Source of the DNA: Spirochaetia bacterium
GTDB lineage: Bacteria > Spirochaetota > Spirochaetia > WTKD01 > G963693115
Length of the DNA: 64,000 bases
Assembly (NCBI GenBank): GCA_965226055.1
Contig: CBDDCA010000006.1
Coordinates: forward strand, 258,251-322,250
Direction of reading: 5' to 3'
Positions 1 to 64,000 of the stretch are shown one piece after another; within the stretch, counting starts at the first letter, position 1, and each line of letters begins with the position of its first letter. The notes under the pieces were generated by a model. That model did no database searches. It saw nothing but the letters and a program-made list of their open reading frames with translations, and was not told where the DNA came from. The translations under genes were made by a program, and so were the position numbers.

Positions 1-1611
1 TGCACCAAGCCGTTCATTATCATTATTTATCGAAGCAAAAATATTATTCGCCTGTAGCTTTTGCCTATACTCTTCAGCAACATCTCTATACTGTTCTACA
101 ATAGGAATAATAACTACCTGTTCAGGAGCAAGCCATACAGGAAAAGCTCCCGAGTAATGCTCTATCAATACACCAAAAAATCGTTCCAAAGATCCCAGCA
201 ACGCACGATGAATCATATAAGGACGCTTTTTTTCTCCATCTTTATCAATAAAACTCATGTTAAATCGCTCAGGCAAATTAAAATCAAATTGAATAGTCGT
301 CATTTGCCATTCTCTTCCTAGCGCATCCTTAATTTTAAAATCTATTTTAGGACCATAGAAGGCCCCTCCTCCTTCGTCTATCTCATATTCAATATGTTCT
401 TCTTCTACTGCTTTCTTTAATGCGTCTGTAACCCTTTGCCAGTCATCATCCTTGCCTACCGCTTTTTTTGGTTTTGTTGCCAAAAAAGCCTTAATATCAG
501 AGAATCCTAAATCTTTCCAAATAGAATAAGAAAATCGTAACACTTCTTTTATCTCATTTTCTACTTGATCGGGAGTACAAAAGATATGAGCATCATCCTG
601 TGTAAAACCACGAACACGTAATAATCCATGCAATACTCCTCCTTTCTCATATCGATATACAGTACCAAGCTCTGCCCAACGTAATGGAAGCTCACGATAC
701 GATCGCATCTTATTTTGATATATCAGTATATGAAAAGGACAGTTCATAGGTTTCGCATAATAATCGCTTGCATCTAACTCCATAGGAGAATACATATTCT
801 CTTTGTAAAATTCAAGATGTCCACTTTTTTCCCATAACCAGCTTTTTCCTACATGTGGCGTAAACAGTATATCATAACCATTGTGAAGATGTCTTTCACG
901 CCAATAATCCTCCACAGTCACACGAATGCGAGCTCCTTTTGGATGCCAATAAATCAACCCTGCTCCTGCCTCTTCATGAATACTAAATAAATCAAGCTCT
1001 TTACCAATCTTCCTATGATCTCTTTTTTCTACTTCTTTTAACCACTCTAAATGCTGACGTAGCTCTTTTGGTTGAGTCCATGCAGTAGCGTATATCCTTT
1101 GTAACATAGGACGCTTTTCATCTCCACGCCAATACGCTCCTGCTACAGAAAGTAACTTACACGCCTTTGCATTCAAATACTTAGTACTAGGAACATGAGG
1201 CCCCTTACATACATCAACAAAATCGTATACTGTATAGGTACTCAACTCAGCATCATCATGAAACCCACTGATAAGCTCTTGCTTATATGGTTGCTGTTCA
1301 TACAACTTCATAATATCATCACGAGTATGTACCTGTTTTGTAAATACAGATTCTTCTTTTAGTATCTCACCCATAGTATCTTCTATCCGTACTAAATCAG
1401 CTTCAGTAAGCGAATGAGGGAGATCAAAATCATAGTAAAAGCCATTTTCTATGGGCGGACCAATAGCAGTCTTTGCCTCTGGAAACAGCTGTAGCACTGC
1501 TTTTGCCATAACATGAGCAAAACTATGGCGTATACGATACAATTGTTCTTCTATAGATAATTTTTTATATTCTGATTCATTTATGTTTTCTTCCATAGTA
1601 ACCTCTTCCAT
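1..1611 (-). CDS. thrS: Threonyl-tRNA synthetase (3' partial; runs off window start). Begins directly with the editing (N2) domain
   Basis: Reverse-strand translation reads MEEVTMEEN...RHSFAHVMA (HxxxH), DVCKGPHVP (CxxxH), RDHRKIGKELDLF, then the class II catalytic core, then a C-terminal anticodon-binding region that continues past position 1. The ATG is at 1611 (alternative at 1596). This ORF is not in the supplied ORF track because it is edge-truncated. Confidence 0.85.
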   Translation of the reverse strand, partial: MEEVTMEENINESEYKKLSIEEQLYRIRHSFAHVMAKAVLQLFPEAKTAIGPPIENGFYYDFDLPHSLTEADLVRIEDTMGEILKEESVFTKQVHTRDDIMKLYEQQPYKQELISGFHDDAELSTYTVYDFVDVCKGPHVPSTKYLNAKACKLLSVAGAYWRGDEKRPMLQRIYATAWTQPKELRQHLEWLKEVEKRDHRKIGKELDLFSIHEEAGAGLIYWHPKGARIRVTVEDYWRERHLHNGYDILFTPHVGKSWLWEKSGHLEFYKENMYSPMELDASDYYAKPMNCPFHILIYQNKMRSYRELPLRWAELGTVYRYEKGGVLHGLLRVRGFTQDDAHIFCTPDQVENEIKEVLRFSYSIWKDLGFSDIKAFLATKPKKAVGKDDDWQRVTDALKKAVEEEHIEYEIDEGGGAFYGPKIDFKIKDALGREWQMTTIQFDFNLPERFNMSFIDKDGEKKRPYMIHRALLGSLERFFGVLIEHYSGAFPVWLAPEQVVIIPIVEQYRDVAEEYRQKLQANNIFASINNDNERLGA

Positions 1612-1675
1612 TCAATATATATTTATTGTATAGTACTCTTTACAATATTACCATACCCTACTGTTCTATATTGGA

Positions 1676-1767
1676 AATTATAGACTGATAGTAAATATGT
1701 ATAAAATGTTGTATAATTGAGTAAAGGAGGCTGGGCTAATCTAATTTTGCTTATCCTTGCCAACCCC
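1676..1767 (+). repeat. Copy A of a ~95-bp IS1595-like element terminal segment (about 85% identical to 4838-4930). It contains a 'taaaggagg' RBS-like motif and ends '...ccaacccc'
   Basis: Direct alignment of 1676-1767 with 4838-4930. The 5' part translates as the remnant of a transposase C-terminus (..NYRLIVN vs ..EFRFNYRPIAN). Confidence 0.5.
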
Positions 1768-1790
1768 TAAAATTATTAAAAGAGGTATAT

Positions 1791-4043
1791 ATGAAGTTAA
1801 ATATATTCTATTTATTTTTTATATTTCTTGTGTTTTCACTTTTTACTTGTGAAGATATAAAGGTTAATAGTAAGGAAAAAGCCACCGCACCAGCAGAGGC
1901 ACGCAGTGTTACAGCAAGCCACACCGATACAAGTATAACTATATCATGGCAAGCCCCTACCCTTACAAGCATACACACAAAAGCAAATGGAGAAAGGCTT
2001 ACAACGACAGATGTATCGTACAAAGTATACAGAGTAGCAAAAGGAAGTGATGCCCGAAGTATAGCCCAGATTAAAACAGCAGACACGAACCCGATAGCAG
2101 TAGCAAAAGGAACAACAAGCACAACTATAAGTAACCTTACTGAAAATACCACCTATGAAATAGTAGTACAATCAGTCAATGCAACAGATAGTACACAAGT
2201 CTCTACAGGCATGCGAATAGAAGTTACTACCCTTGCTACTAATCAAGCAACCGCACCAGCAGAGGCACGCAGTGTTACGGGAAGTCCTACCGATACCAGT
2301 ATAGGCATATCATGGCAAGCACCTGCCCTTACAAGCACACACAAAAAAGCAGATGGAGAAAGGCTCACAACAGCAGATGTATCGTACAAAGTATACAGAG
2401 TAGCAAAAGGAAGCAAAGCCCGCACAATAGCCCAGATTAAAACAGCAGACACAAACCCGATAGCAGTAGCAAAAGGAACAACAAGCACAACTATAAGTAA
2501 CCTTACTATAAATACTACCTATGAAATAGTAGTACAATCAGTCAATGCCACTGACCCAACAAAAATCTCTACAGGTACACTAATAGAAGTAACTACCAAT
2601 AGTCAAGCAACTGCACCAGCAGAGGCACGCAGTGTTACAGCAAACCACACCGATACCAGTACAACTATATCATGGCAACCCCCAATACTTACAAGCACAC
2701 ACAAAAAAGCAGATGGAGAAAGGCTCACAACGGCAGATGTATCGTATAAAGTATACAGAGTAGCAAAAGGAAAGAATGCCCGCACAATAGCCCAGATTAA
2801 AACAGCAGACACAAACCCAATAGCAGTTGCAAAAGGAATAACAAGCACAACTATAAGTAACCTTACTGGAAATACTCCCTATGAAATAGTAGTACAATCA
2901 GTCAATGCCACCGACCCAACAAAAACCTCTACAGGAGTACAAATAGAAATAACTACCAATAGTCAAGCAACTGCACCAGACGAGACACACAGTGTTACAG
3001 CAAGCCACACCGATACCAGTACAACTATATCATGGCAAGCCCCTACCCTTACAAGCAGTCACAAGAAAGCAGATGGAAGATGGCTCACAACAGCAGATGT
3101 ATCGTACAAAGTATACAGAGTAGCAAAAGGAAAGAATGCTCGCACAATAGCCCAAATTAAAACAGCAGACACGAACCCGATAGCAGTAGCAAAAGGAACA
3201 ACAAGCACAACTATAAGTAACCTTACTGGAAATACCACCTATGAAATAGTAGTACAATCAGTCAATGCTACCGACCCAACAAAAACCTCTACAGGAGTAC
3301 AAATAGAAATAACCACCCCAAGCCAAGCTACCATACCAGAAGAAATCCGCTTTTTAGGAAGAAGTCGAACCGATGACAGTATATCCCTATCATGGATATA
3401 TATTTATATTACTCCAGGCAAGAAAGCAACTGGACAAAAGCTTACAGCGGCAGATATATCGTATAAAATATATAGAGTAGCAAAAGGAAAGAATGCCCGC
3501 ACAGTAGCCCAGATTAAAACAGCAGACACAAACCCGATAACAGTAGCAAAAGGAATAACAAGCACAACTATAAGTAACCTTACTATAAATACTACCTATG
3601 AAATAGTAGTACAATCAGTCAATGAAACGGACACTACAAAAGTATCTACAGGAGTACGAATAGAAGCAAATACCGATAGTCAGGCAACCGCACCAGAAGA
3701 TACACAAAGTGTTGGAGTAGATACGACCACCGATGACAGTATAAGAATATCATGGGAAGCCCCTACCCTTACAAGCACACACAAAAAAGCAGATGGAGGA
3801 AGGCTCACAACAGCAGATGTATCATATAAAGTATACAGAGTAGCAAAAGGAAGGTATCCCCGCACAATAGCCCAGATTAAAACAGCAGACACGAACCCGA
3901 TAACAGTAGCAAAAGGAATAACCCACGCAACTATAAGTAACCTTAATGGAAATACTACCTATGAAATAGTAATACAATCAGTGAATGCAACGGACACTAC
4001 AAAAGTATCTACAGGAATACGATTAGAAGTAAATACCAAATAA
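1791..4043 (+). CDS. Surface lipoprotein with six tandem fibronectin type III-like repeats
   Basis: Signal peptide with lipobox (..FSLFTC). A ~120-aa unit repeats six times: 'ATAPAEARSVT..TDTSI.ISWQAP...ADGERLTTADVSYKVYRVAKG...TTYEIVVQSVNATD', which is FN3-like (SW..P, Y.V, TxYEfxVxavN). Confidence 0.8.
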   Translation: MKLNIFYLFFIFLVFSLFTCEDIKVNSKEKATAPAEARSVTASHTDTSITISWQAPTLTSIHTKANGERLTTTDVSYKVYRVAKGSDARSIAQIKTADTNPIAVAKGTTSTTISNLTENTTYEIVVQSVNATDSTQVSTGMRIEVTTLATNQATAPAEARSVTGSPTDTSIGISWQAPALTSTHKKADGERLTTADVSYKVYRVAKGSKARTIAQIKTADTNPIAVAKGTTSTTISNLTINTTYEIVVQSVNATDPTKISTGTLIEVTTNSQATAPAEARSVTANHTDTSTTISWQPPILTSTHKKADGERLTTADVSYKVYRVAKGKNARTIAQIKTADTNPIAVAKGITSTTISNLTGNTPYEIVVQSVNATDPTKTSTGVQIEITTNSQATAPDETHSVTASHTDTSTTISWQAPTLTSSHKKADGRWLTTADVSYKVYRVAKGKNARTIAQIKTADTNPIAVAKGTTSTTISNLTGNTTYEIVVQSVNATDPTKTSTGVQIEITTPSQATIPEEIRFLGRSRTDDSISLSWIYIYITPGKKATGQKLTAADISYKIYRVAKGKNARTVAQIKTADTNPITVAKGITSTTISNLTINTTYEIVVQSVNETDTTKVSTGVRIEANTDSQATAPEDTQSVGVDTTTDDSIRISWEAPTLTSTHKKADGGRLTTADVSYKVYRVAKGRYPRTIAQIKTADTNPITVAKGITHATISNLNGNTTYEIVIQSVNATDTTKVSTGIRLEVNTK
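1881..4040 (+). repeat. Six in-frame tandem repeats with a 360-bp period (366/360/360/360/357/357 bp), more than 90% nucleotide identity among units 1-4
   Basis: Unit starts ('gca(a/c)c(c/t)gcaccagcagaggcacgcagt') at 1881, 2247, 2607, 2967, 3327 and 3684. The reverse strand produces periodic spurious 75-aa ORFs. Confidence 0.9.
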
Positions 4044-4395
4044 GTAGGAATAATGAAAATACTAATAAGTAATTGCATAAAGGTAAAATATTCTAAACGA
4101 TATACAGAAAGAACACATCCCAAGAACCATATACCGAGAGTAATATAGTGCGACATTTCACCAGTAAAATATTGAAAGAGGTAGAGTATCAAGTAACCGA
4201 ATACTTAAAAAGTATAGGAGTAAAAAATGATAGAGAAAAAAGACAGTTTTAGAGATGGAATGAAAAAAGCAGATAAAAGCGAAGACACTAAAGTTATAGA
4301 ACAGATATTAAATGAAGTAGGTAACTATTTAGTACAATTCGTTATGTGAAGTAAGTTGAGAAACAGCAACAAAATGGTATCATATATTTCGAGTA

Positions 4396-4857
4396 ATGAT
4401 AGCAAAAAAACTCACAGTATATGAAGTATTGATAAAAAGAGAAATAGATGAAAGTTATTTCGGAGGAAAAAGAAAAGGAAAACGAGGAAGAGGAGCAACA
4501 GAAAAAACAATAGTGCTTAGATTGTATAAAAGGAGTGACCATGTGCATACACTCACAATAAGTAATACAACGACTTGCAACTCTATAGTATCATACAGAA
4601 AAAATAGCTCCTCAGAGTAGTATCTATACAGACACCTCTCCGAGTGATAATATACTTGCTGTATCAGACTTTCAGCACTATCGCATAAATCATGCAAAGG
4701 AATTTGCACACAAGCAAAATCATATAAACGAGATAGAGAATTTTTGGAATCCAATCAAAGAGACATCTGAGAAGATACAATGGAATACAAAAAAACCATT
4801 TTGAATTATACTTAAAAGAATATGAATTTCGGTTTAATTATAGACCGATAGCAAACA
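4396..4857 (+). pseudogene. IS1595/ISXO2-family transposase remnant (C-terminal DDE region only, with frameshifts and stops)
   Basis: The 74-aa ORF 'EIDESYFGGKRKGKRGRGATEKTIV' matches the ISXO2-like transposase signature. Downstream frames read '..HYRINHAKEFAHKQNHINEIENFWNPIKETSEKIQWNTKKPF*' and 'EFRFNYRPIAN', the hallmark C-terminus of IS1595 transposases, but these are split across three frames. Confidence 0.7.
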
Positions 4858-4930
4858 TGTATATATGTGTTGTAAAATTGGATAAAGGAGGCAGGGTTAG
4901 TCTAATTTTGCTTATATCCATGCCAACCCC
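4838..4930 (+). repeat. Copy B of the IS1595-like terminal segment (the native 3' end of the degraded element)
   Basis: About 85% identical to 1676-1767, and contiguous with the transposase pseudogene. Confidence 0.5.
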
Positions 4931-5033
4931 ATATTATATTTTCGCCTATACAGTTATAATTTTTAGCATTTCTGCTTATCTCTTAAAAGAGAAAAGCAGA
5001 AACATGTGTATATGCATTAACAATGCATGAGAA

Positions 5034-5993
5034 TTACTGTAATGGGTATAGTAGCTTTTGCACTTCGGGAGTATCGATATTTTCAAGGCTTACATACGTA
5101 GCACCTGTATCGATTCTTGGATTTACGCTTTTTCCTTGTAGAGCATCGTATACTGACATAACGCCTTTATATCCCATTTGAAATGGATTTTGTACAACAA
5201 AGCCATTAATAACTCCACTTTGAAGCAAAGCTATTTCTTGCTCACTAGAATCAAATCCAACAAGAATAATATCCTCTCTTCCAATTTCCTGCAATCCTAA
5301 TGCCGCTCCTACCGCAGAACCTTCGTTTGCTGCAAAAATAGCTTTAAGATCTGGATTAGCTCGTACCATATCAACGATAAGATTAGCAGATTTATCATGA
5401 TCTCCTGCACCGTACACTGGCTCAAGAACAGTTATACCAGAATACTTTTTTAATTCCTGTAAAGCTCCATCTCTTCTGTCTATCCCTGTAGAACTAGTTG
5501 CATCATGAACAATAACGCCTACTTTTCCTTCTTCACCAATAAGAGTAGCAAGCTCTTTTGCTCCTATCGCTGCAGCATTTGCATTATCAGTAGCAACAAA
5601 ACTCAATGGAATGTCACTATCTACTCCAGAATCAAACATAACTACTGGAATACCTGCTGTATTTGCTTTTTCCACATACGGAATAAGAGCTTCCTTATCT
5701 AAAGCAGCAAGCAACAGACCATCAACTCTTGATGTAATAGCATTTTCTACCATATTGATTTGTACATCAATCATTGATTCGGTAGCAGGCCCCTCAAAAG
5801 TAACTCTAATGCCAAGTTCTTCTGCCGCAGTATCAGCTCCCAGCTTTACTGTTTGCCAAAATTCATGCTGAAACCCTTTACTGATAACAGCAATATATGT
5901 GTCATCATCAGACACAGACTCTTGATTTCCACCAGCAAAAAGCATACCAGTGAACACCAACAATAAAATAGTTGAAATAATGATTTTTTTCAT
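5034..5993 (-). CDS. Sugar ABC transporter periplasmic binding protein (CUT2, ribose/monosaccharide type)
   Basis: Signal peptide and a periplasmic-binding-protein type I fold (..VISKGFQHEFWQ..GADTAAEELG..). It is the last gene of the ATPase-permease-SBP operon. Confidence 0.8.
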   Translation of the reverse strand: MKKIIISTILLLVFTGMLFAGGNQESVSDDDTYIAVISKGFQHEFWQTVKLGADTAAEELGIRVTFEGPATESMIDVQINMVENAITSRVDGLLLAALDKEALIPYVEKANTAGIPVVMFDSGVDSDIPLSFVATDNANAAAIGAKELATLIGEEGKVGVIVHDATSSTGIDRRDGALQELKKYSGITVLEPVYGAGDHDKSANLIVDMVRANPDLKAIFAANEGSAVGAALGLQEIGREDIILVGFDSSEQEIALLQSGVINGFVVQNPFQMGYKGVMSVYDALQGKSVNPRIDTGATYVSLENIDTPEVQKLLYPLQ

Positions 5994-6014
5994 TATAACC
6001 TCCTTATATTATTT

Positions 6015-6998
6015 TTATTTATTGTTCATCCCTCGTTTTATACGCTGATTATCAAGATAGACCGCTAGTATTACTACTAAGCCTATAATAATCTGCTGCC
6101 AAAATTGATTCACCTGCATAAGATTAAGCCCATTCCGTAACACACTCATAATCAAAGCTCCTATGACTGTCCCTAGTATAGTCCCTACTCCTCCCGATAA
6201 ACTTGCTCCTCCTATTACTGCAGCAGCAATTGCATCAAGCTCTAATCCTGTAGCAATAGATGGTTGCCCCGAATTCAAACGTGCAGCCATAATGATCCCT
6301 GCAAATCCACACATAGCTCCTGAGAAAGTATATACAAAAAACTTCACTAATTTTACAGAAATTCCCGAAAGCCTCGCTGCTTCTTCGTTGCTTCCAAGTG
6401 CGAAAATATATCTTCCTACTACCGTTTTTGATAATAGTAAATGAGCTATCACTGCAAACACAGCAAGATAAATAACAGGCATAGGTAATATACCGTACAT
6501 ATCATAATTATATAACAGCTTAAAATTCTGTTGTTGATTAAAATATATTGGTCTGCCACCACTCAACACTAAAGCAAACCCTCTCGCACTTATCATAACC
6601 CCAAGGGTAGCAATAAAAGGAGGCAATTCTAAATGTGCCACTACTACACCGCTAAAAGCACCACATAGTATACCAGATATAACTCCAATGACAAGTGCTG
6701 GAGCTATAGCCATGCCAGATCTTAAAAGAAGAGCTACAATGACCCCCGAAACAGCGACAATAGAACCAACAGAAAGATCAATACCTGCAGTAATAATAAC
6801 TATAGTAATACCAATAGCCACAATACCAGTTACTGCAGTTTGTTTAATTACTGTTATGATATTATCATATTTTAAGAAATAAGGACTTGCAAAAGAGAAA
6901 AATATTACAAGTAACAATAAACTTGCAAATATAGCTAATTTTTGAATAGTACTAGAATTTATCATCGATTTTTTACAGACAATTTCTTTTTGTGACAT
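6015..6998 (-). CDS. Sugar ABC transporter permease (RbsC/BPD_transp_2 family)
   Basis: A 327-aa polytopic membrane protein with a typical RbsC-like hydrophobic profile, placed between the ATPase and the SBP. Confidence 0.8.
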   Translation of the reverse strand: MSQKEIVCKKSMINSSTIQKLAIFASLLLLVIFFSFASPYFLKYDNIITVIKQTAVTGIVAIGITIVIITAGIDLSVGSIVAVSGVIVALLLRSGMAIAPALVIGVISGILCGAFSGVVVAHLELPPFIATLGVMISARGFALVLSGGRPIYFNQQQNFKLLYNYDMYGILPMPVIYLAVFAVIAHLLLSKTVVGRYIFALGSNEEAARLSGISVKLVKFFVYTFSGAMCGFAGIIMAARLNSGQPSIATGLELDAIAAAVIGGASLSGGVGTILGTVIGALIMSVLRNGLNLMQVNQFWQQIIIGLVVILAVYLDNQRIKRGMNNK

Positions 6999-7026
6999 TA
7001 TAATAACTCCTATTTATAATACATAT

Positions 7027-8547
7027 CTAATTTTCATGTTGCATATGACCAGTAGCATATAACATAATTTTTTCCTGTGTAATATCTTGTTTTTCTAATA
7101 TACCTGATACTTCTCCCGAACACATTACCAATACTCTATCACTCATCCCAACAATTTCACTTAAATCTGAAGATACCATTATGATAGAAAGCCCAGTATC
7201 AGTTAAAGAAGTAATAAGATCGTATATTTCACGTCTTGCTCCAACATCAATACCTCTTGTAGGCTCATCAAAAATCAAAACATCGCATTGCGTACACAAC
7301 CACCGAGCAATAATCACTTTTTGCTGATTTCCTCCACTTAAATAGCGTACAATCTGAGTTAAAGAAGGAGTTTTTATACGTAAAGAATCTACAAATTCTG
7401 TACAATGCTCTCTTGCAATATTTTTGTTAATGATCCCTATCTTTTTAGAATGTTCCTTTATGGTAGCAAGGATTATGTTTTCTTGTACATTGAGATTAAG
7501 AGCAAGTCCATTTTTTTTCCTATCTTCAGTCAGATATCCAATACCATGCCTTATTGCATCACGCGGAGTATTGATAGCAACTTCTTTAGAATGAACAAAT
7601 ACTTTACCACTATCCTTCGGATCTGCACCAAAGATAGCTCTCATTAACTCAGTACGACCAGCTCCCACTAAACCAGACACTCCTAGTATTTCTCCCTTAC
7701 ACAAAGAGAACGATATATTCTTTAAGTCAGGATTACGCTGTATATTTTCTACACGCAAAATTTCCTCTCCTCTATGAGGATGCCTCGTAGGAAACATATC
7801 AGTAAGCTCTCTTCCTACCATAAGATGTATAAGATGTTCAGTAGTAGTATCCGCATAGTGCAAAGTATCAATATACTGACCATCTCGAAATACAGTTACT
7901 CTGTCCGCAATTTCTTCCAGCTCCTTCAATTTATGAGAGATAAAAATAATTCCTTTTCCTTGCTCTTTTAGTCTACGTACTGTACTAAACAATACTTCTG
8001 TTTCTGCTTCACTTAATGTTGCTGTTGGCTCATCCATAATGAGAATATCACAAGACACTGAGATAGCTTTAGCAATCTCTACCATTTGCTGTTCTGCAAC
8101 ACTTAAAGTACTTACTTTTGCATATACATCAATACTATAATTAAGTAACTGCAATATTCTATTTGCTTCTTCATTTAATTTTTTCTCATTAAGCACATAC
8201 CGAGCATAGCGTGGTTCTCTCCCAATAAATATATTTTGTGCAACAGTAAGATGGGAGAAAAGATTGAATTCTTGATGAATAATACTAATACCAATTTCCT
8301 GTGCTACATGAGGATTAAGCACTTCAATTTTCTTACCACGATATATAATATCTCCTTTATCTGGTTGATATACTCCAGTAAGAATTTTCATAAGAGTAGA
8401 TTTGCCTGCCCCATTTTCACCTAAAATAGCATGTACTTCCCCTGCCTTTACATCTAAAGACACATTTTGCAACGCCTTTACTCCAGGAAAAAATTTAGAT
8501 ACATCTTGTACCTTCAACAGCATATCGCTTTTATTTTGTGCCATCAT
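7027..8547 (-). CDS. Sugar ABC transporter ATP-binding protein with two fused NBDs (RbsA/MglA type)
   Basis: Two Walker A motifs (GENGAGKST; GLVGAGRTE), two LSGG signatures (LSVAEQQ / LSGGNQQK), and a ~500-aa length. Confidence 0.85.
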   Translation of the reverse strand: MMAQNKSDMLLKVQDVSKFFPGVKALQNVSLDVKAGEVHAILGENGAGKSTLMKILTGVYQPDKGDIIYRGKKIEVLNPHVAQEIGISIIHQEFNLFSHLTVAQNIFIGREPRYARYVLNEKKLNEEANRILQLLNYSIDVYAKVSTLSVAEQQMVEIAKAISVSCDILIMDEPTATLSEAETEVLFSTVRRLKEQGKGIIFISHKLKELEEIADRVTVFRDGQYIDTLHYADTTTEHLIHLMVGRELTDMFPTRHPHRGEEILRVENIQRNPDLKNISFSLCKGEILGVSGLVGAGRTELMRAIFGADPKDSGKVFVHSKEVAINTPRDAIRHGIGYLTEDRKKNGLALNLNVQENIILATIKEHSKKIGIINKNIAREHCTEFVDSLRIKTPSLTQIVRYLSGGNQQKVIIARWLCTQCDVLIFDEPTRGIDVGARREIYDLITSLTDTGLSIIMVSSDLSEIVGMSDRVLVMCSGEVSGILEKQDITQEKIMLYATGHMQHEN

Positions 8548-8649
8548 TCATACCTACATACATTATCTCAAGAATACTAAATGAATTACTCTTTTTACAA
8601 TGTTTTAATATAAAAATGCACTGCAAAACAAAGAATATCCTTCCTAATA

Positions 8650-9642
8650 CTATTTACTTGTGTATTTTATAGAAACCCATATCCGAAACGAACTACTTTT
8701 TCCGTTATATTTACCACTTCCTTGAAAGCTAATTGTATACAATTTCTGTAATAGCTTCCCTTTTGCTTTACCACTTATTGTACCAGAGCTAGTATCAAAA
8801 CCTAATCCTGTCTCATCGTTAATATCAGGAGAAATAGCATAGCGACCAGATATATCACTGGGATTTGCATCAAAACTCACCGATATATCAGTATCTTTGT
8901 CAGCAATAGCCATAATGAACGGTAAGCCATTATACGGTTCTATGGTAACAGCATCATTCCCGCTTGGAGTAAATACATAGCTCCAGCCAGGAAGTTTTAC
9001 ACTCGTAACACCTGAATTATCAAATATACCTTCTACTCTAATAGTATCTTGTATATCCCATTCCTCTAAATCATGCTTAAACCCAGTGGCTCCCTTAAAC
9101 ATATTAATCATATTATTGATAGTATTGTTTACTTTCCACGTTGATATATCTTGATTAAACTGTGTCGCTCCTGCAAACATACTGTTCATATTTTTCACTT
9201 TCTCTACTTTCCACACTGATATGTCTTGATCAAACTGTGTTGCTCCTGCAAACATACCACTCATATCGGTAACATTACTGACATTCCAGCTTGATATATC
9301 TCCATTAAAATGAGTATTTCCCTTAAACATATTGCTCATATCGGTAACATTACTGACATTCCAGCTCGATATATCTCCATTAAAATTAGCTAAATCTCCA
9401 TCACTACTAAATAAACCACTCAAATCTGTCATATTACTTATATCTATATTTGAGAGATCTGTTTCCCATCCATGAAATGAAACTTCACGTTTTATATTAT
9501 TAGCTAGTACTTGTTTATCCGATGGATGATAGACAAAAGACAAGTCTGTAGATTCCTGACTACAACTAAAAAGCAGTAGCAATCCCATTCCTATCATCCA
9601 TAGAAAATAATACTTATATGCTTGAGCATTACATTGTCTCAT
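8650..9642 (-). CDS. DUF285-repeat lipoprotein with a C-terminal He_PIG-like Ig domain. A small paralog of the 2822-aa neighbour
   Basis: Lipobox (LLLFSC). Four repeats of '..F.G...FN.DIS.W.VS.VT.M..MF' (Mycoplasma-type DUF285), then 'SPDINDETGLGFDTSSGTISGKAKG' (the TGxISG signature). Confidence 0.7.
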   Translation of the reverse strand: MRQCNAQAYKYYFLWMIGMGLLLLFSCSQESTDLSFVYHPSDKQVLANNIKREVSFHGWETDLSNIDISNMTDLSGLFSSDGDLANFNGDISSWNVSNVTDMSNMFKGNTHFNGDISSWNVSNVTDMSGMFAGATQFDQDISVWKVEKVKNMNSMFAGATQFNQDISTWKVNNTINNMINMFKGATGFKHDLEEWDIQDTIRVEGIFDNSGVTSVKLPGWSYVFTPSGNDAVTIEPYNGLPFIMAIADKDTDISVSFDANPSDISGRYAISPDINDETGLGFDTSSGTISGKAKGKLLQKLYTISFQGSGKYNGKSSSFRIWVSIKYTSK

Positions 9643-9785
9643 AACTATTACACCAAATATACATTGATTACTACAGCTTGTACTTTAACTATAATTATTT
9701 TTACTAAATCTTACAGAGTAAAAAAACAATATGCTATTATTATACACTATATTAAAAAAATATGCAAAAATAGGTAATAAGTTGC

Positions 9786-9826
9786 CACGAGTTCAAGTAT
9801 TAAATGTGACAAAGGAGCAAAAAAAG
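9786..9826 (+). repeat. Solo IS30-family left-end (IRL) remnant, a degenerate copy
   Basis: 'cacgagttcaagtattaaatgtgacaaaggagcaaaaaaag' matches the left end of the intact IS at 54784 (cacgagttcaaggattaaatgcgacaaaggagcaaaaaaag) with three mismatches. Confidence 0.5.
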
Positions 9827-9930
9827 CGAAAATATAAAAAATACTGAATGTATCTCTTGCCTTTATTTCTTGAATTTGTAGCAGCTATCTTTTCTGTATA
9901 ACTGTGAGTAAGGTATTTTATAAGTGGCAA

Positions 9931-10536
9931 TTATATTCTACTGAATAAGATACTGAACAAAATACCAAATCCTGACAACATGATAGTCATTTGAATTCCA
10001 AAAAACCAGTACATAATAGTACTGTTTGTTTTTATCGATTCTTTCATAGATTTTATTTCTGTTGTCAAATTTTCCCGTACACTATTTATTTCTGTTGTCA
10101 AATTTTCCCGTACACTGCTTATCTCTGTTGTTAAGTTCTCCCGTATGCTGTTTATTTCTGTTGTTAAGTTCTCCCGTACACTGTTTATTTCTGTTGTTAA
10201 TTTCTTCTCTACACTGTTTATTTCTGTTGTCAAATTTTCCCGTACACTGCTTATCTCTGTTGTCAAATTCTCTCGTACGCTGTTTATTTCTGTTGTCAAA
10301 TTTTCCCGTACACTATTTATTTCTATTGTCAAATTTTCCCGTACACTGCTTATCTCTGCTGTTAAGTTCTCCCGTACACTGCTTATCTCTGCTGTTAAGT
10401 TCTCCCGTACGCTGTTTATTTCTGTTGTTAATTTCTTCTCTACACTGTTTATTTTTTCTAATAAAAAATCATATTGTGTAATTGGAGTTGCAAGCATTCC
10501 ATCTTCATTTGTAATTTTCTCTTGTACTGCTCTCAT
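9931..10536 (-). CDS. Bdr-like tail-anchored coiled-coil protein built on 11-aa (33-bp) tandem repeats
   Basis: Central '(T)EI(N/S)SVRENLT' repeated about 12 times and a C-terminal hydrophobic anchor (IMYWFFGIQMTIMLSGFGILFSILF). The architecture resembles Borrelia Bdr/DUF1640-type proteins. Confidence 0.6.
   Translation of the reverse strand: MRAVQEKITNEDGMLATPITQYDFLLEKINSVEKKLTTEINSVRENLTAEISSVRENLTAEISSVRENLTIEINSVRENLTTEINSVRENLTTEISSVRENLTTEINSVEKKLTTEINSVRENLTTEINSIRENLTTEISSVRENLTTEINSVRENLTTEIKSMKESIKTNSTIMYWFFGIQMTIMLSGFGILFSILFSRI
10050..10460 (-). repeat. About 12.5 contiguous 33-bp tandem repeats, coding and in frame
   Basis: Consensus unit 'ttatttctgttgtcaaattttcccgtacactg(c/t)' with alternating variants (gtcaaatt / gttaagttctc). 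Confidence 0.9.
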
Positions 10537-10604
10537 AATTTTATTATATCATATTATTATCATTGAGTAAGTATGTAATCATTTGTAAGGTTGCAAATAA
10601 ACAA

Positions 10605-13600
10605 CTAGCGACAATTCCCCGCTGGAAGACACCATCCAGGCAAGTTTTTTACAGCTGTACCCTTAAACATATCTGTTTTTATCACACTGTTTGCTACATT
10701 CCAGTTACTCAAATTCTGATTAAAAACACTAGCATCAGCAAACATACTGCTCATATCGGTAACATTACTTACATTCCAATTCCCTATATCTTGATTAAAA
10801 ACATCAGCATCATAAAACATATACCTCATATTGGCAACATTACTTACATTCCAATTCCCTATATCCTGATTAAAAGCTTCAGCATCATAAAACATACTGT
10901 TCATATTGGTAACTTTACCTACATTCCATTTTGATATATCTCCATTGAAAAATTCTGTTTGATTAAACATATTGCTCATATCGGTAACTTTACTTACATT
11001 CCATAACGATACATCTCCATTAAAGTATTGTTTATCATAAAATAGCCCTCCCATGTCTGTTATGTTACTTGTATCTATCATGTTTAAGTTAGGGGCAAAT
11101 CCTTGTGCTTTTATCTCTGCTTCTATGGCTTCCTCTAACTTTTTTTTGTTTTGAGGAGTGTACTTGTATTCTATCGTAACTGATATTGTTTTTGATCTAC
11201 TGGCATCAGTATATGTATGTATTGCTTTCCCATCGCTCTTTTTACTGGTAAACTCTATAGTATAGGTCTTTGAAGCTGCTTTGGTAGGAGTACCTGATAT
11301 CTTCCCAGTATCAGCATCAAAGCTCAACCCTGTATCTGCTGTTATATCCGGACTTATACTAAAAATTCCTGCTATAGCGGGTGTTTTAGTAAGTGTTACT
11401 TCTTTATCTTTCGTTAATGGTACTCCTACATATGCCTTTACACTACCTCCTATACTAGCTCTACTTGCACTTATATTAAAATACCATGTAGGGAGTATTA
11501 CTACAGCTGTATGCTCAAACATATTTGTTTTACTCACAGTTTTATCCACATTCCATGTTTCAAGTTCTTTATTAAATACACTTGCTCCCTTAAACATATT
11601 GCTCATATCGGTAACTTTACTGACATTCCACCCTGTTATATCTTGATTAAACTTACTTGCATTAATAAACATACTACGCATATCGGTAACTTTACTGACA
11701 TTCCACCCTGTTATATCTTGATTAAACTCACTTGCCTTAAAAAACATACTGCTCATATTGGTAACGCTACTGACATTCCATCTTGATATATTTCCATTAA
11801 AATTAACTTCACTGGAAAATAGACTACTCATATCTTTTATTTTACTTGTATCTATCATAGTGAGATCGGGGGTATTTCCTTGTACAGTTATCTCTGTATT
11901 TATAGCCTGCTGTAATTCTGCTTTATTATTAGGAATATGCTTATACTCTTTAATAGTAACTAACACTTTTATAGTCCGCCTATCATCAATATATTTATGT
12001 ATGAGTGTTTTATCAGCCTCTTCACTTCTAAACTGTATGGTATACTCAGTCTGTGAAGTTACTGTGGTGGGAGTACCTGATATTATGCCAGTACTAGTAT
12101 CAAAGTTCAACCCTGTATTTGTTGTTATATTTGGACTTATACTAAAACTCCCTGTTATAACGGGCGTTTTGGTAAGTATTATTTTTTGACTGTCTAGGAG
12201 TGATAAATCTCTATAGACACTTATAGTAGTACTATTTGCACTTATACTAAAATACCATGTAGGCAACTTTTTTACTGCTGAAGCAAGAAACATATCTGTT
12301 TTTGTCACACCGCTATCTACATTCCAACTTTCAAGATCTTGGTTAAATGCATTTGCGTTATTAAACATAAAAAACATATTCGTAACACTACTGACATTCC
12401 AATTTGATATATCCCCATTAAATTTTTGTGCTCCTGCAAATATACTGCTCATATTGGTAACTTTACTTACATCCCATTTCGATACATTTCCATTAAAATG
12501 ATCTTTACTGGAAAATATATTACTCATATCTGTTATAGCACTCGTATCTATTATGTTTAGATTAGCGGTATTTCCTTGTGCATTTATCTCATCATCTACA
12601 GCCTTCTGTAATTCTGTTTTATCACTGGGCGTATACTTATACTGACTTATAGTTACATGTATCTCTATTGTCCGATCAGTATATGTATGTATTGTTTTCC
12701 CATTCTTTTCACTGGTAAACTGTATAGTATACTTAGTTTGTGAAGCTAATATAGTGGGAGTACCCGATATTGAGCCAGTGTTAGTATCAAAGTTCAACCC
12801 TGTATTTGTTGTTATATTTGGACTTATACTAAAACTCCCTGTTACATTAGACGTTTTAGTGAGTGTTATTGTTTCAGTGTTACTTAGCGATAAATCTTTG
12901 TATCCAGTTATAGTAGTTCTGTTTGCATTTATACTAAAATACCATGTAGGCAACTTCTTTACTACTGTACTTTCAAACATATTTGTTTTTATTACACTGC
13001 TTTTTACATTCCAGTTTTCCAGATTTGCACTAAACTTTGATGCAAAATTGAACATAGTTTCCATATTTGTAACTTTACTTACAGTCCAATTTTTTATATC
13101 TTGGTTAAAGCTTTGTGCAGATAGAAACATAGCTCTCATATTTATAACTTTACTTACAGTCCAATTTTTTATATCTTGGTTAAAGGCATGTGCTCCAGCA
13201 AATAAACTCTCCATATTTGTAACAGCACTTACATTCCATCCTGATATATCTCCATTAAATTTATTCGCATTCAAAAACATATTGCTCATATTTGTAACTT
13301 TACTTACATTCCATTTTGATATATCTCCATTGAAATTAGCTTTATCCTCAAATAGATTACTCATATCTGTTATAACACTTGTGTCTATTATGTTGAGATT
13401 AGCAGTATCTCCTTGTGCAGCTATCTCATCATCTACAGCTTTCTGTAACTCTGTTTTATTACTAGGAGTATGCTTATAACTTGTGGTAACTGATATTTTT
13501 ATTGTTCTATCAGTATATTTATGTGTCGCTGGATTACCTTTACTATCAGTAAAGCTACTGGTAAACTCTATAGTATAATCAGTCTTTGAAGCTGCTTTAG

Positions 13601-16600
13601 TAGGAGTTCCTGATATTGTGCCAGTGCTAGTATTAAAATCTAACCCTGTATTTACTGTTATATCTGGACTTATACTAAAACTTCCTGTTATATCAGGCGT
13701 TTTGGTAAAAGTTATTTCTTTATTTTTTGCAAGTGGAACATTTACATATGTATTTATACTACGATTACTTGCACTTATATTAAAATACCATGTAGGCAAC
13801 TTTGCTACTGCGGTATTCTTAAACATATCTGTTTTTGTCACACCACTTGCTACATTCCAGCTTTCAAGATCTTTTTCAAATGCATTTGCTCCACTGAGCA
13901 TACTACTCATATTGGTGACAGCATTTACATCCCATTCGGATATATCTCCATTGAAAGTAATATTATCCTTAAATAGATCACTCATATCTGTTATTTTACT
14001 TGTATCTATTATGTTGAGATTAGCTTCGTTTCCTTGTACATTTATCTCTGTAGTTATAGCTTGCTTTAATTCTGTTTTATTATTAGGAGTATGCTTATAC
14101 CTACGTATCTCTACCGATATTTTTATTGTCCTATCAGTATCAATATATTTATGTATTACTGTTCCATCTGTCTTTTTACTTGTAAACTGTATGGTATATT
14201 CAGTCTTTGAGATTGCTGTAAGAGGAGTACCCGATATTTTACCAGTGCTAGGATCAAAATCTAAACCTGTATTTTTTGCTATATCTGGACTAACGCTAAA
14301 ACTTCCTGTTATATTAGGTGTTTTGGTAAGGGTTATTTCTTTATCTGTTGCTAATGGTATGTTTTTATATGCAATTATCTTATTATCACTTGCACTTATG
14401 CTAAAATACCATGTAGGCAACTTTGCTACTGCGGTATTCTTAAATATATCTGTTTTTGTCACAGTCCCATCGCTTGCTACATTCCAATCTTCCAGATCTT
14501 GGTTAAATTTTGTCGCTCCCAAGAACATCTTGCCTATATCGGTAACGCTACTTATATTCCAGCTTGATATATCTTGATTAAACGCTGCCGCTGACGAAAA
14601 CATCTGATGCATATTCGTAACTTTTCCTACCTTCCAATTTGATATATCTTTATTAAAAATGGTTGCTCCCGAAAACATAGCTGTCATATTTGTAACTTTT
14701 CTTACATCCCAGCCCGACATATTGCTATTAAAATTTGCTGCTCCTAAAAACATTCGATTCATATCCGTAACTGCCCCTACATTCCACCCCGATATATCTT
14801 TATTGAAACTGGTTGCTCCCGAAAACATATTCCCCATATCATTCACATTTTGTACCTTCCAATTTGATATATCTTGATTAAAACTTGTCGCATTCCAAAA
14901 CATACCATTCATGTTAGTAACACTTTGTACCTTCCAGTTTGATATATCTTGATTAAAACTACCTGCATAATAAAACATACTGCTCATATCAATAACATTA
15001 CTTACATTCCAACCAGAAATATCCCCATTAAATGCAGCAGCTTGATTAAACATATGACTCATATCAGTAACATTACTTACATCCCACTCAGATATTTTAC
15101 CATTAAAAGTAGTATTACTATTAAATAATCCACTCATATCATCAATCTTACTAGTATCAATTATATTTAAGTCAGCAGTATTTCCTTGTAATCCTATCTC
15201 AGTATTTATATTGTTTATTAATTCTAATTTACCAGTAGGAGTATACTTATGCCCTATAGTAACTGTTATCGTTATTGTCCTATCAGTATAGGCATATATT
15301 GTTTTCCCATTCTTTTCACTGGTAAACTGTATGGTGTAAGGAGTTTTTGAAGCTACCTTTGTAGGAGTACCCGATATTGTCCCAGAGCTAGAATCAAAAC
15401 TCAAGCCTGTATTTGTTGTGATACTTGGACTTATACTAAAACTTCCTGCTATACTAGGTGTTTTGGTAACTTTTATTTCTTCACTTGCTCCTAATTTTAT
15501 ACGTGCTTGCCCTGTCAGAGCAGACTTATTTGCACTTATACTAAAATACCATGTAGGTAACTTTGCTACTGCGGTATTCTTAAACATATCTGTTTTTGTC
15601 ACAGTCCCATCGCTTGCCACCTTCCAGCTTTCAAGATCTTTGTCAAATGCACTTGCTCCTAAAAACATGCTACTCATATCAGCAACCTTGCTTACATTCC
15701 ATCCCGATACATTTTGATTGAAACTTGTTGCTCCTGAAAACATATTACTCATATCGGTAACGCTACTTACATCCCATCCCGATATATCTCCATTGAAATT
15801 AGCTTTATTCTCAAATATATTACTCATATCTGTTATATTACTTGTATTTATTATGTTTAAGTTAGCAGTATTTCCTTGTACTTCTATCTCCTTTTTTATG
15901 TTTTCCAATAACTCTGTTTTGTTGTTAGGAGTATAAAGATAAGTATTTATTGCTACTGATAGAGTGATGGATCTAGTATCGACATAAGTATATGTCGCTG
16001 GATTACCTGAGCTATCAGTAAAGCTACTGGTAAACTGTATGGTGTAAGAAGTTTGTGAAGCTGCCTCGGTAGGAGTACCCGATATTGTGCCAGTTCTAGT
16101 ATCAAAATCTAACCCTGTATTTGCTTTGATATCTGGACTTATACTGAAACTTCCTGCTATAAGGGGTGTCCTTGTCAGTATTATATCTGTTATTGGTACT
16201 TTTACTCCCTCATGTATACTATTGCTGCTTGCGCTTATACTAAAATACCATGTAGGTAATTTTGCTACTGCAGTATTCGTAAACATATTTGTTTTTGTCT
16301 TAAGGCTTGCTATATTCCAGTTTTCAATATCTCCATTAAATTTTATCGCCCCACTCAACATATTTTCCATATCAGTGACTTTACTTACATTCCACTCGGA
16401 TATATTTCCATTGAAAGTAGTGTTATCCTTAAATAGATCACTCATATCTGTTATGTTACTTGTATCTATTATGTTGAGATTAGCAGTATTTCCTTGTGCA
16501 TTTATCTCTGTAGTTATAGCTTGCTTTAATTCTGCTATATTATTGGGAGTATGCTTATATTTATGTATCTCTACTGATATTGTTATTGTTCTATCAGTAT

Positions 16601-19073
16601 AGGTATGTGTTGCTAAAGCACCTGTACTACCAGTAAAGCTACTGGTAAACTGTATGGTGTAAGAAGTTTGTGAAACTGCTTTGGTAGGAGTGCCTGATAT
16701 TGTCCCAGTGCTAGTATTAAAACTCAACCCTGTATTTGCTGTTATATCTGGACTAATACTAAAATTTCCTGCTATATCAGGCGTTTTGCTAAGGGTTATT
16801 TCTTCATTTTTTGCTAGCGGTATTCCTCTATATACATCTATACTAGCACTATTTGACTTTATGCTAAAATACCATGTAGGTAATTTTGCTACTGCGGTAT
16901 TCTTAAATATATCTGTTTTTGTCACAGCGATTGCTACATTCCAGCCTTCAAGATCTTGTGTAAACTTAGAAGCACCAGAAAACATGCTACTCATATTGGT
17001 AACCTTGCTTACATTCCATCCCGACACATTTTGATTGAAACTTGTTGCTCCTAAAAACATACTGCTCATATCGGCAACTTTACTTACATTCCATCCCGAT
17101 ACATTTTGATTGAAACTTGTTGCTCCTAAAAACATACTGCTCATATCGGTAACTTTACTTACATTCCATTTCGATATGTCTCCATTAAAACTTGTTGCTC
17201 CTGAAAACATACTGCTCATATCGGTAACTTTACTTACATTCCATTTCGATATATCTCCATTGAAAGTAGTGTTATCCTTAAATAGCCTACTCATATCTGT
17301 TATAAGACTCGTATTTATTATGTTTAGATTAGCAGTATTTCCTTGCAATCCTACCTCTGTTTTTATAGCTTCCAATAATTCTGCTTTATTTTTTGGCTTA
17401 TACTCTATAGTGAGCAATATTTCTATTGTCCTATCAGTATCAGTATAGGTATGTATTTCTGTCCTATCAGAGGAGGTACTTGTAAATGTTATAATATACT
17501 CAGTCTCTGAGGCTACCTTTGTAGGAGTACCTGATATTGTGCCAGTACTAGTATCAAAACTCAACCCTATACTCGTTATATCTGGCTTTATACCAAATTT
17601 TCCTGTTATATCAGGCGTTTTGCTAAGAGTTATTTTTTCATTATCTGCTAGTGATACCCCTTTATATACAGTGAGCTCATCAACATTAGCACTTATGCTA
17701 AAATACCATGTAGGCAATTTTGCTACTGCGGTATTTGTAAACATATCTTTTTTTGTCACAGTGCTTGCTACATTCCAGCCTTCAAGATCTTTATCAAATG
17801 CACTTGCTCCTGAAAACATACCATCCATATCTGTAATATTACTTACCTTCCACTTTGATATGTCTCCATTGAAACTTGTTGCTCCTGCAAACATATTACT
17901 CATATCGGTAACATTGCTTACATCCCACAATGATATATCTCTATTAAAGGTAGTGTCATCCTTAAATAGATCATGCATATCTTTTACAGCACTTGTATTT
18001 ATATAGTTAAAATTATCTACATCAGTATTTTTAATTGCTTCTATTAATTCGTTACGTGTTTTTACTATAGCAGTAAACACCGATACATATATAGAGAACT
18101 GGCTAGACTTTCCTAAGTAACTTCCATCCCCTGTAAAACGAATTGTATATTTTCTTCGTATACCATTTTCTTTATCCTTCAATAACCTTATTGCAGTGCC
18201 ATATATTTCTCCATTATTGTCCTTCATCTCCAATCCTGTATCTTCCGTAAGAGTTGTCGTTTTTCCATCAGTACTATTAAATTCAATACTCCATGTACCA
18301 GTAATTCCTGGAGGGCTTGTTGCAATATTGATTGGCATTAAAGGAACATTCAAGCTCGACTTGATTAACTGTTCATTATCATACCTATCTGTGATAGAGT
18401 TTCCATCACGCACAAGAGTAAATACATAATGCCAACTAGGAATACTTGTTGCAGGTACATTAGCTCCCTTAAATATATCTTGTATATTTACTGAATCTGC
18501 TACCTGCCATTTCTCTAAATCATACTGAAACACTGTTGCTTTATTAAACATGTTACTCATATCGGTAACCTTGCTCACATTCCAGCCTGATATATCTTGA
18601 TTAAAACTTGCTGCGGCTTCAAACATGTTACTCATATCGGTAACCTTGCTCACATTCCAGCCTGATATATTTTGATTAAAACTCGTTGCTCCCTTAAACA
18701 GATTACTCATATTAGTAACATTACTTACATTCCAGCCTGATATATTTCCATTAAAGGTAGTATTTCCTTCAAACATACTGCTCATATCAGTAATATTGCT
18801 TACATCCCAACTTGATATATCACCTGAAAAATTGGAAAATTCACCATCACCTTTGAATAAGCCGCTTATATCTTTTACTTTACTTGTATCTATAGTAGAG
18901 AGATCTGCTGCATTTCCGCGGGAGGCAATTTCTCGCTTAATGTTTTCAATAAGCGATTCTCTACTATCAGGAGAGTAAATAAAGTCTAAACTTAAAGATT
19001 TTTCTGGATCACAACCAGATACCAAAAAAGCGAAACATAAAAATAGCCAAAATATAAAAAATTGATACTTCAT
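10605..19073 (-). CDS. Giant 2822-aa modular surface lipoprotein: about 10 modules, each a DUF285 repeat block plus a He_PIG-type Ig-like domain
   Basis: Lipobox (FLVSGC). Each module reads '..NTANLNIIDTS.ITDMS.LF', then 3-8 repeats of 'F.GATSFNQDIS.WNVS.VTDMS.MF', then 'AVAKLPTWYFSISA...ITLTKTP.I(A/T)GSFSISPDIT.NTGLSFDTSTGTISGTPT...YTIQFTS'. Confidence 0.85.
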   Translation of the reverse strand: MKYQFFIFWLFLCFAFLVSGCDPEKSLSLDFIYSPDSRESLIENIKREIASRGNAADLSTIDTSKVKDISGLFKGDGEFSNFSGDISSWDVSNITDMSSMFEGNTTFNGNISGWNVSNVTNMSNLFKGATSFNQNISGWNVSKVTDMSNMFEAAASFNQDISGWNVSKVTDMSNMFNKATVFQYDLEKWQVADSVNIQDIFKGANVPATSIPSWHYVFTLVRDGNSITDRYDNEQLIKSSLNVPLMPINIATSPPGITGTWSIEFNSTDGKTTTLTEDTGLEMKDNNGEIYGTAIRLLKDKENGIRRKYTIRFTGDGSYLGKSSQFSIYVSVFTAIVKTRNELIEAIKNTDVDNFNYINTSAVKDMHDLFKDDTTFNRDISLWDVSNVTDMSNMFAGATSFNGDISKWKVSNITDMDGMFSGASAFDKDLEGWNVASTVTKKDMFTNTAVAKLPTWYFSISANVDELTVYKGVSLADNEKITLSKTPDITGKFGIKPDITSIGLSFDTSTGTISGTPTKVASETEYIITFTSTSSDRTEIHTYTDTDRTIEILLTIEYKPKNKAELLEAIKTEVGLQGNTANLNIINTSLITDMSRLFKDNTTFNGDISKWNVSKVTDMSSMFSGATSFNGDISKWNVSKVTDMSSMFLGATSFNQNVSGWNVSKVADMSSMFLGATSFNQNVSGWNVSKVTNMSSMFSGASKFTQDLEGWNVAIAVTKTDIFKNTAVAKLPTWYFSIKSNSASIDVYRGIPLAKNEEITLSKTPDIAGNFSISPDITANTGLSFNTSTGTISGTPTKAVSQTSYTIQFTSSFTGSTGALATHTYTDRTITISVEIHKYKHTPNNIAELKQAITTEINAQGNTANLNIIDTSNITDMSDLFKDNTTFNGNISEWNVSKVTDMENMLSGAIKFNGDIENWNIASLKTKTNMFTNTAVAKLPTWYFSISASSNSIHEGVKVPITDIILTRTPLIAGSFSISPDIKANTGLDFDTRTGTISGTPTEAASQTSYTIQFTSSFTDSSGNPATYTYVDTRSITLSVAINTYLYTPNNKTELLENIKKEIEVQGNTANLNIINTSNITDMSNIFENKANFNGDISGWDVSSVTDMSNMFSGATSFNQNVSGWNVSKVADMSSMFLGASAFDKDLESWKVASDGTVTKTDMFKNTAVAKLPTWYFSISANKSALTGQARIKLGASEEIKVTKTPSIAGSFSISPSITTNTGLSFDSSSGTISGTPTKVASKTPYTIQFTSEKNGKTIYAYTDRTITITVTIGHKYTPTGKLELINNINTEIGLQGNTADLNIIDTSKIDDMSGLFNSNTTFNGKISEWDVSNVTDMSHMFNQAAAFNGDISGWNVSNVIDMSSMFYYAGSFNQDISNWKVQSVTNMNGMFWNATSFNQDISNWKVQNVNDMGNMFSGATSFNKDISGWNVGAVTDMNRMFLGAANFNSNMSGWDVRKVTNMTAMFSGATIFNKDISNWKVGKVTNMHQMFSSAAAFNQDISSWNISSVTDIGKMFLGATKFNQDLEDWNVASDGTVTKTDIFKNTAVAKLPTWYFSISASDNKIIAYKNIPLATDKEITLTKTPNITGSFSVSPDIAKNTGLDFDPSTGKISGTPLTAISKTEYTIQFTSKKTDGTVIHKYIDTDRTIKISVEIRRYKHTPNNKTELKQAITTEINVQGNEANLNIIDTSKITDMSDLFKDNITFNGDISEWDVNAVTNMSSMLSGANAFEKDLESWNVASGVTKTDMFKNTAVAKLPTWYFNISASNRSINTYVNVPLAKNKEITFTKTPDITGSFSISPDITVNTGLDFNTSTGTISGTPTKAASKTDYTIEFTSSFTDSKGNPATHKYTDRTIKISVTTSYKHTPSNKTELQKAVDDEIAAQGDTANLNIIDTSVITDMSNLFEDKANFNGDISKWNVSKVTNMSNMFLNANKFNGDISGWNVSAVTNMESLFAGAHAFNQDIKNWTVSKVINMRAMFLSAQSFNQDIKNWTVSKVTNMETMFNFASKFSANLENWNVKSSVIKTNMFESTVVKKLPTWYFSINANRTTITGYKDLSLSNTETITLTKTSNVTGSFSISPNITTNTGLNFDTNTGSISGTPTILASQTKYTIQFTSEKNGKTIHTYTDRTIEIHVTISQYKYTPSDKTELQKAVDDEINAQGNTANLNIIDTSAITDMSNIFSSKDHFNGNVSKWDVSKVTNMSSIFAGAQKFNGDISNWNVSSVTNMFFMFNNANAFNQDLESWNVDSGVTKTDMFLASAVKKLPTWYFSISANSTTISVYRDLSLLDSQKIILTKTPVITGSFSISPNITTNTGLNFDTSTGIISGTPTTVTSQTEYTIQFRSEEADKTLIHKYIDDRRTIKVLVTIKEYKHIPNNKAELQQAINTEITVQGNTPDLTMIDTSKIKDMSSLFSSEVNFNGNISRWNVSSVTNMSSMFFKASEFNQDITGWNVSKVTDMRSMFINASKFNQDITGWNVSKVTDMSNMFKGASVFNKELETWNVDKTVSKTNMFEHTAVVILPTWYFNISASRASIGGSVKAYVGVPLTKDKEVTLTKTPAIAGIFSISPDITADTGLSFDADTGKISGTPTKAASKTYTIEFTSKKSDGKAIHTYTDASRSKTISVTIEYKYTPQNKKKLEEAIEAEIKAQGFAPNLNMIDTSNITDMGGLFYDKQYFNGDVSLWNVSKVTDMSNMFNQTEFFNGDISKWNVGKVTNMNSMFYDAEAFNQDIGNWNVSNVANMRYMFYDADVFNQDIGNWNVSNVTDMSSMFADASVFNQNLSNWNVANSVIKTDMFKGTAVKNLPGWCLPAGNCR

Positions 19074-19219
19074 ATAAATATATTCAATAATACGTACAAA
19101 AAAATAAATTTACTTAATATAAATTTAGTACATTTATACGATTTTTCAACCTCTTATGTACATAATATATATTACTATATTTTATTGTCAATAATATCAT
19201 TTTCCAATACTCCCAATAT

Positions 19220-19675
19220 TTATTTCTTACGTTTTGCTCGCGTACTCTTGGGTGTATTCTTCTGTTGTGTATCATTCTCATCATTCACCATGATAGTATT
19301 AAAATTGATAGGAGGCAGTAGTATTGGGGAAATGCCAGATTTTGCTGTTAATGAAGAAATATATTCTCTTACATAAGGAAAAAGAACAGCAGGAGCATCT
19401 TTTTTTGAAAATTCTTTCAATAATGCTATATTTGGTTCTTCTGCATCTTCTTGAAACTGTCCTGCACAAATAATTTCAATATGTAACGAGTTTTCTTCAT
19501 TTTGAATTGTAACCTTTAGTTCTACATATAGCATATTATTATCTTCATCTATTGAAGATTTTGCTTCCATCTGCGGATCAATTTCAGATGATTGTATAGT
19601 AGCAGCTCTCTGGAATACTACATGAGGAAATATAATAGAATGTATTCTAATACCAAGTGATTTATTTTTTTGCAT
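19220..19675 (-). CDS. secB: Protein-export chaperone SecB
   Basis: '..APAVLFPYVREYISSLTAKSGISPILLPPINFNTIM' matches the conserved SecB core (FPYaRe.is.l...gfPpl.LaPvNFdal). It has an acidic and basic C-terminal tail. Confidence 0.7.
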   Translation of the reverse strand: MQKNKSLGIRIHSIIFPHVVFQRAATIQSSEIDPQMEAKSSIDEDNNMLYVELKVTIQNEENSLHIEIICAGQFQEDAEEPNIALLKEFSKKDAPAVLFPYVREYISSLTAKSGISPILLPPINFNTIMVNDENDTQQKNTPKSTRAKRKK

Positions 19676-19760
19676 AAAACTACCTACTCTCTACTTTACT
19701 ATAAAATGCAATTTATTATTGCATCATAATATACTATTATATATTATCGCAACTGCAGCA

Positions 19761-22289
19761 TTATAACTTTATAGTGAGAAAAAAACTAATTTCTAGCTGA
19801 CGTAGCCATTTGCTCGGACTAAAAGTGTATTCAATTTTTCTATTTGAAGGATCCTTATTACTTGAACCTGCTGTTTCTTTATCTTTTATTTCTTTGTCAT
19901 CTATTTGAAACCAAGCAAGAAAATCTCCTAAACTAAATCGGTATCCTAACACAACATTTTTATTATCAAGGAATTTGCCCGAGAAGGCAGGGACTAAACT
20001 CCATATTGGAGCATAACTACGTGCAGAATTGATCTCTGTTGTATCAAATCCTGTCCGAGGGTACACTGTAAGAGGAAACTCTGGTGATGGATGTTTTTCA
20101 TATACAGTGGGAGTAAATGGAGTATCTATAGTGTATACATTGGTGAGAGAAAAATTAAACGCGGGGTTTACTTTGTACAAATAGCTTAATTTAATGGTGT
20201 GCCGATAATCATTAGAGGCAGGAAGCCATATATCATCCTTTGTCTTAAAATATACAAACCCCAATGTGTATGAAATATCTAATATATGAAAATCGGTGGT
20301 ATACTGATAACGAAATGTTGCTCCTGTACCAAATCCATGTTTTACAGGTAAATACGAAAAGCCTCTTATGTTTGAGTTTGCATAGTCAGGATCTGAAAAA
20401 TCGGGAACGACATTATATTTGTATTGACTAAATATACCTTCAAAACCATAATACCATCCAAAGTAGGGAGATACAGAGAGCTGATGATCGCCAAGCTGTA
20501 TAAGATATTTCGCAAAAGACATTGTTCCATAGCTTGGATTGGTAAATGTTGTTTCATCGTACTGGTACTTAATAGTTTTTTCTAAAATTTTTCTATTGAC
20601 ATATTGTAATTCTTCTAAAAATGCAGGACTCCATCCTGTAAACAGGGAGAGTACATGTATATCGCTAAATGTTAGTGCATAGTCTGCTCGTACAGAAGGA
20701 TACACTTTGCTAGGGTCTTGTGCTATCCAAGATATGCCAGGACTTACAGAAAATGACATTTCTCCTCTATCGTATAGTTCCTCATAATCGTATTGGAAAA
20801 ATGCATAGGCTTTAAGATAGTCTTCGTTAATGGTGTACTTTGGCAGAGCAGCTTCTTTGTCTGTTTTATTCTCAGAATCGTTTGGATCTATATAATAAAA
20901 TATATCTTCGTAATTTGATCTTAAGGTAACATAGTCCACTATTGATCCTATGCTCATAACAACATTATCAAAAAACGACTGTGAATAGATATTTTTTATT
21001 CCTGTATTCCATACATTTGAATTTCCTTTATAGTAATATCCTGTATTATACAGTTCTTGATCGAGTTCTATAATGTTTCTACGCGTTTCTCCTATATTTT
21101 TTCTTCTAAATTCTGAATTAACATTTGCTACATAATAATAACTATAGATATCAAGCTCATTAAATGCACTTGCTCCAATTAATTTTGACCATTGTAGTCC
21201 TCCTCCAACAAAATAAGGGAAATTTTTAGATTCTAAAGTTACATCTTCATTTGAGGCACTTACATCAATAGTATCATAATACGCAAGCGTTAATAGTTTT
21301 ATTCTGTCTGCCCCTTTTGTGTATTCTAATGATAAAAAGAGATCTCCATATAAATAGCGCTCTATGTTTGTTTGTGTTTCTCCTGCAGATTCCGCAATTA
21401 ATTGTATAAGAGGAAACAGCGTATATTGAGAAATAGACTGCTTTGCCATAGTAAATAATGTTGTATGTTCATTTAAGTTAGTACGATAACTCAAAAAAGG
21501 ATCAGTAATGCCTACCCCTATATCTAATTGATGAGATGTTACTGTTTCGGGATACACAACAGTGGTTCCTCCAAGTGATTGTCCGTACCGTCCTGGAGGG
21601 GGACCTTTTAGTGTTTTTACTGAGCTAATTGATTCTTTTGAGAGTATTGGCTTTGTATTATCTGATAAATGAGTGTTTGAAGGAATGGGCAAAAAATCAA
21701 TATATGCTTGATTCCATGCAGAGTCTCCTCCAAATACCGAGAATAAAGAACCATAAGAAAAAAAGGTGCCATTTTGTGGATCAATTAAAAAAGGAGAAGT
21801 AGCATTTTCTTTTTCATTTATAAATACCCCTGCTTCTGTAGTGATAATATTAAATGGATCATTGTCTACTACAGGGAGATTGTCTATAAATTCAGCGTCA
21901 TACTCCTCTTTGTTCGGTTCAATTTGTATCTTTCTTTCTGCGGTAACAATAATCTCTTGTTCAAATTCTTCACTTATATCATCTAGTACAAATAGATACG
22001 GATCACGCTCCGAAGAAGAGACTGTTCCTATTTCAATGGTATAATCAAATTCTTTTTCCTCTATTGTGATGATCTTTACTGTATAGATTCCTGCATCAAT
22101 ATCTTTGAATACAAAGTTGCCTTCTGTATCACTCACTTCAATAGCGTCCAGTTCTATAATAATGATCGTTACATCAGAGAGAGATGCGTCATTTGATGAT
22201 GTACTGGAAACTACTTTTCCATAAAAATCTATTGCAAATACTGGCACACAAAGAAACAGAAACAAAATAGACACTATATACGGTTTCAT
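19761..22289 (-). CDS. Outer-membrane beta-barrel protein with an N-terminal carboxypeptidase-regulatory-like domain (TonB-dependent-receptor-like)
   Basis: Signal peptide MKPYIVSILFLFLCVPVFA, with an AAGGGG RBS upstream of the ATG at 22289. The track's earlier start at 22331 lacks an RBS. A 'GKVVS..DVTIIIIELDAIEV.DTEGNF.F' CarbopepD-like domain is followed by 'EIIVTAER' (plug/TonB-box-like) and a long region with alternating aromatic residues. Confidence 0.6.
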   Translation of the reverse strand: MKPYIVSILFLFLCVPVFAIDFYGKVVSSTSSNDASLSDVTIIIIELDAIEVSDTEGNFVFKDIDAGIYTVKIITIEEKEFDYTIEIGTVSSSERDPYLFVLDDISEEFEQEIIVTAERKIQIEPNKEEYDAEFIDNLPVVDNDPFNIITTEAGVFINEKENATSPFLIDPQNGTFFSYGSLFSVFGGDSAWNQAYIDFLPIPSNTHLSDNTKPILSKESISSVKTLKGPPPGRYGQSLGGTTVVYPETVTSHQLDIGVGITDPFLSYRTNLNEHTTLFTMAKQSISQYTLFPLIQLIAESAGETQTNIERYLYGDLFLSLEYTKGADRIKLLTLAYYDTIDVSASNEDVTLESKNFPYFVGGGLQWSKLIGASAFNELDIYSYYYVANVNSEFRRKNIGETRRNIIELDQELYNTGYYYKGNSNVWNTGIKNIYSQSFFDNVVMSIGSIVDYVTLRSNYEDIFYYIDPNDSENKTDKEAALPKYTINEDYLKAYAFFQYDYEELYDRGEMSFSVSPGISWIAQDPSKVYPSVRADYALTFSDIHVLSLFTGWSPAFLEELQYVNRKILEKTIKYQYDETTFTNPSYGTMSFAKYLIQLGDHQLSVSPYFGWYYGFEGIFSQYKYNVVPDFSDPDYANSNIRGFSYLPVKHGFGTGATFRYQYTTDFHILDISYTLGFVYFKTKDDIWLPASNDYRHTIKLSYLYKVNPAFNFSLTNVYTIDTPFTPTVYEKHPSPEFPLTVYPRTGFDTTEINSARSYAPIWSLVPAFSGKFLDNKNVVLGYRFSLGDFLAWFQIDDKEIKDKETAGSSNKDPSNRKIEYTFSPSKWLRQLEISFFLTIKL

Positions 22290-22364
22290 AAAAATACCCC
22301 TTAGTATTATATATACTATATCATAATACACTATATCATATTTATTTCATTTCCTATTTTATAT

Positions 22365-23216
22365 CTACTTAATTGCTCCGCCTATCATGCCTCTGATGAT
22401 ATATCTTTGTGCAAAAATAAATAAAATAACAATGGGGATAAGTGATAGTAATGCCGCAGTCAAAATGAGTTCCCATTGTTTGACATAGGCTCCTACAAAA
22501 TTAGCAACAGCAAGAGGAATTGTTTGTATTTGATTTCCTTTTCCTAGTACTAGAATAGGTAATAAAAAGTCATTCCATATCCATATACCATTTAATATCA
22601 ATACGGTAACATATACAGGTTTGAGAATAGGAAACACAATATAGAAAAAAGTTTGAAATGGATTGCATCCATCAACCCGTGCAGCGTCTTCTAATTCTAG
22701 TGGTATCGCTTTAATAAATCCATGAAATAAAAATATAGAAAGTGGTGCACCAAATCCAACATATGCAAATATAATGCCAGTATAAGAACGTAGCATCTTA
22801 ATGCCAACAGTAGATCCAAATATTCTAAACCATGATATTAAGGGTAACATCACTACTTGAAAAGGAATGACCATTGCACCAACAAAAATCAAAAATAATA
22901 CTGCAGATATTTTGTTCTTTGTGCGTACTAGTACCCATGCAGCCATAGAAGAACTGGTGGTTATCAATAACAGAGATACTGTGGTAATAATAGAAGAGCT
23001 TATAAAAGAAGATATATACCGTATATTTTTATCACTAAGAATAAAGGCAATATTATCAAAAATATTTGACCAATTTTCAGGAAATGATAAGGGGTTGTTT
23101 GTAATTTGAAAAGAAGATTTCGCTGAATTTATTATTACTAAGCCAAGAGGCAAGAAAACAGCAATACATAGCAGTAGGGTAATAGATTCTAATATACGTA
23201 ATATTACTTTATTCAT
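22365..23216 (-). CDS. Carbohydrate ABC transporter permease (CUT1, MalG-like)
   Basis: Six TM segments and an EAA-like loop (LEDAARVDGCNPFQTFFYIVFPILKP). Confidence 0.8.
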   Translation of the reverse strand: MNKVILRILESITLLLCIAVFLPLGLVIINSAKSSFQITNNPLSFPENWSNIFDNIAFILSDKNIRYISSFISSSIITTVSLLLITTSSSMAAWVLVRTKNKISAVLFLIFVGAMVIPFQVVMLPLISWFRIFGSTVGIKMLRSYTGIIFAYVGFGAPLSIFLFHGFIKAIPLELEDAARVDGCNPFQTFFYIVFPILKPVYVTVLILNGIWIWNDFLLPILVLGKGNQIQTIPLAVANFVGAYVKQWELILTAALLSLIPIVILFIFAQRYIIRGMIGGAIK

Positions 23217-24109
23217 TACATTTCTACCTCACGTTTTTTATTAAAATATACTTGAACAAGCGATATTACAAGTAATGCTACAAAAAATAGTACTGATTTA
23301 GATTGAGCTACTGCCATTTGACTTACTCCTTTTACTACTTTCTCTGATTCTTTTATGATATGCATTGATATTAGCTCAGTGCCTTGCATGGCTCTTCCCA
23401 TAAACATGGTGGAAGGCCCTCCGTAAGTGAGGGAATAGTTTACATCGTATTGCTTAAATGAATACAGGAGAGAGATAAATGTACATACTGTAAATGCAGG
23501 GGCTATCATAGGAATAGTAATTTTTCGAAATCTATCCCATGCACTTGCTCCATCAATCATGGCAGCTTCAAATAATGATTCAGGAATGCTCTGTAAGCCC
23601 GTGATATAAATTATCATAAGGTATCCTGCATATTGCCATACTCCCACTATTACCAGTGCTACTGTTGCATAATTTCTATCGGATAACATGAGAAAATCGG
23701 TATTAAAAAAACTAGGAAAAAATCTACTAAAAATAAATTGCCAAATATATCCTAGTATCAATCCTCCTATTAAATTAGGAAGAAAAAATCCTGCTCGATA
23801 AAAATTTCTAAATTTTAGTTTCTGTGTTACCAATAGTGCCAGTGATAAGGCACATACATTCATAAACACAATGTTAAGCGTACTGTATACTACAGTAATA
23901 ATAATTGAGTAAAGAAATCGCGGATCCTCAGAAAACATTTTTCGATAATTTTCAAAGCCAAGAAATTCTTTTACACGAATGCCGTTCCAATCAGTAAACG
24001 AATAAAAGACTCCCATAAAAAATGGGATGATCATAACCATAATAAATGCAATAAGAGCAGGGGCTAAAAATATCCAAAAATACATTGTATCGTTTTTTCT
24101 TCCTCTCAT
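23216..24109 (-). CDS. Carbohydrate ABC transporter permease (CUT1, MalF-like)
   Basis: EAA motif 'EAAMIDGASAWDRFRKITIPMIAP'. Its stop overlaps the start of the next permease. Confidence 0.8.
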   Translation of the reverse strand: MRGRKNDTMYFWIFLAPALIAFIMVMIIPFFMGVFYSFTDWNGIRVKEFLGFENYRKMFSEDPRFLYSIIITVVYSTLNIVFMNVCALSLALLVTQKLKFRNFYRAGFFLPNLIGGLILGYIWQFIFSRFFPSFFNTDFLMLSDRNYATVALVIVGVWQYAGYLMIIYITGLQSIPESLFEAAMIDGASAWDRFRKITIPMIAPAFTVCTFISLLYSFKQYDVNYSLTYGGPSTMFMGRAMQGTELISMHIIKESEKVVKGVSQMAVAQSKSVLFFVALLVISLVQVYFNKKREVEM

Positions 24110-24130
24110 AGTTTTTTCTCCTCACATATA

Positions 24131-25501
24131 TTATTGTAAATATTCTAAATACTCTTTTTGTACTTCTACCATCACCTCTACATATTCAGAGATATTTCTT
24201 GCTACATCTACTACTGGGTCTACAAGTAGTGCTTGTACTACTGATTGTTTTGATTTACTCATTATTGCATGAGCAGTCATGTCATGAATACCCACTTGAT
24301 TACGCAGTATTCCAGCATACGCAGGGGGTAACGGGGGGAGTGCTATGCCTTGTACTCCATTTTTATTGATACGAGCAGGAACTTCTACTGCAATACATTC
24401 TGGTAACTCGCTTATATATTTTCCTCCATTACCGTCACTATTAGGAATATTCACTGCTGCTTCTATGTAATCTACATCCTGTATGATACCATCGATAATA
24501 ATAGCAATGCGTTCACTTATACGTTTCTCAATTTTATGTTTCTTCTGTAACATATAGCGCTGATAGTACCGATAAAAATCAAGTATTCCACGATGATCGG
24601 CTACATCGTAGGCCCATCCAAGATATTCACCAAAATGACTATCGGAAGTAATGGGCAAAAGCCCAAACTGTTCAAGAATAAACAAAAAAAGCCTGCGTTC
24701 TCCCCAAAAACGTGATGCAGATATATCTGCCATTTCAGTAGCTCCTTCTGTTTCAATAAATTCACCATGTTCCATAAGGTGCATCATATAATCACTATAG
24801 GTAGGGACTGTCTTAAAAAACTCTTTTGCTTTTGCACGAATATCAGGATATACATCTTTTTTACTGTCTTTATAGTGTGCTTCCAGTAACACACTAAAGT
24901 GATTAAGTCCACCAGCTACAAGTTCTAAATTATCAAATGATGTATGAAGCATACTAGGAAGATACCGCTCTAAAGACGCTATTTCATGACACAGTCCAAT
25001 AAATTTTATATCAGGAAATTTTTTATGTACAGTGGTACATATTCTGCTCATAGGATTGCTATAATTAAACACAAACGCATCTGGACAAATACGCTGTATG
25101 TCTTCACACATAGCAAGTATAGGAGGAACAATACGCAAAGAGTGAAACAATCCTCCTGGTCCACCATTTTCTCCATATATTTGACGAATTCCATATTGTT
25201 GGGCAATAGTTCTATCTTGATCCCATAATACAAAACGGTCTCCTATTTCTATGGAAATAATAACAAAATCAGCACCTTGTAATGCTTCCTCTCTATTGGT
25301 AGTTGCTTTAATGGTGAACTGAAGCGAAGTATCTTGTTCAAGAAATGCAAGGGTATGATCGTGCACTTCTTTCAATTTCTTTGCGTTAATATCAAGGAGT
25401 GTAATAGTACTGCCTTGTAGAGAGGGAGTACAAAAAATATCTCCTAAAGTTCCATATCCAAATTGATGACTTCCTGCACCGATAAGCACTATATTAGCCA
25501 T
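24131..25501 (-). CDS. Glycoside hydrolase family 4 (NAD+/Mn2+-dependent alpha-galactosidase or 6-phospho-glucosidase type)
   Basis: N-terminal Rossmann 'IVLIGAGS', a 'GLCHEI' motif, and ~450 aa, all typical of GH4 (MelA/AglA/LplD). Confidence 0.8.
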   Translation of the reverse strand: MANIVLIGAGSHQFGYGTLGDIFCTPSLQGSTITLLDINAKKLKEVHDHTLAFLEQDTSLQFTIKATTNREEALQGADFVIISIEIGDRFVLWDQDRTIAQQYGIRQIYGENGGPGGLFHSLRIVPPILAMCEDIQRICPDAFVFNYSNPMSRICTTVHKKFPDIKFIGLCHEIASLERYLPSMLHTSFDNLELVAGGLNHFSVLLEAHYKDSKKDVYPDIRAKAKEFFKTVPTYSDYMMHLMEHGEFIETEGATEMADISASRFWGERRLFLFILEQFGLLPITSDSHFGEYLGWAYDVADHRGILDFYRYYQRYMLQKKHKIEKRISERIAIIIDGIIQDVDYIEAAVNIPNSDGNGGKYISELPECIAVEVPARINKNGVQGIALPPLPPAYAGILRNQVGIHDMTAHAIMSKSKQSVVQALLVDPVVDVARNISEYVEVMVEVQKEYLEYLQ

Positions 25502-25546
25502 AGTATATTGTTCCTTTCTTTTTATTTTTTCTTATTATATATATTG

Positions 25547-26797
25547 TTACTGTAATGTAGCAAAAGTTTCCGTAAGCTTTACAACAAACTGATCTTCGGT
25601 CAATTCTTTTTTTGCAAACTGTTCAAACAATGGGCCAAGTACATTGTCTCTAAAATCTCCGGGTAAATAGTATTGATTCCATGCATATGTTTTTCCTTCA
25701 TTCACCCATTCCAGTAAAGATGCAGATAATGGCGCTTTTGGAGTAAGACTAACATTAGTAAAGGCAGGTATAGCTTGAATTTTATTTACCATATAATCAT
25801 GGCCCTGTGGTGTTTCAGCCATAAATCGTAAGAACGCTTTTGCTTTACTTGCATTCCCGTACTTGTTGACTACATACCATGTTGGAGGATTCACAAACAC
25901 TCCATCTGTATCTTCAAACGAAGAACCATGTGGAGCATATGCACGAGGAAATGTCACGTTTGCATTTGCTAAGTTTGGTTCAATCCAATTTCCTTGATGA
26001 ATAAATGCTGCTTTCTGAGTAGCAAAGGCATTGACTTGTGCATCATAGTCTCCTGCCACTAGCACTCGTTGATCAGAGTAATCAAATAATAGCTTTACCC
26101 ACATTACATATTCTCTTAATCGTTCTTTTTCTACTTTTCCTTCAAGTGCTTTCTCTACAACAGAAAGATCATTTCTTGCTAAGCCATTCGAAAGGTACGA
26201 GTTTATATTATGATGAGATGTTACCCAATGCATACCAGAACCTGCAGTCATAGATACTACACTGTCAAGACCTAATACTTCTTTCATATCATCAAGCTCT
26301 TCAAACGCAGCCTTGTATGCATGATAATTAGTGAGTAATGCAGGATCAATGCCTGCCATATCAAGTATTTGTGCGTTATACCCCATGCCCCATCCCTCAA
26401 TGGCTATGGGAAAACCAACAATTTTATCATCAACTTCAAATCCTACATCAGTGTATTGAGTCCACGATTCATCAGAAAGATCATCTATGTATTCTGACCA
26501 TGTTTGGTATCCTTCTTTTCCATCAATGACAAATATATCTGGGGCTTCGCCTGCATTGATATCGGCTCGCAACTGAGTAGTGAGACTACAAGAATCACCT
26601 CCACATGTTTTGACCACTACTTTCATTCCTGTAGATTGCCTAAACACTTCAGCAAACTCTTTGAGCTGAGCATCAATTTCAACTTTGTTATGCATAATTA
26701 TAATAGGACGATCTTTAGTATCTTCATTTGATCCTCCTGCCCACGCTACAGTACTGATGTATACTATCAGTAAAAAATATATACCTATTTTCTTCAT
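25547..26797 (-). CDS. Extracellular solute-binding protein, family 1 (the sugar SBP of the CUT1 operon)
   Basis: A signal peptide and an SBP_bac_1-like profile. It is the first gene of the SBP-GH4-permease-permease operon. Confidence 0.8.
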   Translation of the reverse strand: MKKIGIYFLLIVYISTVAWAGGSNEDTKDRPIIIMHNKVEIDAQLKEFAEVFRQSTGMKVVVKTCGGDSCSLTTQLRADINAGEAPDIFVIDGKEGYQTWSEYIDDLSDESWTQYTDVGFEVDDKIVGFPIAIEGWGMGYNAQILDMAGIDPALLTNYHAYKAAFEELDDMKEVLGLDSVVSMTAGSGMHWVTSHHNINSYLSNGLARNDLSVVEKALEGKVEKERLREYVMWVKLLFDYSDQRVLVAGDYDAQVNAFATQKAAFIHQGNWIEPNLANANVTFPRAYAPHGSSFEDTDGVFVNPPTWYVVNKYGNASKAKAFLRFMAETPQGHDYMVNKIQAIPAFTNVSLTPKAPLSASLLEWVNEGKTYAWNQYYLPGDFRDNVLGPLFEQFAKKELTEDQFVVKLTETFATLQ

Positions 26798-26866
26798 AAA
26801 TTACTCCTTTAATTATTATTAGTATATCATATATGTACATATTATATTTTTATAACAAGAAAATAT

Positions 26867-26906
26867 CACGAGTTCAAGGATTAAATGCGACAAAGGAGCA
26901 AGAAAC
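26867..26906 (+). repeat. Solo IS30-family left-end (IRL) copy. It heads a ~410-bp cassette duplicated at 54278-54700
   Basis: 'cacgagttcaaggattaaatgcgacaaaggagcaagaaa' is followed by sequence that is more than 95% identical to 54325-54700. Confidence 0.55.
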
Positions 26907-27047
26907 ATAAAACAAGCATATTTTTTATTAGCTACTACATATAGTGTATATTTAGTATATAATTTTCAATTTAAGCACTAGAGAAATTTGCTTTATTTTT
27001 ATATTAATGCTATACTAAATGCAGAATAATAAGAGAACAATAACATT

Positions 27048-27281
27048 ATGAGTGTACAAGCAAAAACTGATACAAAAGAAACTACTTTAATTTTAAATAA
27101 TACCGATAAGGAAAATTTGGAAAGATGTTTCTCGGAATGGAAATTCAAAGATTATCAAAGCCTTATGAGGTTCGTATCATCTATTTTAATTGAGAGCGAA
27201 GATAAAATAACAATAGGCATTAAGAAAAGTGGAGTGCTAAAAGAATTTTCACCAGCAGATCATTTACTAAAAGATTCATAA
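27048..27281 (+). CDS. Small hypothetical protein (77 aa) carried on the duplicated IRL cassette. Its paralog is at 54474-54731
   Basis: An ORF is conserved in both cassette copies (MSVQ(A/V)KTDTKETTLILNNTDKENLERCFSEWKFKDYQSLMRFVSSILIESEDKITIGIKKSGVLKEFSPADHL). I recognise no known domain in it. Confidence 0.45.
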   Translation: MSVQAKTDTKETTLILNNTDKENLERCFSEWKFKDYQSLMRFVSSILIESEDKITIGIKKSGVLKEFSPADHLLKDS

Positions 27282-27626
27282 ATGGCAGATAATCAAAACA
27301 ATAAACCTAATGCTGAGTATAGCATTGAACATCAATTAAAGGAGTTAAAGCAAGATATAATTACCCCTCATAAATTTGCAAAGATATTTTCTGATGCTAT
27401 GCGTGAATCAAAAGGTTTAGATGAAAGTATACAAAAATGCTTAAAAGAGCTTATAGCTAAAGATGATGATATTAAAAAGGAAATTTTTGAGAGAATAAAA
27501 GATTACATCAAAGAAGAAAGAAAGTTATTTAATACATCAGTATGGAAAACATCTAAAGACATTATTCTTTTAATTGTAGGTGCTGGAATATCGTTTTTAT
27601 TTACATGGCTAGCAAAGTTTCTTTAA
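27282..27626 (+). CDS. Hypothetical coiled-coil protein with a C-terminal transmembrane anchor (114 aa)
   Basis: Its start abuts the stop of the 77-aa ORF (taaATG). A charged helical N-terminal region is followed by 'IILLIVGAGISFLFTWLAKFL'. Confidence 0.45.
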   Translation: MADNQNNKPNAEYSIEHQLKELKQDIITPHKFAKIFSDAMRESKGLDESIQKCLKELIAKDDDIKKEIFERIKDYIKEERKLFNTSVWKTSKDIILLIVGAGISFLFTWLAKFL

Positions 27627-27673
27627 GTAGCTAAAAAGAAGCTATACATTTGATACCGCACTTGATACCACGA

Positions 27674-28360
27674 CTACTCTCTCTGTAAGTGCTCTATAAT
27701 CATTTCTTTTGCTTCTGAAATCTCTAATAACGATGTTATAAAATAGTGCATATTCTCTTTTTGATGGAATTTTCTCTCATTGACTATCTCATCATAGTTA
27801 ATACACAGTAAACTACACAGCTCTTCTCCTGTATATGCCTCATACTCATTTATCTTATTCTTGAAGCCTGTCACTATCTGTTTTTTGTCTGTTACATTAA
27901 AAGAACACATCACAGGAGTAACGGTAAACTGTATTTCTCGTGATATAAAATTAATATATTCGTGTAAATGCCGTCTCTCTCCCGCTGATTTTTTAGTATC
28001 AAATTGATCTCCATCTTTTACTTCTATGACATAACAATTCTGCACATTCTGTTTTGTTTTTTGGAATGCTACAAAATCAGGCTCAAAAGATTTCTGAGCT
28101 ATTAAGGATTTTTTTATTTGTTGTTTGTTCGCTACCCATATTCCTTCTGGATAGGAATCTGACTTTAGATAAGAGTCAATATCTGTTATTTGATTACAAC
28201 GCTCCCATATAATCTTTTCTAGTTCATTCCCTGCTGATATTACTGTAGCTTGTAACTTACTTATCAAGTTACCTAGCTTTTCATTCCCTACTATTCTTGT
28301 ATAACCACTTGGAGACTGTTTCGTATCTCTTCCTTTTGCTTCACTGAGAAGAGCATTCAT
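27674..28360 (-). CDS. Putative Type II restriction endonuclease (PD-(D/E)xK fold)
   Basis: '..[26 protein letters not shown]' fits a PD...(D/E)xK motif. The start overlaps the upstream methyltransferase stop by 4 nt. I see no other recognisable family. Confidence 0.55.
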
Positions 28361-29070
28361 GTTTCTATTATATCACATCCTAAAAAATTTCTGTTTGATT
28401 TTTTACATGCTTCAAATACAGAAAAACTACCGCTTGCAGGGTCTATTACTATATCATCCTCATTTGTTACTGCTTCAATCAATGCTTTTTGTAGCTCTAT
28501 TGGCTTGTTATGAGCATGATTTCTCTCTACTTTCTCATCCCATACATCTCTTATAGTATGAACAGTCCATACTCCCTTTGCTCTTTTAGGAGCTTTCTGA
28601 ATAACATATACATATTCTGATACTCGCCTTGTTCTATACCCCATCCCTATTCTTTGTTTATTCCATGTTATAAGATCCACTATTTCTAAATGAGTTTCTA
28701 CTAACCACTTACTAATACCATTACACAAAATAAATTTGTCTACCCATAAAAAACAATGCCCCATAGGATGCAATACTCTATCTATCTCTTTTATAAACTT
28801 GTCTATTATTTTATCTGTCATCTGTGGCAAAATAGCTCTCGCTTTTTGCCGCTCCCCTTCATTTCCATATCCTTGCTTATCTAAGATTCCTCTATACTGA
28901 GGATCAAAAAATACTACTGGGAATGTATTACTATCCAACTTAGAAAGAAGATCTAAGCCATCCATCTGCATTTTTGTGTTTAGTGTTAGTCCTTTCGCTA
29001 ATGTTATATCTCCTTGCTTAATATCTCGCTTACTCGAATATACATTATTGGGATTATACTGTGCTTTCAT
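28357..29070 (-). CDS. DNA methyltransferase, beta class (N6-adenine/N4-cytosine; N6_N4_Mtase family)
   Basis: Motif IV 'VVFFDPQY' near the N-terminus and motif I '[15 protein letters not shown]' near the C-terminus. The IV-then-I order marks a beta-class amino-MTase. Confidence 0.75.
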
Positions 29071-30632
29071 GATAAGAGAGAATAGTAGCTTTGTAACACT
29101 GGATGAGGATCTCCTTTCAACAAAGTATGTGTTAGTACTTTTCCTAACTGCACCCCTTCTTGATCAAAAGAATTGATGTTCCATAAGAACCCTTGAAACA
29201 TTACTTTATTTTCAAAGTGTGAAAGTAACGCACCAAGTGTGTACGGAGTTGCCATATCAGCATACAATACACTGGAAGGACGATTTCCTATAAACAGCTT
29301 ATGTGCATTATCATTATCCTTTCCCATTGAAAACGCCACTATCTGTGCTGCTAAGTTTGCCAACAGCTTTTGTTGACTTGTAGAGCCTTCATAGGATATA
29401 TCATGTTGCATCTGAGAATGAGTAAACGCTATAAACTGTAATGGTACAATATCAGTTCCCTGATGTAATAGCTGATAAAAACTATGCTGTCCGTTTGTCC
29501 CTGGTTCTCCAAACACTACCGGTCCAGTAGTATAGTCAATACGTTCCCCAAAACGATTTACTTGTTTTCCATTACTCTCCATATCAAGCTGTTGTAAATG
29601 AGCAGGAAAACGAGATAACGCCTGACTATACGGAAGCACTGCAGTGTAAGGATACTTAAGAACATTACGTTCGTACACACCAATAAGAGCATCTATCATT
29701 GCAGGATTTTGCATAACAGGAGCAGTATACGCTATCTTATCACTCTCATGTGTACCACGTAAAAACTCCCGTGTTATATCGCTTCCATAGGCAAGATTTA
29801 AGAGACATACTCCCACCGCACTACTTACCGAATAGCGTCCACCAATATAATCATCAATAAAAAAAGAATCGAGGTAATCTTTTGATTGTGCTAAAGGACT
29901 TGTTTCAGAGGTTACACATACCATATGCTTTTTGGGATGTTTAATACCTGCTTGTTGTAACCATTCTAACGCAAACTGAGCATTGGTAAGCGTTTCTTGT
30001 GTTGTCCCACTCTTTGAAACTAAAATAAACAATGTTGTTTCTGGATTAGCAAACAATAATTGTTCTCCCGTATCATCAGGGTCAACATTACTTATAAACC
30101 CTACTTTTCGTATAGGAATATCTTTTCTTTTTGCGTATACATAGGAACGCAAAGCAAGATATACAGCACGAGGGCCAAGATCTGAACCTCCTATTCCTAT
30201 TTGAATAAAAGTATCAAAAGGTTTTCCTGTTTCTCCTACTATTTCTTGGGCATGTACTTTTTTTGCAAAATTTTCACAAAGGCGTATCTGTTCGGCATAA
30301 AATTCATTATAATTTCTCCCTTCTTTTTGGACTACAGTGTCTAACTGTCCACGAAGAGCATGGTGTAATACCATACGCTGTTCGCCAGTGTTTACTATTT
30401 CCCCATTTACAAGCTGAGAAAACATTTCTTTGAGTTGTTGTTCTTCTGACAGAGCATAGAGTTGCTGAAGTATCTCATCGTTTACTCTTTTTGCAGAAAA
30501 ATTATAGCGGTATCCAGCTCCTGCTACATCATATTGTTGAATACGTTTTGCATCAAATTGTTCATAACTAAACAATGGCATATCACTTAACTTCTTAAAA
30601 TTAGTACAATCATTTAAGTTCTTATTACTCAT
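29067..30632 (-). CDS. pgi: Glucose-6-phosphate isomerase
   Basis: A 521-aa PGI-family protein (..[11 protein letters not shown].., ..ESNGK..) with typical length. Its stop overlaps the start of the MTase gene. Confidence 0.85.
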
Positions 30633-30829
30633 ATATTCAGTATAATAGAATTACTATATTTTATTTCAAATATCCTTTCGCATACCTAGTAACAATACTC
30701 CTATACCAGCTTAACCTATTAAAAAGTAAAAGGCACAGCACTAATACCGTAAACTTAATACTATCTTAACAATTTTTTAATTATTATCTCATATAGATAC
30801 TCTATACTGTAAGAAAAAAAGGAGATACT

Positions 30830-31816
30830 ATGAAAAAATTTAGTTTCATATTACTAATAGTGATAAGTACAATCACTATTGTACCCGTTTTTGCCAATGG
30901 CAATAAAGAAGAAGCAGATAGCTCTAATAATTGGGCAATAAAAAGAGAAGCACAGATCCCCGAAGTGAATGCAAGTAATGTACAAGGAAGCATCATTATT
31001 GCAGGAAGTTCTACTGTATTTCCTGTTGCTGAAAAACTTGCAGATATTTTTCGTGAAGACGGATATACAGGAAATATAAAAGTAGACAGTATTGGAAGTG
31101 GTGCTGGGTTTGAACGCTGGACAAAAGGAGAAACAGATATTGCTAATGCAAGTCGCCCTATTAAAGAAAAAGAAATAAACACTGCACAATCAATAGGAAG
31201 AGATCCTATTGGGTTTCTGATAGGAATTGACGCATTAGTAGTGATAGTAAATCCTGAAAACGACTGGCTTAATGATGTGAGCATTGAAATGCTTGCAAAA
31301 ATTTTTAGCTCTGATAAATGGAGTGATGTAAATCCAAGCTGGCCAAATGCTATGATTGAAAAATTTTCACCAGGAACTGATAGCGGTACATTTGATTACT
31401 TCGTAGAAGCTGTATTTGACAAAGATAAAGAACCACTACTCTCTGCAAACTCACTCCAGCTTTCCGAAGATGACAATATTCTCTCAAGGGGGGTACAAAG
31501 CTCTAAATACGGTATTGGGTACTTTGGATATGCATACTACAATGAAGCAAAAGATACACTCAAAGCTATTAGTATTTCAGGAAGCGTGCCTTCCGAAAAA
31601 AGTGTATACGACAATACATACCCATTAGCACGCCCATTGTACATGTATTCTTCTGCTTCAATTATGCAAGAAAAACAACAAATAGCTGCATTTTTAGCGT
31701 ATACATTGAATAATATAGAAAGCGTTATCACAGAAGTAGGATATTTTCCTGCACGTCAGGCTGATTATACTAACAGTAACAAAGCATGGATGCAAGCAAT
31801 GGAAGGAAACTATTAA
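30830..31816 (+). CDS. pstS: Phosphate ABC transporter substrate-binding protein
   Basis: Signal peptide and 'IIIAGSSTVFPVAEKLADIF..GSGAGFERW', the PstS signature. It is the first gene of the pst operon. Confidence 0.85.
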   Translation: MKKFSFILLIVISTITIVPVFANGNKEEADSSNNWAIKREAQIPEVNASNVQGSIIIAGSSTVFPVAEKLADIFREDGYTGNIKVDSIGSGAGFERWTKGETDIANASRPIKEKEINTAQSIGRDPIGFLIGIDALVVIVNPENDWLNDVSIEMLAKIFSSDKWSDVNPSWPNAMIEKFSPGTDSGTFDYFVEAVFDKDKEPLLSANSLQLSEDDNILSRGVQSSKYGIGYFGYAYYNEAKDTLKAISISGSVPSEKSVYDNTYPLARPLYMYSSASIMQEKQQIAAFLAYTLNNIESVITEVGYFPARQADYTNSNKAWMQAMEGNY

Positions 31817-31837
31817 AATAGTAACTATCGTATAACT

Positions 31838-32764
31838 ATGAAAATGCCACGATTACAAGATAAAAATAAGTACCGTCATATCCCAAGAATACATGAACGA
31901 GGTATTGAATGGGTTCTTACCATATGTGGAGTACTCTCTATAATAATAACAATAGCCATCGTGCTCTTTCTTGGCAAAGACGCTCTCCCGTTCTTTCAAG
32001 ACGAAGAAGTTTCATTATGGGAATTTTTTACTTCGACATCGTGGCAACCTGCATTAGGACAGTTAGGCATACTTCCTTTGTTTAATGCAACATTACTTAC
32101 TAGTTTTATAGCCTTACTTTTTGCTACGCCCATTGGTGTTTTTACTGCTATATACTTAAGCGAGTTTGCCAGTACAAGAATACGAAACATACTAAAACCT
32201 ATATTAGAAATGCTTGCAGGCATTCCTTCAATAGTATACGGGTTTTTTGCAGTAGTATTTGTTACCCCTTTACTTCGAACAATTATTGGAAGTGATGTAG
32301 TGAACATTTATAATAATCTTTCTGCAGGTTTAATGATGGGGGTACTCATACTTCCAATTATTACTTCTATGGTAGAAGATTCTCTTCATGCCATACCAAA
32401 CACATTACGGAGTGGAGCCTACGCCTTAGGAGCAACGAAATTTCAGACTGCAACACAGATCGTACTTCCTGCAGCATTTTCTGGAGTATCAGCAAGTATT
32501 ATTATTGGATTATCGCGTGCCATAGGAGAAACTACTATAGCAGCCTTAGCTGCAGGAGCAGGAGCTAATTTCACCTTTAATCCATTTGAATCTGCCGAAA
32601 CTATGACAGGCTATATTCTACGTATTAGCGGTGGAGATGTAAGCTATAATACTATAGACTATACCAGCATTTTTGCTATTGGCATTACATTATTTTTTAT
32701 TACCCTTGGACTAAATATGTTAGGGCAGTATATCAGTAACAAATATAGAGAGGTATACGATTGA
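31838..32764 (+). CDS. pstC: Phosphate ABC transporter permease PstC
   Basis: A polytopic protein with an EAA-like loop 'AIPNTLRSGAYALGATKFQT', placed immediately after pstS. Confidence 0.85.
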   Translation: MKMPRLQDKNKYRHIPRIHERGIEWVLTICGVLSIIITIAIVLFLGKDALPFFQDEEVSLWEFFTSTSWQPALGQLGILPLFNATLLTSFIALLFATPIGVFTAIYLSEFASTRIRNILKPILEMLAGIPSIVYGFFAVVFVTPLLRTIIGSDVVNIYNNLSAGLMMGVLILPIITSMVEDSLHAIPNTLRSGAYALGATKFQTATQIVLPAAFSGVSASIIIGLSRAIGETTIAALAAGAGANFTFNPFESAETMTGYILRISGGDVSYNTIDYTSIFAIGITLFFITLGLNMLGQYISNKYREVYD

Positions 32765-33921
32765 TGAATCTTAAAACAGTAAAAGAAAAATTTCAAATAC
32801 TCTGCTTATTTGCATCATCACTTTTTTCCATACTCATACTCATTACGCTTTTATTCCAAATTCTCAATGAGAATTTTGGATATGTAATGTACGAATACTC
32901 AATAGAAGAAAAAGAGCTTCTCAGCACACCATTGGAACAAGCCAGCAAAGAAGAGATGATTGTTCTCTTAAAAGAAACATTACGCCCTTCTTTACAACGA
33001 AATTTAACAGAAGACACAGCATTTGAAAACCAAACTATTGACACTTTACGCAACCATGTTCGTCAGTACATTCTGAAAGAAAAAATTGTCAAATCATGGT
33101 CACTCTATGATTCTATTACAAAAAAAGATGAAATCTTTGCACAAGCTACCAGTACTAAAAACCGAATAGTATTTCATTCTTGGCTAAACCCTAACTTCAT
33201 AATTTCAAAACAAAGTACCGAAGCAAGTACAACAGGAATTCGAACTGCTATACTTGGTACATTATGGGTTATTACGATTGCTGCTTTATTTTCTATTCCG
33301 TTTGGTGTTGCAACTGCAATATATCTGGAAGAATACGCAAAAAAAAATATGCTCACAAACATTATTACCACCAATATTTATAATCTTGCAGGAGTTCCCT
33401 CTGTTATATATGGATTACTTGGACTAGCACTCTTTGTTCGTATTTTTGAACCTATCACACAAGGAAGAACAATACTATCTGCTGGACTTACCTTAGGGCT
33501 TATGTGTTTACCTATGATAATCATCAACTCTCAAGAAGCCATTAAAGCTGTCCCTAACACCTTACGTTATTCTAGTTATGCACTTGGAGCAACAAAATGG
33601 CAAACCATCCTGTACCATGTACTTCCCTACTCTTTAGAACGCATTATTACAGGCATTATACTTGCTCTTTCTCGAGCAATAGGAGAAACCGCTCCTCTTG
33701 TTATCATAGGGGCAGCAACATTTATCAGTGTAGATCCCAACAACATCTTTGCCAGCTTTACTGCATTACCCATTCAAATATATCAATGGGCATCACGCCC
33801 TCAACACATTTATTACAACACAAGCTCAGCAGCAATTATCGTATTACTTATTCTCATTTTAATAGTAAACATTATTCCTATTAGTATACGAAATAGGCTG
33901 TCAAAAAAAGTAAAAATATAA
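32761..33921 (+). CDS. pstA: Phosphate ABC transporter permease PstA (with an N-terminal extension)
   Basis: 'AVPNTLRYSSYALGATKWQT' with six C-terminal TM segments. It overlaps pstC by 4 nt. Confidence 0.8.
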   Translation: MMNLKTVKEKFQILCLFASSLFSILILITLLFQILNENFGYVMYEYSIEEKELLSTPLEQASKEEMIVLLKETLRPSLQRNLTEDTAFENQTIDTLRNHVRQYILKEKIVKSWSLYDSITKKDEIFAQATSTKNRIVFHSWLNPNFIISKQSTEASTTGIRTAILGTLWVITIAALFSIPFGVATAIYLEEYAKKNMLTNIITTNIYNLAGVPSVIYGLLGLALFVRIFEPITQGRTILSAGLTLGLMCLPMIIINSQEAIKAVPNTLRYSSYALGATKWQTILYHVLPYSLERIITGIILALSRAIGETAPLVIIGAATFISVDPNNIFASFTALPIQIYQWASRPQHIYYNTSSAAIIVLLILILIVNIIPISIRNRLSKKVKI

Positions 33922-33941
33922 GAGAATGAAAGTAGGACATT

Positions 33942-34727
33942 ATGAACACAAAAAATAACACCCTCTTACAAACAAAAAAACTCAATTTTTATTATAACTA
34001 CGATAAAAAGAAACCTTCAAGTATGATACATGCACTTACAGATATTTCTCTTGAAATAGAGCACAACACAATCTGTGCACTTATAGGACCTTCTGGGTGT
34101 GGAAAGAGTACTTTCTTACGTTGTATAAACCGTATGAACGATCTCATCCCTCATACAAAAGCGGAAGGGGAAATTCTTGTAAAAGGAAAAAATATCTTTG
34201 ATTCTGAAGTAGATCCAGTAGAAGTACGAAAAGAGATAGGAATGGTATTTCAAAAGCCCAATCCTTTTCCTAAAAGTATTTATGAAAATATAGCATGGGG
34301 GGCACGTATCAATGGTATCACTAAAAACCTTGATGAACTGGTAGAAAAAAACCTTGTGAATGCTGGACTATGGGATGAAGTAAAAGATAAACTAAAATCA
34401 AGTGCACTCTCTCTATCAGGAGGACAACAACAACGACTTTGCATTGCTCGTACATTAGCAATAAATCCGCAAATAATTCTTATGGATGAACCAACATCGG
34501 CACTTGATCCCATATCAACGTCTGTAATTGAGAACTTGATTATTGAGCTAAGAAAATCTTATACTATAATTATAGTAACTCATAATATGCAACAGGCAGG
34601 AAGAATATCAGACGATACCGCATTTTTCCTTAATGGTGTCCTCATAGAATGCGACAAAACAGCAGACATGTTTGTAAAACCCAAAAACATAAAAACAGAA
34701 GAATATATTACTGGCAAATTCGGATAA
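33942..34727 (+). CDS. pstB: Phosphate ABC transporter ATP-binding protein
   Basis: Walker [19 protein letters not shown], and a PstB-like C-terminus. Confidence 0.9.
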
Positions 34728-34743
34728 ATTTATAGGAGATAAT

Positions 34744-35403
34744 ATGACATTAATAAGAGAACATTTTAATCAAGCACAAAATGAAATAGAGAAACGCATC
34801 ATTCGTTTTTCTTCAATGATATCAGATACATTACACAAAGCATTTAATACAGTGCTAGCATTAGATTTATCAGAAGCGAAACAGATTATTGAACACGATA
34901 AACTAATTGATGAAGAACAACGTAAAATTGAAGAAGCATGTGTAAAAATACTTGCAACGGAACAACCAGTGGCATCAGATTTACGGAGTTTAGTAGCATA
35001 CATAAAAGAGCTTTCTCTGTATGAAAAAATTGGAGATTATGCAAAAAGTATGTGCTTAAATACCGAGATGGTAACAAAACAGCTTATTGAAGAATATTCT
35101 CCTCATATCATTGCTCAACGAAAGGTAGTATTTGAAATGCTTGAAAGTACTATTGAAGCTTTAGTAAAAAAAGACGCAAACTTAGCACGCGATACTGCTC
35201 AAAAAGATAATCAACTTGACAAAAATTACCGTGCCACACAAAGAGAGCTCCTTAAAAAACTTGATAACAATGATATACATCATGAAAGTATAGTTGCATT
35301 TATCAATATTATTAAATGTTTTGAAAGAATTGGAGACATGATAAGCATCATTGACGAATTGATAGTATATGCTGTTAATGGCATACATGAAGACCTAAAC
35401 TAA
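34744..35403 (+). CDS. phoU: Phosphate uptake regulator PhoU
   Basis: 219 aa with two PhoU-repeat helical halves (..DxxxxE..IGD...I), placed directly after pstB. Confidence 0.8.
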   Translation: MTLIREHFNQAQNEIEKRIIRFSSMISDTLHKAFNTVLALDLSEAKQIIEHDKLIDEEQRKIEEACVKILATEQPVASDLRSLVAYIKELSLYEKIGDYAKSMCLNTEMVTKQLIEEYSPHIIAQRKVVFEMLESTIEALVKKDANLARDTAQKDNQLDKNYRATQRELLKKLDNNDIHHESIVAFINIIKCFERIGDMISIIDELIVYAVNGIHEDLN

Positions 35404-35417
35404 AAAGCTATTGTTGT

Positions 35418-36128
35418 ATGTCAGTGTCATCCCTGCCATCTGTTCTTATTGCTGATGATGATAAAGAAATATGTAAGCTTATTGAAATACTTATAAAGCC
35501 CATAAGTAGCACTACCACAATAACAAATACTGGAAAACAAACCTTACAATGTATTGAAACATCTATACCAGATGTTATTATACTTGATCTCAGTTTTCCT
35601 GATCTTGACGGATTTTCAATTTGCTCATGGATTCGCAAGAATGAAACAATACCACAACCTATCATTATAGTACTTACCGCAAGAAATTCGGACAAAGATA
35701 AAATAAACAGCTTTGATATTGGTGCAGATGAATACATAAGCAAACCGTTTAGTCCAGCATTTCTTAGTAAAAGAATACATATGCTATGGCAACAAAAAAA
35801 TAGTAGCAACAGTGCCACAACCAACACTACAAAGATTCAGTTTAATGAAATCGTGCTTGATATAGAACAAAAAAGAGCATTTATCGAAGAGAGTGAAATA
35901 TATCTTACCTTTATGGAATGGCAGATACTTTTATTATTTATGAAACATCCCGGAAAAGTATTATCACGTTCTTTCATTATCCAACATGTAAAAGGAGATA
36001 ACTTTATTATATATGATAGAGTAATTGATGTTCATATTGTAGCATTACGAAAAAAATTAGGACACTTAAAATCATATATCTGCACAAAACGAAGTATGGG
36101 ATATTATCTTGATAATACAAAAAAATAA
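35418..36128 (+). CDS. OmpR/PhoB-family response regulator
   Basis: A receiver domain (LIADDDKEI..DLSFPDLDG) plus a winged-helix trans_reg_C domain (..LTFMEWQILLLFMKHPGKVLSR..). Confidence 0.8.
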   Translation: MSVSSLPSVLIADDDKEICKLIEILIKPISSTTTITNTGKQTLQCIETSIPDVIILDLSFPDLDGFSICSWIRKNETIPQPIIIVLTARNSDKDKINSFDIGADEYISKPFSPAFLSKRIHMLWQQKNSSNSATTNTTKIQFNEIVLDIEQKRAFIEESEIYLTFMEWQILLLFMKHPGKVLSRSFIIQHVKGDNFIIYDRVIDVHIVALRKKLGHLKSYICTKRSMGYYLDNTKK

Positions 36129-37161
36129 TAACAATACCCTCGATTATACAAACTATCTCAGCTTATTAAAAGCATCAAACTTTTTATCACCTTGGTGTAT
36201 AATAAATAAAAATCTCACTATTGTAGAAGCACATCAAAAAATAACATCATTTTCAAAGTTTGATACTGTAGTAGGACTTCATATTCTTCAAGCGTTTCTC
36301 AGTCATATATTAGAAGAACATCTTGAACAATTTCTTCTCACTGAAGAAAGAAGCAACACTATCGTAGTTCCAATCCATGAACAGCAATATCATATTGAAA
36401 TATCAAAAATACAAAATAGCCCCTATATATTGCTTATATTTATGAAGCTACAAGACAGTACACTTGATAAGAATGAAAAAACAGAGGAAATATTTATTCA
36501 AAATATATCACATGAATTACGTACTCCCCTTACTATTATATTAGGCTATATTGAACACATTACCACCAATCAAACTACTGATACATTTAAGGAAGAACTG
36601 TACTGTATTCAACAACAAGGACATCGACTGCACAATATTATTGATGCTCTTACATACCTATACTTTCCTAAACATTTTCAACAACAAACACCTGACACAT
36701 ATGAAAACATTAACAATATCATTACAGAATTCTTAGGCACACAAATTACCAAAAAAAAGAAATCATATATTTCCTTTATTCAGTGTCAAAAAAACACACA
36801 CATAAACATAAACAAAGTACTCTTATATATCGTTCTCTACAACCTTATTGATAATGCTATAAAATTTTCTTCAAACGAACCGCATATCATCATTACTGCC
36901 AAAGATAAAAAAGATACCATAGTAGTATCAATACAAGACCAAGGAATGGGCATTCCAGAACATCTTCACGAAAAAATATTTGAACGATTTTATCGTGTTA
37001 CTAGCACCGATCACCAAACAACACAAGGCTCAGGACTTGGACTGACAATAACAAAAAAAATCATACAGACAATGAACAGTAGCATACAGCTACAGAGTGC
37101 TGTACACAAAGGAACTACTGTAATACTCACCTTTCCGAAAGACACTCATAAAAATGTATAG
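36109..37161 (+). CDS. Sensor histidine kinase (PhoR-like by context). No predicted TM segment
   Basis: H-box 'NISHELRTPLTII', then N/G boxes (LIDNAIKFS; GSGLGLTI). It overlaps the response-regulator gene by 20 nt. Confidence 0.8.
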   Translation: MIIQKNNNNTLDYTNYLSLLKASNFLSPWCIINKNLTIVEAHQKITSFSKFDTVVGLHILQAFLSHILEEHLEQFLLTEERSNTIVVPIHEQQYHIEISKIQNSPYILLIFMKLQDSTLDKNEKTEEIFIQNISHELRTPLTIILGYIEHITTNQTTDTFKEELYCIQQQGHRLHNIIDALTYLYFPKHFQQQTPDTYENINNIITEFLGTQITKKKKSYISFIQCQKNTHININKVLLYIVLYNLIDNAIKFSSNEPHIIITAKDKKDTIVVSIQDQGMGIPEHLHEKIFERFYRVTSTDHQTTQGSGLGLTITKKIIQTMNSSIQLQSAVHKGTTVILTFPKDTHKNV

Positions 37162-37179
37162 CTATCATTTTCTGTAGTG

Positions 37180-38484
37180 CTAAGGAATAATGTTACTTAC
37201 AAGATAGTCTCTATTATACATGATAACTCTACCCAACTTATACTCTCTCCATTTCACAAGAATAGGTTGAGGAACAATATTCTTTTCTTGCTCCAACTGT
37301 GTTACAGTGAACATCGTACTATCATATATAGTAGCTATTTCTAAACGCTCTTTGAGCATTGTTACTAAATTACCATCAACAGACCATAATTTTATTCTTG
37401 CATCCTTTCCTGCACTTGCAATACTATTGCTCTTTCCATTAAAAGCAACTGTCCATATACGATCATTATTATCCTTAATACTTCGTTCTAAAGTAGCATT
37501 TTTTACATTCCATATATTTATACTCTCATCAGCACTACTACTAATAATATACTTTGAATCAGCACTAAACCCAACAGCATATATATTTGAAGCATGTCCT
37601 TTTAGTACACGACTTGCTCGCAGTCCTTCTTTAGACGACTTTGCCTGTGCTAAGTCATCCAACGAGTATACTATTATCGTACAATCATCACTAGCACTTG
37701 CAAGATATTTTCCATCTGCACTAAACGCCAACGCATTGACATCTCCGTAATGTCTTCTAAAGCTCTGTAAAGCAGTTATGTTTCTGTCTTGCTTTGCCAT
37801 TTCTGTATTAAAAGGAACATTCCAAAATCGTACAATATTATCTGTACCACCACTTGCAAGATATGTTCCGTCAGAACTATATGCTATAACATGTATCTCC
37901 TGTTGTGTCTGTAGCTCATCTATAAGCTGTGCATTCTCTACATCCCATATACGAATACTTCCATCTTTTCCCGCACTTGCAAGAGTATTTTCACTAGGAT
38001 GAAATGCTATAGTATACCCCTCGTTCTGTGAGATAGTATGATTTTGTGACTTATCCTGAAATTGAGCTTGAATTTGAGTAAGGATATTCCCTTTATTTGT
38101 TAGATCCCAAATAGTAATAGTACCATCAACACTCACACTTGCTACCAACGTTCCACTAGGACTATATAGTACTTGAGAAATAGCAGAGCTATGTCCTTCT
38201 AAACTACGAATAATCTGATAACTGTTTAGGTCCCATAGTTTGACTGTATTATCTTTTGATCCACTCACAAGAAAATTACCACTAGGAGAAAATGCAATGC
38301 TAACAACATCATCACTATGAATGGGCTGTGGCTCTAACCTTTCTAAGCCTACTTGTTGCATAAAATCAAGGGCTGACCCCTTCGCTACTTCCTGCTCTTC
38401 CTTATATGATGTACAGCTTGTTGCTACCAAGAGAACATAAAAAAAAGAGATTATAAATATACACTGTAATAATTGCTGTTTCAT
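37180..38484 (-). CDS. WD40-repeat beta-propeller lipoprotein
   Basis: Lipobox (LLVATSC). There are at least seven WD-like units (..GH...I..V.FSP.G..L.SGS.D.T.K.WD..). Confidence 0.7.
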   Translation of the reverse strand: MKQQLLQCIFIISFFYVLLVATSCTSYKEEQEVAKGSALDFMQQVGLERLEPQPIHSDDVVSIAFSPSGNFLVSGSKDNTVKLWDLNSYQIIRSLEGHSSAISQVLYSPSGTLVASVSVDGTITIWDLTNKGNILTQIQAQFQDKSQNHTISQNEGYTIAFHPSENTLASAGKDGSIRIWDVENAQLIDELQTQQEIHVIAYSSDGTYLASGGTDNIVRFWNVPFNTEMAKQDRNITALQSFRRHYGDVNALAFSADGKYLASASDDCTIIVYSLDDLAQAKSSKEGLRASRVLKGHASNIYAVGFSADSKYIISSSADESINIWNVKNATLERSIKDNNDRIWTVAFNGKSNSIASAGKDARIKLWSVDGNLVTMLKERLEIATIYDSTMFTVTQLEQEKNIVPQPILVKWREYKLGRVIMYNRDYLVSNIIP

Positions 38485-38668
38485 GTAAATACACTATGAG
38501 TGTATTCTTATTATCTGCAATTTTAATCAAAAATTTTACTACTTTGATAAATATATTAGTATTTATTTTCCTGCATGTATACAACATAAGTACTAGATAC
38601 TCCTCTATAGCAGATACTTGCACCAATAATACAGATTTTATCAAATGTTCATTATAAAACTCCTATTA

Positions 38669-41116
38669 TCAAATTCCCAGTGCATTCAACCTCAGTCTCT
38701 CTGTTGTAGTTTGTACAGTCTTTGCTTGATACCCCTTAAGCGGAATAAGATTTTGGTGAATAGCATCCAATATAGTATGTTTAGTAGGAAAATACTCCAA
38801 TTCCAAATCAGCAGGAGGCGTAATAAGATTTTTTGCACCAACAACAAAAGGAGGAGCATCTAAATAATCAAATACCACTGTACTAAGATTACTTGCTACA
38901 GTATGCATAAATGAACCTCTTTCCACTGCATCACTTACTAATAGTACCTTTCCTGTTTTTTTTACCGATTCTATAAGAATATCATATTGTAATGGATTTA
39001 TAAAACGAAGATCAATAACATCTGATTCTATACCATGTTTTGTCGAGAGATACTGTGATGCTTCCAATGCTGGATACAGAGTTGGCCCTACTGTAATAAT
39101 ACTAAGATGCTTTCCGTTTCTCCGCTGTACAGGAACACCCAATTCTACTGTATAATGCTCCTGTGGTACTCCCTGTGAATAAAACAGCTCTCCTTTACTA
39201 TACAATTTTTGACTTTCAAAAAATATCACAGGGTTACTTGCACTCAATGCTGTAGCAAGCATCCCTTTTGCATCATAGGGAGTGACAGGATACATGACTT
39301 GTAACCCAGGTATGTGTGCCACAAGAGATGTCCAATCTTGTGAATGCTGTGGCCCATACTTAGTTCCCACTGATACACGCAGCACTAATGGCATTTGTAA
39401 TGCTAACGCACTCATGCCTTGCCACTTTGACATCTGATTAAATACTTCATCTCCAGCCCTCCCAAGAAAATCACAATACATAAGCTCCACTAATGCCCGT
39501 CCTCCACTGAGAGCATACCCTATAGCTGTACCAACAATAGCACTTTCTGCAATAGGAGGGTTAAACAATCTATGATATGGCAACGACTCAGTTAAGCCAC
39601 GATAACACGCAAACGCTCCTCCCCAATCTCTATTTTCTTCTCCATATAATATCAACTTTGAATCAGTATATGCACTATGTAGCACAGCTTCAAATATCCC
39701 ATCACGCAATGTATACACCTGAGATTCTGGATATGGTTTTTTTTGTTCATCAAAAGCATAGCGTTTTTTACTTAATAGCTGTTTTACACGAGAATTTTCC
39801 TCTTGTGGAATACGTACTTCTGGTATATCATTTGTAGTGTATGCTTTTTGAGAAAACATTCTATTCTCAATAGCAGCAACAGTAACAAAAGGATTTTCCT
39901 CTGTACGAATAACAAGCTCAAGTGTCTTCTTTATTTTTATCATAACATCTTCATGAAAAGAAGAACATGCTTCTTCACTTACAATAGCATGAGATAGCAA
40001 ATAATTAGCATACTCTATAATTGGATCTTTTTCCTTAAAGCTATCAATTTCCTCTTTTGTTCTATATGAAGAAACATCAGAAGAAGAATGACCTGAAATT
40101 CTATATGTAATCGTATCAAGCAAAACAGGCCCACGCCCTTGTAATAGAATTTCTTTTTTTCTCCGCGTAGCATCAGCCACCGCTAATGGATTAAAGCCAT
40201 CGACTCTTTCTGCATACATAGCATTTGCATTCACCCCCGATGCAATACGAGCCATAACCCCTATCCCCATAGTTTCCCCAACAGTTTGCCCTCCCATACC
40301 ATAAAAATTATTAAAGATATTCATCAGATATGGCGGAGCTCCCTCTTTATCCCAAAGACTATAGTACTGTTCCATTGAAGAAAACATAAGAGCTTCCCAT
40401 ACTGCTCCACATGCCATAGCAGCATCCCCTATATTTGCAATTACTATGCCCGGTGTATTATGTATTTTTTTATACAAAGCAGCCCCCAATGCAATAGTAG
40501 CACTGCCTCCCACTATAGCATTATTTGGCATACTTCCCAACGGAAAAAAGAATGCATGCATTGATCCTCCGATCCCTGCATTAAATCCATTTTCTCTTGC
40601 AAAAATTTCCGAAAGCAACCCATACAATACACAATATTCCGCAACATCATACATATTTTTTGCGAGCTTATGCTTTTCAACAATATGTAGCAGAGTACCT
40701 TCTCTATAATTCAAGAACAATGTATATAAATCATTTTCATTTAAGCCTCGAATAGCCGAAAAACATTTTGCTATAATCTCACCATGACTACGATGAGAAC
40801 CAAAAATAATATCATTTTTTTCTAAAGCAAGACATTGTCCTACAGCAGCTGATTCCTGTCCAATAGATAAATGTACTGCCCCTCTATGAGTGTAGCGTAT
40901 GTTCTGATATTCTCCCTTTGTTTTTATAGCACTAAGCATTTGCTCAAATTCTCGAATTATGAGCATATCATAATATACTCTTCTTAACCTTTCTCTCCCG
41001 TACCGTTCCAGTTCTCTATAAAAATGAGGTTGATACGCATTTATTGGAATAGACGCAGACTCTAACACATCTGCTTTGCGTATTTCATCTTTTTGTAACA
41101 ATATACTCTTTGGCAT
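38669..41116 (-). CDS. Fused E1 alpha+beta component of a TPP-dependent 2-oxoacid (pyruvate/acetoin-type) dehydrogenase
   Basis: 815 aa. The N-terminal E1-alpha TPP-binding region is followed by an E1-beta transketolase-like pyrimidine-binding region and C-terminal domains. Confidence 0.8.
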   Translation of the reverse strand: MPKSILLQKDEIRKADVLESASIPINAYQPHFYRELERYGRERLRRVYYDMLIIREFEQMLSAIKTKGEYQNIRYTHRGAVHLSIGQESAAVGQCLALEKNDIIFGSHRSHGEIIAKCFSAIRGLNENDLYTLFLNYREGTLLHIVEKHKLAKNMYDVAEYCVLYGLLSEIFARENGFNAGIGGSMHAFFFPLGSMPNNAIVGGSATIALGAALYKKIHNTPGIVIANIGDAAMACGAVWEALMFSSMEQYYSLWDKEGAPPYLMNIFNNFYGMGGQTVGETMGIGVMARIASGVNANAMYAERVDGFNPLAVADATRRKKEILLQGRGPVLLDTITYRISGHSSSDVSSYRTKEEIDSFKEKDPIIEYANYLLSHAIVSEEACSSFHEDVMIKIKKTLELVIRTEENPFVTVAAIENRMFSQKAYTTNDIPEVRIPQEENSRVKQLLSKKRYAFDEQKKPYPESQVYTLRDGIFEAVLHSAYTDSKLILYGEENRDWGGAFACYRGLTESLPYHRLFNPPIAESAIVGTAIGYALSGGRALVELMYCDFLGRAGDEVFNQMSKWQGMSALALQMPLVLRVSVGTKYGPQHSQDWTSLVAHIPGLQVMYPVTPYDAKGMLATALSASNPVIFFESQKLYSKGELFYSQGVPQEHYTVELGVPVQRRNGKHLSIITVGPTLYPALEASQYLSTKHGIESDVIDLRFINPLQYDILIESVKKTGKVLLVSDAVERGSFMHTVASNLSTVVFDYLDAPPFVVGAKNLITPPADLELEYFPTKHTILDAIHQNLIPLKGYQAKTVQTTTERLRLNALGI

Positions 41117-41222
41117 ACTTATTTATAGTGTATCATGTATTTTTATTGAAAAAAACTACTACTTGCACTCAATCTTCAATATTGTTAGGATACATACATT
41201 TTCACTTTCTTTTTGGCATCTC

Positions 41223-42032
41223 TCATACTACAGATGAAGGCGAAAAGTGAGCTATGGCTAACGATACTTTGTGTAAAAATCCAGCTGCTTGTACTTCATT
41301 ATATGCTCTACTATCAAAAGAAAATGATAATGTCACATACGGCTTAAAAGATACTCCCCCATCAGCTGTATATCTTGCCTGTGGCACAATAGGACTTATT
41401 CCTAATATGCCCGTCTGTGGAATAGTGAGAACAGGAGTATAGTGTTCTATCCCATATGATCCAAAATTACTTATAGTAAATGTAGCTCCTTTAAGGGACT
41501 GTGCATCTATACTATTGTTTCTACACTTATGTATAAGAATTTTTGCATTCTGTGATATTTCGTTAAGAGACTGTGTATGTGCATTTCGTAACACTGGCAT
41601 TAGTACCCCAGAAGGACTATTTACCATAAAAGAAAGATGTACCGAACTATGCTCAACAATTTGGTTTCCATCTTCTCGCAAAGAATTTATAAAAGTACAC
41701 TCTGCAAGCACACGAGAACAAATATACAAAAACATATCATTTAGAGTAATAGTTTTATTCTGTGTTTTATATTGCTTATGGGATCGCTGAACAGATCTTG
41801 CATCTGCTGACATTGTTATTGTGCGCTGCTCAATGCTCCTTACCTGTTCTTGTTGCAATAAAAACGAACGAATAGTAGCTTCTTCTATCCTTAACAAAGA
41901 GTTCTGTTCAATATACAAGTGAAACAATGGGTAAAGGGAAACAAACTGTTCAAAACTCCACCCTCTTTGTGTAAGATAGCGTTTTGCTCGGGGACTTAGA
42001 TGCACAGAAGGAAGAGTAGCTATTTCTGTCAT
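41223..42032 (-). CDS. E2-like 2-oxoacid dehydrogenase acyltransferase catalytic domain. It has no lipoyl domain and an atypical active-site motif
   Basis: A PSBD-like N-terminal segment (SPRAKRYLTQRGWSFEQF) plus a 2-oxoacid_dh catalytic fold ending '..LSFSFDSRAYNEVQAAGFL', where the canonical motif is DHRxxDG. Confidence 0.65.
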   Translation of the reverse strand: MTEIATLPSVHLSPRAKRYLTQRGWSFEQFVSLYPLFHLYIEQNSLLRIEEATIRSFLLQQEQVRSIEQRTITMSADARSVQRSHKQYKTQNKTITLNDMFLYICSRVLAECTFINSLREDGNQIVEHSSVHLSFMVNSPSGVLMPVLRNAHTQSLNEISQNAKILIHKCRNNSIDAQSLKGATFTISNFGSYGIEHYTPVLTIPQTGILGISPIVPQARYTADGGVSFKPYVTLSFSFDSRAYNEVQAAGFLHKVSLAIAHFSPSSVV

Positions 42033-42087
42033 ATATATTTGCTATTATACATTACTTTCACTTTCATATGTCTCTCTCCATTTATTA

Positions 42088-43044
42088 TCATATTGGTATC
42101 TTAATCCATGCTTGAGGCACATCTGTATCATTGATACTGTATCCTTCTTTTTCTTTAGAACTAATATACGGTAAAATTACTATCTTATCTTTATTTGTAT
42201 TAAGCCATGCTCCCCACCAACTAAATGTACTACTTGCAATTATTTGATGCTTACATTTACTTAGCAAATATAAATCTTCATGTCCTTTTGAAAGTGAATT
42301 TCCGTCCATAATAGTAAAGGATATATGAGAGAAACGATGAGCTTGCCTTTTAACCCATGCAGGATCATCACTAAAGAAAAAATAATGTGGATGCTGTAAT
42401 TTTTTCTGCATAATATGTATTGCAGCAAGATAATAATCTATACCTACCAAATTGCCTATAGTAACAACATCTGTCCTACGAATATGAACTCCCACTGATT
42501 GCTTTTTACTCAATATGATGTTTTCGTATTTTAAAGAATAGCTGCCAAGTGGATTACGAAGGGTACATTGCTGAAGAATATCACTTCGATACTCTTCAAA
42601 AAATGTATGACATTGAAACCAACCATCAAGGTACACATTATTCCCCAGACGAAATAAAGATTGTACATACTCATCTGGATACCCATATTTAACATGATGA
42701 TTATTAAACGTTTTCAAACAATATATCTTTGTAAGATACCGTTTAAGAAATAATGCTACTTTCATAGGAACATTCATTTTCCTTATAAGAGATAATAAAG
42801 CATGCACTCTCCTATAATATTTGTAAGAAGGTATTAGTAAGCAACCATATTGAGCAATAATATTATATTCATCAAGAAAAAGAATACGAGCTTTTATACT
42901 GTTACCAGCAGAATCTTTCACAAAATAATCATAATCTAAAAAATCAAGAACAACATAGGTATTATTTTTTCTTGCTAAGGCATAGGCTGTAGCGTATTGA
43001 AATAACTGATTACCAAGTCTCCCTTGTACTTTAACAGCTATCAT
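42088..43044 (-). CDS. Glycosyltransferase family 11 (alpha-1,2-fucosyltransferase-like)
   Basis: N-terminal 'MIAVKVQGRLGNQLFQYATAYALA' is the GT11 hallmark (FutC/WbsJ-like). Its start lies inside the 3' end of the upstream HtrL-like gene. Confidence 0.75.
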   Translation of the reverse strand: MIAVKVQGRLGNQLFQYATAYALARKNNTYVVLDFLDYDYFVKDSAGNSIKARILFLDEYNIIAQYGCLLIPSYKYYRRVHALLSLIRKMNVPMKVALFLKRYLTKIYCLKTFNNHHVKYGYPDEYVQSLFRLGNNVYLDGWFQCHTFFEEYRSDILQQCTLRNPLGSYSLKYENIILSKKQSVGVHIRRTDVVTIGNLVGIDYYLAAIHIMQKKLQHPHYFFFSDDPAWVKRQAHRFSHISFTIMDGNSLSKGHEDLYLLSKCKHQIIASSTFSWWGAWLNTNKDKIVILPYISSKEKEGYSINDTDVPQAWIKIPI

Positions 43045-43990
43045 ATCTTATACCATATTTATCCCTTCCATTGAGGACGTACCCCCCCCCCCCCAATTTC
43101 CACAGCATGCCTTTTACAATATTCTTAAAAGATTGATATAACGAAGGTTTCATTTTTTTCTGTAATAATTTCTCTGGTAAAAAATATTGATGAAAATAAA
43201 ACCATACATCAAAAGGATGAGGAGGATCAATCATATGAAAATATTCGGGATATCCAATGGCAAGACGAGCATATATATTTTGTTCTACTCCAATAAATGT
43301 ACCATGAGAAGACATGTTATCCTTCAATGTATAGTAAAGATTATGTATTTTTAAGAGAATAGAGCTATGAATAAGAAATAAGCCTCCAACATGTTCTCTT
43401 GTTCGCAAGGTCAATGTAGCTATATTTTCTTTCTCCTTCGCATATTGTTGAACATCAAACCTTTGTTCTGTTTTTGTCATTACTACTTTATGGGGAGACA
43501 TAGTAGTTACTTTTTCTACATCAGGCCACTGTCTAATTTCTCTTGGTTTCAAATCGTAATCATACCTACGCTTTCTTCCTCTAAACGCTCCAATATCCAT
43601 CCACATAAACCACTGCGACCGAAACACATTTAACTCATACGCTTCTTTTACAAAATGTAATTTTTCGTTCCATATAATATACAGCTCAGGATCATGTATA
43701 TCTTTTTCTTTATTTTTTGCATGATGTTCTTGATACAATGCATAATGAGCATACTCATGAAGCTGATGAAATTCTTTTATAATAACAACAGTATTTTCTT
43801 GATACTTTTTCCTTAATCGTAAAAAATAGGGAGCATGCTCTTTATCAGTAAATATAACGAGCGGGAGTTTCATATTACAGAGAAAATTTTTTATCCACTG
43901 TTTATACATATCATCACTATGTTTTGATTTCTTAAGACGATAATATGCAGTCACTATTGTGAGACTATTCTTAACAATACTTTCCTCCAA
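43031..43990 (-). CDS. HtrL/YibB-family putative glycosyltransferase, copy 1. It has a poly-G tract near its 3' end
   Basis: 'SLTIVTAYYRLKKS...' has HtrL_YibB-like N-terminal topology. It is about 96% identical to the 44115-45119 protein up to '...MLWKLGGGG', after which the tails differ. Confidence 0.6.
   Translation of the reverse strand: MEESIVKNSLTIVTAYYRLKKSKHSDDMYKQWIKNFLCNMKLPLVIFTDKEHAPYFLRLRKKYQENTVVIIKEFHQLHEYAHYALYQEHHAKNKEKDIHDPELYIIWNEKLHFVKEAYELNVFRSQWFMWMDIGAFRGRKRRYDYDLKPREIRQWPDVEKVTTMSPHKVVMTKTEQRFDVQQYAKEKENIATLTLRTREHVGGLFLIHSSILLKIHNLYYTLKDNMSSHGTFIGVEQNIYARLAIGYPEYFHMIDPPHPFDVWFYFHQYFLPEKLLQKKMKPSLYQSFKNIVKGMLWKLGGGGYVLNGRDKYGIRYDSC
43082..43094 (-). repeat. Homopolymeric tract C13 on the + strand (G13 on the coding strand). 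It lies ~17 codons before the stop of HtrL copy 1
   Basis: Counted directly: 43081 'a', then 13 c, then 'aatttcc'. Confidence 0.95.
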
Positions 43991-44046
43991 ACACTAGTAC
44001 AAGTATATCATACTAGTACTATTTTTATTTAAGTCAACAATAACGA

Positions 44047-44085
44047 TCACGAGTTCAAGGAGTAACTGCGACAAAGGAGCAAAAA
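44047..44085 (+). repeat. Solo IS30-family left-end (IRL) remnant at the junction of the tandem HtrL duplication
   Basis: 'cacgagttcaaggagtaactgcgacaaaggagcaaaaaa' matches the IS30 left end at 54784 with four mismatches. Confidence 0.5.
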
Positions 44086-44114
44086 ACATACTGTTACCTA
44101 ATTTATGTGATCTA

Positions 44115-45119
44115 TCAAAAATAAGACAAGATGCCATTAGTATACAACAAAAATTCTATTTTATAAGCAAACTCTCTTTCCTTCCTTATTATTATTCCAT
44201 TGGGGTGTACCCCCCCCCCCCCCAATTTCCACAGCATGCCTTTTACAATATTCTTAAAAGATTGATACAACGAAGGCTTTATTTTTTTCTGTAATAATTT
44301 CTCTGGTAAAAAATATTGATGAAAATAAAACCATACATCAAAAGCATGAGAAGGATCAATCATATGAAAATATTCAGGATATCCAATGGCAAGACGAGCA
44401 TATATATTTTGGTCTACTCCAATAAATGTACCATGAGAAAACATATTATCCTTCAATGTATAATAAAGATTATGTATTTTTAAGAGAATAGAGCTATGAA
44501 TAAGAAATAAGCCTCCAACATGTTCTCTTGTTCGCAAGGTCAATGTAGCTATATTTTCTTTCTCTTTCGCATATTGTTGAACATCAAACTCTTCCTCTGT
44601 TTTTATCATTACTGCTTTATGGGGAGACATAGTAGTTACTTTTTCTACATCAGGCCACTGTCTAATTTCTCTTGGTTTCAAATCGTAATCATACCTACGC
44701 TTTCTTCCTCTAAACGCTCCAATATCCATCCACATAAACCACTGCGACCGAAACACATTTAACTCATACGCTTCTTTTACAAAATGTAATTTTTCGTTCC
44801 ATATAATATACAGCTCAGGATCATGTATATCTTTTTGTATATCTTTTGCATGATGTTCTTGATACAATGCATAATGAGCATACTCATGAAGCTGATGAAA
44901 TTCTTTTATAATAACAACAGTATTTTCTTGATACTTTTTCCTTAATCGTAAAAAATAGGGAGCATGCTCTTTATCAGTAAATATAACGAGCGGGAGTTTC
45001 ATATTACAGAGAAAATTTTTTATCCACTGTTTATACATATCATCACTATGTTTTGATTTCTTAAGACGATAATATGCAGTCACTATTGTGAGACTATTCT
45101 TAGCAATACTTTCCTCCAA
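44115..45119 (-). CDS. HtrL/YibB-family putative glycosyltransferase, copy 2. It has a poly-G tract near its 3' end
   Basis: Tandem paralog of 43031-43990. It is identical over most of its length and diverges at only a few residues (e.g. KDIQKD vs KNKEKD; MIKTEEEFD vs MTKTEQRFD). Confidence 0.6.
   Translation of the reverse strand: MEESIAKNSLTIVTAYYRLKKSKHSDDMYKQWIKNFLCNMKLPLVIFTDKEHAPYFLRLRKKYQENTVVIIKEFHQLHEYAHYALYQEHHAKDIQKDIHDPELYIIWNEKLHFVKEAYELNVFRSQWFMWMDIGAFRGRKRRYDYDLKPREIRQWPDVEKVTTMSPHKAVMIKTEEEFDVQQYAKEKENIATLTLRTREHVGGLFLIHSSILLKIHNLYYTLKDNMFSHGTFIGVDQNIYARLAIGYPEYFHMIDPSHAFDVWFYFHQYFLPEKLLQKKIKPSLYQSFKNIVKGMLWKLGGGGVHPNGIIIRKEREFAYKIEFLLYTNGILSYF
44210..44223 (-). repeat. Homopolymeric tract C14 on the + strand (G14 on the coding strand) in HtrL copy 2
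   Basis: Counted directly: '...tggggtgta' then 14 c (44210-44223) then 'aatttcc'. This is one nucleotide longer than the tract in copy 1. Confidence 0.95.
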
Positions 45120-45224
45120 ACACTAGTACAAGTATATCATACTAGTACTATTTTTATTTAAGTCAACAATAACGATACTATACCAATAGCCCAAAATTAT
45201 AAGGGCTATTGATATATGCAAGTA

Positions 45225-46250
45225 TTACTCTTCCACTAATACAGGAGGTGGTGTTTGTTCTGAGTCTTGAAACATAGCTTCTTCATTTTCTTCAGGTTCT
45301 TGAGCAAAAAAGTGATCATCATCAACAAGGAAACGATCTTCTACTGTCGAGTTATTAAGAATAAATGCAACAGTATCGCGTCCTCCTTTTGTTTTTGCAT
45401 AATAGGTATCAGCAAAAAAGTATATATCTAATTCAAGAGCATCTCCTGATTTTTGAGTTACTTTTATACTGATACTTTTTGTTTCTTCTTGCAATGCTAC
45501 AGATGTAAGATCTTTCGCTTCTAAGAAAAACATATCTGTGAGATACTTTTCTGCAAGCACAGCATCAATCTTTTTATCAGAACCTACTAAACTCCATCCC
45601 TCATCGTTTCTTTCTAGTAGCATAGTACTTGACAACACTTTTGTCTTATCATCATATCGTTGTATTTGATACTGAGATACATTTTCTACAGCATTATTAC
45701 TAGGAAACAAACGAAGGTCTGCCCAATCCAGATAATCATACTGTAGGTAAGACACCATAGTATCATCTATTTGATATACAGAGGGACTATCATCAATTTG
45801 AGCAAAACTATTTGCTCCTGAAGCATCGCTCACTCGCAATGAAATCAGCTGGGATCCATCCTCTGCTGAAAGAACTAAGGAATACGCAGTATCGCCTAAC
45901 TGATACTGTGATACATCTTTTGGATCTTTCGATACGAGCCTTCCTTTTTTTACCTTTGCTACTGTATTGAGGAACGATTGCACTATATCTTGATTTACAG
46001 GATAATTTTTTACATCCACATCCTCTTCTTCTCTTGTGAGCGTCCATATATTGTTCAATTTTTTGAGAACAAATTTTTCGCTCGTACCAATTCCTTCTAC
46101 ATTAGCTATATCAACAGTACCAATAAGTGGCTGTGATACTTTTTTTCTCTGCTGTGATTGAGGCTTTGTTACTGTAGCTATGGTATACACTAGCACTAAT
46201 ATCACAAATATCACAGTGAGTATTACAATATTTTTTGTATTTTTAGTCAC
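45225..46250 (-). CDS. Secreted/anchored accessory protein of the GldG-type ABC system (DUF4340-like)
   Basis: An N-terminal TM anchor and an acidic C-terminal tail. It sits immediately downstream of the gldA/F/G-like genes. Confidence 0.5.
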   Translation of the reverse strand: MTKNTKNIVILTVIFVILVLVYTIATVTKPQSQQRKKVSQPLIGTVDIANVEGIGTSEKFVLKKLNNIWTLTREEEDVDVKNYPVNQDIVQSFLNTVAKVKKGRLVSKDPKDVSQYQLGDTAYSLVLSAEDGSQLISLRVSDASGANSFAQIDDSPSVYQIDDTMVSYLQYDYLDWADLRLFPSNNAVENVSQYQIQRYDDKTKVLSSTMLLERNDEGWSLVGSDKKIDAVLAEKYLTDMFFLEAKDLTSVALQEETKSISIKVTQKSGDALELDIYFFADTYYAKTKGGRDTVAFILNNSTVEDRFLVDDDHFFAQEPEENEEAMFQDSEQTPPPVLVEE

Positions 46251-46267
46251 AATTATTCTCCTTTATT

Positions 46268-48013
46268 TTAATATCGTCTCCGAGAAAGATTTCTTCTCAT
46301 AAAAAGTACTACTGCCCCAACAATAACTATAAGTAAAGGGACAAAAAAGTTATTGATCAACTGAACAACAAACATATACCCTTCTTTTTTTGCTTCGTCT
46401 TGAATCTTATTTAACTGAAGATTACGTACATTCTTTGACTTTATCTGTAATAACTCTACATCAGCACTTAACCATTCTGTTGAGTTAGATACAAAAGAAA
46501 TATTATACTGTGCATTAGAAAATTGATAGAGAGGACTTATAAAATAATGACTTCCCGCAGCAAGAAACCTTGCCTGTTCGGTACTTGATATATACTCTTC
46601 TATACTCTCCTCTGGGGTACTTATAATCCCTGCTTCTACTGCACTTGATAATGGGCCATTAAATACAGAGATAAGATTATATTGTTTTGTATTCTCTTCA
46701 TTTTTAGAAGTAAAAAATCCAGTGTTATCAGGAACTACATTAAAGCCGTTTCCTTGTGCATTAGGCCCTACTGTCCATCCATCTTCTGTAGTTTTCACTA
46801 TATTTGTTACATAGTCTGCAACATCATCGCGAACAACTATTGGGCTTGTCCAATACATATCCAAGCCTGCAAAACGGTTTGTAATAGGATGATCTAAGGC
46901 AACATTTTGCTGAGCAATGGTAGGCCACATTGGATAACTTTGAAAAATACTTACTCCTGCACCACCACTTAAAGGAATCTGCTTATTAAGAGAATCAAGT
47001 GCTATTTCATCTTTTATAGTAAGCCCATAACTCTCTATCATTTTATTAAGGACTGTGTCATTGGCTGTTGCAAATAAGCCTCTTTGTAAATCAACATTCG
47101 CTCTATCAACTGCAAAAAACACTCCTTTTCCTTGCATAACAAATTGGTCTATACGATATGCTAACTCATTGGACACATCCTGATTTCCTAAAATATACAA
47201 CACATCCACATCATCAGGAAACGGAGCATCATCTTTTTCTATTATTTTGACTTCAAAATCTTGCTCAAGTATTTGTTGTATCACTTGCCTATTCTGTTGA
47301 TCATCATAGTATGTATCAAGAAACAACACTCCAACAACACGTGCATCATCATTATATGTTTCTACTATTTTTGATACTACTTGATACTCAATAATGGATG
47401 GTTCTAATGTAAAAGGGATAACACTGTTTCGTTCTTGATAAGAAATAACAATGCCTGAATATACCACCGCAAAAGATGCCTCGTTCTTTTCAACAAACTG
47501 TATCTGTCTTGGTTCTAAGCCTTTTCCACGTAATTCTTCTTCGCTCAATGTTTCTGGATCAATCTCCTCTACAATAATACTCCCAGAACTCCGTGCTGCT
47601 ATTTCTTGTAATGTATCAAGAATTTGCTGTGTTCCTTGTGCTTGCAGTTTTAATTTAGGACTAATATAATAATCTATGTATACAATATCCTCAAGGTCTC
47701 TTAGTATATCAATGGTCACCTGAGAGATTGAATATACTTTATTTTCTGTAGTATCAATACGAAAGGGAAATACCAACGAGTTTATTAGCACTAACACGAT
47801 TACTGCAAAGAATACAATAGAAACAAACTGTTCCTTTGCTTTTTTCTGCCATATCCCCCCTCCCTTAGCTCCTTTCTTTACTTTCTTCTGAGATACAGTA
47901 GAACTTTCTCCTTGAGATGCTGTATCTTTCTGAGTATCATCCTGTTGTGCTGGCACAGATGATACATTTTTTATATCTTCATTTCTTTCATCATTACTCA
48001 TGTCTACCTCCAT
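46268..48013 (-). CDS. GldG-like ABC-transport auxiliary protein (ABC-type uncharacterized transport system)
   Basis: 581 aa with one N-terminal and one C-terminal TM segment flanking a large periplasmic region. The position after the ABC-2 permease resembles gldG. Confidence 0.65.
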   Translation of the reverse strand: MEVDMSNDERNEDIKNVSSVPAQQDDTQKDTASQGESSTVSQKKVKKGAKGGGIWQKKAKEQFVSIVFFAVIVLVLINSLVFPFRIDTTENKVYSISQVTIDILRDLEDIVYIDYYISPKLKLQAQGTQQILDTLQEIAARSSGSIIVEEIDPETLSEEELRGKGLEPRQIQFVEKNEASFAVVYSGIVISYQERNSVIPFTLEPSIIEYQVVSKIVETYNDDARVVGVLFLDTYYDDQQNRQVIQQILEQDFEVKIIEKDDAPFPDDVDVLYILGNQDVSNELAYRIDQFVMQGKGVFFAVDRANVDLQRGLFATANDTVLNKMIESYGLTIKDEIALDSLNKQIPLSGGAGVSIFQSYPMWPTIAQQNVALDHPITNRFAGLDMYWTSPIVVRDDVADYVTNIVKTTEDGWTVGPNAQGNGFNVVPDNTGFFTSKNEENTKQYNLISVFNGPLSSAVEAGIISTPEESIEEYISSTEQARFLAAGSHYFISPLYQFSNAQYNISFVSNSTEWLSADVELLQIKSKNVRNLQLNKIQDEAKKEGYMFVVQLINNFFVPLLIVIVGAVVLFMRRNLSRRRY

Positions 48014-48765
48014 TTTCTGTTAATAAGTACTTGTCTATTTAAAAATAAGAATAGAGCCGATACTGCAAGATAATATATAACATCTCTCGTATCAATAAGC
48101 CCTTTTACAAAACTGTCAAGATGTGTGGGCAAAGCAATATAGTCTATAAGCTGTGCTAAAAAACGTGGCAAGGCAGGCAAATTTGGAAGATATGCTATAA
48201 GGGTAAGCAAAAAAAGCACAAGTGCAGTTAAAAGGAAATTAGATATTTGATTTTTCGAAAGCGATGAGAGAAAACACCCAAGACTCACTTCGGTAGTAGT
48301 AAGCAGTATAATACCCAGATAGTTTGCAAAAAGTACGCCTAGCTCAAAATCACCAAACGGCAACAACGATAGCGTAAGAATAGTATTTATTACAATCATC
48401 ACAAGAAACAAGCTCAATGCCCCTAAAAACTTTCCTAACACTAACTGCCATTCAGTAAAAGGAAGGGTAAGTAGTAATTCATCTGAACCCGTTTTTTTCT
48501 CTTCTGACCATGTACGCATCGTTACCGCTGGTACTACTATAATAAAAAATATAGGAATAATACTAAAAATAGTGCGAAAATCTGCCCTATTTTGCACAAA
48601 AAATGCTTGAAATTGAAATGTCCATAAAGAGACAATCAATGTAAAAAAGAAAATAAGAATATATGCAATGGGAGAGCTAAAATATTGTTTTAACTCTTTT
48701 TTTACTAATATAAATGTCATGCTACTCTCCTGATTGTTTAGTAATTTTTTCAAAAATGGATTCAA
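48004..48765 (-). CDS. ABC-2 family permease (GldF-like)
   Basis: Six TM segments. The probable true start is the internal M (MTFILVKKEL..) at about 48720, abutting the ATPase stop. Confidence 0.7.
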   Translation of the reverse strand: MNPFLKKLLNNQESSMTFILVKKELKQYFSSPIAYILIFFFTLIVSLWTFQFQAFFVQNRADFRTIFSIIPIFFIIVVPAVTMRTWSEEKKTGSDELLLTLPFTEWQLVLGKFLGALSLFLVMIVINTILTLSLLPFGDFELGVLFANYLGIILLTTTEVSLGCFLSSLSKNQISNFLLTALVLFLLTLIAYLPNLPALPRFLAQLIDYIALPTHLDSFVKGLIDTRDVIYYLAVSALFLFLNRQVLINRKWR

Positions 48766-49663
48766 GGCTGGTACTTTTTTGACTTAATTCCCGTAATCGG
48801 ATACGCTCTTTACTTGCCCAATCAAAAAATATCTCACCTTTCATATACTCAGATAAACCAGTGATAATAACCTTCGTGGAATCATCTTTTTCTTCAACAA
48901 TGTCTACTTTATTCACTCCCTCAACATTTCCTAGAGAAAGCACTGTTTCTTTAGGAACATTGCCTACCAACTCTAAGGAAAATATATCTTCTCCTTTTAG
49001 CTGATGAGATATTTCCTCACTTGTTCCTTCTGCTACAATTTTTCCTTCATTTACAATAAGCACACGCTTACATAACACTTCAACTTCTTGTAGTATGTGA
49101 GTAGAGAGAATAACTGTTTTTGTTTCTCCTAGTTCTTGAATAACTTTCCGTATTTCTTTAATCTGATTTGGGTCTAGTCCTGATGTAGGTTCATCTAAAA
49201 TAACTACTGCAGGATCATGGATAATAGCCTGTGCAAGCCCTACCCTTTGCCTCATTCCTTTTGAAAGACTGGAAATAGGTTTGTACACAAAATCACTAAT
49301 ACCACAACGCTGTATTCCCTTATCTATTGCAGCACCTAAGTCTACCGAACTAATGCCTCTCGCTCTTCCAATAAACTGCAAGTACTCATACACGAGAAGA
49401 TCTTCGTACAGTGGAGTAGTTTCGGGCAAATATCCGACTTGCGATTTTGTAAAAACAGTGTCTTCCACCACACTTTTTCCTGCTATCTTTACTGTTCCAC
49501 TATGTGGATTATGATAGCCTGTTATCATTTTCATAATAGTAGTTTTTCCTGCCCCATTAGGACCAAGGAGACCCACTATTTCTCCTTCAGGTACAAAAAA
49601 ACTTACATCTCTTACTGCTGTAAATGTATCATACCTTTTTGTTACATTTTTTAATTCAATCAT
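48722..49663 (-). CDS. ABC transporter ATP-binding protein (GldA-like)
   Basis: Walker A GPNGAGKTT, LSKGMRQRVGLA, and Walker B ILDEPTSGLD. Confidence 0.85.
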   Translation of the reverse strand: MIELKNVTKRYDTFTAVRDVSFFVPEGEIVGLLGPNGAGKTTIMKMITGYHNPHSGTVKIAGKSVVEDTVFTKSQVGYLPETTPLYEDLLVYEYLQFIGRARGISSVDLGAAIDKGIQRCGISDFVYKPISSLSKGMRQRVGLAQAIIHDPAVVILDEPTSGLDPNQIKEIRKVIQELGETKTVILSTHILQEVEVLCKRVLIVNEGKIVAEGTSEEISHQLKGEDIFSLELVGNVPKETVLSLGNVEGVNKVDIVEEKDDSTKVIITGLSEYMKGEIFFDWASKERIRLRELSQKSTSLESIFEKITKQSGE

Positions 49664-49835
49664 ATGATAGAAATCCTCCTAGTCAATAGAGTTAATATTG
49701 TGTAATGATCAACTATTTATTTAAACTTTACTCCAGTATACAAATATACTAAACACTATGCAAGAGTTACGGGGAATAATTTTTGGGGAAATTAGAGGGT
49801 ACATTAGATAGTAGAACCATAAGTTTGTACTGTTT

Positions 49836-50699
49836 TTAATGAGAGATACTATTAACTTTTAAACTATCTTTGAAAAATAATATTTCTTTTCCATTCTTAG
49901 TTTTATTAGCAAAATGTTTTAGAATAAAAGGTTTTCTATTTTTTACCCAAGAAAAATTTTCATTTATTTCCTCTTTATCATCATAAGAAACAATCCAAGA
50001 AAATTTTTTAATATTTTTAATTTTTTCACTTAAGATTTTATGCTGATCTTGTTTATAAAAGTTTAAGTATAAATCTTTTCCTTTATTAAAATAGGGAGGA
50101 TCAAAATAAAATATTGTCTGCTTATTTTTTTCTTCTTTTTGAATTTTATCAATTAGTTCTAAAACATCTAGATTATGCAGAGTTATTTGTTCTTTATACC
50201 TTGCTATTAATTTGATTTTTTTTATTATTGTATCTTTATTGAATCTACAATTTAATTTATATTTTCCTTTTTGTTTTAAGCCTCCAATAGGACCTCCTTT
50301 TAAAATTCCTGAAAAATTTGCCCTATTTAAAAATAATGTAGAAAAGCCTACCTCTAATGATGAAAAATTTTGTATCTCTTTTTGTATTTCTTTTTGTTTT
50401 TTCCAATTTTCTATACTTATTTCTGTATCATGTATGAGTGTGCATAACTCATCAGTTTTATTCAAAACACAATACCAAAAAGAATAAATAGATTTGTCTA
50501 AATCATTTAAAGTTATTTTTTTAAATTTATTTTCTAATAAAAGATATAAACCAACTGAAGCTCCTCCACAAAAAGGCTCTACATAATGATCATTTATTTT
50601 ATTATCAGTGCAAATTTGAGAAATAAATTTTGAAAGCCTATTCTTTCCTCCTGGATATCTTAATGGTGAATAAAATTTATTTTTAATCATTTTTACCAT
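49836..50699 (-). CDS. Dam-family (D12, alpha-class) N6-adenine DNA methyltransferase
   Basis: 'YPGGKNRL' , then motif I 'EPFCGGASV', then 'NDLDKSIY', then motif IV 'FYFDPPYF'. The gene is very AT-rich compared with its neighbours. Confidence 0.8.
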   Translation of the reverse strand: MVKMIKNKFYSPLRYPGGKNRLSKFISQICTDNKINDHYVEPFCGGASVGLYLLLENKFKKITLNDLDKSIYSFWYCVLNKTDELCTLIHDTEISIENWKKQKEIQKEIQNFSSLEVGFSTLFLNRANFSGILKGGPIGGLKQKGKYKLNCRFNKDTIIKKIKLIARYKEQITLHNLDVLELIDKIQKEEKNKQTIFYFDPPYFNKGKDLYLNFYKQDQHKILSEKIKNIKKFSWIVSYDDKEEINENFSWVKNRKPFILKHFANKTKNGKEILFFKDSLKVNSISH

Positions 50700-51969
50700 A
50701 GTAATGCTTTAATATTTTCCCTACAATTTTAGAACACTGTAAAATATTTGTTTTATCATATTCAATATTTGCGTGAGCATATTTTGCTAATAACGATTCA
50801 AAATCAGAATTTTTTTTCAAAATGTCTGTGCCAATACTATTGAAATTTAATTCTTTTTGATCTAACATATCAGATGCTTTAATTTCTTTCATAAATTCTC
50901 CAAAAACAGCATCATCACTTGCTCGTTTATCTCCCTCATTTTCAAAATATTTTCTTCCAGCAGCCTCCATTATTAGTCTCAAAGACATACCTATAATAGG
51001 TAAGATATTTTTATCTCTTTTAAATGTTTCATAAATTTCATCTAGTATACTATACAAATCATTAACTTTTCCTTTTTTTAGTTCTAATTTTTCTCCAAAT
51101 AAAGTATCTACGATTGCTTTATCTCTAGGAGTTTTTCTTAGTTTTTTTTGTAAATTATTATCTTTTATCACATTCTTGCTACTCTGTTCTGTAAAATTTC
51201 TAATATTTAATTCTTTATCATCAATTAAAGGTTTTATTGATCCTCTATTTTTTCTTGTACTTATTTGTTTACTTTGAATCAATTGTATTAATTTTTCAAA
51301 AATTAATTGTAATTTTTCATCCTTTTCATATGAAGGATAAACACTCTCTAATTTATTATTTGAATCAAAATAAAAACCTAATTTGTAAAAATTATCTACA
51401 GTCAAAATTTCTGTTTTAATAAAATTTTGATCTAGTGCTTTATAATTCTCACTTATTAAATGTGTTGCTTCTTCAATTTTTAAAAATAAACTTTTTTCCT
51501 TTTTCAAATGATAATGATCAAAATAATCTTGTTGTAAAGCAGACCAAGTATTATTTCTTATATTATCTGCTTGTATAATTGTTAATGCTGTTTTCTCATT
51601 ACATAAAACACAAGAAATTTCTTTTAAGTTTACTAAATTTTTTGGTGGACTAGATGGAAATAATTTTTTTTCTATTACAACAGACCATTGTGGATTTTGT
51701 AAATATTTTAATACTACTATTCTTTTATTACCATCATAAACAATATGTTTTTTATTTTTAAAAACAACAATTGGTAATTTATTAAGATGATAGAAATCTC
51801 CCATTTCTTCAATTAGCTTTGGAATATTCCATTTATCTCTATCATCCTTTATGGCTTTTTTTATTATTTCTAAATCTCCAATATCTTCTCCAATTGGATC
51901 TCTTGGATTTTCAGTCCATAAATGTAATTCCGATATTTTTATCTCTTTGATTTTTTGATCATCACCCAT
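50683..51969 (-). CDS. ParB/Srx-like (DUF262-like) nuclease-domain protein, 428 aa. Its gene overlaps the start of the Dam-family MTase gene
   Basis: N-terminal 'ISELHLWTENPRDP ... LPIVVFKNKKHIVYDGNKRIVVLKYL' fits the ParB N-terminal/DUF262 pattern (NPR...DG.xR). I recognise no domain in the C-terminal half. Confidence 0.6.
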   Translation of the reverse strand: MGDDQKIKEIKISELHLWTENPRDPIGEDIGDLEIIKKAIKDDRDKWNIPKLIEEMGDFYHLNKLPIVVFKNKKHIVYDGNKRIVVLKYLQNPQWSVVIEKKLFPSSPPKNLVNLKEISCVLCNEKTALTIIQADNIRNNTWSALQQDYFDHYHLKKEKSLFLKIEEATHLISENYKALDQNFIKTEILTVDNFYKLGFYFDSNNKLESVYPSYEKDEKLQLIFEKLIQLIQSKQISTRKNRGSIKPLIDDKELNIRNFTEQSSKNVIKDNNLQKKLRKTPRDKAIVDTLFGEKLELKKGKVNDLYSILDEIYETFKRDKNILPIIGMSLRLIMEAAGRKYFENEGDKRASDDAVFGEFMKEIKASDMLDQKELNFNSIGTDILKKNSDFESLLAKYAHANIEYDKTNILQCSKIVGKILKHYYGKND

Positions 51970-52016
51970 ATATTTAATTCCTCCACCTCTCTTGCTTAAT
52001 CTACTTAATAAGTATA

Positions 52017-52958
52017 CTAATCTTTCAATGGAATTGTAAACACTTGCCTTTCTCTACAACATACGAGTGAGTCGAATATATTTTTTGCTTCTTTTTCAAT
52101 TTCTCCAATATCATTTAATGTATAACGAGGGCTAAAATGCAATAATGCAGCTTGGGTAACACCTCCACTTTCTTTCACCATTTGTGCAGCTTCCACCCCT
52201 GTTAAGTGTAATTTTTCTTTTGCTGCCTCCAAGTGTTCTTGCTTAAACATTCCTTCAATAAACACTAAGTCTGAACCTGCCATTTCTTGCACAATATCGG
52301 GCGTTGGACGTGTATCGGTAACATATACAATTTTTCTTCCGCTCCGTGAAGCCCCTAATACTTGATGAGGATAGTATGTTTTTTCGTCAATGGTAATTGT
52401 TTCTCCTCGCTGTAATGTTGCCCAGTGGGGACCTCGCGGTATGTTCAGCTGCACTGCCTTTTCTACATCAAATCGGCCTGGCCTCTCATGTTCAATAAAA
52501 GAAAAACCCCATACTTTACGGGTATGTTTTCCGAGAAATGTTTTGATATGAAATTCATTTTTTTTGTGACAATATACTACAGACTGATTATCCAGTTCTT
52601 CTAAAATAACATACTCTATATCAAAGTTAATGTACATACCAAGACTACGCCTTGTAGCTTCAATAAACTCTCTCACTGCTGCAGGACATACAATAGTAAG
52701 AGGAATATCACGCCCTACCTGTGAAGAGAGCATCAACAGACCAGGCAATCCCGTAACATGATCAGCATGAGAATGACTAATACATACTACATTGATTTTT
52801 TTCCAGCTTACAGAAGCCTTACGTAAACTCAACTGCAAGCCTTCACCACAATCAAACAATATCTCATCAGATCCACGTCTCAGCAATACAGACGACAAAT
52901 GCCTTCGAGGAAGAGGCAGAGACCCACTTGTTCCCATTACAATAGCTTCGAGAATCAT
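52017..52958 (-). CDS. rnz: Ribonuclease Z (tRNA 3' endonuclease, MBL fold)
   Basis: 'CISHSHADHVTGLPGLL' is the HxHxDH motif, with an N-terminal 'MGTSGSLP' and a length of ~310 aa. Confidence 0.85.
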   Translation of the reverse strand: MILEAIVMGTSGSLPLPRRHLSSVLLRRGSDEILFDCGEGLQLSLRKASVSWKKINVVCISHSHADHVTGLPGLLMLSSQVGRDIPLTIVCPAAVREFIEATRRSLGMYINFDIEYVILEELDNQSVVYCHKKNEFHIKTFLGKHTRKVWGFSFIEHERPGRFDVEKAVQLNIPRGPHWATLQRGETITIDEKTYYPHQVLGASRSGRKIVYVTDTRPTPDIVQEMAGSDLVFIEGMFKQEHLEAAKEKLHLTGVEAAQMVKESGGVTQAALLHFSPRYTLNDIGEIEKEAKNIFDSLVCCRERQVFTIPLKD

Positions 52959-52974
52959 ATATATGTAACTATGA

Positions 52975-54195
52975 CTATACTTCTACTTCTTTTGAATAGT
53001 CTACAGAGTCCCACATAAAACCATGAATAGTATAAAATTCCTTGCGAAATCCATGTATGTCTGTTTTTTCTTCAAGGTTAGTTTCATCTATTTGATTCCA
53101 AATATCCGCTACTTTCTTCTGAATATCGTCTCGCATTTCCCAATCATCCATACGAATACGCTGATGTTCATCAGTACGAATACCTACATTAGTCGCATGC
53201 TCACTTCCGTATATTCTTTCACTAAAGAGTCTCCCCATTTGTTCTATGCATCCTTCATGAATGCCTTCTTCTTTCATCACCTTATATAATATAGCAAGAT
53301 ACAAGGGAACGACAGGAATGACACTACTAGCTCGCGTTACTAACGCTTTATTTACCGAAACATATGCTCGACCGAGTCCTGCTGACTGCATTGCAGTATC
53401 AAGCTCATGTGCAGTAGCTTCTAAATCTTCTTTTGCTTTGCCTATTGTTCCGCTTCTATATAGCTCCTTTGTTAGTTCAGGACCGATATATGAAAACGCA
53501 ATATTGAAGGAATTTTCAGCCAATACCCCAGCTTTCATCAATGCCTCTGTCCATAGCTTCCAATCTTCTCCTCCCATCACTTTCACAGTGTGAGCAATCT
53601 CTTCCTCACTTGCAGGAGCAACATCAATATCATATAAAGAAGAATCAACTATATTGATTGACTTTCCTACAAAATTGTTTCCTATCGGTTTTAATACCGA
53701 ATTATATACTTCCCCTGTAGTAGGATCAATACGCTTTGGTGAAGCAAGGCTATAAATAACAAGATCTATCTTTCCCATTTCTTGCTGTATTACATCAATA
53801 CACTGCTGTTTTATTTCATTACTAAATGCGTCACCATAAATGGAGTTACACCAGAGCCCTGCTTGTTTTGCTTCCGCTTCAAAGGCATGCGTGTTATACC
53901 AGCCTACAGTAGCAGTTCGCTTTTTTGCAGGATTAGCAGGAGCTTCAAAGGCAACACTCAGTGTCTTTGCTCCATATCCAAATGCAGCAACAATACGCGA
54001 GGCTAAGCCATATCCTGCAGATCCTCCAAGAATCAGTACATTTTTCGGAGCATTACTGCTCTTATCTTGAATACTTTGTATGTGTTTTTTGACATACTCA
54101 ATTTGTGATTGCACTAATTTTGTACACCCAGTTGGATGTGCATTTATACAGACATTTTTCATTATTTTTGGTGATACTATCATACTTTCTGCCAT
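52975..54195 (-). CDS. fabV: Trans-2-enoyl-CoA/ACP reductase (FabV/Ter family)
   Basis: 'CINAHPTGC', 'GGSAGYGLASRI' and ~400 aa match the Ter/FabV pattern. The true start may be the internal M (MIVSPKIM) a few codons in. Confidence 0.8.
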   Translation of the reverse strand: MAESMIVSPKIMKNVCINAHPTGCTKLVQSQIEYVKKHIQSIQDKSSNAPKNVLILGGSAGYGLASRIVAAFGYGAKTLSVAFEAPANPAKKRTATVGWYNTHAFEAEAKQAGLWCNSIYGDAFSNEIKQQCIDVIQQEMGKIDLVIYSLASPKRIDPTTGEVYNSVLKPIGNNFVGKSINIVDSSLYDIDVAPASEEEIAHTVKVMGGEDWKLWTEALMKAGVLAENSFNIAFSYIGPELTKELYRSGTIGKAKEDLEATAHELDTAMQSAGLGRAYVSVNKALVTRASSVIPVVPLYLAILYKVMKEEGIHEGCIEQMGRLFSERIYGSEHATNVGIRTDEHQRIRMDDWEMRDDIQKKVADIWNQIDETNLEEKTDIHGFRKEFYTIHGFMWDSVDYSKEVEV

Positions 54196-54283
54196 ACTTA
54201 CTCCTATTGATTAAAATATATTACATGGTATTTTACATTATATTAAAACAATGGTATTGTTGCAGTAACTTATTATTGGGGAT

Positions 54284-54324
54284 CACGAGTTCAAGGATTA
54301 AATGCGACAAAGGAGCAAAAAAAG
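54284..54324 (+). repeat. Solo IS30-family left-end copy heading the second duplicated cassette
   Basis: The 58 bp from 54281 are identical to 54781-54838, the left end of the intact IS. Confidence 0.6.
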
Positions 54325-54473
54325 TAAGAAAAATAAAACAAAGCATATTTTTATTAGCTACTACATATAGTGTATATTTAGTATATAATTTTCAATTTAA
54401 GCACTAGAGAAATTTGCTTTATTTTTATATTAATGTTATACTAAATGCAGAATAATAAGAGAACAATAACATT

Positions 54474-54731
54474 ATGAGTGTACAAGTAAAAACTGATACA
54501 AAAGAAACTACTTTAATTTTAAATAATACCGATAAGGAAAATTTGGAAAGATGTTTCTCGGAATGGAAATTCAAAGATTATCAAAGTCTTATGAGGTTCG
54601 TATCATCTATTTTAATTGAGAGCGAAGATAAAATAACAATAGGCATTAAGAAAAGTGGAGTGCTAAAAGAATTTTCACCAGCAGACCATTTAGTAAACGA
54701 TGTCAGAACCTCAGAACAACCAAAAAAGTAG
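54474..54731 (+). CDS. Small hypothetical protein (85 aa), paralog of 27048-27281 with a divergent C-terminal tail
   Basis: Identical over the first ~72 residues apart from one substitution (A5V), then '..HLVNDVRTSEQPKK' where the other copy reads '..HLLKDS'. Confidence 0.45.
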   Translation: MSVQVKTDTKETTLILNNTDKENLERCFSEWKFKDYQSLMRFVSSILIESEDKITIGIKKSGVLKEFSPADHLVNDVRTSEQPKK

Positions 54732-54785
54732 TGATAATTATATCACCGATCAACAGTTAAAGGAATTTAATTATGTCACCGATCA

Positions 54786-55864
54786 CGAGTTCAAGGATTA
54801 AATGCGACAAAGGAGCAAAAAAAGTAAGAAAAAATAAAAAAAGGAGACACTCTATAATTGTATAAACGAAACAAATTAGGAGGTCTCCTTTATGAGTATA
54901 CCAAAAAACTCATTTCGTCATCTGACAGAGAAAGATCGTACTATTATCGCTACGCTCCGTCATGCAAAGTACAGTGTCAATGCTATAGCCAAACGCCTCA
55001 GTGTCCATCGCAGCACTGTCTATCGTGAAATACAACGCAATGGGGGCAAACGTGTCTATAATGAAGTCATTGCTCACAGACGGGCAAGAAAACGATGGGA
55101 ACAGAGTCATACAAAACACTCTGTTCTTTCTCATACTATTCGTACCTATATCGTTTTTCACCTTATTTTCGATGGCTGGTCGCCCGAACAAATAGCAGGA
55201 AGGCTCAGTATTGATATGCCTCAGTATGCTATCAGTCATGAGACGATATATCACTTTATTTACCGTTTCGCTCCTCATTTGACACAGTATCTGCGAAAAC
55301 AGCACCAAACACGCAAAAAAAGAACCATATCTCACTCTTTTTCTGTTTCTCGTATCCCTCATCGTGTCTCAGTACACGAACGAGGCGATGTTTCTAATGA
55401 ATATGGCCACTGGGAAGTAGATCTTGTTGGCTCTTCTTCAAAAGCTACTGTGCTTGCTTTAGTGGAAAAACATACCCGTTATGTTCTTTTTCATAAGATA
55501 CCTGACAAAACTGCTCATACCGTACAGTATGGCATGCTCTTTGCTCTAAGGAACATACCACGCCATTTATGTAACAGTTTCACTTATGATAATGGGAGTG
55601 AATTTATGCTCCATACTGAAATAAATACACGCTTGAATGCTCGTTCTTATTTTTGTACTCCTTACTGTGCTTGGGAAAAAGGATTAGTCGAACATTCTAT
55701 TGGATTATTACGTCAGTACTTTCCTAAGAAGACTTTGTTTCATAGAGTCAAGCAAAGTGATATACTACAAGTACAAACGCTTATCAATCATAGACCACGA
55801 AAATGTCTTCATTTTTTGACCCCTGCTGAAGCCTTTTCTGTCGCATTTAGTCCTTGAATCCGCA
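54786..55864 (+). mobile_element. Intact IS30-family insertion sequence (~1.08 kb) with terminal inverted repeats of ~23-25 bp
   Basis: IRL 'cgagttcaaggattaaatgcgaca' (54787-54810). The reverse complement of the right end (55839-55863) reads 'gcggattcaaggactaaatgcgaca'. A single transposase ORF is present and its stop lies inside the IRR. Confidence 0.8.
54892..55857 (+). CDS. IS30-family DDE transposase
   Basis: An N-terminal HTH ('..NAIAKRLSVHRSTVYREIQRNGG', cf. IS30 '..RSTISRELKRN') and a C-terminal DDE region (HWEVDLV ... YDNGSEF ... CLHF). An RBS 'aggagg' lies 8 nt upstream. Confidence 0.85.
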   Translation: MSIPKNSFRHLTEKDRTIIATLRHAKYSVNAIAKRLSVHRSTVYREIQRNGGKRVYNEVIAHRRARKRWEQSHTKHSVLSHTIRTYIVFHLIFDGWSPEQIAGRLSIDMPQYAISHETIYHFIYRFAPHLTQYLRKQHQTRKKRTISHSFSVSRIPHRVSVHERGDVSNEYGHWEVDLVGSSSKATVLALVEKHTRYVLFHKIPDKTAHTVQYGMLFALRNIPRHLCNSFTYDNGSEFMLHTEINTRLNARSYFCTPYCAWEKGLVEHSIGLLRQYFPKKTLFHRVKQSDILQVQTLINHRPRKCLHFLTPAEAFSVAFSP

Positions 55865-56137
55865 CTTAGTACAGAAAATAATAAGGAAATGATAATTACT
55901 CTTATGGCTGATAAATTTGAAATTGCTAAAGACGCAATGACTTATCGTCTGGGATTACAAAATAAATAGCTTTTTTATGATAGCCTAAAAAACTCTCTGT
56001 AATTGCCCATCATAGCAATACTACAAAAATTTTAATTTTTTACTATAATACTAGTGTATGATGATAACATACAATAATGAAACAAAAGGAGTATTTCTAT
56101 GAATGAAAATAGAGAGCTACAAAGTATGAAAAAAATC

Positions 56138-56152
56138 GGGGGGGGGGGGGGG
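56138..56152 (+). repeat. Homopolymeric G15 tract inside the 5' end of the lipoprotein reading frame (a candidate slipped-strand phase-variation switch)
   Basis: Counted directly: 'aaaaaatc' + 15 g + 'tacactc'. The upstream ATG at 56099 (with a GGAG RBS 8 nt upstream) reads MNENRELQSMKKIGGGGG and terminates at the TAA at 56177 in the current frame. Confidence 0.95.
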
Positions 56153-56190
56153 TACACTCTCGATATAAGCAAAACCTAACTATACTAGTA

Positions 56191-59100
56191 GTGCTAGCAA
56201 TGACTACCCTCGTACTTGTAGGATGTGCAGAGAGTAGCAACAATTCCTCATCAGGCGGAGGGGGAAAACAGGTAACCCCGACACTCGCATCAGTGTCCAA
56301 TGTGCAGATACAAGCAGCAAGCAACGATGGGACGCTCTCGTTACGCTGGCAAGCTCCCAGCGAAGCCACGCATGTAGTAGTAAAAGCTACATCAACTGCG
56401 CCAGCACAATCTATACAGGTGCGTGTTCCTGCAATAGAATATCGTGCATTGTTTCAACAAAACAGACCCTACACCCTCAGAGGCTTGCATGCCACTACCG
56501 ATTATACAGTAGAGATAGAAGCACAAAAATCAGACTCAGAAGTATCACCAAAAACAACACGCTCTGTGACAACACTGATCGATGAAACTGCACCACAGGA
56601 CACTTTTACACGGGTAGCAGTAGAGAAAGCACAAAACGATAGTATAAAGCTAACATGGGACAAAGCACTGCTATCGTCAGGCAAGACAGACATAGCCGAA
56701 GCCACAATACAGGTGATAGAAAGAACTACTAATGTAAGGGCAGAAGTATCAGTACAAGATGTAACACAAGGAGAGGTGAGCATTGCTGTCCCCACTATAG
56801 ACGGCATAAGCTATGATATAGTAGTAGTATACAAAGATAGCAACGGTAACGAAAGCACAGCAAAGCAAGCACTCAGAGGCATAGTGCCATCAGCACTCTC
56901 ACAAACAGTAACGCCACTTTCCGCATCAGACCTTACAGTAACAGCAAACGATAAAAGCAATAGCCCAGCCGATGAAAGCCTGCTTATTATGTGGGATGAT
57001 AAAGATGACAGCTTTGACTTTTCAAACAAAAGCCTCCAAGTACGCGTTATAGCAACCGCAACAAATACAGTAGTAGCAGAGGAGACAATAGACAAAGATA
57101 CAAGTGCAACAAATGTCAGCGGAGCAAGTGCAGACAACCAAGAGTACGCCACTGTGTATGTAGCAAAAGATGGCATAGCACTCACAAAACTCTATGGCAC
57201 GCTTACCTACAAAGTAGAAGTGTATGTTTCTCAAAACGGAAAGTACTCCACTGCAGTGTCAAAAGAACAAGCAACAACAGACAAAAGCACAGAGCCTGTA
57301 AGCAATGTAAGTGCCGTAGGAGGAGCAACAAGCATAGTAGTAGGCTGGCAAGCCCCCGATGTACGAGATTATGCAGGAGTGACTATAACAGTAACAGAAA
57401 AGGACAGCACAACAGCAGCAAAGACAGTGACAATAACAGAGAGAACAGTACGCAACACACAGATAACAGACCTCAAAGCAACCACCGAGTATACAGTGGC
57501 AGTCGTATCAATGGACAGTGCAGGCAACAAAGGAACAGAAGCAACAGCCACAGTCAGCACATCAGCAGATAGCACCGCCCCCGATGCAGTAACAAGCATA
57601 CAAGCAAGCTATCCTTTTGTATCAGCAGCAAAGATAGGCACACAGATAACATGGACAGCACCCGATGCAGCAAAAGCAAAGAACAAAGACATAAAAGAAT
57701 ACAGCGTAAGCATAGCAGAAAAAGGCACAAGCACCACAGTACTGAGCGAGAAGAAAATACCCTATCCCACAAAGTCACTCTCTGTAGAAGAACTTGTGCA
57801 AGGCAAAACATATACCATAACAATACTCACGCTTGATTACTCAGAAAACAAAAGTAGCCAAGCCACAAAAGACATAACAACCCCCAACTCACTCACAGCT
57901 CCCTCAGAAGATCTCTTTCAAAGCAAGCCTACCCTTGACAAAACAGGAGCTATACAGATAAAAGCAACTTTTAAGAATGCTCCAAGCATAGGACGATACT
58001 ACACCTTGCGTATGAAAGAGGGAGCTACCTTAATAGCAGAAAAAAGCATAACAAACACAGCAATCACCATTAGCTTTGGGATAGCAGATGGCTTAGAAGT
58101 ACCTAAGAGCCAAGCAAATGCCAAGAATTATCGCTTTGATTTTCTGCAAATAGCAAATAACAGAGTAAGTCCAGTAACCGCACTGAGTGATGCAGTAGCA
58201 GTATACGATAGCACCTCGACAGCACCGCCCGCTCCCAAAGATGCAAAGCTCTCCGTAGAGTCAGTAACCCAAACAACTGCAAAAGCAGTCTATACATTTA
58301 GTGCAGGAGACATTACTGATACCAACAAAGCACCCAGCGGAAGCAAACTCACACAGGCACAAATACAATACAAAGTATACATAGCAGCAGGAGACCACAG
58401 CACAAAAACACTAGACGAAATAAAAGCCCTTGCAGGAGTACAAACAAGAGAGCTAGCAGGAAACAGCACTCCATTAAAAGCAACATTTATAGGAACGAAA
58501 GGAGCAGACTATACCGCAGGGGTAGAAGCAATAAACAGCCTCAATCCATCATATAGTACAGGAGCATCAGTAACAATAAAGAAAGCAACACTTACTGCTC
58601 CCCCAAGCACACCAAAAGTAACAACCTACACTAACAGTAATGCAGTGGTATTTGCAGTGCCTACCACAGGAAGTAACAGCGGGAAAAAAGTCATAACAGT
58701 ACAACTCAATGCCTCAGACATAGCAGGAGTGAGCAAGGCAAATGGCAATGCCCTTGAAGCGACAGACCTTGCCTACTATGTGCTATACCTCAAGAAAGAA
58801 GATAGCACAGGAAAGCCTGCCAGCGTATCAGCACTATGGGCAACAGAAAAGAGCAGTACAAGAGTGGCAAAATACACAAAAGCAACAGGAACAACTCAAG
58901 ACACAATATCCATAGCAATAGTAGACAGCACCAGTGGAAGCAATGCAGGAGCCACACCCATAGAAACAGCAAAAGACTACTACATAGGAGTAAGGATAGT
59001 CAACACAACATCCCCCAATTACGATGCAACAAATAGCGACAAGCTCTTTCCTGCAGGCTTTTACACCGATGTAACAGAAATAAAGGAAATCTATACTTCC

Positions 59101-60906
59101 AAAGCAGTAGCACCCAGCCAGTCATTACTCACAGGAAAGCTGGTAGTATCACAGTCAACAAATACTACAGGCACAATAAAGCTGGTACTTACCGAGCTAA
59201 ATACATTTACAGGAGCAAAAGACTACGATGGCACAAACATAACAGCAAATGACAAGCTAGTATACACAGTGTATGGCTTACAGAAAGACACCACTCCTAC
59301 AGTAGCAGAAGTACTTGCAGGCAGAAAAGTAAACCTAGGCAGTGCAAGTAGCGGAGTGTACACAGTACCAGCTCTTGCCAGTTTAGGCTTATCTTCAGAC
59401 ACAGCACCAGTAGTAGCAATAAAAGGAGCGACAAAGTATTACTTTGTGGTAGAGGTAGCAATAAAAACAGACCCTAGCAAGAAAGTAGCATCCTCAACAG
59501 TAGCAAGCGTAACAACCGCATCGCAGGCGACCGCCCCCGCAGAAGTAAGCAGTATACAGACAAGAGTAGCCCAGACAGGCATGAGAGTATCGTGGACAGC
59601 CCCCAGCCTCAGTGCAAGCCACAAAGCAAATACAGGCGATGCCCTAACAGTAGCACAAGTATCGTACAAGGTATACAAAGTAGCTAAGGGAGGCAGTGCA
59701 AAAAGTGTAGCAGCAATAAAACAAGCAGACTCAAGTCCTACAACAGTAGCAGCAGGAACAACAAACACTACCCTGACAGGATTGACAAACGGAACGACCT
59801 ACGAAATAGTAGTGCAAGCAGTAAACAGCACCGATGATACAAAAGCATCCACTGGACTACGCCACGAGTTTGAAGCAAGAGGAATAGCTATAGGAAACAC
59901 TAGCATAGTCTCAGCAGAAGTAGGCAAAACGCCAGCAATAAATATTACAAGAGTACTTACCAGTAACTCTGCCTTTACCTGTGATGCAAACATACTAGAG
60001 GCAGATGCAAAGAAGATAAAACAAGAAACAGGGCTAGCAGTATCGTTTGATCAGAGTAGCAAAACAGTTACTATAACAGGCATAGCAAATAAGTCTAATA
60101 TACGAGATACAGCCATTACTGAGTATAACTATGCTGTAGCACAGTGTACAATAACCGCTTCAAAGAAAAAAGTGCCAGCCACCATCGTGATACAGACAGA
60201 GCTAAGAACAGCACCATCAGGAAAAGCAGAAGCCTATTACAGACCAACAACAAAGGCACAGCTTCAAACTATTATCAGTGAAGAAAAGACAAGGCAAGGT
60301 TCAGGAGGAAACAGTAACCCTAGCCCCAACCTCAACATGATAGACACCAGTGCTATTACTGATATGAGCCAATTATTTCAGAATGATACTACTTTTAATG
60401 GAGATCTAACACAGTGGAATACCAGTAATGTAACGAGAATGAATGGTATGTTTACTGATGCAAGTGTTTTTAATCAAAATATAGGAGATTGGGATACAGG
60501 AGAAGTTATACATATAGGTAGTATGTTTTTTAGAGCAAGTGTTTTTAATCAAAATATAGGAAGCTGGAATATAAGTAAAGTTAAAAATATTGATAGTATG
60601 TTTGCTAGTGCCAGTGCTTTTAATCAAGACATAGGAAATTGGGACACAAGCAATGTTATTAATATGAGTACTACATTTTTGAGTGCAAGTGCCTTTAATC
60701 AAGACATAGGAAACTGGAATGTAAAGAATGTCGATTCTATAACTGGTATGTTTAACGGAGCTTCTACATTTGATCAAGATTTATCATCATGGATATTGTG
60801 TAAAGCAAGTCTCACTTTTTTGGAGTTCGAAAATTCGGCTATGGATGGAAAAACAGCAAAGTACCCGACAGTAAAGCGTCAAAGTGATCCAGCATGTACA
60901 TCGTAA
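56191..60906 (+). CDS. Large chimeric surface lipoprotein (1571 aa): Ig/FN3-like domains plus a C-terminal DUF285 repeat module
   Basis: Lipobox (..LVLVGC). Several 'S(L/I)..W.AP' FN3-like domains. One FN3 unit (about 59520-59880) is homologous to the 1791-4043 repeats. The C-terminal 'NLNMIDTSAITDMSQLF..FNQNIGDWDT..' carries six DUF285 repeats. The frame is open from 56113, but the strong start at 56099 is out of frame. Confidence 0.75.
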   Translation: MLAMTTLVLVGCAESSNNSSSGGGGKQVTPTLASVSNVQIQAASNDGTLSLRWQAPSEATHVVVKATSTAPAQSIQVRVPAIEYRALFQQNRPYTLRGLHATTDYTVEIEAQKSDSEVSPKTTRSVTTLIDETAPQDTFTRVAVEKAQNDSIKLTWDKALLSSGKTDIAEATIQVIERTTNVRAEVSVQDVTQGEVSIAVPTIDGISYDIVVVYKDSNGNESTAKQALRGIVPSALSQTVTPLSASDLTVTANDKSNSPADESLLIMWDDKDDSFDFSNKSLQVRVIATATNTVVAEETIDKDTSATNVSGASADNQEYATVYVAKDGIALTKLYGTLTYKVEVYVSQNGKYSTAVSKEQATTDKSTEPVSNVSAVGGATSIVVGWQAPDVRDYAGVTITVTEKDSTTAAKTVTITERTVRNTQITDLKATTEYTVAVVSMDSAGNKGTEATATVSTSADSTAPDAVTSIQASYPFVSAAKIGTQITWTAPDAAKAKNKDIKEYSVSIAEKGTSTTVLSEKKIPYPTKSLSVEELVQGKTYTITILTLDYSENKSSQATKDITTPNSLTAPSEDLFQSKPTLDKTGAIQIKATFKNAPSIGRYYTLRMKEGATLIAEKSITNTAITISFGIADGLEVPKSQANAKNYRFDFLQIANNRVSPVTALSDAVAVYDSTSTAPPAPKDAKLSVESVTQTTAKAVYTFSAGDITDTNKAPSGSKLTQAQIQYKVYIAAGDHSTKTLDEIKALAGVQTRELAGNSTPLKATFIGTKGADYTAGVEAINSLNPSYSTGASVTIKKATLTAPPSTPKVTTYTNSNAVVFAVPTTGSNSGKKVITVQLNASDIAGVSKANGNALEATDLAYYVLYLKKEDSTGKPASVSALWATEKSSTRVAKYTKATGTTQDTISIAIVDSTSGSNAGATPIETAKDYYIGVRIVNTTSPNYDATNSDKLFPAGFYTDVTEIKEIYTSKAVAPSQSLLTGKLVVSQSTNTTGTIKLVLTELNTFTGAKDYDGTNITANDKLVYTVYGLQKDTTPTVAEVLAGRKVNLGSASSGVYTVPALASLGLSSDTAPVVAIKGATKYYFVVEVAIKTDPSKKVASSTVASVTTASQATAPAEVSSIQTRVAQTGMRVSWTAPSLSASHKANTGDALTVAQVSYKVYKVAKGGSAKSVAAIKQADSSPTTVAAGTTNTTLTGLTNGTTYEIVVQAVNSTDDTKASTGLRHEFEARGIAIGNTSIVSAEVGKTPAINITRVLTSNSAFTCDANILEADAKKIKQETGLAVSFDQSSKTVTITGIANKSNIRDTAITEYNYAVAQCTITASKKKVPATIVIQTELRTAPSGKAEAYYRPTTKAQLQTIISEEKTRQGSGGNSNPSPNLNMIDTSAITDMSQLFQNDTTFNGDLTQWNTSNVTRMNGMFTDASVFNQNIGDWDTGEVIHIGSMFFRASVFNQNIGSWNISKVKNIDSMFASASAFNQDIGNWDTSNVINMSTTFLSASAFNQDIGNWNVKNVDSITGMFNGASTFDQDLSSWILCKASLTFLEFENSAMDGKTAKYPTVKRQSDPACTS

Positions 60907-60927
60907 CATAGAGAGAGATACATACTT

Positions 60928-60960
60928 ATGGCAAGAAAGGAAATACTCTTTTCTTGCCAT
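60928..60960 (+). terminator. Hairpin downstream of the lipoprotein stop (11-bp perfect stem, 10-nt loop). A weak terminator candidate with no U-tract
   Basis: 'atggcaagaaa-ggaaatactc-tttcttgccat'. Confidence 0.3.
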
Positions 60961-61084
60961 AAGAGTATAAAATTCATAAAAACAAGCATCATCAATTTCT
61001 CCATACATGAAATTATAGACAATAATAAGGAATTATATGGTATACTAAAAAATATACACTGCAATTAGTTTATACCTATTATTT

Positions 61085-61657
61085 ATGCAACAGAAAGCAT
61101 CTGCCACAGACACACAAGAACTACAGGACATTATCTCAGCATTAGATAACGAACAATATAGAAATAGCTTTGGTCGTATAGTACGTAATCTTGAAGACAT
61201 TAAAACATACACAAAAAAACTATATCTCAAAAATATGCTACAGATAGCACTTTCACAAAACTATACATGCATAGATGAAGAAACATTTGCTCTTGCAGAA
61301 ACACAAGAACACGATACACTGTCTTTAGCAATACGTTCTGGATCAGAATGTGGTGGCGTATACTATGCCCTGTTTCTAAAAAGCAAAAACTATACTCTCC
61401 CTGCATATCTTACACTAAAATCTTTCTGTGATACGACTATTCCTCGTATTATTGGCTGTCATAGTCCCGAACAAATACCTTTCTTTTGGAATTACTTTAA
61501 TCCCGCCATTAACTTTCTGTTCTTCTCCGATAACAACACTCTCTCCCTTCTTCATACACAATCACGACAAAAAATAGTTACGCAGCACTGGAAACAGTTA
61601 CATCAGTTCTTACACACTATTACCGATGAAGTAAAGAAACATTTCACTCTATTGTAA
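61085..61657 (+). CDS. Hypothetical protein (190 aa)
   Basis: A long ORF with no recognisable motif. Confidence 0.4.
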   Translation: MQQKASATDTQELQDIISALDNEQYRNSFGRIVRNLEDIKTYTKKLYLKNMLQIALSQNYTCIDEETFALAETQEHDTLSLAIRSGSECGGVYYALFLKSKNYTLPAYLTLKSFCDTTIPRIIGCHSPEQIPFFWNYFNPAINFLFFSDNNTLSLLHTQSRQKIVTQHWKQLHQFLHTITDEVKKHFTLL

Positions 61658-61690
61658 GATTGTAAGCATAGCCTCTTATTATTCCTCATA

Positions 61691-62458
61691 TTAGTTATTA
61701 TTAAACTCACGAAAAGAATCTATTTCTTTTTGAGTATATAATTCAGACAGAGGAGATATTTCTTCAATTTCAATAAAAGGGACTTTATATTGTAATTGCT
61801 CACGCCATACTCTCATATCCTTTACTGTTTCAAAATCTATGGTACGAACAATCTTCATATGCTTTTTTTTATTTTGCTGTTCAAACTCCACCACTGCAAA
61901 TTTTCCGCCCCCTATATACTGTATTTCTTGTCCTTCCTGTATGTCTTCACAGGCTTGTACATATGCTATTGCCTCATCAAAACTCACATACTCATCGCTT
62001 GCTCCCTTGTTAAAGGCAGTCAATACTTCAGATATGGGCTTACCACTATCACTAGACACTAGCTGTAAAGAAGTATCAGGAGACACAACATGAGGCACAG
62101 CTCCCTTAGGATAACTACGCGACTGAGGCACAGAAACAGGATTATCTTTTTGATACATTGTTTCGCTTGATATATGAGTAGCTTTTATCTTTGTCATACG
62201 TAACCCTGTTTGTACACCAGCAAGAACAATAGTAGTTTCCTTATTATGAGATTGATTGCCGTGTGTACTTTTTGAATCTATCTTTTTATCTCCCTTTTTT
62301 GCTTTTTTTGTCAGCGACTGAGAAGACTGTTTGTTATATGCCGTAGCATTACTATGCTGTTGCTTTGTATCATCATGTTTAGCAACATGCTTGCCTACAC
62401 TTTTTTGGGTATTCTTCTTTTTTCCAAAAAAGCTATTGCGTATATGCTTTTTTTCCAT
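61691..62458 (-). CDS. Hypothetical basic protein (255 aa) with a low-complexity, lysine-rich N-terminus
   Basis: An ORF of good coding quality. The conserved-looking C-terminal half (..IQYIGGGKFAVVEFEQQ..) belongs to no family I can name. Confidence 0.45.
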   Translation of the reverse strand: MEKKHIRNSFFGKKKNTQKSVGKHVAKHDDTKQQHSNATAYNKQSSQSLTKKAKKGDKKIDSKSTHGNQSHNKETTIVLAGVQTGLRMTKIKATHISSETMYQKDNPVSVPQSRSYPKGAVPHVVSPDTSLQLVSSDSGKPISEVLTAFNKGASDEYVSFDEAIAYVQACEDIQEGQEIQYIGGGKFAVVEFEQQNKKKHMKIVRTIDFETVKDMRVWREQLQYKVPFIEIEEISPLSELYTQKEIDSFREFNNN

Positions 62459-62483
62459 GTATATAGTATAATTAAAATATACA

Positions 62484-64000
62484 ATGAGTACAACTCTATT
62501 TTTAGTTGATGGACATGGGCTTATTTTTCGTTCCTATTATGCTCATATTAAAAATCCATTACGAAATTCACAGGGACATAACACTTCAGCTATTTATGGT
62601 TTTTTTCAAAGCATAAAAAAAATCTTTACTGACTATGCTCCTTCAGATATCGTAATTGCATTGGATTCACATGAGGCAGAACTTGAACGTAAAAAAGTAT
62701 ATCCAAACTACAAAGCAAATCGACAAAAAACTCCCGAAGATCTTAAAACACAAATCGCTATTATCATAGACATCATTAAAGCTATGGAAATTCCTCATTT
62801 AAGCGTACTTGGACATGAAGCCGATGATATTATAGCTACCTTATCAAGAAAAAAGAGCAAAGACAACATAGCAAGTACCATAGTAAGCTCTGATAAAGAT
62901 CTCTTTCAATTACTTGGAGATAATGTTTCTATATTACGTCCTACAAGTAAAAGCAGCGATTGGATACCGATAACTCCAGCATGGATTCAAGAAAACTATA
63001 ATATTGAATATTCCCAAATTCATGACTATCTTGCTATTATTGGAGATAGTAGCGACAATATTCCGGGTGTTGCAGGATTAGGACCAAAAACAGCAGCAGC
63101 ATTATTACAAAATTACAAAAATCTCGATGAAATATTTGCTAACATTAGCAACTTAAAAGAAAGCTGGCGAAAAAAACTCGTGGATGCCAAAGAAATAGCA
63201 CAATTAAGCTATGCACTTATTGCCTTACACTATGATGTTCCTATCCCTGACAATTTTACTACCGCATATCCCGAATTATTATGGCATAAAGCTCATAGTA
63301 TTTTTGAAAATAATGATATATCCAGTTTTCCCACAAAAAACCCACACGGTAGCACTTCCACACAAAACACCACTACTGCTTCGCCTAACGATACCGAAAC
63401 ACATAGTTCCACAGCATCATGTTCCGTTAGCATTATTGAAAAAACTGAACAATTACAAGCAATAGTAAACACTGCGTTAGACAAAAACATCATAAGCATA
63501 TATCCTGTGTATACAGGACATACCCCACATACTACCCTTACTGGACTTGCTCTTGCTTGTAGTGAACATCAAGCCTACTATCTTCCTTTCTCTTCATCAA
63601 CAGGAGATAACGATACCAAGAAAGAGGAGCATGTTTCATATAACACATTGATGGAAGATAGCACATCAAGAAAAACATGTATAGACCTATTACAATCGTT
63701 ATTCAAAAGTAAGAAATGCGTACTTCTATTTCATGATGCAAAGCAAGCACTCAATATACTGTACAGAGAAGGCTTTGAAAAAGCACATAATTACTTTCAT
63801 CCAAAAAAGCACAGTTTTGCTATAGTAGATTGCATCATTGCAGCATGGCTTATTTCACCCGAAAATAATCAGTACGATATAGCATCATTATGTAACAAAT
63901 ACCTCCCTCAGCATCCTCTTACGAACTCTATACATACACTGTCTTTTCTGACAGACAATACAGACGCTTCATCACTCGTACATAGTGCTGGCATTCATAG
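62484..64000 (+). CDS. polA: DNA polymerase I (5' partial; 5'-3' exonuclease domain plus the start of the 3'-5' exonuclease region), running off the window end
   Basis: 'LFLVDGHGLIFRSYYA', '..DSHEAELERKKVYPNYKANR', 'GEHEADDIIATL' and 'IPGVAGLGPKTAAALL' are the 5'-nuclease/H3TH motifs of Pol I. This ORF is absent from the ORF track because it is edge-truncated. Confidence 0.85.
   Translation, partial: MSTTLFLVDGHGLIFRSYYAHIKNPLRNSQGHNTSAIYGFFQSIKKIFTDYAPSDIVIALDSHEAELERKKVYPNYKANRQKTPEDLKTQIAIIIDIIKAMEIPHLSVLGHEADDIIATLSRKKSKDNIASTIVSSDKDLFQLLGDNVSILRPTSKSSDWIPITPAWIQENYNIEYSQIHDYLAIIGDSSDNIPGVAGLGPKTAAALLQNYKNLDEIFANISNLKESWRKKLVDAKEIAQLSYALIALHYDVPIPDNFTTAYPELLWHKAHSIFENNDISSFPTKNPHGSTSTQNTTTASPNDTETHSSTASCSVSIIEKTEQLQAIVNTALDKNIISIYPVYTGHTPHTTLTGLALACSEHQAYYLPFSSSTGDNDTKKEEHVSYNTLMEDSTSRKTCIDLLQSLFKSKKCVLLFHDAKQALNILYREGFEKAHNYFHPKKHSFAIVDCIIAAWLISPENNQYDIASLCNKYLPQHPLTNSIHTLSFLTDNTDASSLVHSAGIH

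What the first reader, a model, noticed from the sequence alone, without database searches (positions are those of the whole stretch)
1676..4930. FN3-repeat lipoprotein gene bracketed by two direct copies of an IS1595-like element's terminal ~95 bp. Possibly IS-mobilised cargo or an IS-borne outward promoter/RBS
The 1676-1767 copy is ~85% identical to 4838-4930. The latter is the genuine 3' end of a degraded IS1595/ISXO2 transposase (pseudogene 4396-4857). The upstream copy ends 24 bp before the lipoprotein ATG and supplies a 'taaaggagg' box.

The six 360-bp repeats are more than 90% identical, which indicates a recent, still-homogenising array. Directly repeated IS ends on both sides make this gene a candidate for excision, duplication or transfer as a unit.
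Basis: seen in the sequence. Interest (0 to 1): 0.65.

Follow-up and report, generated by a model that had tools for sequence, protein, structure and literature searches.

The report
Dead insertion-sequence scars flank surface-protein gene
A fast-evolving surface lipoprotein gene in an uncultured spirochaete sits between two old, broken right-end fragments of a small IS1016-type insertion sequence, which is an ordinary genomic scar rather than a working mobile unit.

Summary
The repeat is real. Window 1676-1767 and 4836-4930 match at 80/92 positions, and none is expected by chance. Both copies are right ends of a 727-bp IS1016-group (IS1595 family) insertion sequence. I recovered that element intact from a sister genome, MAG OZ244590.1: 17-bp inverted repeats, a 219-aa transposase and 8-bp AT-rich target duplications.

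Each window copy stops exactly at the IS terminus. The downstream copy is IS nt 131-727, frameshifted. The upstream copy is only IS nt 636-727. No left inverted repeat exists in the window, so nothing here can transpose.

The 'taaaggagg' box is the relic of the transposase's last codons (..WIKEAGLV*). It lies 61 nt from the ATG. The gene's own Shine-Dalgarno (AAGAGG, 1779-1784) lies outside the scar.

The same scar-gene-scar layout is inherited in the sister genome, which has nine FN3 units instead of six. There the two scars share a secondary deletion and 98 identical terminal nt, which indicates gene conversion.

The six units are 78-91% identical (mean 84%), not above 90%.

The upstream scar cut the gene from its native upstream region at -23, so it probably carries or transmits the promoter. 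That is inferred, not shown. Whether the gene ever moved as IS-flanked cargo cannot be decided. This is an ordinary finding and a new member of a known kind.

The parts
1..1596 (-). thrS (threonyl-tRNA synthetase), 5' 532 codons, running off the window edge
   Evidence: Pfam tRNA-synt_2b, tRNA_SAD and HGTP_anticodon. 99% aa identity to the orthologue P0001 in MAG OZ244590.1.
1597..1675 (.). Native thrS-proximal intergenic DNA, not IS-derived
   Evidence: Collinear with the sister MAG up to 1670 and with the more distant relative L006 up to 1655. No match to the IS.
1676..1767 (+). Upstream IS scar: IS nt 636-727. It holds the relic of the last 23 transposase codons plus stop (1676-1744; internal TGA replaces Trp) followed by the 3' end with the right inverted repeat
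   Evidence: 82/92 identical to the reference IS and 89% by blastn. Translation reads NYRLIVNMYKMLYN*VKEAGLI*, against the intact NYRPIANMYKVLYNWIKEAGLV*.
1689..1717 (+). Best promoter-like site facing the FN3 gene (TAGTAA-17-TATAAT), inside the scar
   Evidence: Custom scan. The same site is conserved in the MAG (TAGCAA-17-TATAAT). It scores only 9/12, and promoter-like sites in the region are not enriched over shuffles.
1722..1730 (+). 'taaaggagg' box: relic of transposase codons (W)IKEAG, not an RBS
   Evidence: In the intact IS the same bases encode ..NWIKEAGLV*. The box lies 61 nt upstream of the ATG at 1791.
1751..1767 (+). Right terminal inverted repeat relic TTATCCTTGCCAACCCC
   Evidence: 15/17 match to the reference IRR TTATCCATGCCAGCCCC. 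Homology stops exactly here.
1768..1790 (+). Remaining native leader of the lipoprotein gene, with its SD AAGAGG at 1779-1784
   Evidence: Identical in the MAG. Homology to paralogue leaders in L008, L010 and L004 begins at or after 1768.
1791..4043 (+). FN3-repeat probable lipoprotein gene (750 aa; signal peptide ending ..FSLFTC)
   Evidence: ORF. Pfam fn3 E=7e-28 with 6 stretches. MAG orthologue P0121 is 1111 aa at 80% identity. dN/dS 0.71 against 0.04 for thrS. Under simulated neutral divergence the ORF stays open in under 2% of trials.
1881..4040 (+). Array of six ~360-nt FN3 units: W1 1881-2246, W2 2247-2606, W3 2607-2966, W4 2967-3326, W5 3327-3683, W6 3684-4040
   Evidence: TRF. Unit boundaries and identity matrix.
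4044..4337 (.). 3' flank of the gene. 4053-4226 is homologous to the 3' flank of a paralogous locus. 4227-4337 is of unresolved origin (a 40-aa ORF, probably spurious)
   Evidence: blastn to L008 9816-10029 at 76-80%. Partly deleted in the MAG. No Pfam hit for the 40-aa ORF.
4338..4930 (+). Downstream IS scar: IS nt 131-727. It is a frameshifted transposase pseudogene (coding relic to the TAA at 4903-4905) plus the IRR relic at 4914-4930. The left 130 nt of the IS (IRL and first ~28 codons) are missing
   Evidence: 532/589 identical to the reference IS with 12 gap nt. NCBIfam IS1595 E=1e-30. Pfam PF12762.
5034..5993 (-). rbsB-like periplasmic sugar-binding protein, last gene of a convergent ABC transporter operon (rbsA/C/B-like, 5034-8547)
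   Evidence: Pfam Peripla_BP_4 E=2e-60. ORFs. Syntenic in the MAG.

Best explanation
Window 1676-1767 and 4338-4930 are two old, transposition-dead scars of one small insertion sequence. It is a 727-bp IS1016-group member of the IS1595 family. The scars lie in the same orientation on either side of a lineage-specific, fast-evolving FN3-repeat surface lipoprotein gene.

Shown:
- Each scar ends precisely at the IS's right terminal inverted repeat, so each junction was made by transposition, not by segmental duplication.
- Both scars have lost their left ends.
- The layout is inherited: a sister genome has it at the same place.
- The 'taaaggagg' box is leftover transposase coding sequence.
- The gene's SD is its own.
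- In the sister genome the two scars have exchanged sequence by gene conversion, and the FN3 array has a different unit number (9 against 6).

Inferred:
- The upstream insertion cut the gene from its native upstream region at -23. Transcription of the still-constrained ORF must therefore start in, or pass through, the scar. The most likely start is the conserved TAGTAA-17-TATAAT at 1689-1717.
- Today the scars serve only as leader or promoter DNA and as short substrates for homologous recombination. They are too diverged in this strain to recombine efficiently.
For: - Reference IS: three 100%-identical 727-bp copies with 17-bp perfect inverted repeats and 8-bp TSDs (TAATTTAA, AAATTTTA, AAAAATAA), plus a 183-bp MITE, all in MAG OZ244590.1. 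The transposase is 219 aa.
- Window scars align to IS 636-727 and IS 131-727 and end exactly at ..GCCAACCCC.
- There is no IRL in the window and no significant match to IS nt 1-135.
- The sister genome has thrS, scar, FN3 gene (1111 aa), scar and rbsB in the same order, with the identical 23-nt junction to the ATG.
- The MAG scars share a 12-nt deletion and an IS ~305-543 deletion that the window's downstream scar lacks. They are 203/210 identical, with 98 identical terminal nt.
- Paralogue leaders are homologous only from 1768 onward.
- ORF constraint: dN/dS is 0.71, and the ORF would stay open in under 2% of neutral simulations.
- Family assignment: NF033547 and PF12762 hits, and 58% aa identity to ISEc69.
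- ISApl4 properties (712 bp, 8-bp AT-rich direct repeats) match the reference IS (PMC12561309).
Against: - No transcript data exist. The promoter-like site is only 9/12, and such sites are not enriched here (8 found against 12.7 expected).
- Only one of three intact IS copies in the MAG lies upstream of a co-oriented gene, so the element shows no systematic outward-promoter placement.
- A dN/dS of 0.71 is also compatible with relaxed constraint.
- Both genomes are metagenome assemblies. Unit number and the identity of the MAG scars could be affected by assembly or polishing.
- Only one close relative was available for comparison.
Confidence: 0.85

Rival explanations
1. Relic of a pseudo-compound (directly oriented) IS transposon or translocatable unit. 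Two complete IS copies captured one FN3-family gene elsewhere, the unit was delivered next to thrS, and both copies then decayed.
For: - The two scars are in direct orientation.
- The bracketed 2.57 kb holds exactly one family gene with a 23-nt leader and a ~180-nt family-type 3' flank.
- The site is a synteny breakpoint: relatives with 86% and 79% ThrRS identity have other genes there.
- IS1016-group elements are documented to do this: Tn7560 (PMC12561309), Tn7052/mcr-2 (PMC7835479) and the IS1016-flanked cap locus (PMC6535587).
- The same IS is active on this gene family in the MAG, where it is inserted in a paralogue's signal-peptide region with TSD TTATTTTT.
Against: - Both left ends are lost, so no unit-level target duplication can be checked.
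- Paralogue loci L008-L010 carry no IS remnants.
- The unit is at the same place in the only close relative.
- Two independent intergenic insertions share orientation half the time by chance.
- No empty site is available.
Confidence: 0.3
2. The scars are functionally inert. The FN3 gene is read from a promoter in the native 1597-1675 DNA through the scar, or it is poorly expressed or silent.
For: - A weak candidate CTTCCA-18-TATAGT at 1605-1634 exists and is conserved in the MAG.
- Promoter-like sites are not enriched.
- dN/dS is 0.71.
- In the MAG the native DNA is ~360 nt from the ATG, yet the gene is still intact.
Against: - ORFs of 750 and 1111 codons are open in both lineages at dS ~0.15, which argues for expression.
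- The candidate in native DNA scores lower (8/12) than the one in the scar.
- Within 115 nt of the ATG, the only sequence shared by both strains is IS-derived.
Confidence: 0.35
3. The block is currently a mobile or excisable unit. Transposition, or recombination between the direct repeats, would excise, duplicate or transfer the gene.
For: Direct repeats are present. Gene conversion between the homologous scars in the MAG shows that they can interact.
Against: - The window has no IRL and no intact transposase at the locus.
- In this strain the repeats share only 92 nt at 87% identity, with a longest exact run of 15 nt. From my own recall, not checked here, this is below the roughly 20-30 nt needed for efficient RecA recombination.
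- Each genome has a single copy of the block, at the same place.
Confidence: 0.05
4. The upstream IS end supplies the ribosome-binding site of the lipoprotein gene.
For: A strong SD-like AAAGGAGG lies at 1723-1730.
Against: - It is 61 nt from the ATG.
- It encodes K-E-A of the transposase C-terminus in intact copies.
- An SD AAGAGG lies 6 nt from the ATG, outside the scar, and is homologous to paralogue leaders.
Confidence: 0.02

Closest known systems
IS1016 subgroup of the IS1595 family (e.g. ISApl4, ISEc69, IS1016)
   Same: - The reference element from the sister genome is 727 bp, has a single 219-aa DDE transposase with the PF12762 domain, 17-bp terminal inverted repeats starting GGGGCTG, and 8-bp AT-rich target duplications.
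- ISApl4 is 712 bp with a 654-bp tnp and 8-bp AT-rich direct repeats (PMC12561309).
- ISEc69 has a 217-aa transposase (PMC7835479).
- The reference transposase is 58% identical in aa to ISEc69.
   Different: - It is a new, unnamed element from uncultured Spirochaetia.
- The window holds only two truncated right-end scars, not a complete copy.
- A transposase gene with an internal deletion (P0143, 209 aa) exists elsewhere in the source genome.
Pseudo-compound or composite transposons bounded by directly oriented IS1016-group copies: Tn7560 (ISApl4), Tn7052 (ISEc69-mcr-2), the IS1016-flanked H. influenzae cap locus
   Same: - Cargo is bracketed by two copies of the same small IS in direct orientation.
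- In cap-b one flanking IS1016 is also truncated (the IS1016-bexA deletion), and the flanking copies drive duplication (PMC6535587).
   Different: - Here both copies lack the left inverted repeat and a working transposase.
- No target duplication, no second location and no tandem amplification is seen.
- The cargo is a resident-family surface lipoprotein gene, not resistance or capsule genes.
IS-end outward or hybrid promoters (a general phenomenon described for many IS families; recalled from my own knowledge, not tested here)
   Same: An IS end lies 23 nt from a gene's start codon and points toward it, carries a perfect -10 hexamer, and has displaced the native upstream region.
   Different: The -35 is weak (3/6), there are no expression data, and the element shows no consistent placement upstream of genes in the MAG.

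Membership tests
IS1595 family, IS1016 subgroup insertion sequence | DDE transposase with the ISXO2-like / DDE_Tnp_IS1595 domain | tested here: met
   The reconstructed window pseudogene hits NF033547 at E=1e-30 (profile positions 43-215/215) and PF12762 at E=7e-23. The intact 219-aa orthologue is in L001.
IS1595 family, IS1016 subgroup insertion sequence | Small element (~700-745 bp) with a single ~217-220-aa ORF | tested here: met
   The reference copies are 727 bp with a 219-aa ORF. The window copies are truncated to 593 nt and 92 nt. The size range is taken from ISApl4 (PMC12561309) and from my recall of ISfinder.
IS1595 family, IS1016 subgroup insertion sequence | Terminal inverted repeats at both ends | tested here: not met
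   The reference has 17-bp perfect inverted repeats. The window copies keep only the right one (1751-1767, 4914-4930), and no left repeat exists anywhere in the window. The window features are therefore fragments of a member, not complete members.
IS1595 family, IS1016 subgroup insertion sequence | 8-bp (7-9 bp) AT-rich target-site duplication | tested here: inconclusive
   Met for the three intact MAG copies (L001, L002, L004). Not testable for the window scars because their left ends are gone.
IS1595 family, IS1016 subgroup insertion sequence | Sequence similarity to named subgroup members | tested here: met
   58% aa identity to ISEc69, 55-58% to ISEc75, and 60% to the multicopy Neisseria element.
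Compound / pseudo-compound transposon | Cargo bracketed by two copies of the same IS | tested here: met
   Scars at 1676-1767 and 4338-4930 are in direct orientation around the FN3 gene.
Compound / pseudo-compound transposon | Outer IS ends intact and at least one functional transposase (or full-length IS copies able to recombine as a translocatable unit) | tested here: not met
   Both copies are truncated on the left. The transposase relic is frameshifted. There is no IRL.
Compound / pseudo-compound transposon | Target duplication flanking the whole unit, or the unit found at different sites or absent from an empty site | tested here: inconclusive
   - The left end is lost.
- The unit occupies the same site in the only close relative.
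- More distant relatives lack synteny there.
- Metagenome scans found nothing.
IS-borne outward promoter | Outward-facing -35/-10 in the IS end at a suitable distance from the gene | tested here: inconclusive
   TAGTAA-17-TATAAT at 1689-1717 is conserved in the MAG, but it scores 9/12 and such sites are not enriched.
IS-borne outward promoter | Transcription start mapped inside the IS end | not testable with these tools
   No transcriptome data are available.
MITE (non-autonomous deletion derivative of the IS) | Both terminal inverted repeats flanking a short internal remnant | tested here: not met
   A true 183-bp MITE exists in the MAG (L003 7785-7967). The window's upstream copy has no IRL.
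FN3-domain repeat lipoprotein | Fibronectin type III domains; signal peptide with lipobox cysteine | tested here: met
   Pfam fn3 E=7e-28 with six stretches. The N-terminus MKLNIFYLFFIFLVFSLFTC has a non-canonical LFTC lipobox, whereas the paralogue in L004 has the canonical LLSC. Lipidation itself was not tested.

The most novel reading that the evidence does not exclude
The flanking scars could be a maintained recombination cassette rather than junk. Gene conversion would keep them similar, as in the sister genome. That would allow RecA-dependent excision or tandem amplification of the FN3 antigen gene, as IS1016 does for the H. influenzae cap locus. Together with unit-number changes, this would give population-level dosage or ON/OFF variation of a surface antigen, with the upstream scar domesticated as the gene's promoter.
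Probability: 0.1. Interest if true: 0.45.

Novelty: new member of a known kind. Interest (0 to 1): 0.2.

Why it matters
The main value is for annotation. The result defines a previously unnamed, recently active IS1016-group element in an uncultured Spirochaetia lineage, with its ends, target duplication and a MITE derivative.

It also shows that the conserved 92-nt boxes around a surface-protein gene are IS scars, not regulatory RNA or an RBS.

It gives a small, clean example of three processes: an IS insertion replacing a gene's native upstream region, gene conversion between flanking scars, and unit-number change (6 against 9) in a fast-evolving FN3 surface lipoprotein family. None of this challenges current understanding.

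Tried and rejected
- Chance similarity: rejected.
- Structured RNA or tRNA explanation: no Rfam or ARAGORN hits in the window.
- Upstream copy as half of a MITE. I considered this because the MAG MITE's right arm starts at IS ~630 and the window scar at IS 636. I rejected it because there is no IRL. In addition, the MAG's orthologous scar carries IS-internal sequence, which the conversion tract needs as flanking homology.
- Origin of the direct repeats by segmental or tandem duplication: rejected, because both copies end exactly at the IS terminus and then diverge.
- IS-supplied RBS: rejected on geometry and coding origin.
- IS association as a trait of the FN3 family: three paralogue loci (L008-L010) have no IS remnant. 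One paralogue (L004) is instead disrupted by an intact copy.
- Exact-protein look-ups of the window's RbsB, its FN3 protein, and P0126 and P0143 returned nothing, so the source genome's own context beyond the window was not retrievable. The cluster look-up gave no accession or name.
- Two metagenome scans (thrS-side junction; IS right end) found nothing, so no further strains or empty sites were obtained.
- The left boundary of the downstream scar: 4290-4337 shows only a faint resemblance to IS nt ~85-105 by eye, and the local alignment score for IS nt 1-135 is no better than elsewhere in the window. I treat 4338 as the boundary.
Full report
**Observation**

The window is AT-rich (34.7% GC). 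Its left end carries the following features:
- thrS on the minus strand (1-1596)
- a 750-aa ORF at 1791-4043
- a stretch with transposase similarity
- a convergent rbsB-like gene at 5034-5993

Aligning 1640-1800 with 4800-4960 confirms a direct repeat. A local alignment gives 1676-1767 against 4836-4930, 80/92 identical with 3 gap nt. A 33-nt degenerate core of the repeat occurs only at these two places in 64 kb, with none in 100 shuffles.

The ORF has six fibronectin type III stretches (Pfam fn3 E=7e-28) in a 360-nt x 6 tandem array.

A frame-corrected translation of 4370-4930 hits the IS1595 transposase models (NF033547 E=1e-30, profile positions 43-215 of 215; PF12762 E=7e-23).

The raw observation therefore stands, apart from two details. 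IS homology spans 4338-4930, not 4396-4857. The six FN3 units are 78-91% identical pairwise (mean 84%), not above 90%.

**What the 92-nt repeat is**

A degenerate pattern from the repeat, scanned against one genome per species, hit a single record: the 2.36-Mb chromosome of an uncultured Spirochaetia MAG, OZ244590.1.

Three of the four hits are 100%-identical copies of a 727-bp element. It has these features:
- 17-bp perfect terminal inverted repeats (GGGGCTGGCATGGATAA)
- one 219-aa transposase ORF
- 8-bp AT-rich target duplications (TAATTTAA, AAATTTTA, AAAAATAA)

The fourth hit is a 183-bp MITE that keeps both inverted repeats.

Size, repeats, duplications and ORF length match the IS1016 subgroup of the IS1595 family as described for ISApl4 (712 bp, 8-bp AT-rich direct repeats; PMC12561309). 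The transposase is 58% identical to ISEc69.

In the intact element the transposase ends ..FRFNYRPIANMYKVLYNWIKEAGLV*, and the stop is followed by 23 nt that contain the right inverted repeat. The window's repeat is exactly this stretch: the last 23 codons, the stop, and the right end. Both window copies end at ..GCCAACCCC, which is precisely the IS terminus, and then diverge.

The 'taaaggagg' box is thus the codons for I-K-E-A-G. The upstream copy still reads NYRLIVNMYKMLYN*VKEAGLI*.

Both junctions were therefore made by transposition, not by duplication of a chromosomal segment.

**State of the two copies**

The downstream copy aligns to IS nt 131-727 at 90% identity with several frameshifting indels. 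The upstream copy aligns only to IS nt 636-727 at 89%.

Neither strand of the window contains a left inverted repeat or a significant match to IS nt 1-135. No other remnant of this IS is in the window.

Nothing at this locus can transpose. The longest exact match between the two scars is 15 nt, which makes them poor substrates for homologous recombination.

**Comparative evidence**

The ThrRS orthologue with 99% aa identity lies in the same MAG. Its locus (L005) has the same order: thrS, IS scar, FN3 gene, IS scar, rbsB. thrS is 97.5% identical at the nucleotide level and the rbs side is 94.6% identical. The 23 nt between the IS end and the ATG are identical.

The arrangement therefore predates the split of the two strains (dS ~0.11-0.15).

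The details differ in informative ways:
- The MAG gene has nine units (1111 aa). The terminal units are orthologous to the window's (W1~M1, W5~M8, W6~M9), and the internal MAG units M3 and M5 are 99% alike, which indicates a recent expansion there.
- The MAG's downstream scar has a 12-nt deletion and an IS ~305-543 deletion that the window's orthologous scar lacks.
- The MAG's upstream scar carries the same two deletions. It is 203/210 identical to the downstream scar, with 98 identical terminal nt.

The simplest reading is gene conversion from the downstream scar to the upstream scar in the MAG lineage. That requires the ancestral upstream scar to have been longer than the 92 nt left in the window. 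The window lacks about 248 nt that are present in the MAG at that point.

More distant relatives (ThrRS 86% and 79%) keep synteny on the far side of thrS but have unrelated genes on this side. Homology stops at window position 1655. No empty site was found, and two metagenome scans returned nothing.

**The gene and its family**

Only 22 homologues were found among 5.8 billion proteins. All come from contigs of these few assemblies, several in each genome, and often carry DUF285 repeats.

The gene evolves fast (dN/dS 0.71 against 0.04 for thrS). Even so, it is open over 750 and 1111 codons. With simulated neutral substitutions at 5-11% per site, the ORF stays open in under 2% of trials. It is therefore probably expressed.

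Three paralogous loci carry no IS remnant. In L004 an intact IS copy sits inside the signal-peptide region of a paralogue, with TSD TTATTTTT. The element is, or recently was, active on this family in the sister genome.

**Promoter and RBS**

The gene's SD (AAGAGG, 1779-1784) lies in the 23 nt outside the scar. Homology to paralogue leaders begins at or after 1768, exactly at the IS end. The insertion therefore separated the gene from whatever lay upstream of -23. Since the gene seems to be under selection, transcription must start in or run through the scar.

The best candidate on the right strand is TAGTAA-17-TATAAT at 1689-1717, conserved in the MAG. The evidence is weak. The site scores 9/12 and promoter-like sites are not enriched in the region. 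Only one of three intact copies in the MAG lies upstream of a co-oriented gene. I give about even odds that the scar holds the promoter.

**Did the gene arrive as IS-flanked cargo?**

IS1016-group elements form units bounded by directly oriented copies:
- Tn7560
- Tn7052 with mcr-2
- the cap locus, where one flanking copy is also truncated

Direct orientation, a single family gene as content, and the synteny breakpoint all fit that history. So do two independent intergenic insertions. Without left ends, a target duplication, an empty site or a second location, the question is undecidable here. I put delivery as a unit at about 0.3.

**Verdict**

These are ordinary IS scars around a variable surface-protein gene. 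The IS is a new member of a known subgroup. The RBS idea, the array identity and present-day mobility do not hold up.

One caveat applies throughout: both genomes are metagenome assemblies, so unit counts and the identical scars in the MAG need read-level confirmation.

Noticed in passing
window 56138-56152 (upstream of ORF 56191-60906): A G15 homopolymer lies between an ATG (56099 or 56126, MKKIGGGGG..) and the 1571-aa FN3/DUF285 surface-protein ORF. With G16 or G13 the reading frame fuses a canonical lipoprotein signal peptide (..LAMTTLVLVGC) to the ORF, and with G15 it stops. This is either a phase-variable ON/OFF switch or a homopolymer error in the assembly.
   Followed up: partly
window 43082-43094 and 44210-44223: Two further long homopolymers (C13 and C14, which read as G tracts on the coding minus strand) sit near the 3' ends of two tandem HtrL/YibB-like genes inside a 95%-identical 300-nt repeat. 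The first lies 38 nt upstream of a glycosyltransferase family 11 gene (42088-43044). They are candidate phase-variable glycan loci.
   Followed up: partly
window 9783, 26864, 44045, 54281, 54781 (about 42 nt each, + strand): The conserved box GATCACGAGTTCAAGGATTAAATGCGACAAAGGAGCAAAAAA occurs five times.
- The copy at 54781 is the left inverted repeat of an IS30-like element (transposase 54892-55857, with HTH_38 and rve domains; inverted partner GTCGCATTTAGTCCTTGAATCCG near 55841).
- The other four are solo copies 55-140 nt upstream of minus-strand gene starts.
- Similar boxes sit just upstream of the RBS of FN3 paralogues in the MAG.
- In addition, 26883-27182 and 54309-54608 are 94% identical.
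   Followed up: partly
L004 6935-7661 (MAG OZ244590.1): An intact copy of the 727-bp IS interrupts the signal-peptide coding region of a paralogous FN3 lipoprotein gene (TSD TTATTTTT). Removing the IS restores the ORF MKYISILYLFFIFLVLSLLSCEDLK...
   Followed up: yes
L003 7785-7967 (MAG OZ244590.1): A 183-bp MITE derived from the IS consists of IS nt 1-81 joined to nt ~630-727. Both inverted repeats are intact and there is no recognisable target duplication.
   Followed up: partly
window 8650-19073 (- strand): A cluster of DUF285/BspA-like repeat proteins includes a 2822-aa ORF (10605-19073) built of many 75-nt units. A 201-aa ORF (9931-10536) holds a 33-nt x 12 tandem repeat at 10052-10454.
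   Followed up: no
L005 about 9825-9925 (MAG), absent from the window: The MAG has about 248 nt between the thrS upstream region and the 92-nt scar that the window lacks. This stretch includes a hairpin followed by T8 on the thrS strand (GCCTATTCTTTTAGAATAGC TTTTTTTT), which is terminator-like.
   Followed up: no
P0144 (MAG) and P0143 (source genome): Transposase variants of the same IS group. P0144 has a divergent N-terminal HTH region but a nearly identical C-terminal half, so it is mosaic. P0143 (209 aa) lacks the glycine-rich KRGRGAGG segment and so is possibly defective.
   Followed up: no

Follow-up and report, generated by a model that had tools for sequence, protein, structure and literature searches.

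A head-less, tail-anchored hendecad-repeat protein from a spirochaete outside the Borreliaceae and its probable place in the broad DUF1640/P47/Bdr class

We analyzed a 64,000-nucleotide stretch of DNA (the window), in which a minus-strand gene encodes a short N-terminal cap, an array of 11-residue (hendecad) units and a C-terminal hydrophobic segment (Table 1). The gene sits between two PARCEL/DUF285 lipoprotein genes, with an ABC sugar transporter and SecB also nearby, and the locus shares synteny with a Spirochaetia MAG chromosome of 2.36 Mb. The glucose-6-phosphate isomerase is 98% identical to that of the syntenic MAG and ~60% identical to those of other named Spirochaetia, and the organism lies outside the Borreliaceae. 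The enzyme encoded on a 286,546-bp contig that also carries the gene for the protein P0166 is 86% identical to the window's. The neighboring lipoproteins are large, of surface type and fast-evolving, with ~87% nucleotide identity versus 95-98% for housekeeping genes. The repeat gene occupies one locus within the window, no phage genes were found around it, and scans of the window for Rfam families and tRNAs found none; the genomic neighborhood gives no clue to function. The 288-bp spacer downstream of the gene contains a solo copy of an IS30 left end, whose 20-nt inverted-repeat core has 2 mismatches. The first-pass annotation had placed an IS30 IRL remnant there, and comparison with the left end of the window's own IS30-family element confirmed it. 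A more diverged version of this solo copy occurs at the matching place in the genome of L001, a related Spirochaetia MAG.

Table 1. Features of the repeat gene, its product and the associated IS30 sequences (positions in the window).
Feature	Position	Strand	Remarks
Tail-anchored hendecad-repeat protein gene	9931..10536	-	201 aa; ATG at 10536, stop 9931-9933; ORF list
N-terminal cap, aa 1-27 (MRAVQEKITNEDGMLATPITQYDFLLE)	10456..10536	-	Helix begins ~aa 18; similarity to L001 and P0045 proteins
Twelve 33-bp / 11-aa hendecad units, aa 28-159	10060..10455	-	TRF and unit table
Degenerate 13th unit, aa 160-170 (EIKSMKESIKT)	10027..10059	-	Lysine-rich, membrane-proximal
Putative C-terminal transmembrane anchor, aa ~174-198 (IMYWFFGIQMTIMLSGFGILFSILF)	9943..10017	-	Hydropathy; helical in AF2 model
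Candidate extended -10 element TGATATAAT	10543..10551	-	Read from sequence; ends 6 nt 5' of ATG
IS30 left-end solo copy (IRL and adjacent bases)	9785..9826	+	3 mismatches in 41 to 54783-54823
IS30-family element of the window	transposase 54892-55857; IRL 54790-54809; IRR 55839-55858		NF033563, 236 bits

The tandem array detected by TRF at 10052-10454 comprises 12.2 copies with 86% matches and a score of 515, far beyond chance. Its unit consensus is EINSVRENLTT, with the core residues I, V and L (I2-V5-L9) spaced 3-4-4. This is the TEI(N/S)SVRENLT of the first-pass annotation in another register, and the 12 or more in-frame repeats counted there correspond to the twelve clear units and the degenerate 13th of an ATG-started ORF. 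The repeats had also been called perfect, which they are not. Individual units are identical to the consensus at 28-32 of 33 nucleotides, neighboring units differ by 2-8 nucleotides, identical units occur as just two pairs, both of them non-adjacent, and the longest exact direct repeat within the gene is 47 bp. At a higher order, a duplication of seven units (231 bp) is apparent, in which units i and i+7 differ by 0-5 nucleotides. The degenerate 13th unit retains 5 of 11 residues and 19 of 33 nucleotides of the consensus. The S/T-x-x-E motifs pointed out earlier in the repeat are indeed there: the protein contains 13 [ST]-x-x-[DE] motifs, 10 of which are the SVRE/SIRE of the units, a number that follows directly from repetition of the unit. 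For the repeats of Borrelia Bdr proteins, Ser/Thr phosphorylation has been proposed.

Counts of synonymous to non-synonymous differences among the units were 132:128 in the minus-strand sense frame and 155:94 in one antisense frame. We accepted the minus-strand frame because its ends are homologous, it encodes the anchor, its start is conserved and the length difference in L001 is in frame; on these sequence features, the ORF is a real gene. Two plus-strand ORFs (10062-10481 and 10145-10570) were rejected as genes, since they are open merely because the unit contains no stop codon in those frames. We saw no Shine-Dalgarno sequence upstream of the ATG, and the mRNA may therefore be leaderless. 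The candidate extended -10 element, from which such a leaderless transcript may start, recurs unchanged at the corresponding place in L001; a consensus promoter scan returned no -35/-10 pair at this site.

The N-terminal cap carries the subfamily motif P-x-T-x-Y-D-h-L-L-E-K. At the other end, the hydrophobic segment recognized in the first-pass annotation reaches a 19-residue Kyte-Doolittle mean of up to 1.8, is directly preceded by three lysines and is followed by S-R-I alone. It is the sole hydrophobic segment of the 201-aa protein, with none at the N-terminus. An AlphaFold2 model of the single chain consists of one helix spanning aa 18-199 with a mean pLDDT of 91.9, and the protein is thus predicted to be essentially one long α-helix with a C-terminal membrane anchor. 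The C-terminal anchor of Bdr proteins lies in the inner membrane.

L001 encodes a syntenic ortholog of 226 aa whose start is the same. The ABC-transporter DNA flanking the gene is 94.6% identical between the window and L001, and the two proteins differ at 1 of 27 residues at the N-terminus and 3 of 43 at the C-terminus. The L001 array comprises 11 hendecads, two 18-residue segments and one degenerate unit, and its higher-order repeat measures 120 bp versus 231 bp in the window gene. The degenerate unit is kept, and a copy of it is also duplicated inside the L001 array. With arrays arranged differently between near-identical ends, array length varies between lineages, as judged from two genomes, one close relative being available. 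It had been proposed that the repeat number is hypervariable by slippage. Repeat content does differ between the two related genomes, but nothing shows hypervariability of the slippage type, and the inference is weakened because the repeats are imperfect and contain no identical adjacent pair. The first-pass annotation had staked its proposal on the array not being of fixed length and on profile searches finding a relation to Bdr or DUF1640; the array differs between the genomes, and profile comparisons with both families returned matches, driven largely by the repeat (below).

These observations also bear on whether the protein is a contingency-type variable antigen, that is, an exported and exposed helix whose length changes by rapid repeat slippage and so evades a host or phage. 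A difference in the array between two closely related genomes and the adjoining large, fast-evolving surface lipoproteins would fit this idea, but we consider it very improbable, as the protein has neither signal peptide nor lipobox, its hydrophobic segment is confined to the extreme C-terminus, and its repeats are diverged, unlike those of slippage-driven contingency loci. Moreover, the length changes are all in frame, so that no on/off switching would result.

Besides the L001 ortholog, a 119-aa protein (P0045) from a 726,939-bp contig is the only other protein that shares both non-repeat ends, and its similarity to the window protein stands well above shuffles at the N-terminus (z 10) and in the tail (z 12). 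Word-indexed homolog searches with the single sequence and with a three-sequence profile gave just 4-5 weak matches, so this subfamily is barely sampled. Exact-sequence look-ups found no record for the window protein, two neighbors or P0045, a metagenome scan gave a single irrelevant match of 15% identity, and no relative was found in a viral contig collection. By their shared ends, the window protein, its L001 ortholog and P0045 form a small head-less subfamily.

The first-pass annotation had assigned the three-part design to the Bdr family. According to the literature, Bdr proteins occur in Borrelia alone and still lack a known function (PMC4370689, PMC3303823), and the KID/KIE tripeptide is given as a hallmark of the family (PMC4370689). 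What stands of the assignment is the layout of a short N-terminal part, an 11-aa core and an anchor, whereas the Bdr N-terminal domain and the KID repeat are unmatched. Like the window protein, Bdr proteins (PFam80; PF02524; NF040499) have ~180-230 residues, a C-terminal anchor starting with W-x-x-G-I and a spirochaete host. The units of both share the core x-I-x-x-V-x-x-N-L-x-x with an 11-residue period, and repeat number varies among Bdr strains and paralogs much as the array differs between the window and L001. In a tblastn search of a plasmid collection, 229 of 239 records were from Borrelia/Borreliella and nearly all listed matches fell on Bdr-annotated genes, with 87-96% of the query covered and E values down to 6e-19. 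The profile comparison suggested earlier likewise found a relation: hhalign against a Bdr alignment gave 98.8% (E 1.3e-16), and the alignment runs into the anchor with W177 aligned to the tail W of Bdr. However, a soluble control protein that shares the repeat only gave 97.7%, and the repeat thus accounts for most of the Bdr score.

Outside the repeat, the likeness is slight. Bdr has an N-terminal domain of ~60 aa which the window protein does not have. Its model NF040499 (Bdr_N_group1, cut-off 40 bits) was absent from the best 25 (E to 0.07) of the window protein's 33 NCBIfam matches with E up to 1, although a real Bdr (JD1 cp32) scored 94.3 bits as positive control, and local alignment of the window and Bdr N-termini was not above shuffles (z 0.4, 627/2000). 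The tail resembles that of the cp32 Bdr weakly (z 3.2 against shuffles) and that of a second Bdr tail type, P0150, not at all (z 0.1). The units themselves also differ: they are EIN/EIS where Bdr has KID/KIE, and neither tripeptide occurs in the window protein. Four window units scored 12.9 bits (E 0.13) against the KID repeat family PF02524 (cut-off 20.8), which three Bdr proteins matched at 81-91 bits as positive control, and this family was not among the 25 best Pfam families for the whole window protein. Unit identity is 4-5 of 11 to Bdr versus 5-7 of 11 to DUF1640-type and many other non-Borrelia proteins. When matches were pooled, Bdr queries picked the window and L001 proteins as their best non-Bdr matches; this test is biased, since it was the window protein that had selected the pool. 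In the reverse direction, querying with the window protein placed Bdr at about ranks 61-82.

It is therefore decidedly unlikely, in our judgment, that the gene is a genuine Bdr family member, an ortholog or direct descendant with a Bdr role on the chromosome of another spirochaete. The dominance of Bdr genes in the plasmid search, the choice made by the Bdr queries in the biased pool, the hhalign score, the common period and aligned W-x-x-G-I anchor and the spirochaete origin of both argue for it. Set against these are the unrelated N-termini, the sub-cut-off KID score, the lower unit identity to Bdr, the low rank of Bdr in the protein's own search, and the genomic setting. Bdr genes are multi-copy on plasmids and prophages, whereas the window gene is single in the window, lies in a chromosomal neighborhood and has no cp32-type neighbors (blyA/blyB, mlp).

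The DUF1640/CCDC90-like family (PF07798) includes hendecad-expanded forms in bacteria and phages as well as the mitochondrial MCUR1, CCDC90B and Put6/Put7. A coiled-coil stalk that runs into a single C-terminal transmembrane helix, with a conserved W at the start of that helix, is common to DUF1640-type proteins and the window protein, and many bacterial and phage DUF1640 stalks use the same kind of unit, x-E-I-x-x-V-R-x-D-L-x. Trimeric assembly of CCDC90B/MCUR1 was reportedly described by Adlakha et al. in 2019. Against PF07798 (formerly DUF1640; cut-off 33.5 bits), the window protein scored 38.7 bits, with 34.5 bits for the L001 ortholog. At E 0.01, however, neither a 3-repeat version nor the natural short homolog P0045 matched, and the L001 ortholog also passed the cut-off of the unrelated Baculo_PEP_C (44.5 versus 38), which indicates that the PF07798 pass is driven by the repeats. 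By hhalign, DUF1640-type hendecad tail-anchored proteins were matched at 99.6% (E 1.5e-23) over aa 61-184 with the W aligned. P47 of the Hamiltonella phage APSE-1, which has a head, a VATKAD neck, AEIADVRKDLS units and an RWMLG tail, was matched with an E value of 6e-16. Among the best 150 matches from 1.84 billion representatives searched, 24 of the 48 that are no longer than 300 aa have a C-terminal transmembrane segment. Tail similarity to DUF1640-type tails is weak (z 2-5 versus shuffles).

The window protein diverges from these proteins at its N-terminus, where the α-helical DUF1640 head (F-D-T-L ... A-G ... Q-A-E-A) and the canonical neck are missing and just 17-27 residues precede the stalk. 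Correspondingly, its PF07798 match starts at profile position 49, compared with position 1-2 in the proteins P0153, P0057 and P0062, and an HMM of the DUF1640 head and neck (11 members) gave 3.0 bits on its N-terminus, a score reached by 17 of 200 shuffles. The β-layer neck at the start of such stalks has the motif [aliphatic]-A-T-K-[polar]-[DE] (PMC4786415), to which neither of the window protein's N-terminal stretches L-A-T-P-I-T and P-I-T-Q-Y-D-F conforms. A β-layer neck at P-I-T-Q-Y-D-F is therefore a conjecture, the head/neck HMM doing no better there than on shuffles. On these comparisons, the fit to generic DUF1640-type hendecad proteins equals or exceeds that to Bdr, and nearly all of the evidence for homology to either group comes from the repeat.

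This dependence on the repeat raises the question of convergence, in which any amphipathic 11-residue repeat with a membrane helix would score in this way and the protein would be an unrelated, lineage-specific invention. Indeed, the best Pfam match was Apolipoprotein (PF01442; 70.3 bits, below the cut-off of 90), and the strongest matches in a search of PDB sequences were all apolipoproteins, with E values of 1e-7 or weaker in low-confidence alignments; CCDC90B was not found among these matches. Exchangeable apolipoproteins (A-I, A-IV and E) are also built of tandem 11/22-residue amphipathic helical repeats, but they are eukaryotic, secreted, lipid-binding proteins with no membrane anchor, and the likeness lies only in periodicity and composition. 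Dozens of unrelated coiled-coil families were matched as well, among them ZorA, SpiroCoCo, EzrA, FliH and other NCBIfam models, which we discarded as coiled-coil noise far below cut-off. Long coiled-coil proteins head the matches from the 1.84-billion library, the repeat-only control came close to Bdr in hhalign, and the non-repeat ends are shared with two relatives only. We nevertheless regard convergence as unlikely, as specific residues beyond the hydrophobic pattern (E-I-x-S-V-R-x-x-L, up to 7 of 11) are common to many bacterial proteins, about half of the short matches have a tail anchor, the membrane-entry W aligns across groups, and the tail resembles those of several members more than shuffles do (z 3-5).

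A further reading takes the gene as a prophage leftover whose product, of the XhlA or holin-associated type, would be phage-derived and have an accessory role in lysis or in the envelope. XhlA, a membrane protein of the Bacillus PBSX lysis cassette, likewise has a short coiled-coil followed by a C-terminal membrane helix, and XhlA (PF10779) was the best tail-only Pfam match, with 23.4 bits for Bdr and 12.5 bits for the window protein. On Borrelia cp32, bdr lies a few genes downstream of the holin genes blyA/blyB, phage APSE-1 has a similar gene, and phrog_9415 (PHROG, function unknown) scored 78.9 bits with the window protein and 47.7 bits with Bdr. The tail score of the window protein (E 0.17) is nevertheless far under the XhlA cut-off of 34.7, XhlA has no repeat array, and lysis genes are not near the window gene. 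The PARCEL/DUF285, ABC sugar transporter and SecB neighbors, the lack of phage genes around the locus, the viral contig collection that yielded no relative and the synteny kept in a second genome likewise speak against such an origin, which appears highly improbable.

The hendecad-repeat, W-x-x-G tail-anchored proteins, which include the DUF1640/CCDC90-like proteins, APSE-1 P47 and Borrelia Bdr, constitute one class in terms of their sequence design. Within this broad DUF1640/P47/Bdr class, the window protein is probably a head-less member, a cytoplasm-facing, tail-anchored hendecad coiled-coil rod. The short N-terminal cap would start the helix, the hendecad units would continue it and the single transmembrane helix would end the chain. 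Several chains would assemble through the hendecad seam into a near-straight coiled-coil rod of ~20-23 nm, which would stand on the cytoplasmic face of the inner membrane. This orientation is suggested by the absence of an N-terminal hydrophobic segment, by the three lysines before the anchor and the S-R-I after it, and by the mitochondrial DUF1640 proteins Put6/Put7, which face the matrix (PMC7519068). The rod may serve as a spacer or scaffold, and its N-terminal tip would bind a partner.

Hendecads have 11 residues in three turns (11/3 = 3.67 per turn), and a periodicity of 18/5 is likewise permitted (PMC4786415). The array may evolve as recombination between diverged repeats duplicates or deletes single units or blocks of them. 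A step of 11 or 18 residues would add or remove whole helical turns, so that the rod would change in length with its seam and anchor still in register. From this, we put forward the more specific idea, quite unlikely as it stands, that the array is an evolvable ruler: a head-less, cytoplasm-facing rod whose length is reset between lineages in whole-turn steps (11/18 residues, ~1.6-2.7 nm) and which would fix how far a cytoplasmic or envelope-associated structure lies from the inner membrane. As part of the same idea, the subfamily might also represent the chromosomal stock of prophage-borne Bdr and other phage hendecad DUF1640 proteins.

Together with the many similar proteins found in the searches, this locus shows that the Bdr layout is a local form of a design very widespread in bacteria and phages, a hendecad stalk with a W-starting tail anchor; KID-type units were also seen in proteins encoded on contigs of a size that rules out Borrelia. 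The window protein is otherwise an ordinary hypothetical membrane protein and a modest curiosity, with no new mechanism indicated. Its parent class of bacterial and phage rod proteins is widespread yet poorly understood. As a stripped-down, head-less example of that class, the protein may offer a simple model for the stalk and anchor alone, and also for whether repeat number tunes physical length.

The repeat gene is a real, conserved gene, the product of which is a single long amphipathic helix followed by a C-terminal membrane helix. AlphaFold2 modelling from a single sequence predicted an unbroken helix from aa 18 to aa 199 (mean pLDDT 91.9), and the hydrophobic residues I2, V5 and L9 of each unit are spaced 3-4-4, the hendecad (11-residue) pattern. 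The first-pass annotation had described the anatomy essentially correctly except for calling the repeats perfect: besides the 86% matches of Tandem Repeats Finder, units are identical to the consensus at 28-32 of 33 positions, neighbouring units differ at 2-8 positions, the only identical units are two non-adjacent pairs, and the longest exact direct repeat in the gene is 47 bp. Units i and i+7 differ at just 0-5 positions; therefore, a 231-bp block has been duplicated, giving the array a higher-order structure. What keeps the antisense ORFs open is only the absence of stop codons from the 33-bp unit in those frames. In one antisense frame, synonymous differences among units exceed non-synonymous ones, so this test cannot choose the coding strand here.

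Features of the repeat gene, its neighbours and the IS30-family sequences
Feature	Position	Strand	Evidence or remark
Repeat gene, ATG start, 201 aa	9931-10536	-	ORF list
33-bp tandem array	10052-10454		Tandem Repeats Finder: 12.2 copies, 86% matches, score 515
N-terminal part, 27 aa			Translation in coding frame
Twelve clear 11-aa units	aa 28-159		Consensus EINSVRENLTT
Thirteenth unit, degenerate			EIKSMKESIKT, after the twelve clear units
Hydrophobic C-terminus			IMYWFFGIQMTIMLSGFGILFSILF, then S-R-I only
Candidate extended -10 element	10543-10551	-	TGATATAAT
Two antisense ORFs over array, 139-141 aa	10062-10481, 10145-10570	+	ORF list
Lipoprotein-like, 330 aa	8650-9642	-	DUF285/PARCEL repeat match
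Giant lipoprotein-like, 2822 aa	10605-19073	-	PARCEL/DUF285 repeat motif by eye
SecB-family chaperone homolog	19220-19675	-	PF02556, 47.5 bits
IS30-family element, intact	54784-55864		Transposase and inverted repeats
IS30-family transposase ORF	54892-55857		NF033563, 236 bits; HTH_38 and rve
20-nt inverted repeats	54790-54809, 55839-55858		95% complementary
Solo IS30 left-end copies	9785-9826, 26867-26892, 44048-44073, 54281-54343		All same orientation
Fibronectin type III-repeat genes	1791-4043, 56191-60906	+	The second also with DUF285
Low G+C segment	50001-52000		G+C 0.234; covers ORFs 49836-50699 and 50683-51969

The protein had been read as Bdr-like, after the Borrelia paralogous family, which describes its layout fairly, but the family assignment is not supported. 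A tblastn search of a plasmid collection matched 239 records, 229 of them from Borrelia/Borreliella, and nearly all matches listed are genes annotated as "Bdr family repetitive protein" (87-96% query coverage, E down to 6e-19; 31-40% identity among the matches listed). In hhalign, the alignment of the subfamily against four Bdr proteins scored 98.8% (E 1.3e-16) and extends into the anchor. The same test gave 97.7% (E 1.7e-12) for P0125, a soluble protein having only the repeat in common with the window protein; therefore, the Bdr score is mostly repeat against repeat. NF040499, the NCBIfam model by which Bdr proteins are named and which covers their N-terminal domain, gives a real Bdr 94 bits and is absent among the matches listed for the window protein, the N-terminus of which resembles that of Bdr no more than shuffles do (z 0.4). 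The KID/KIE tripeptide, reported as characteristic of a Bdr family unique to Borrelia (PMC4370689), is absent from the window protein, and the Pfam KID repeat reached 12.9 bits on four of its units against a cut-off of 20.8, versus 81-91 bits on three Bdr proteins. Tail similarity to Bdr is marginal (z 3.2, reached by 25 of 2000 shuffles), and a second Bdr tail type shows none. Hendecads with a true K-I-D, supposedly the hallmark of Bdr, were also seen outside Borrelia-sized replicons, in P0153 (one member of its cluster lies on a 7.19-Mb contig), P0154, P0127, P0089 and P0131, some proteins of this set having a full DUF1640 head and neck. The phage family phrog_9415 of PHROG matches the stalk and anchor of both the window protein (78.9 bits) and a cp32 Bdr (47.7 bits).

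The DUF1640 (PF07798, CCDC90-like) profile matched the window protein at 38.7 bits and its syntenic ortholog at 34.5 (cut-off 33.5). The suggested profile comparison gave hits to both Bdr and DUF1640, but these are mostly repeat-driven and leave the heads unmatched. The PF07798 match leaves out the head, starting only at position 49 of the profile, and neither a three-repeat version of the window protein nor P0045, a natural 119-aa homolog, matched this profile; the ortholog also exceeds the cut-off for Baculo_PEP_C, a plainly unrelated family. An HMM of the head and neck of eleven DUF1640-type members did not recognise the window N-terminus, and the protein lacks the neck motif described in the literature, [aliphatic]-A-T-K-[polar]-[DE] (PMC4786415). 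When 1.84 billion representatives were searched exhaustively with phmmer, 1591 matched at E <= 1e-3; among the best 150 of these, 24 of the 48 of <=300 aa have a C-terminal membrane segment. Many matches show the full DUF1640 design of head, L-A-T-K-x-D neck, 5-12 hendecads (x-E-I-x-x-V-R-x-D-L-x) and tail (R/K-W-M-x-G), as in P47 of phage APSE-1, annotated as DUF1640 domain-containing. The hhalign score to nine such proteins (99.6%, E 1.5e-23) is stronger than that to Bdr, and window units share 5-7 of 11 residues with many of their units versus 4-5 of 11 with Bdr units. Beside the ortholog, only P0045 shares the non-repeat ends, with P-A-T-H-Y-D-I-L-L-E-K-M-N-S against P-I-T-Q-Y-D-F-L-L-E-K-I-N-S at the N-terminus (z 10) and a similar tail, I-K-T-I-Y-W-I-L-G-I-H-F-A-I-T-L-T-G-F-S-L-I-F-S-Q-L-F (z 12). 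The window protein fits best as a head-less variant within a widespread class of hendecad-repeat, tail-anchored proteins that also includes DUF1640-type proteins and Bdr.

Scanning one genome per species located the syntenic gene in a single relative, on the 2.36-Mb chromosome of the "Spirochaetia bacterium" MAG L001. Its 226-aa product differs at 1 of the first 27 residues and 3 of the last 43, and its array comprises 11 hendecads and two 18-residue segments, which derive from duplication of a 120-bp block that carries a copy of the final, degenerate unit. Repeat content thus differs between related genomes; therefore, the array was rebuilt independently in two lineages ~5% diverged, in frame every time. 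The array had been called hypervariable by slippage; the comparison supports variability between lineages, but the divergence of the units argues against rapid slippage. The same picture is reported for Borrelia bdr genes, with differences among strains but no repeat-number change observed for a bdr gene in culture (PMC3303823). The glucose-6-phosphate isomerase of the window has a best match 98% identical, followed by 86%, 75%, 73% and 69%, and is only about 60% identical to those of Spirochaetaceae, Alkalispirochaetaceae, Salinispira and Spirochaeta lutea; none of its 120 best matches is a Borrelia/Borreliella-named protein, so the host belongs to a sparsely sampled Spirochaetia lineage, not Borreliaceae. 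The 69% match, P0169, comes from a 24-kb contig catalogued as the scallop Ylistrum balloti, a hint that relatives of this lineage are associated with marine invertebrates or are contaminants of their assemblies.

The perfect extended -10 motif upstream of the repeat gene is identical in L001, and its near end is 6 nt from the ATG. No Shine-Dalgarno sequence can be seen between the two, which suggests that the gene is transcribed from a promoter of its own and that the mRNA is perhaps leaderless. Both flanking proteins have lipoprotein-like N-termini, and the larger, its gene directly downstream of the SecB homolog, has 75-bp tandem periodicity and many internal modules. These PARCEL/DUF285 surface-protein genes share only about 87% DNA identity with their L001 orthologs versus 95-98% for housekeeping flanks (94.6% for the ABC transporter, 97.8% for another flank). 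An ABC sugar transporter is also nearby, and nothing in this neighbourhood points clearly to a function. The IS30 remnant noticed earlier beside the repeat gene is confirmed as a left-end copy, with an intact element in the window; the orthologous L001 site has a more diverged one. Each solo left end lies 58-144 bp upstream of a minus-strand gene start, and one forms a 63-nt direct repeat with the real left end of the element, from which it is exactly 500 bp upstream. Elsewhere, G+C is raised to 0.41-0.44 in the regions of the fibronectin type III genes, where AT skew is also strongly positive (about +0.4); in the L001 counterpart of the first gene, tandem modules of about 360 bp form a long array. 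The low G+C segment (about 0.33-0.36 elsewhere) may be foreign DNA; its ORF 50683-51969 has no NCBIfam match.

At 11 residues per three turns, a coiled coil is almost straight with a slight right-handed twist, and 18 per five turns is another permitted periodicity (PMC4786415). The I/V/L seam may hold chains together in a straight coiled-coil rod, which from about 156 helical residues ahead of the anchor would measure ~20-23 nm, and about 3.7 nm more in L001. The rod would lie in the cytoplasm, because a signal peptide is absent, lysines precede the anchor, only three residues follow it, and Put6/Put7, DUF1640 proteins of mitochondria, are oriented towards the matrix (PMC7519068). There it may act as a spacer or scaffold with a partner bound at its N-terminal tip, and its length would change, with the register kept, whenever blocks of 11 or 18 residues are gained or lost.

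Follow-up and report, generated by a model that had tools for sequence, protein, structure and literature searches.

A probable fast-diverging, multivalent envelope lipoprotein of PARCEL repeats and Ig-like domains in an uncultured Spirochaetia bacterium

The 64,000-nucleotide stretch of DNA analysed here (the window) contains a giant gene that probably encodes a multivalent, fast-diverging, adhesin-like envelope lipoprotein, diversified by substitution, change in PARCEL-unit number and rare gene conversion. The gene is one minus-strand ORF of 2822 residues. An earlier sequence-only reading had described it as an 8.5-kb lipoprotein gene, and both the ORF and the lipobox at its N-terminus (MKYQFFIFWLFLCFAFLVSG/C, Cys21, read by eye from the translation) bear this out. 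We propose that Sec/SPII export and a lipid anchor would yield a 'beads-on-a-string' chain. In the cell envelope of this uncultured Spirochaetia bacterium, the chain would most likely act as a long, multivalent binder. It would have eleven short solenoids of LRR type, each with an N-cap helix, two to nine PARCEL repeats and a capping repeat, and ten Ig-like (He_PIG, cadherin/Rib-like) domains would serve as spacers between them. Three processes may diversify this chain, with module number and order stable throughout: rapid substitution at non-scaffold repeat positions and in the Ig domains, keeping the hydrophobic scaffold; in-register gain or loss of 25-aa units through slippage or unequal exchange between 75-nt units; and, rarely, short gene-conversion tracts between modules. 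The giant would be surface-exposed and ligand-binding, and an outside agent (host, phage or predator) may drive its fast evolution.

Both domain assignments of the sequence-only reading held up in a Pfam scan. DUF285 (PF03382) scored 1553 bits in 18 stretches (cut-off 25) and He_PIG (PF05345) 130.8 bits in eight (cut-off 24), while the NCBIfam PARCEL repeat TIGR02167 reached 429.7 bits in 25 stretches (cut-off 30). These matches are far beyond chance. The signature G.ISGTP occurs nine times. According to the repeat register, 46 repeats of exactly 25 aa are arranged in 11 PARCEL blocks of 5, 3, 5, 2, 3, 9, 2, 5, 3, 4 and 5 repeats, in that order; the range of three to eight per block given earlier was too narrow. 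The Ig-like domains comprise nine He_PIG domains and one divergent N-terminal domain. Module lengths, with boundaries set at LP[TG]W, span 207–380 aa and are thus not the uniform ~280 aa that had been described. Spacing between He_PIG domains is 110–280 residues, with a PARCEL block between each pair, and LPGWCLPAGNCR forms the C-terminus after module 9. The Mbov_0838 model NF045896 (433 positions) reached a summed 1056 bits (cut-off 500), its best stretch covering model positions 235–381, the repeat part alone. As the giant has no full-length match to this model and passes its cut-off only by summing 17 partial stretches, the score reflects shared repeats and not orthology.

Table 1. Features at the giant lipoprotein locus, in window coordinates.
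Feature	Position	Strand	Basis or remark
Giant lipoprotein gene, 2822 aa	10605..19073	-	ORF list and translation, Pfam DUF285/He_PIG
Signal peptide, lipobox LVSG/C (Cys21), Asp at +2	19011..19073	-	by-eye reading of translation
PARCEL block 1, 5 x 25 aa, residues 76-200, preceded by N-cap helix region	18474..18848	-	repeat register
Divergent N-terminal Ig-like domain, residues ~212-335, no Pfam match	18069..18440	-	alignment with 330-aa paralog
PARCEL block 2, 3 repeats, residues 370-444	17742..17966	-	repeat register
Module 1: He_PIG Ig, N-cap helix, 5 PARCEL repeats	16884..17717	-	boundaries at LP[TG]W
Module 2: Ig + 2 repeats; conversion-tract site 16615-16666	16260..16883	-	
Module 3: Ig + 3 repeats; positional orthology lost	15561..16259	-	
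Module 4: Ig + 9 repeats; repeats 5-8 (14526-14825) without ortholog counterpart	14421..15560	-	
Module 5: Ig + 2 repeats; second conversion-tract site 14155-14203	13800..14420	-	
Module 6: Ig + 5 repeats	12954..13799	-	
Module 7: Ig + 3 repeats; one copy of 63-bp exact tract	12267..12953	-	
Module 8: Ig + 4 repeats; shares 63-bp exact tract with module 7	11496..12266	-	
Module 9: Ig + 5 repeats, last block 10668-11042; ortholog has 9 repeats	10644..11495	-	
Single-module lipoprotein paralog, 330 aa: N-cap, ~5 PARCEL repeats, Ig-like domain	8650..9642	-	
Divergent SecB-like gene directly upstream	19220..19675	-	Pfam SecB 47.5 bits; below all NCBIfam SecB cut-offs
Promoter-like TTGAAA-16-TAAATT	19149-19122	-	consensus scan; sequence conserved in ortholog
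Promoter-like TTGACA-16-TATATT, better match	19191-19164	-	consensus scan; segment absent from ortholog

An AlphaFold2 model of module 1 with the next Ig domain, built from a shallow alignment of the giant's own nine modules, had a pLDDT of 78.6 and the order Ig, helix, solenoid, Ig. The modelled Ig domains were beta-sandwiches matching Rib, cadherin and SraP modules. The PARCEL blocks are predicted to adopt an LRR-type solenoid fold with an N-cap helix; a search by sequence found no solved DUF285 structure. Anchored through the lipobox, these blocks may have an adhesive role.

We compared the giant with a syntenic ortholog (P0004, 2860 aa) in the Spirochaetia MAG OZ244590.1. This sister genome was the only one the genome collection yielded, so the comparison is one of two alleles. 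A metagenome scan for further strains with a conserved 856-aa anchor gene returned nothing, and one with the module alignment recovered only distant relatives at 39–56% identity. On the two longer contigs, L006 and L009, these relatives are not orthologs: they are small single-block DUF285 genes that lack a signal and stand in tandem arrays. The length variation anticipated for the gene was found between the two close genomes (2822 versus 2860 aa). The nine He_PIG modules are the same in number and order in both, and positional pairs are 84–93% identical at the nucleotide level, against an off-diagonal mean of 76%. Module 3 is the exception, as it is no closer to its positional counterpart (76%, paralog level; local dS about 0.40) than to paralogous modules. 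Every indel over 8 aa adds or removes four PARCEL units of 25 aa in register, and only two blocks are affected, with repeat counts of 9 versus 5 and 5 versus 9; all other blocks have equal counts. The extra copies in the last block of the ortholog are 84–88% identical to one another, which fits tandem duplication. In this pair of genomes, the sites and modes of change in a giant repeat protein can be seen cleanly.

The giant diverges much faster than its surroundings. Flanking genes are 97–99% identical (95–98% in nucleotides), with dN/dS of 0.02–0.14 and dS of 0.09–0.19 over nine genes. The giant and its ortholog share 78.5% identity, with a dN of 0.129, a dS of 0.210 similar to that of the flanking genes, and a dN/dS of 0.62 (bootstrap 0.54–0.70). 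Its first 100 codons have a dN/dS of only 0.20, and the lipobox is identical in the ortholog. The 330-aa paralog has a dN/dS of 0.68 to its counterpart, which is 303 aa long. Three envelope proteins at the locus combine roughly tenfold faster protein divergence with repeat-number change, while the housekeeping neighbours are nearly frozen. Within the repeats, scaffold residues F1, F7, W14, V16, M22 and M25 are 93–100% conserved between the orthologs (entropy ≤1.15 bits). Conservation drops to 52–62% at positions 2, 5, 13, 15, 18 and 21, and entropy is 2.6–3.1 bits at positions 2, 5, 6, 13 and 24. In the register partition, ω is 0.32 at scaffold and 0.80 at variable positions (95% CI 0.58–1.14), the latter value being biased upward as these positions were partly picked via the ortholog comparison. 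Positive selection (ω > 1) was not demonstrated in this partition of two alleles.

Relaxed constraint and diversifying selection account equally well for the ω data. Under relaxed constraint, the giant might be a structural or space-filling envelope protein without a specific ligand, such as a scaffold in the periplasm or outer leaflet or a coat resembling an S-layer, and its repeat changes would be neutral slippage. In line with this, ω is below 1 in every partition, with that interval at the variable positions, and fairly uniform (0.59–0.81) over Ig, linker and PARCEL parts, and neighbouring FN3 and coiled-coil repeat proteins also drift in copy number. We nevertheless consider this reading unlikely, because the 8.5-kb ORF is intact in both lineages at 13% nucleotide divergence, purifying selection clearly acts on the scaffold and the tenfold dN excess is confined to envelope proteins. 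LRR solenoids are also typically binding modules, which speaks against a protein without a ligand.

The sequence-only reading had instead proposed size and antigenic variation by unequal crossing-over of near-identical modules, supplemented by donor cassettes. The nine Ig-plus-linker units proved to be 53–71% identical in amino acids and 68–82% in nucleotides (mean 73.7%), so the modules are not near-identical. A 14-aa motif said to recur nine times, AVAKLPTWYFSISA, has four copies, although its core LPTWYF does occur nine times. The longest exact DNA repeat inside the gene is 63 bp, and five of the 11 pairs of exact repeats of at least 40 bp are adjacent 75-nt repeat units. Between the genomes, 2131 site patterns support orthology and 151 concerted change, the latter matching the homoplasy baseline of 141 crossed patterns. 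General concerted evolution between modules is thus absent, and of the proposed recombination between modules only rare exchange stands. This includes a conversion tract of ~75 nt that homogenised modules 2 and 5 in the ortholog (17 concerted versus 3 crossed sites, p = 0.0026, uncorrected for the 36 pairs) and the lost positional orthology and raised dS of module 3; sharing between modules 2 and 3 is suggestive. The inter-module exact tracts of 40–63 bp also favour the earlier proposal, the 63-bp sites of modules 7 and 8 being 100% identical here versus 85.7% in the ortholog, as does the length difference between the genomes. This comparison of exact tracts was confined to those that mapped well, since small indels threw the ungapped alignments of some others out of register (values of about 18–45%). 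However, with the same nine modules in unchanged order and every large indel made of 25-aa units within blocks, the two genomes lend no support to an expansion, contraction or reshuffling of whole modules.

The proposed donors exist but would make poor substrates for gene conversion. The single-module paralog is 42% identical to the first 335 residues of the giant over 332 aa and has its own lipobox; its C-terminal Ig-like part, with a sub-threshold He_PIG score of 16.5 bits, aligns with the N-terminal Ig-like domain of the giant. The Pfam scan also placed the DUF285 block claimed for the lipoprotein ORF at 56191–60906 at its C-terminus. The giant is 67–77% identical to these donors in nucleotides, and its longest exact matches are 30 bp to the paralog and 17 bp to the 56191 gene. 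No recombinase gene was found among the neighbours of the giant locus, which likewise has no SSR switch, invertible element or silent cassettes flanked by long near-identical sequence. Altogether, we regard variation through module recombination as unlikely. In mycoplasma lipoproteins of the Vsp, Vlp and Vpma type, variation relies on short repeats of high identity, on multigene clusters equipped with site-specific recombinases, or on SSRs in promoters. The giant shares with them length change via in-frame repeat gain and loss but has none of these devices. For genome scanning, this means that a repetitive protein need not be encoded by recombination-prone DNA, and that inter-module DNA identity and an ortholog comparison are needed before a gene is called a substrate of recombinational variation.

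The giant belongs to a type of surface protein that is already known and widely annotated, and it is not a cassette-shuffling system. It had been described as without a match to a characterised protein; indeed none of the characterised proteins matches it, but giants with DUF285 and He_PIG domains are numerous among uncharacterised database proteins, under the NCBI name 'BspA family leucine-rich repeat surface protein'. An exhaustive search of representative proteins found its Ig type in 1691, many with 20–50 tandem copies. At least three giants of the same kind lie on its own contig and at least seven in the sister genome, all with lipoboxes, so it would be one of a lineage-specific family of giants. 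The same-genome paralogs P0017 and P0024 are 32–33% identical to it in protein sequence. It seems to us distinctly improbable that these proteins are LRR-based envelope receptors whose lineage-specific repertoire diversifies adaptively. If they were, positive selection at exposed positions of the repeats, gain and loss of PARCEL units in register and micro gene conversion among modules would re-tune the binding faces, and the family would be a germ-line counterpart, in bacteria, of variable LRR receptors; its uncultured spirochaete host may itself be host-associated. An assembly artefact, with a mis-joined or collapsed repeat region and no real 8.5-kb ORF, is highly improbable: repeat-rich genes are often mis-assembled and the giant forms a one-member cluster known from one contig, but its repeats are too diverged to collapse (≤82% between modules, exact tract ≤63 bp), its reading frame is open throughout and an independent sister assembly has the collinear 2860-aa ortholog at the same syntenic position.

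One of the closest known counterparts of the giant is the group of PARCEL/DUF285 lipoproteins found in the Mycoplasma mycoides cluster, such as LppQ and LppC (Roske et al. 2010, PMC2996958). Both have the 25-residue repeat (PF03382/TIGR02167), a lipoprotein signal, a conserved hydrophobic scaffold with variable hydrophilic positions, repeat numbers that differ between close relatives, and long antisense ORFs in the repeat DNA (PMC2996958). The mycoplasma proteins have one tract in 300–900 aa (PMC2996958), whereas the giant interleaves eleven blocks with Ig domains in 2822 aa. Its host is a diderm spirochaete, unlike the M. mycoides cluster, and spirochaetes are never mentioned in the text of that paper (PMC2996958). 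Also unlike those genes (PMC2996958), it has no adjacent mobile element and no dyad symmetry above shuffles: in a test less elaborate than the MEME analysis in the original PARCEL paper, self-reverse-complement scores were 8.0 for the consensus unit (9.5 ± 2.4 in shuffles) and 12.0 for the nine-repeat block (11.8 ± 1.9), and a repeat finder reported one weak 20-nt palindrome. Little is known about the function of PARCEL/DUF285 proteins; to this family the giant adds a spirochaete lineage, a predicted fold and a map that separates scaffold from variable positions.

Of the DUF285 proteins in the literature found, MbovP0145 of Mycoplasma bovis has been studied best by experiment; it is a secreted lipoprotein reported to bind beta-actin and induce IL-8 (PMC8707762). 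Like the giant it carries DUF285 domains behind an SPII signal, but it is small, has two DUF285 regions and no Ig domain, and comes from an animal pathogen (PMC8707762); nothing suggests that the two share a ligand. TpLRR of T. pallidum (6mlx), the Leptospira LRR proteins (4u08, 6lx0) and BspA of Tannerella forsythia have one solenoid versus eleven in the giant. Their repeat is LxxLxLxxN rather than 25 aa on an F..F..W.V..M..M scaffold, and in contrast to them the giant matched no classical LRR family, LRR_5 (PF13306) included, at E ≤ 0.01 in the Pfam scan.

With SraP (cadherin-like), Rib/alpha-C and the He_PIG tandem-array giants, the giant shares a long chain, an anchor and repeated Ig-like domains, as well as the fast evolution and repeat-number variation typical of fibrillar adhesins (PMC8286594). 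Monzon and Bateman define the stalk of this class by tandem copies of the same domain less than 35 residues apart (PMC8286594), a distance well exceeded by the He_PIG spacing of the giant. Its Ig domains are never in tandem, each being set apart by a putative binding solenoid. Consequently, the chain would lack both a continuous stalk and a sole adhesive tip at its end.

The giant locus is flanked by sugar-transport genes. Its GC content (0.31–0.35) is like that of the rest of the window and the nearest transposase gene is 36 kb away, so synteny, GC and neighbours gave no sign of a mobile-element link or horizontal transfer. The SecB-like gene holds the same position at the ortholog locus. A link between it and the giant would be conjectural, and we rejected a dedicated SecB or conserved accessory genes as a family feature because two paralogs, P0006 and P0012, have unrelated surroundings that include no SecB. 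Asp at +2 after the lipid-modified Cys predicts inner-membrane retention by E. coli rules; spirochaete sorting rules differ. Both promoter-like sites lie in the 146-bp gap 5' of the giant and are consensus matches alone, which does not imply function. SSR phase variation of the giant was rejected, as its 5' region contains no SSR and no homopolymer of 8 nt or more; the upstream run is T7, versus T6 in the ortholog. The SSR switch in the window belongs to the 56191 gene, in which a G15 tract lies directly 3' of an upstream ATG.

The sequence-only reading, in which near-identical modules made the giant lipoprotein a substrate for recombinational size and antigenic variation, was partly confirmed as an observation and partly supported as an interpretation. 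The gene lies exactly where it had been placed, and profile searches bore out both proposed domain families: the protein matches Pfam profiles DUF285 (PF03382; 1553 bits, 18 stretches) and He_PIG (PF05345; 130.8 bits, cut-off 24; 8 stretches), as well as the NCBIfam PARCEL profile (TIGR02167; 429.7 bits, 25 stretches). By these scores, the DUF285 and He_PIG matches are confirmed as far exceeding chance. The N-terminus, judged by eye from the translation, is a lipoprotein signal (MKYQFFIFWLFLCFAFLVSG followed by C, Cys21). The score on NF045896 'Mbov_0838' does not show orthology, as the cut-off was passed only by summing 17 partial stretches that match the model's repeat part.

Anchoring the repeat register on the invariant Trp resolved 46 repeats of exactly 25 residues (consensus F.GA..FN.DIS.WNVSKVT.MS.M) in eleven blocks of 5, 3, 5, 2, 3, 9, 2, 5, 3, 4 and 5. 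LP[TG]W marks the bounds of these PARCEL blocks, and a variant capping repeat closes each one. After nine of them comes a He_PIG domain (signature G.ISGTP, seen nine times) and then a helical segment, YK.TP.NK.EL..AI..EI..QGN.ANLN.IDTS. Because stand-alone DUF285 genes on metagenome contigs begin with this same segment, it is the solenoid's N-cap and not a linker. A founder module takes up the first ~335 residues: the signal peptide and N-cap come first, then five repeats, then a divergent Ig-like domain that has no Pfam match. The small DUF285 gene nearby is indeed a single-module paralog: at 42% identity it aligns end to end with the founder module, and it carries a lipobox itself.

The modules proved neither uniform nor near-identical. 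Described as ~280 aa each, they range from 207 to 380 aa, and the nine Ig+N-cap units share 53-71% protein and 68-82% DNA identity (mean 73.7%). The longest exact DNA repeat within the gene is 63 bp, and of eleven exact repeat pairs of at least 40 bp, five are neighbouring 75-nt units. The string 'AVAKLPTWYFSISA', said to recur nine times, is present four times; only LPTWYF reaches nine.

The giant protein, from a 957-kb contig, forms a singleton cluster. Its nearest relative is a 2860-aa ortholog (P0004) at a fully syntenic locus on the 2.36-Mb chromosome OZ244590.1 ('MAG: Spirochaetia bacterium'), the sister genome. Both loci share the order sugar ABC transporter, GH4, ~850-aa CarboxypepD_reg-like protein, SecB-like, giant, coiled-coil repeat protein, small DUF285 lipoprotein, second ABC transporter and FN3 repeat protein. 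The global alignment of the two giants is collinear, with nine He_PIG modules in each, and all indels longer than eight residues fall inside two PARCEL blocks; the ortholog's blocks hold 5, 3, 5, 2, 3, 5, 2, 5, 3, 4 and 9 repeats. In the block after Ig4, the giant's first four repeats have partners in the ortholog's first four (81-92% nucleotide identity), and repeats 5-8 have no counterpart. Since repeats 5-8 are at most 81% identical to each other, they are old, and the simplest reading would be that the other lineage lost them by in-register deletion. The ortholog's extra copies in the last block are 84-88% identical among themselves, which would fit tandem duplication. Because the large indels are confined to two PARCEL blocks, size variation acts on the 75-nt unit within a block, not on the module. 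Length does differ, as had been proposed, but whole-module gain, loss or shuffling is not supported, as both proteins have nine collinear modules.

We compared modules between the orthologs at the nucleotide level. Identity was 84-93% on the diagonal and averaged 76% off it, and a site-pattern count on four sequences at a time, run for each of the 36 module pairs, gave 2131 sites of positional orthology, 151 'concerted' sites and 141 'crossed' sites (the homoplasy baseline); across these pairs there was no general concerted evolution. Modules 2 and 5 have 17 concerted versus 3 crossed sites (binomial p 0.0026, ~0.09 corrected for 36 pairs). Seven consecutive concerted sites lie in a ~75-nt tract that is nearly the same in the ortholog's modules 2 and 5 and differs between these modules in the window genome. 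For modules 2 and 3 the counts are 10 versus 2. Module 3 is 76% identical to its positional partner, no nearer than to paralogous modules, with a local dS of ~0.40, and at the protein level it matches other modules best. A 63-bp tract of modules 7 and 8 is 100% identical in the window genome and 85.7% in the ortholog. Short conversion tracts between modules thus occur, rarely, leaving module number unchanged; inter-module recombination stands in this form, but whole-module shuffling is not supported, given the diagonal and the orthology sites. The suggested donor cassettes, the small paralog and the DUF285 end of the 56191 gene, are implausible: their longest exact matches to the giant are 30 and 17 bp, at 67-77% identity. 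The giants P0017 and P0024 of the same genome share 32-33% protein identity with it.

Nei-Gojobori estimates for 13 ortholog pairs between both loci split three envelope proteins sharply from nine constrained genes. The nine transport, metabolic and SecB genes have protein identities of 96.7-99.4%, dN of 0.003-0.016, dS of 0.09-0.19 and dN/dS of 0.02-0.14. The giant is 78.5% identical to its ortholog (dN 0.129, dS 0.210, dN/dS 0.62, bootstrap 0.54-0.70); dN/dS is 0.68 for the small DUF285 paralog and 0.58 for the FN3 protein. As its dS is near background, the giant's divergence mostly reflects faster amino-acid change in place, not an imported distant allele. Codons 1-100 are constrained (ω 0.20), and the remainder varies between 0.24 and 1.46 across 100-codon windows; by part, ω is similar, at 0.67 for Ig, 0.62 for N-cap and 0.59 for PARCEL. 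Repeat scaffold positions F1, F7, W14, V16, M22 and M25 are 93-100% conserved between orthologs, and positions 2, 5, 13, 15, 18 and 21 just 52-62%. When repeat positions are partitioned, ω is 0.32 in the scaffold class, 0.49 in the intermediate class and 0.80 in the variable class (95% interval 0.58-1.14), the last biased upward, as its positions were picked partly from the ortholog comparison. Given that interval, positive selection in the repeats is not demonstrated, and relaxed constraint is a live alternative explanation for the giant's fast evolution.

As had been suggested, the structure of one module region was predicted. The AlphaFold2 model of residues 453-830 (mean pLDDT 78.6, pTM 0.66) runs from a beta-sandwich through a 15-residue helix and short beta bridges every 12-13 residues to a second beta-sandwich; built on a shallow alignment of the giant's own nine modules, it is indicative only. 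No PDB chain matched the giant by sequence, and Foldseek returned Ig-like matches alone, all weak (Rib-Long, cadherin EC domains). An exhaustive search found 1691 representative proteins with this Ig type, and many are giants in which it stands in 20-50 tandem copies; judged by these matches it is an ordinary one.

Other giants that combine DUF285 with He_PIG are on record in databases; among them are two on the contig of the window genome, six or more in the sister genome, and some from a further two large contigs. P0005, P0013, P0017 and P0024 all have a lipobox and the plan N-cap, repeats, [IL]P.W, Ig domain. Paralogs in the sister genome are scattered (0.17, 0.56 and 1.92 Mb) among unrelated neighbours. 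Where named by their source, such giants are 'BspA family leucine-rich repeat surface protein'. PARCEL was described as a 25-residue variable-number amphipathic repeat in surface lipoproteins, in a text that does not mention spirochaetes (PMC2996958). The dyad symmetry from which the PARCEL name derives is not detectable in the giant's repeat DNA; no mobile element adjoins the locus. Among the papers found, MbovP0145 is the best experimentally studied DUF285 protein (PMC8707762). In its alternating PARCEL/Ig architecture the protein is a lineage-specific form, elaborated from 'BspA-family/DUF285' giants that are widely annotated but uncharacterised.

The 146-bp gap upstream of the giant contains promoter-like matches, of which TTGAAA-16-TAAATT lies in sequence conserved across both genomes. 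The giant is best explained as a lipid-anchored protein in which Ig domains space out eleven small LRR-type binding solenoids. As to function and surface exposure, we infer that it would be a multivalent protein of the envelope, similar to an adhesin. Exposed residues and the number of repeats would drift or adapt quickly, with scaffold and module plan kept. By E. coli rules, Asp at +2 after the lipid-modified Cys would keep the protein at the inner membrane; sorting in spirochaetes follows different rules, and a place at the surface is putative. Because its 5' end has no long homopolymer, the giant is not an SSR switch; in the 56191 gene, by contrast, G15 follows an upstream ATG and is currently out of frame.

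Coordinates of features in the window and, where named, on other contigs
Feature	Position	Strand	Properties
FN3 protein gene	1791-4043	+	6.0 copies of 360-nt unit; 750 aa
FN3 protein gene, sister-genome locus L001	24781-28116		9.0 copies; 1111 aa
Small DUF285 paralog	8650-9642		330 aa
Coiled-coil (apolipoprotein-like) protein gene	9931-10536	-	33-nt (11-aa) tandem repeat, 12.2 copies; 201 aa
Coiled-coil protein gene, L001	18647-19327		~15.2 copies; 226 aa
Giant ORF (ORF list, translation)	10605-19073	-	2822 codons
Antisense ORFs in giant	12754-13479; 13618-14577	+	241 aa; 319 aa
Concerted sites, modules 2 and 5	16615-16666; 14155-14203
Giant repeats 5-8, block after Ig4	14526-14825
SecB-like gene	19220-19675	-	Pfam SecB 47.5 bits, below every NCBIfam SecB cut-off
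ORFs near C13/C14	42088-43044; 43031-43990; 44115-45119	-
C13 and C14 homopolymers	43082-43094; 44210-44223	+	poly-G on minus coding strand
Methyltransferase and overlapping ORF	49836-51969	-	D12-class N6-adenine; 428 aa, no Pfam match
IS30-like transposase gene	54892-55857	+	HTH_38 + rve
ATG upstream of G15	56126
G15 homopolymer	56138-56152	+	12 nt after ATG
56191 gene, ORF	56191-60906		FN3 domains + C-terminal DUF285 block
P0006 locus, sister-genome stretch L003	5035-16034		giant paralog
DUF285 gene arrays, metagenome contigs L006; L009	2469-9548; 311-6377		7-8 genes, 237-335 aa, ~10 nt apart

At 15 G, the frame of the ATG upstream of the 56191 gene ends at 18 codons; a tract of 16 or 13 G would let it read MKKIGGGGG.VHSRYKQNLTILVVLAMTTLVLVGC, a full lipoprotein signal, and continue directly into the ORF. 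The region at 56126-56210 looks like a slipped-strand phase switch, now OFF. The IS30-like transposase gene lies immediately upstream of the 56191 gene. The C13 and C14 tracts, near the starts of three ORFs (the first ~40-50 nt upstream of ATG), are possible further phase switches.

True whole-domain copy-number variation, as predicted for the giant, is found in the neighbouring FN3 protein gene, whose unit copies are ~84-86% alike. The coiled-coil gene just downstream of the giant also differs in copy number between the genomes. In both genomes the gene next upstream of the giant is the SecB-like one. Its product might act as a chaperone for export of the 2822-aa preprotein, but no such gene adjoins the paralogous giants elsewhere. 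P0006 follows directly on a ClpB-like AAA+ chaperone gene (926 aa); it is the second giant of this family with a chaperone-type gene in front, which may be coincidence.

The antisense ORFs inside the giant resemble a feature that the PARCEL paper notes for repeat-coding DNA (PMC2996958), and codon composition most likely accounts for them; they would not be real genes. The metagenome arrays run head to tail; five genes scanned each have a single DUF285 block, and one translated gene has the same N-cap helix and a helical C-terminal domain, with no signal peptide or Ig domain. It looks like the giant's module in an unfused and apparently cytoplasmic form. The methyltransferase and its overlapping ORF, in DNA of GC 0.234 (50-52 kb) versus ~0.33 elsewhere, are probably a horizontally acquired restriction-modification pair. 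Strong AT skew (+0.38 to +0.44) goes with raised GC (0.41-0.44) at 2000-4000 and 56000-60000, where the two FN3-repeat genes lie on the plus strand with an A-rich coding strand.

Follow-up and report, generated by a model that had tools for sequence, protein, structure and literature searches.

Two copies of an IS30-end cassette in a Spirochaetia genome: possible remains of a composite transposon carrying an uncharacterized gene pair

The window (the whole 64,000-nt stretch of Spirochaetia DNA analyzed here) contains a cassette in two co-linear copies, at 26864-27268 and 54281-54694, which were compared by direct reading of the sequences and by pairwise alignment. Copy 1, all on the + strand, begins with a stub of the left end of an IS30-family insertion sequence (IS; 26867-26912), followed by an AT-rich non-IS leader delimited by reading the sequence (26913-27047); by ORF77 (27048-27281), which belongs to an uncharacterized family of 75-90-aa proteins; and by ORF114 (27282-27626), whose ATG comes directly after the ORF77 stop codon. 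The ORF114 product has a helical N-terminal part with the motif P.KFA..F..A and a C-terminal transmembrane helix. An earlier note on this DNA recognized the small ORF but not ORF114, which also belongs to the unit; with it, copy 1 is 760 bp long and has two genes. Copy 2, on the same strand, has a stub (54284-54341), a leader near-identical by alignment to that of copy 1 (54342-54473), a paralog of ORF77 (54474-54731), and a diverged and truncated homolog of ORF114 (54700-54801). The last of these retains 27 native codons (54700-54783), after which its frame runs into the left end of an intact IS and reaches a stop codon at 54799-54801. The small ORF is conserved in both copies, as the note had it, but its length of 77 aa holds for copy 1 only: because the stop codon has been lost, the copy 2 ORF is 85 aa long, with the last conserved motif (PADHL) kept.

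The alignment confirms the note's main observation, a ~410-bp cassette present twice 27 kb apart, and also its description of both copies as starting at the IS30 left end and continuing into common non-IS sequence. The copies are co-linear from 26864 and 54281, both beginning exactly at the IS tip (CACGAG...). The first 35 bp from the tip, 26867-26901 in copy 1 and 54284-54318 in copy 2, are the same at 35/35 positions and, in copy 1 as well as copy 2, identical to the IS; leader and ORF, 26916-27268 and 54343-54694, are the same at 347/353. The similarity extends beyond the inverted repeat, then, which was what the note had proposed to settle by alignment. In between is a subterminal A-rich patch where the copies are set apart by one 9-bp indel, a single substitution and, in runs of A or T, two indels of one base each; the copy 1 version (26902-26912, + strand) is of the type found in the IS variant of a related metagenome-assembled genome (MAG) described below. 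The junction of IS and leader is the same in both copies, ATAAAAC followed directly by AAGCATATTTTT. Their left flanks are unrelated. The note's figure of ~58 bp of IS left end in each copy is correct for copy 2, where 50 bp agree exactly with the intact IS next to it and ~58 bp in all, but too high for copy 1, where the overlap is 35 bp exact, or ~46 bp with one indel allowed. In each copy, 35 bp or more agree exactly with the left end of the IS, a length that takes in the whole inverted repeat. When the leader was compared with other IS variants at their left ends, no homology was found past about position 58.

The copy 1 leader includes TTGCTT (26988-26993) and, after a 17-nt spacer, TGcTATACT (27008-27016), which to the eye looks like an extended -10 and agrees with TGaTATACT/TGaTATAAT motifs found upstream of host genes. 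The leader may therefore be a candidate for carrying an extended -10 promoter on the strength of this reading by eye, although a consensus promoter scan did not rise above chance. In the protein collection searched, ORF77 occurs in two versions only, the 77-aa and the 85-aa, both on one 957-kb contig. No further copies of the cassette were found in JGI metagenomes or in the related MAG loci, and metagenome scans gave 0 matches to the leader and 0 to the IS-end motif.

The intact IS at copy 2 (54784-55864, + strand; 1,081 bp) was delimited by its repeats and by a transposase model. Its left inverted repeat is at 54784-54809 (+) and its right at 55839-55864, matching the left at 21/26 positions; the transposase ORF (54892-55857, +; 321 aa) terminates inside the right repeat. 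The transposase scores 236 bits against NCBIfam transpos_IS30 (cut-off 80) and has the Pfam domains HTH_38 (1.4e-14) and rve: it is a DDE transposase with N-terminal HTH and rve core, as in the IS30 family. The overall build is likewise that of IS30-type elements, with terminal inverted repeats (about 20-30 bp in the family), a length in the ~1.0-1.25 kb range, and one element-spanning ORF. A 2-3-bp target-site duplication, the remaining family character, is absent, the flanks being ...CCGAT on the left and CTTAG... on the right. Since the left flank is the cassette's truncated second gene, with homology between the cassettes stopping at the IS junction (54783/54784), and the right flank is the 3' end of an unrelated ORF, the absent duplication is taken as reflecting a later adjacent deletion or rearrangement at copy 2, and as no argument against family membership. 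The IS is multi-copy in the genome, with apparently intact transposase genes of two subtypes 14-15 residues apart. Within the window, a 35-nt motif from its left end occurs five times on the + strand (0 expected): in the intact IS, in the two cassette copies, and as solo stubs at 9786 and 44048. The one inverted copy of the IS-end motif, at 55839-55858, is the IS right end.

Directly to the right of the IS, at 55886-55969, comes the 3' portion of an ORF that is truncated (ending in ...LMADKFEIAKDAMTYRLGLQNK and a stop codon) and has no Pfam match. By eye it resembles the C-terminus of ImmA/IrrE-type prophage peptidases, which suggests that the copy 2 site may once have been part of a larger phage-derived island.

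The stub at 54284 and the IS, which is in direct orientation and whose right repeat ends at 55864, bracket a 1,581-bp unit of stub, cargo, and IS, and copy 2 looks like a single-ended composite transposon. Target-site duplications were sought by reading the sequence around copy 1, the intact IS, and the 1,581-bp unit, and none was seen. Nor was a right-end repeat found at copy 1: a search of the window for a 20-mer core, with up to three mismatches, returned the right end of the intact IS as the only one. A candidate right tip downstream of ORF114, TTGATACCGCACTT (27648-27661), was rejected, with a local score of 12 against a null mean of 12.5 ± 2.4; 66% of random windows score as high, and with the flank included 7% do as well.

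These searches bear most directly on the note's proposal of a MITE-like unit. Such a unit, whether called a MITE or a mobile insertion cassette, would be a non-autonomous but active derivative of IS30 in which the small ORF lies between two repeats, with no transposase of its own and mobilized in trans. The left boundary of the cassette, at the exact IS tip and with the left repeat intact, is as this would require, and the genome has multi-copy, apparently intact transposase genes. The right-end repeat is absent, however, the best candidate being no better than two-thirds of random windows; there are two copies only in the assembly, neither with a target-site duplication; and a 760-bp copy with two genes is unlike a MITE. 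Measured at either 410 or 760 bp, the cassette lacks the repeats at both ends, the duplication, and the several dispersed copies that define these elements. The MITE or mobile insertion cassette reading is largely refuted, and we consider an active derivative of this sort very improbable.

At the other end of the cassette, identity between the copies breaks at 27268, 14 nt before the ORF114 ATG, dropping sharply to 61 matches in 102 alignment columns. This ~60% stretch is itself significant homology (z = 4.3), its score being reached by 0/2000 shuffles and 0 of ~2900 genomic windows. The copies are thus mosaic, ~98% identical in stub, leader, and ORF77 but ~60% in the second gene, and the subterminal patches of their two stubs resemble different IS variants, each like one of the two genomic IS subtypes. 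The sharp break and the differing patches together show later recombination or conversion.

A break at essentially the same junction separates two viral contigs encoding homologs of ORF77, L030 and L031. These are ~95% identical through a resolvase gene, the ORF77 homolog, and the first ~15 nt of gene 2; past that point gene 2 gives way completely to an unrelated ORF of 273 aa, and the identity returns with the next gene. On this comparison, gene 2 behaves as an exchangeable cassette. The regions concerned are L030 4001-4544 and L031 4001-5051, and also L029 and L033; the ORF77 homologs are ~97% identical, the alternatives for gene 2 are a 104-aa tail-anchored partner and the 273-aa protein, with about the first five codons in common, and the gene in which identity resumes is VapD-like.

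The main rival to a transposon origin for the two cassettes is ectopic gene conversion. Two paralogous loci, old and already diverged, with a stub and a module apiece, would have been partly homogenized by a tract running from the IS repeat, as the left-hand homology, to the 3' end of ORF77; no unit would have moved recently, and the stub would serve only as portable homology. The drop from 98 to 60% at 27268 with homology continuing beyond it is the kind of boundary a conversion tract leaves, stub patches matching different IS subtypes would be expected with a crossover in or near the repeat, and the swap of gene 2 at the same junction in the viral contigs fits as well. Against this, 35 bp is very short for left-hand homology, the neutral leader must have stayed alignable in both old copies, and one junction could not have come to lie at two sites bounded by the IS tip without some prior event of transposase type. 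We regard ectopic conversion as possible but doubtful.

The IS ends are not confined to the cassettes. There are four solo left ends in the window, two of them the cassette stubs. The others are a 41-bp stub at 9786-9826 (+), 95% identical to the IS end, which has no cassette after it and lies 144 bp upstream of a minus-strand gene (8650-9642); and a 39-bp stub at 44048-44086 (+), also 95% identical, with tandem paralogous minus-strand genes on either side. A scan of 185,579 species representatives for the IS-end pattern gave one genome, the Spirochaetia MAG OZ244590.1, which is related but not identical to the genome of the window. It has about seventeen solo ends, ~eleven left and six right. 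Solo stubs range from 22 to 75 bp, and no opposite-end partner was found for any of them in the window or in OZ244590.1. Where they lie between tandem genes, the stop codon of the upstream gene is ~20-100 bp past the inner edge of the stub, so close that the missing DNA should amount to about one IS length.

The position of these stubs raises the possibility that they are kept for a role in cis, as an outward -35 or a transposase-binding operator for the adjacent gene; the cassette stubs would then act on the divergent SBP and fabV genes and not in mobility. A gene start 47-144 bp away is faced by the tip in 14 of ~18 solo ends, by 7 to 1 in the tandem-gene contexts. MAG stubs are 92-100% identical to the window's IS ends, and in one comparison the stubs of the two genomes are 95-100% identical to the active IS, whereas the IS bodies, degenerate in OZ244590.1, are only ~89-91% identical. 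Both repeats contain outward -35-like hexamers (TTGAAC/TTGAAT, 6 nt from the tip), and one hybrid promoter site, at 26869-26841, scores 10/12. But promoter-like sites do not exceed shuffle expectation, no -10 is found consistently at the correct distance past the tips, and the flanks have their own extended -10 30-50 nt further on. The orientation bias (p about 0.04, one-sided, on small numbers) could come from a cis-acting role, but is also expected from selection against deletions that reach promoters. A cis-acting role would leave the cargo duplication unexplained; we think it improbable.

A further suggestion of the note was that the stub marks a preferred target next to an IS30 repeat. 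On such a view the stub would be a landing pad and the nearby intact IS its consequence. Insertion next to an IS30 repeat is known behavior of these elements, and at two MAG loci (L014 and L016) the right-end tip of this IS is met directly by another element of the IS30 family. In the window, however, 500 bp separate the intact IS from the stub, the IS sits within a cargo gene instead of abutting the repeat, and the three other stubs have no IS nearby; the proposal did not hold up, and it has very little probability as an account of the cassette.

Several other arrangements in the MAG deserve mention. The second IS30-family element, whose transposase is ~30% identical, adjoins the right end of the first IS or of its stub: it lies against the tip at ~5560-5745 of L014 and ~5870-6880 of L016, while at 2680-3725 of L011 it lies within the first IS, a short way in from the right repeat. 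Placement at these three loci looks like insertion targeted at IS repeats. The stub at L013 is chimeric, with the left end of the first IS (positions 1-58) joined to subterminal sequence of the second. A GmrSD-type restriction gene at L012 is preceded by a solo left-end stub and, immediately behind the stub, a (GCTAT)n microsatellite (~4100-4180).

In the window, the note had placed the cassette at the border of horizontally acquired material, which is loosely true only. Copy 1 has an SBP gene on one side and the restriction-modification genes on the other, and copy 2 is flanked by fabV and the DUF285 gene. The type II restriction-modification genes convergent to copy 1 (27674-29070) are real: a 228-aa endonuclease (PADLOC REase_II, 2.5e-52) and, within the same interval, a 237-aa N6/N4 methyltransferase. 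The methyltransferase ORF, though, overlaps the stop codon of pgi (29067-30632) by 4 bp. Elsewhere there are three long homopolymer tracts, C13 at 43082-43094, C14 at 44210-44223, and G13 at 56137-56149. The two C tracts are inside tandem paralogous minus-strand genes (43031-43990 and 44115-45119) that share 300 nt at 95% identity, and the G13 tract is at the 5' end of a gene for a 1,571-aa DUF285/fibronectin-type-III lipoprotein-like protein; all three are candidate phase-variation switches. Very long minus-strand gene(s) at 9000-19000 and 60446-60670 are built of nested repeats of 75 nt (25 aa) and ~620-850 nt, with similar 75-nt repeats in the DUF285 protein, and these long repeat genes encode surface proteins of the BspA/DUF285 leucine-rich-repeat type.

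The cargo was followed through its protein products. Word-indexed searches with ORF77 and ORF114 returned the queries themselves only; the ORF77 family emerged from an exhaustive HMMER search (E <= 1e-3), with 65 full-length representatives of 75-90 aa, and a profile search extended it to 121 clusters, none with a Pfam domain and every one annotated as hypothetical. The family motif is DNGD..W.FKD.QSLLRF..S.L..EDK...PA..LL. An AlphaFold model of ORF77 from the 65-sequence alignment (pLDDT 88.6) runs from two strands through two helices to two further strands, with no structural neighbor in PDB or BFVD. A ribbon-helix-helix fold, guessed at from the sequence, was rejected on this model. No meaningful relatives of ORF77 or ORF114 were found in Pfam, NCBIfam, PADLOC, PHROGs, or PDB sequences, and no fold match in PDB or BFVD; in particular, neither protein showed homology to toxin, antitoxin, or defense domains. 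Eleven IMG/VR viral contigs encode members of the ORF77 family, while tblastn with two members against a GenBank phage collection and PLSDB plasmids gave no match.

In 10 of 11 distinct contexts inspected, the gene directly behind the ORF77 homolog encodes an ORF114-like protein of 102-120 aa, with the motif P.KFA..F..AA..QK.ID and a transmembrane helix at the extreme C-terminus (loci L018-20, L022, L023, L025, L027, L029/30, L032, and L034-36). ORF77 and ORF114 are a recurring pair of small, co-oriented genes on mobile elements, and three kinds of context can be distinguished. Some pairs are in phage-like regions with Cro, SSB, YqaJ, and terminase genes, and a cI-like repressor gene immediately upstream (directly so in L018-L020); others are on plasmid-like or phage-like islands with resolvase, VapBC, HicAB, Doc, HigB, and VapD genes; and still others are isolated islets between housekeeping genes, twice adjoining other transposase genes. 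The islet neighbors in these two cases are an IS1-like transposase gene and what appears by eye to be an IS1595-like remnant; no convincing inverted repeats were found around the IS1-like gene and module in L025. The IS30 repeat was present in 0 of five homolog loci scanned (L018-L022). The note had allowed that the small ORF might prove to be a chromosomal gene unrelated to the repeat, and this is partly the case: it belongs to a widespread family that at the scanned loci is found apart from IS30 ends. Together with the range of phage, plasmid, and islet contexts, this argues that the ORF77-ORF114 module is independent mobile cargo and not an IS-specific ORF.

The nature of the pair (a small cytoplasmic protein and a tail-anchored membrane protein), its neighborhood of repressors and toxin-antitoxin genes, and the exchangeability of gene 2 hint at a defense- or addiction-type module in which the membrane protein would be the effector; the suggestion is a weak one drawn from context. 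A more elaborate version would make this a new family of defense or addiction modules with an exchangeable effector, a tail-anchored membrane protein here and an unrelated 273-aa protein in some phage contigs, that in the present genome is still mobilizable by the IS30 transposase by way of the stub and the downstream IS. We think this rather unlikely as a whole.

All in all, the likeliest identity for the cassette is that of a decayed IS-borne transposon, not of a novel type of mobile element. Our preferred account, to which we give about an even chance, is that it is a decayed IS30-family composite (single-ended) transposon that carried an accessory pair of phage or plasmid type and was later made mosaic by recombination. 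The leader-ORF77-ORF114 module would first have come to lie adjacent to, or between, copies of the IS; with one IS/leader junction in both copies, the fusion should have arisen once. By analogy with a better-known case discussed below, the upstream IS may then have been lost through an IS-length "abortive transposition" deletion, leaving a 46-58-bp stub with a complete repeat. This intact outer repeat could have let the transposase move stub, cargo, and downstream IS to a second site: that the second site was reached with the IS tip as boundary implies transposase action on an intact left repeat. The tip boundary and common junction can be read directly from the sequence; the move itself we infer from them. 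The downstream IS would later have vanished at copy 1, and at copy 2, where it persists, an adjacent deletion or rearrangement may have taken most of gene 2 along with the original right flank. What can be seen there is the lack of a target-site duplication and the unrelated truncated ORFs on either side of the IS. Recombination would at some point have made the pair mosaic, the pattern now present.

This decayed-transposon account is not free of difficulties. The unit is at two sites with a common junction and IS-tip ends, but the right ends differ or are lost: there is no trace of one at copy 1, and there are no duplications at either site. As the intact IS is inside gene 2 and not after it, an extra deletion must be assumed; gene 2, at 60% identity, requires further recombination or an old duplication; and since the stub patches resemble two IS variants, conversion by resident IS copies has to be assumed as well.

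The cassette itself poses no challenge to current understanding. What it newly exposes is a widespread, wholly uncharacterized two-gene module, lacking both a Pfam family and a structural neighbor, whose company of prophage repressor regions, toxin-antitoxin clusters, and recombinases makes it a reasonable candidate for a phage-defense or addiction system. In some respects the pair recalls the lambda cI-rexA-rexB operon and type II toxin-antitoxin modules: it consists of two small overlapping genes, for one cytoplasmic and one membrane protein. It is also found directly downstream of a cI-like repressor gene (L018-L020), in the vicinity of VapBC, HicAB, HigB, Doc, and VapD genes, and adjoining recombinases and transposases. 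It shows, however, no resemblance in sequence or structure to Rex, to Sie, or to catalogued toxins, antitoxins, and defense proteins.

Among mobile elements, mobile insertion cassettes of the MIC231 type and MITEs are similar in having an IS-derived end, with passenger genes in place of the transposase, but differ from the present cassette in their second inverted repeat and target-site duplication, and in the number of copies, here two only. A second parallel is the truncated ISAba125 upstream of blaNDM, a short terminal fragment of an IS30-family element that travels with its passenger gene into new contexts and supplies the -35 of the cargo promoter. The likeness is in an IS30-family end fragment fused upstream of a passenger gene; in our cassette, by contrast, the stub tip points away from the cargo, which has its own extended -10-like motif 30 nt before the ATG. 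The linkage of ISAba125 and blaNDM is noted in PMC12445084.

The closest comparison is with Tn6330 (ISApl1-mcr-1-pap2-ISApl1), an IS30-family composite transposon whose decay products have been described in detail (Snesrud et al. 2018, PMC5821093). Most of the deletions are about one IS length and were attributed to abortive copy-out transposition, and variants keeping 42 or 90 bp of ISApl1, the whole right repeat included, were found at several sites with target-site duplications, a recurrence suggesting retained mobility (PMC5821093). Copy 2 has a Tn6330-like architecture, an intact IS and a direct-orientation terminal remnant with a complete outer repeat around the cargo. The resemblance goes further: the IS family is the same, the cargo lies between an intact IS and a stub of a few tens of bp, IS-length deletions would account for the stubs, stub units occur at more than one site, and decay would fix the cargo in place. 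The solo stubs of the window and the MAG would also seem, by analogy, to resemble the 42-90-bp ISApl1 remnants. The differences are that Tn6330 derivatives keep the right end of the downstream IS whereas the cassette keeps the outer left end of the upstream one, copy 2 being the mirror image; that the cassette has no visible duplications, mosaic copies, and a deletion joint that cannot be reconstructed here; and that its cargo is an uncharacterized phage-type pair instead of a resistance gene. It would be a second, non-clinical example of IS30-family composite transposons decaying to "stub plus cargo," as documented earlier for mcr-1, and suggests that this mode of decay is general and able to litter a genome with solo IS ends.
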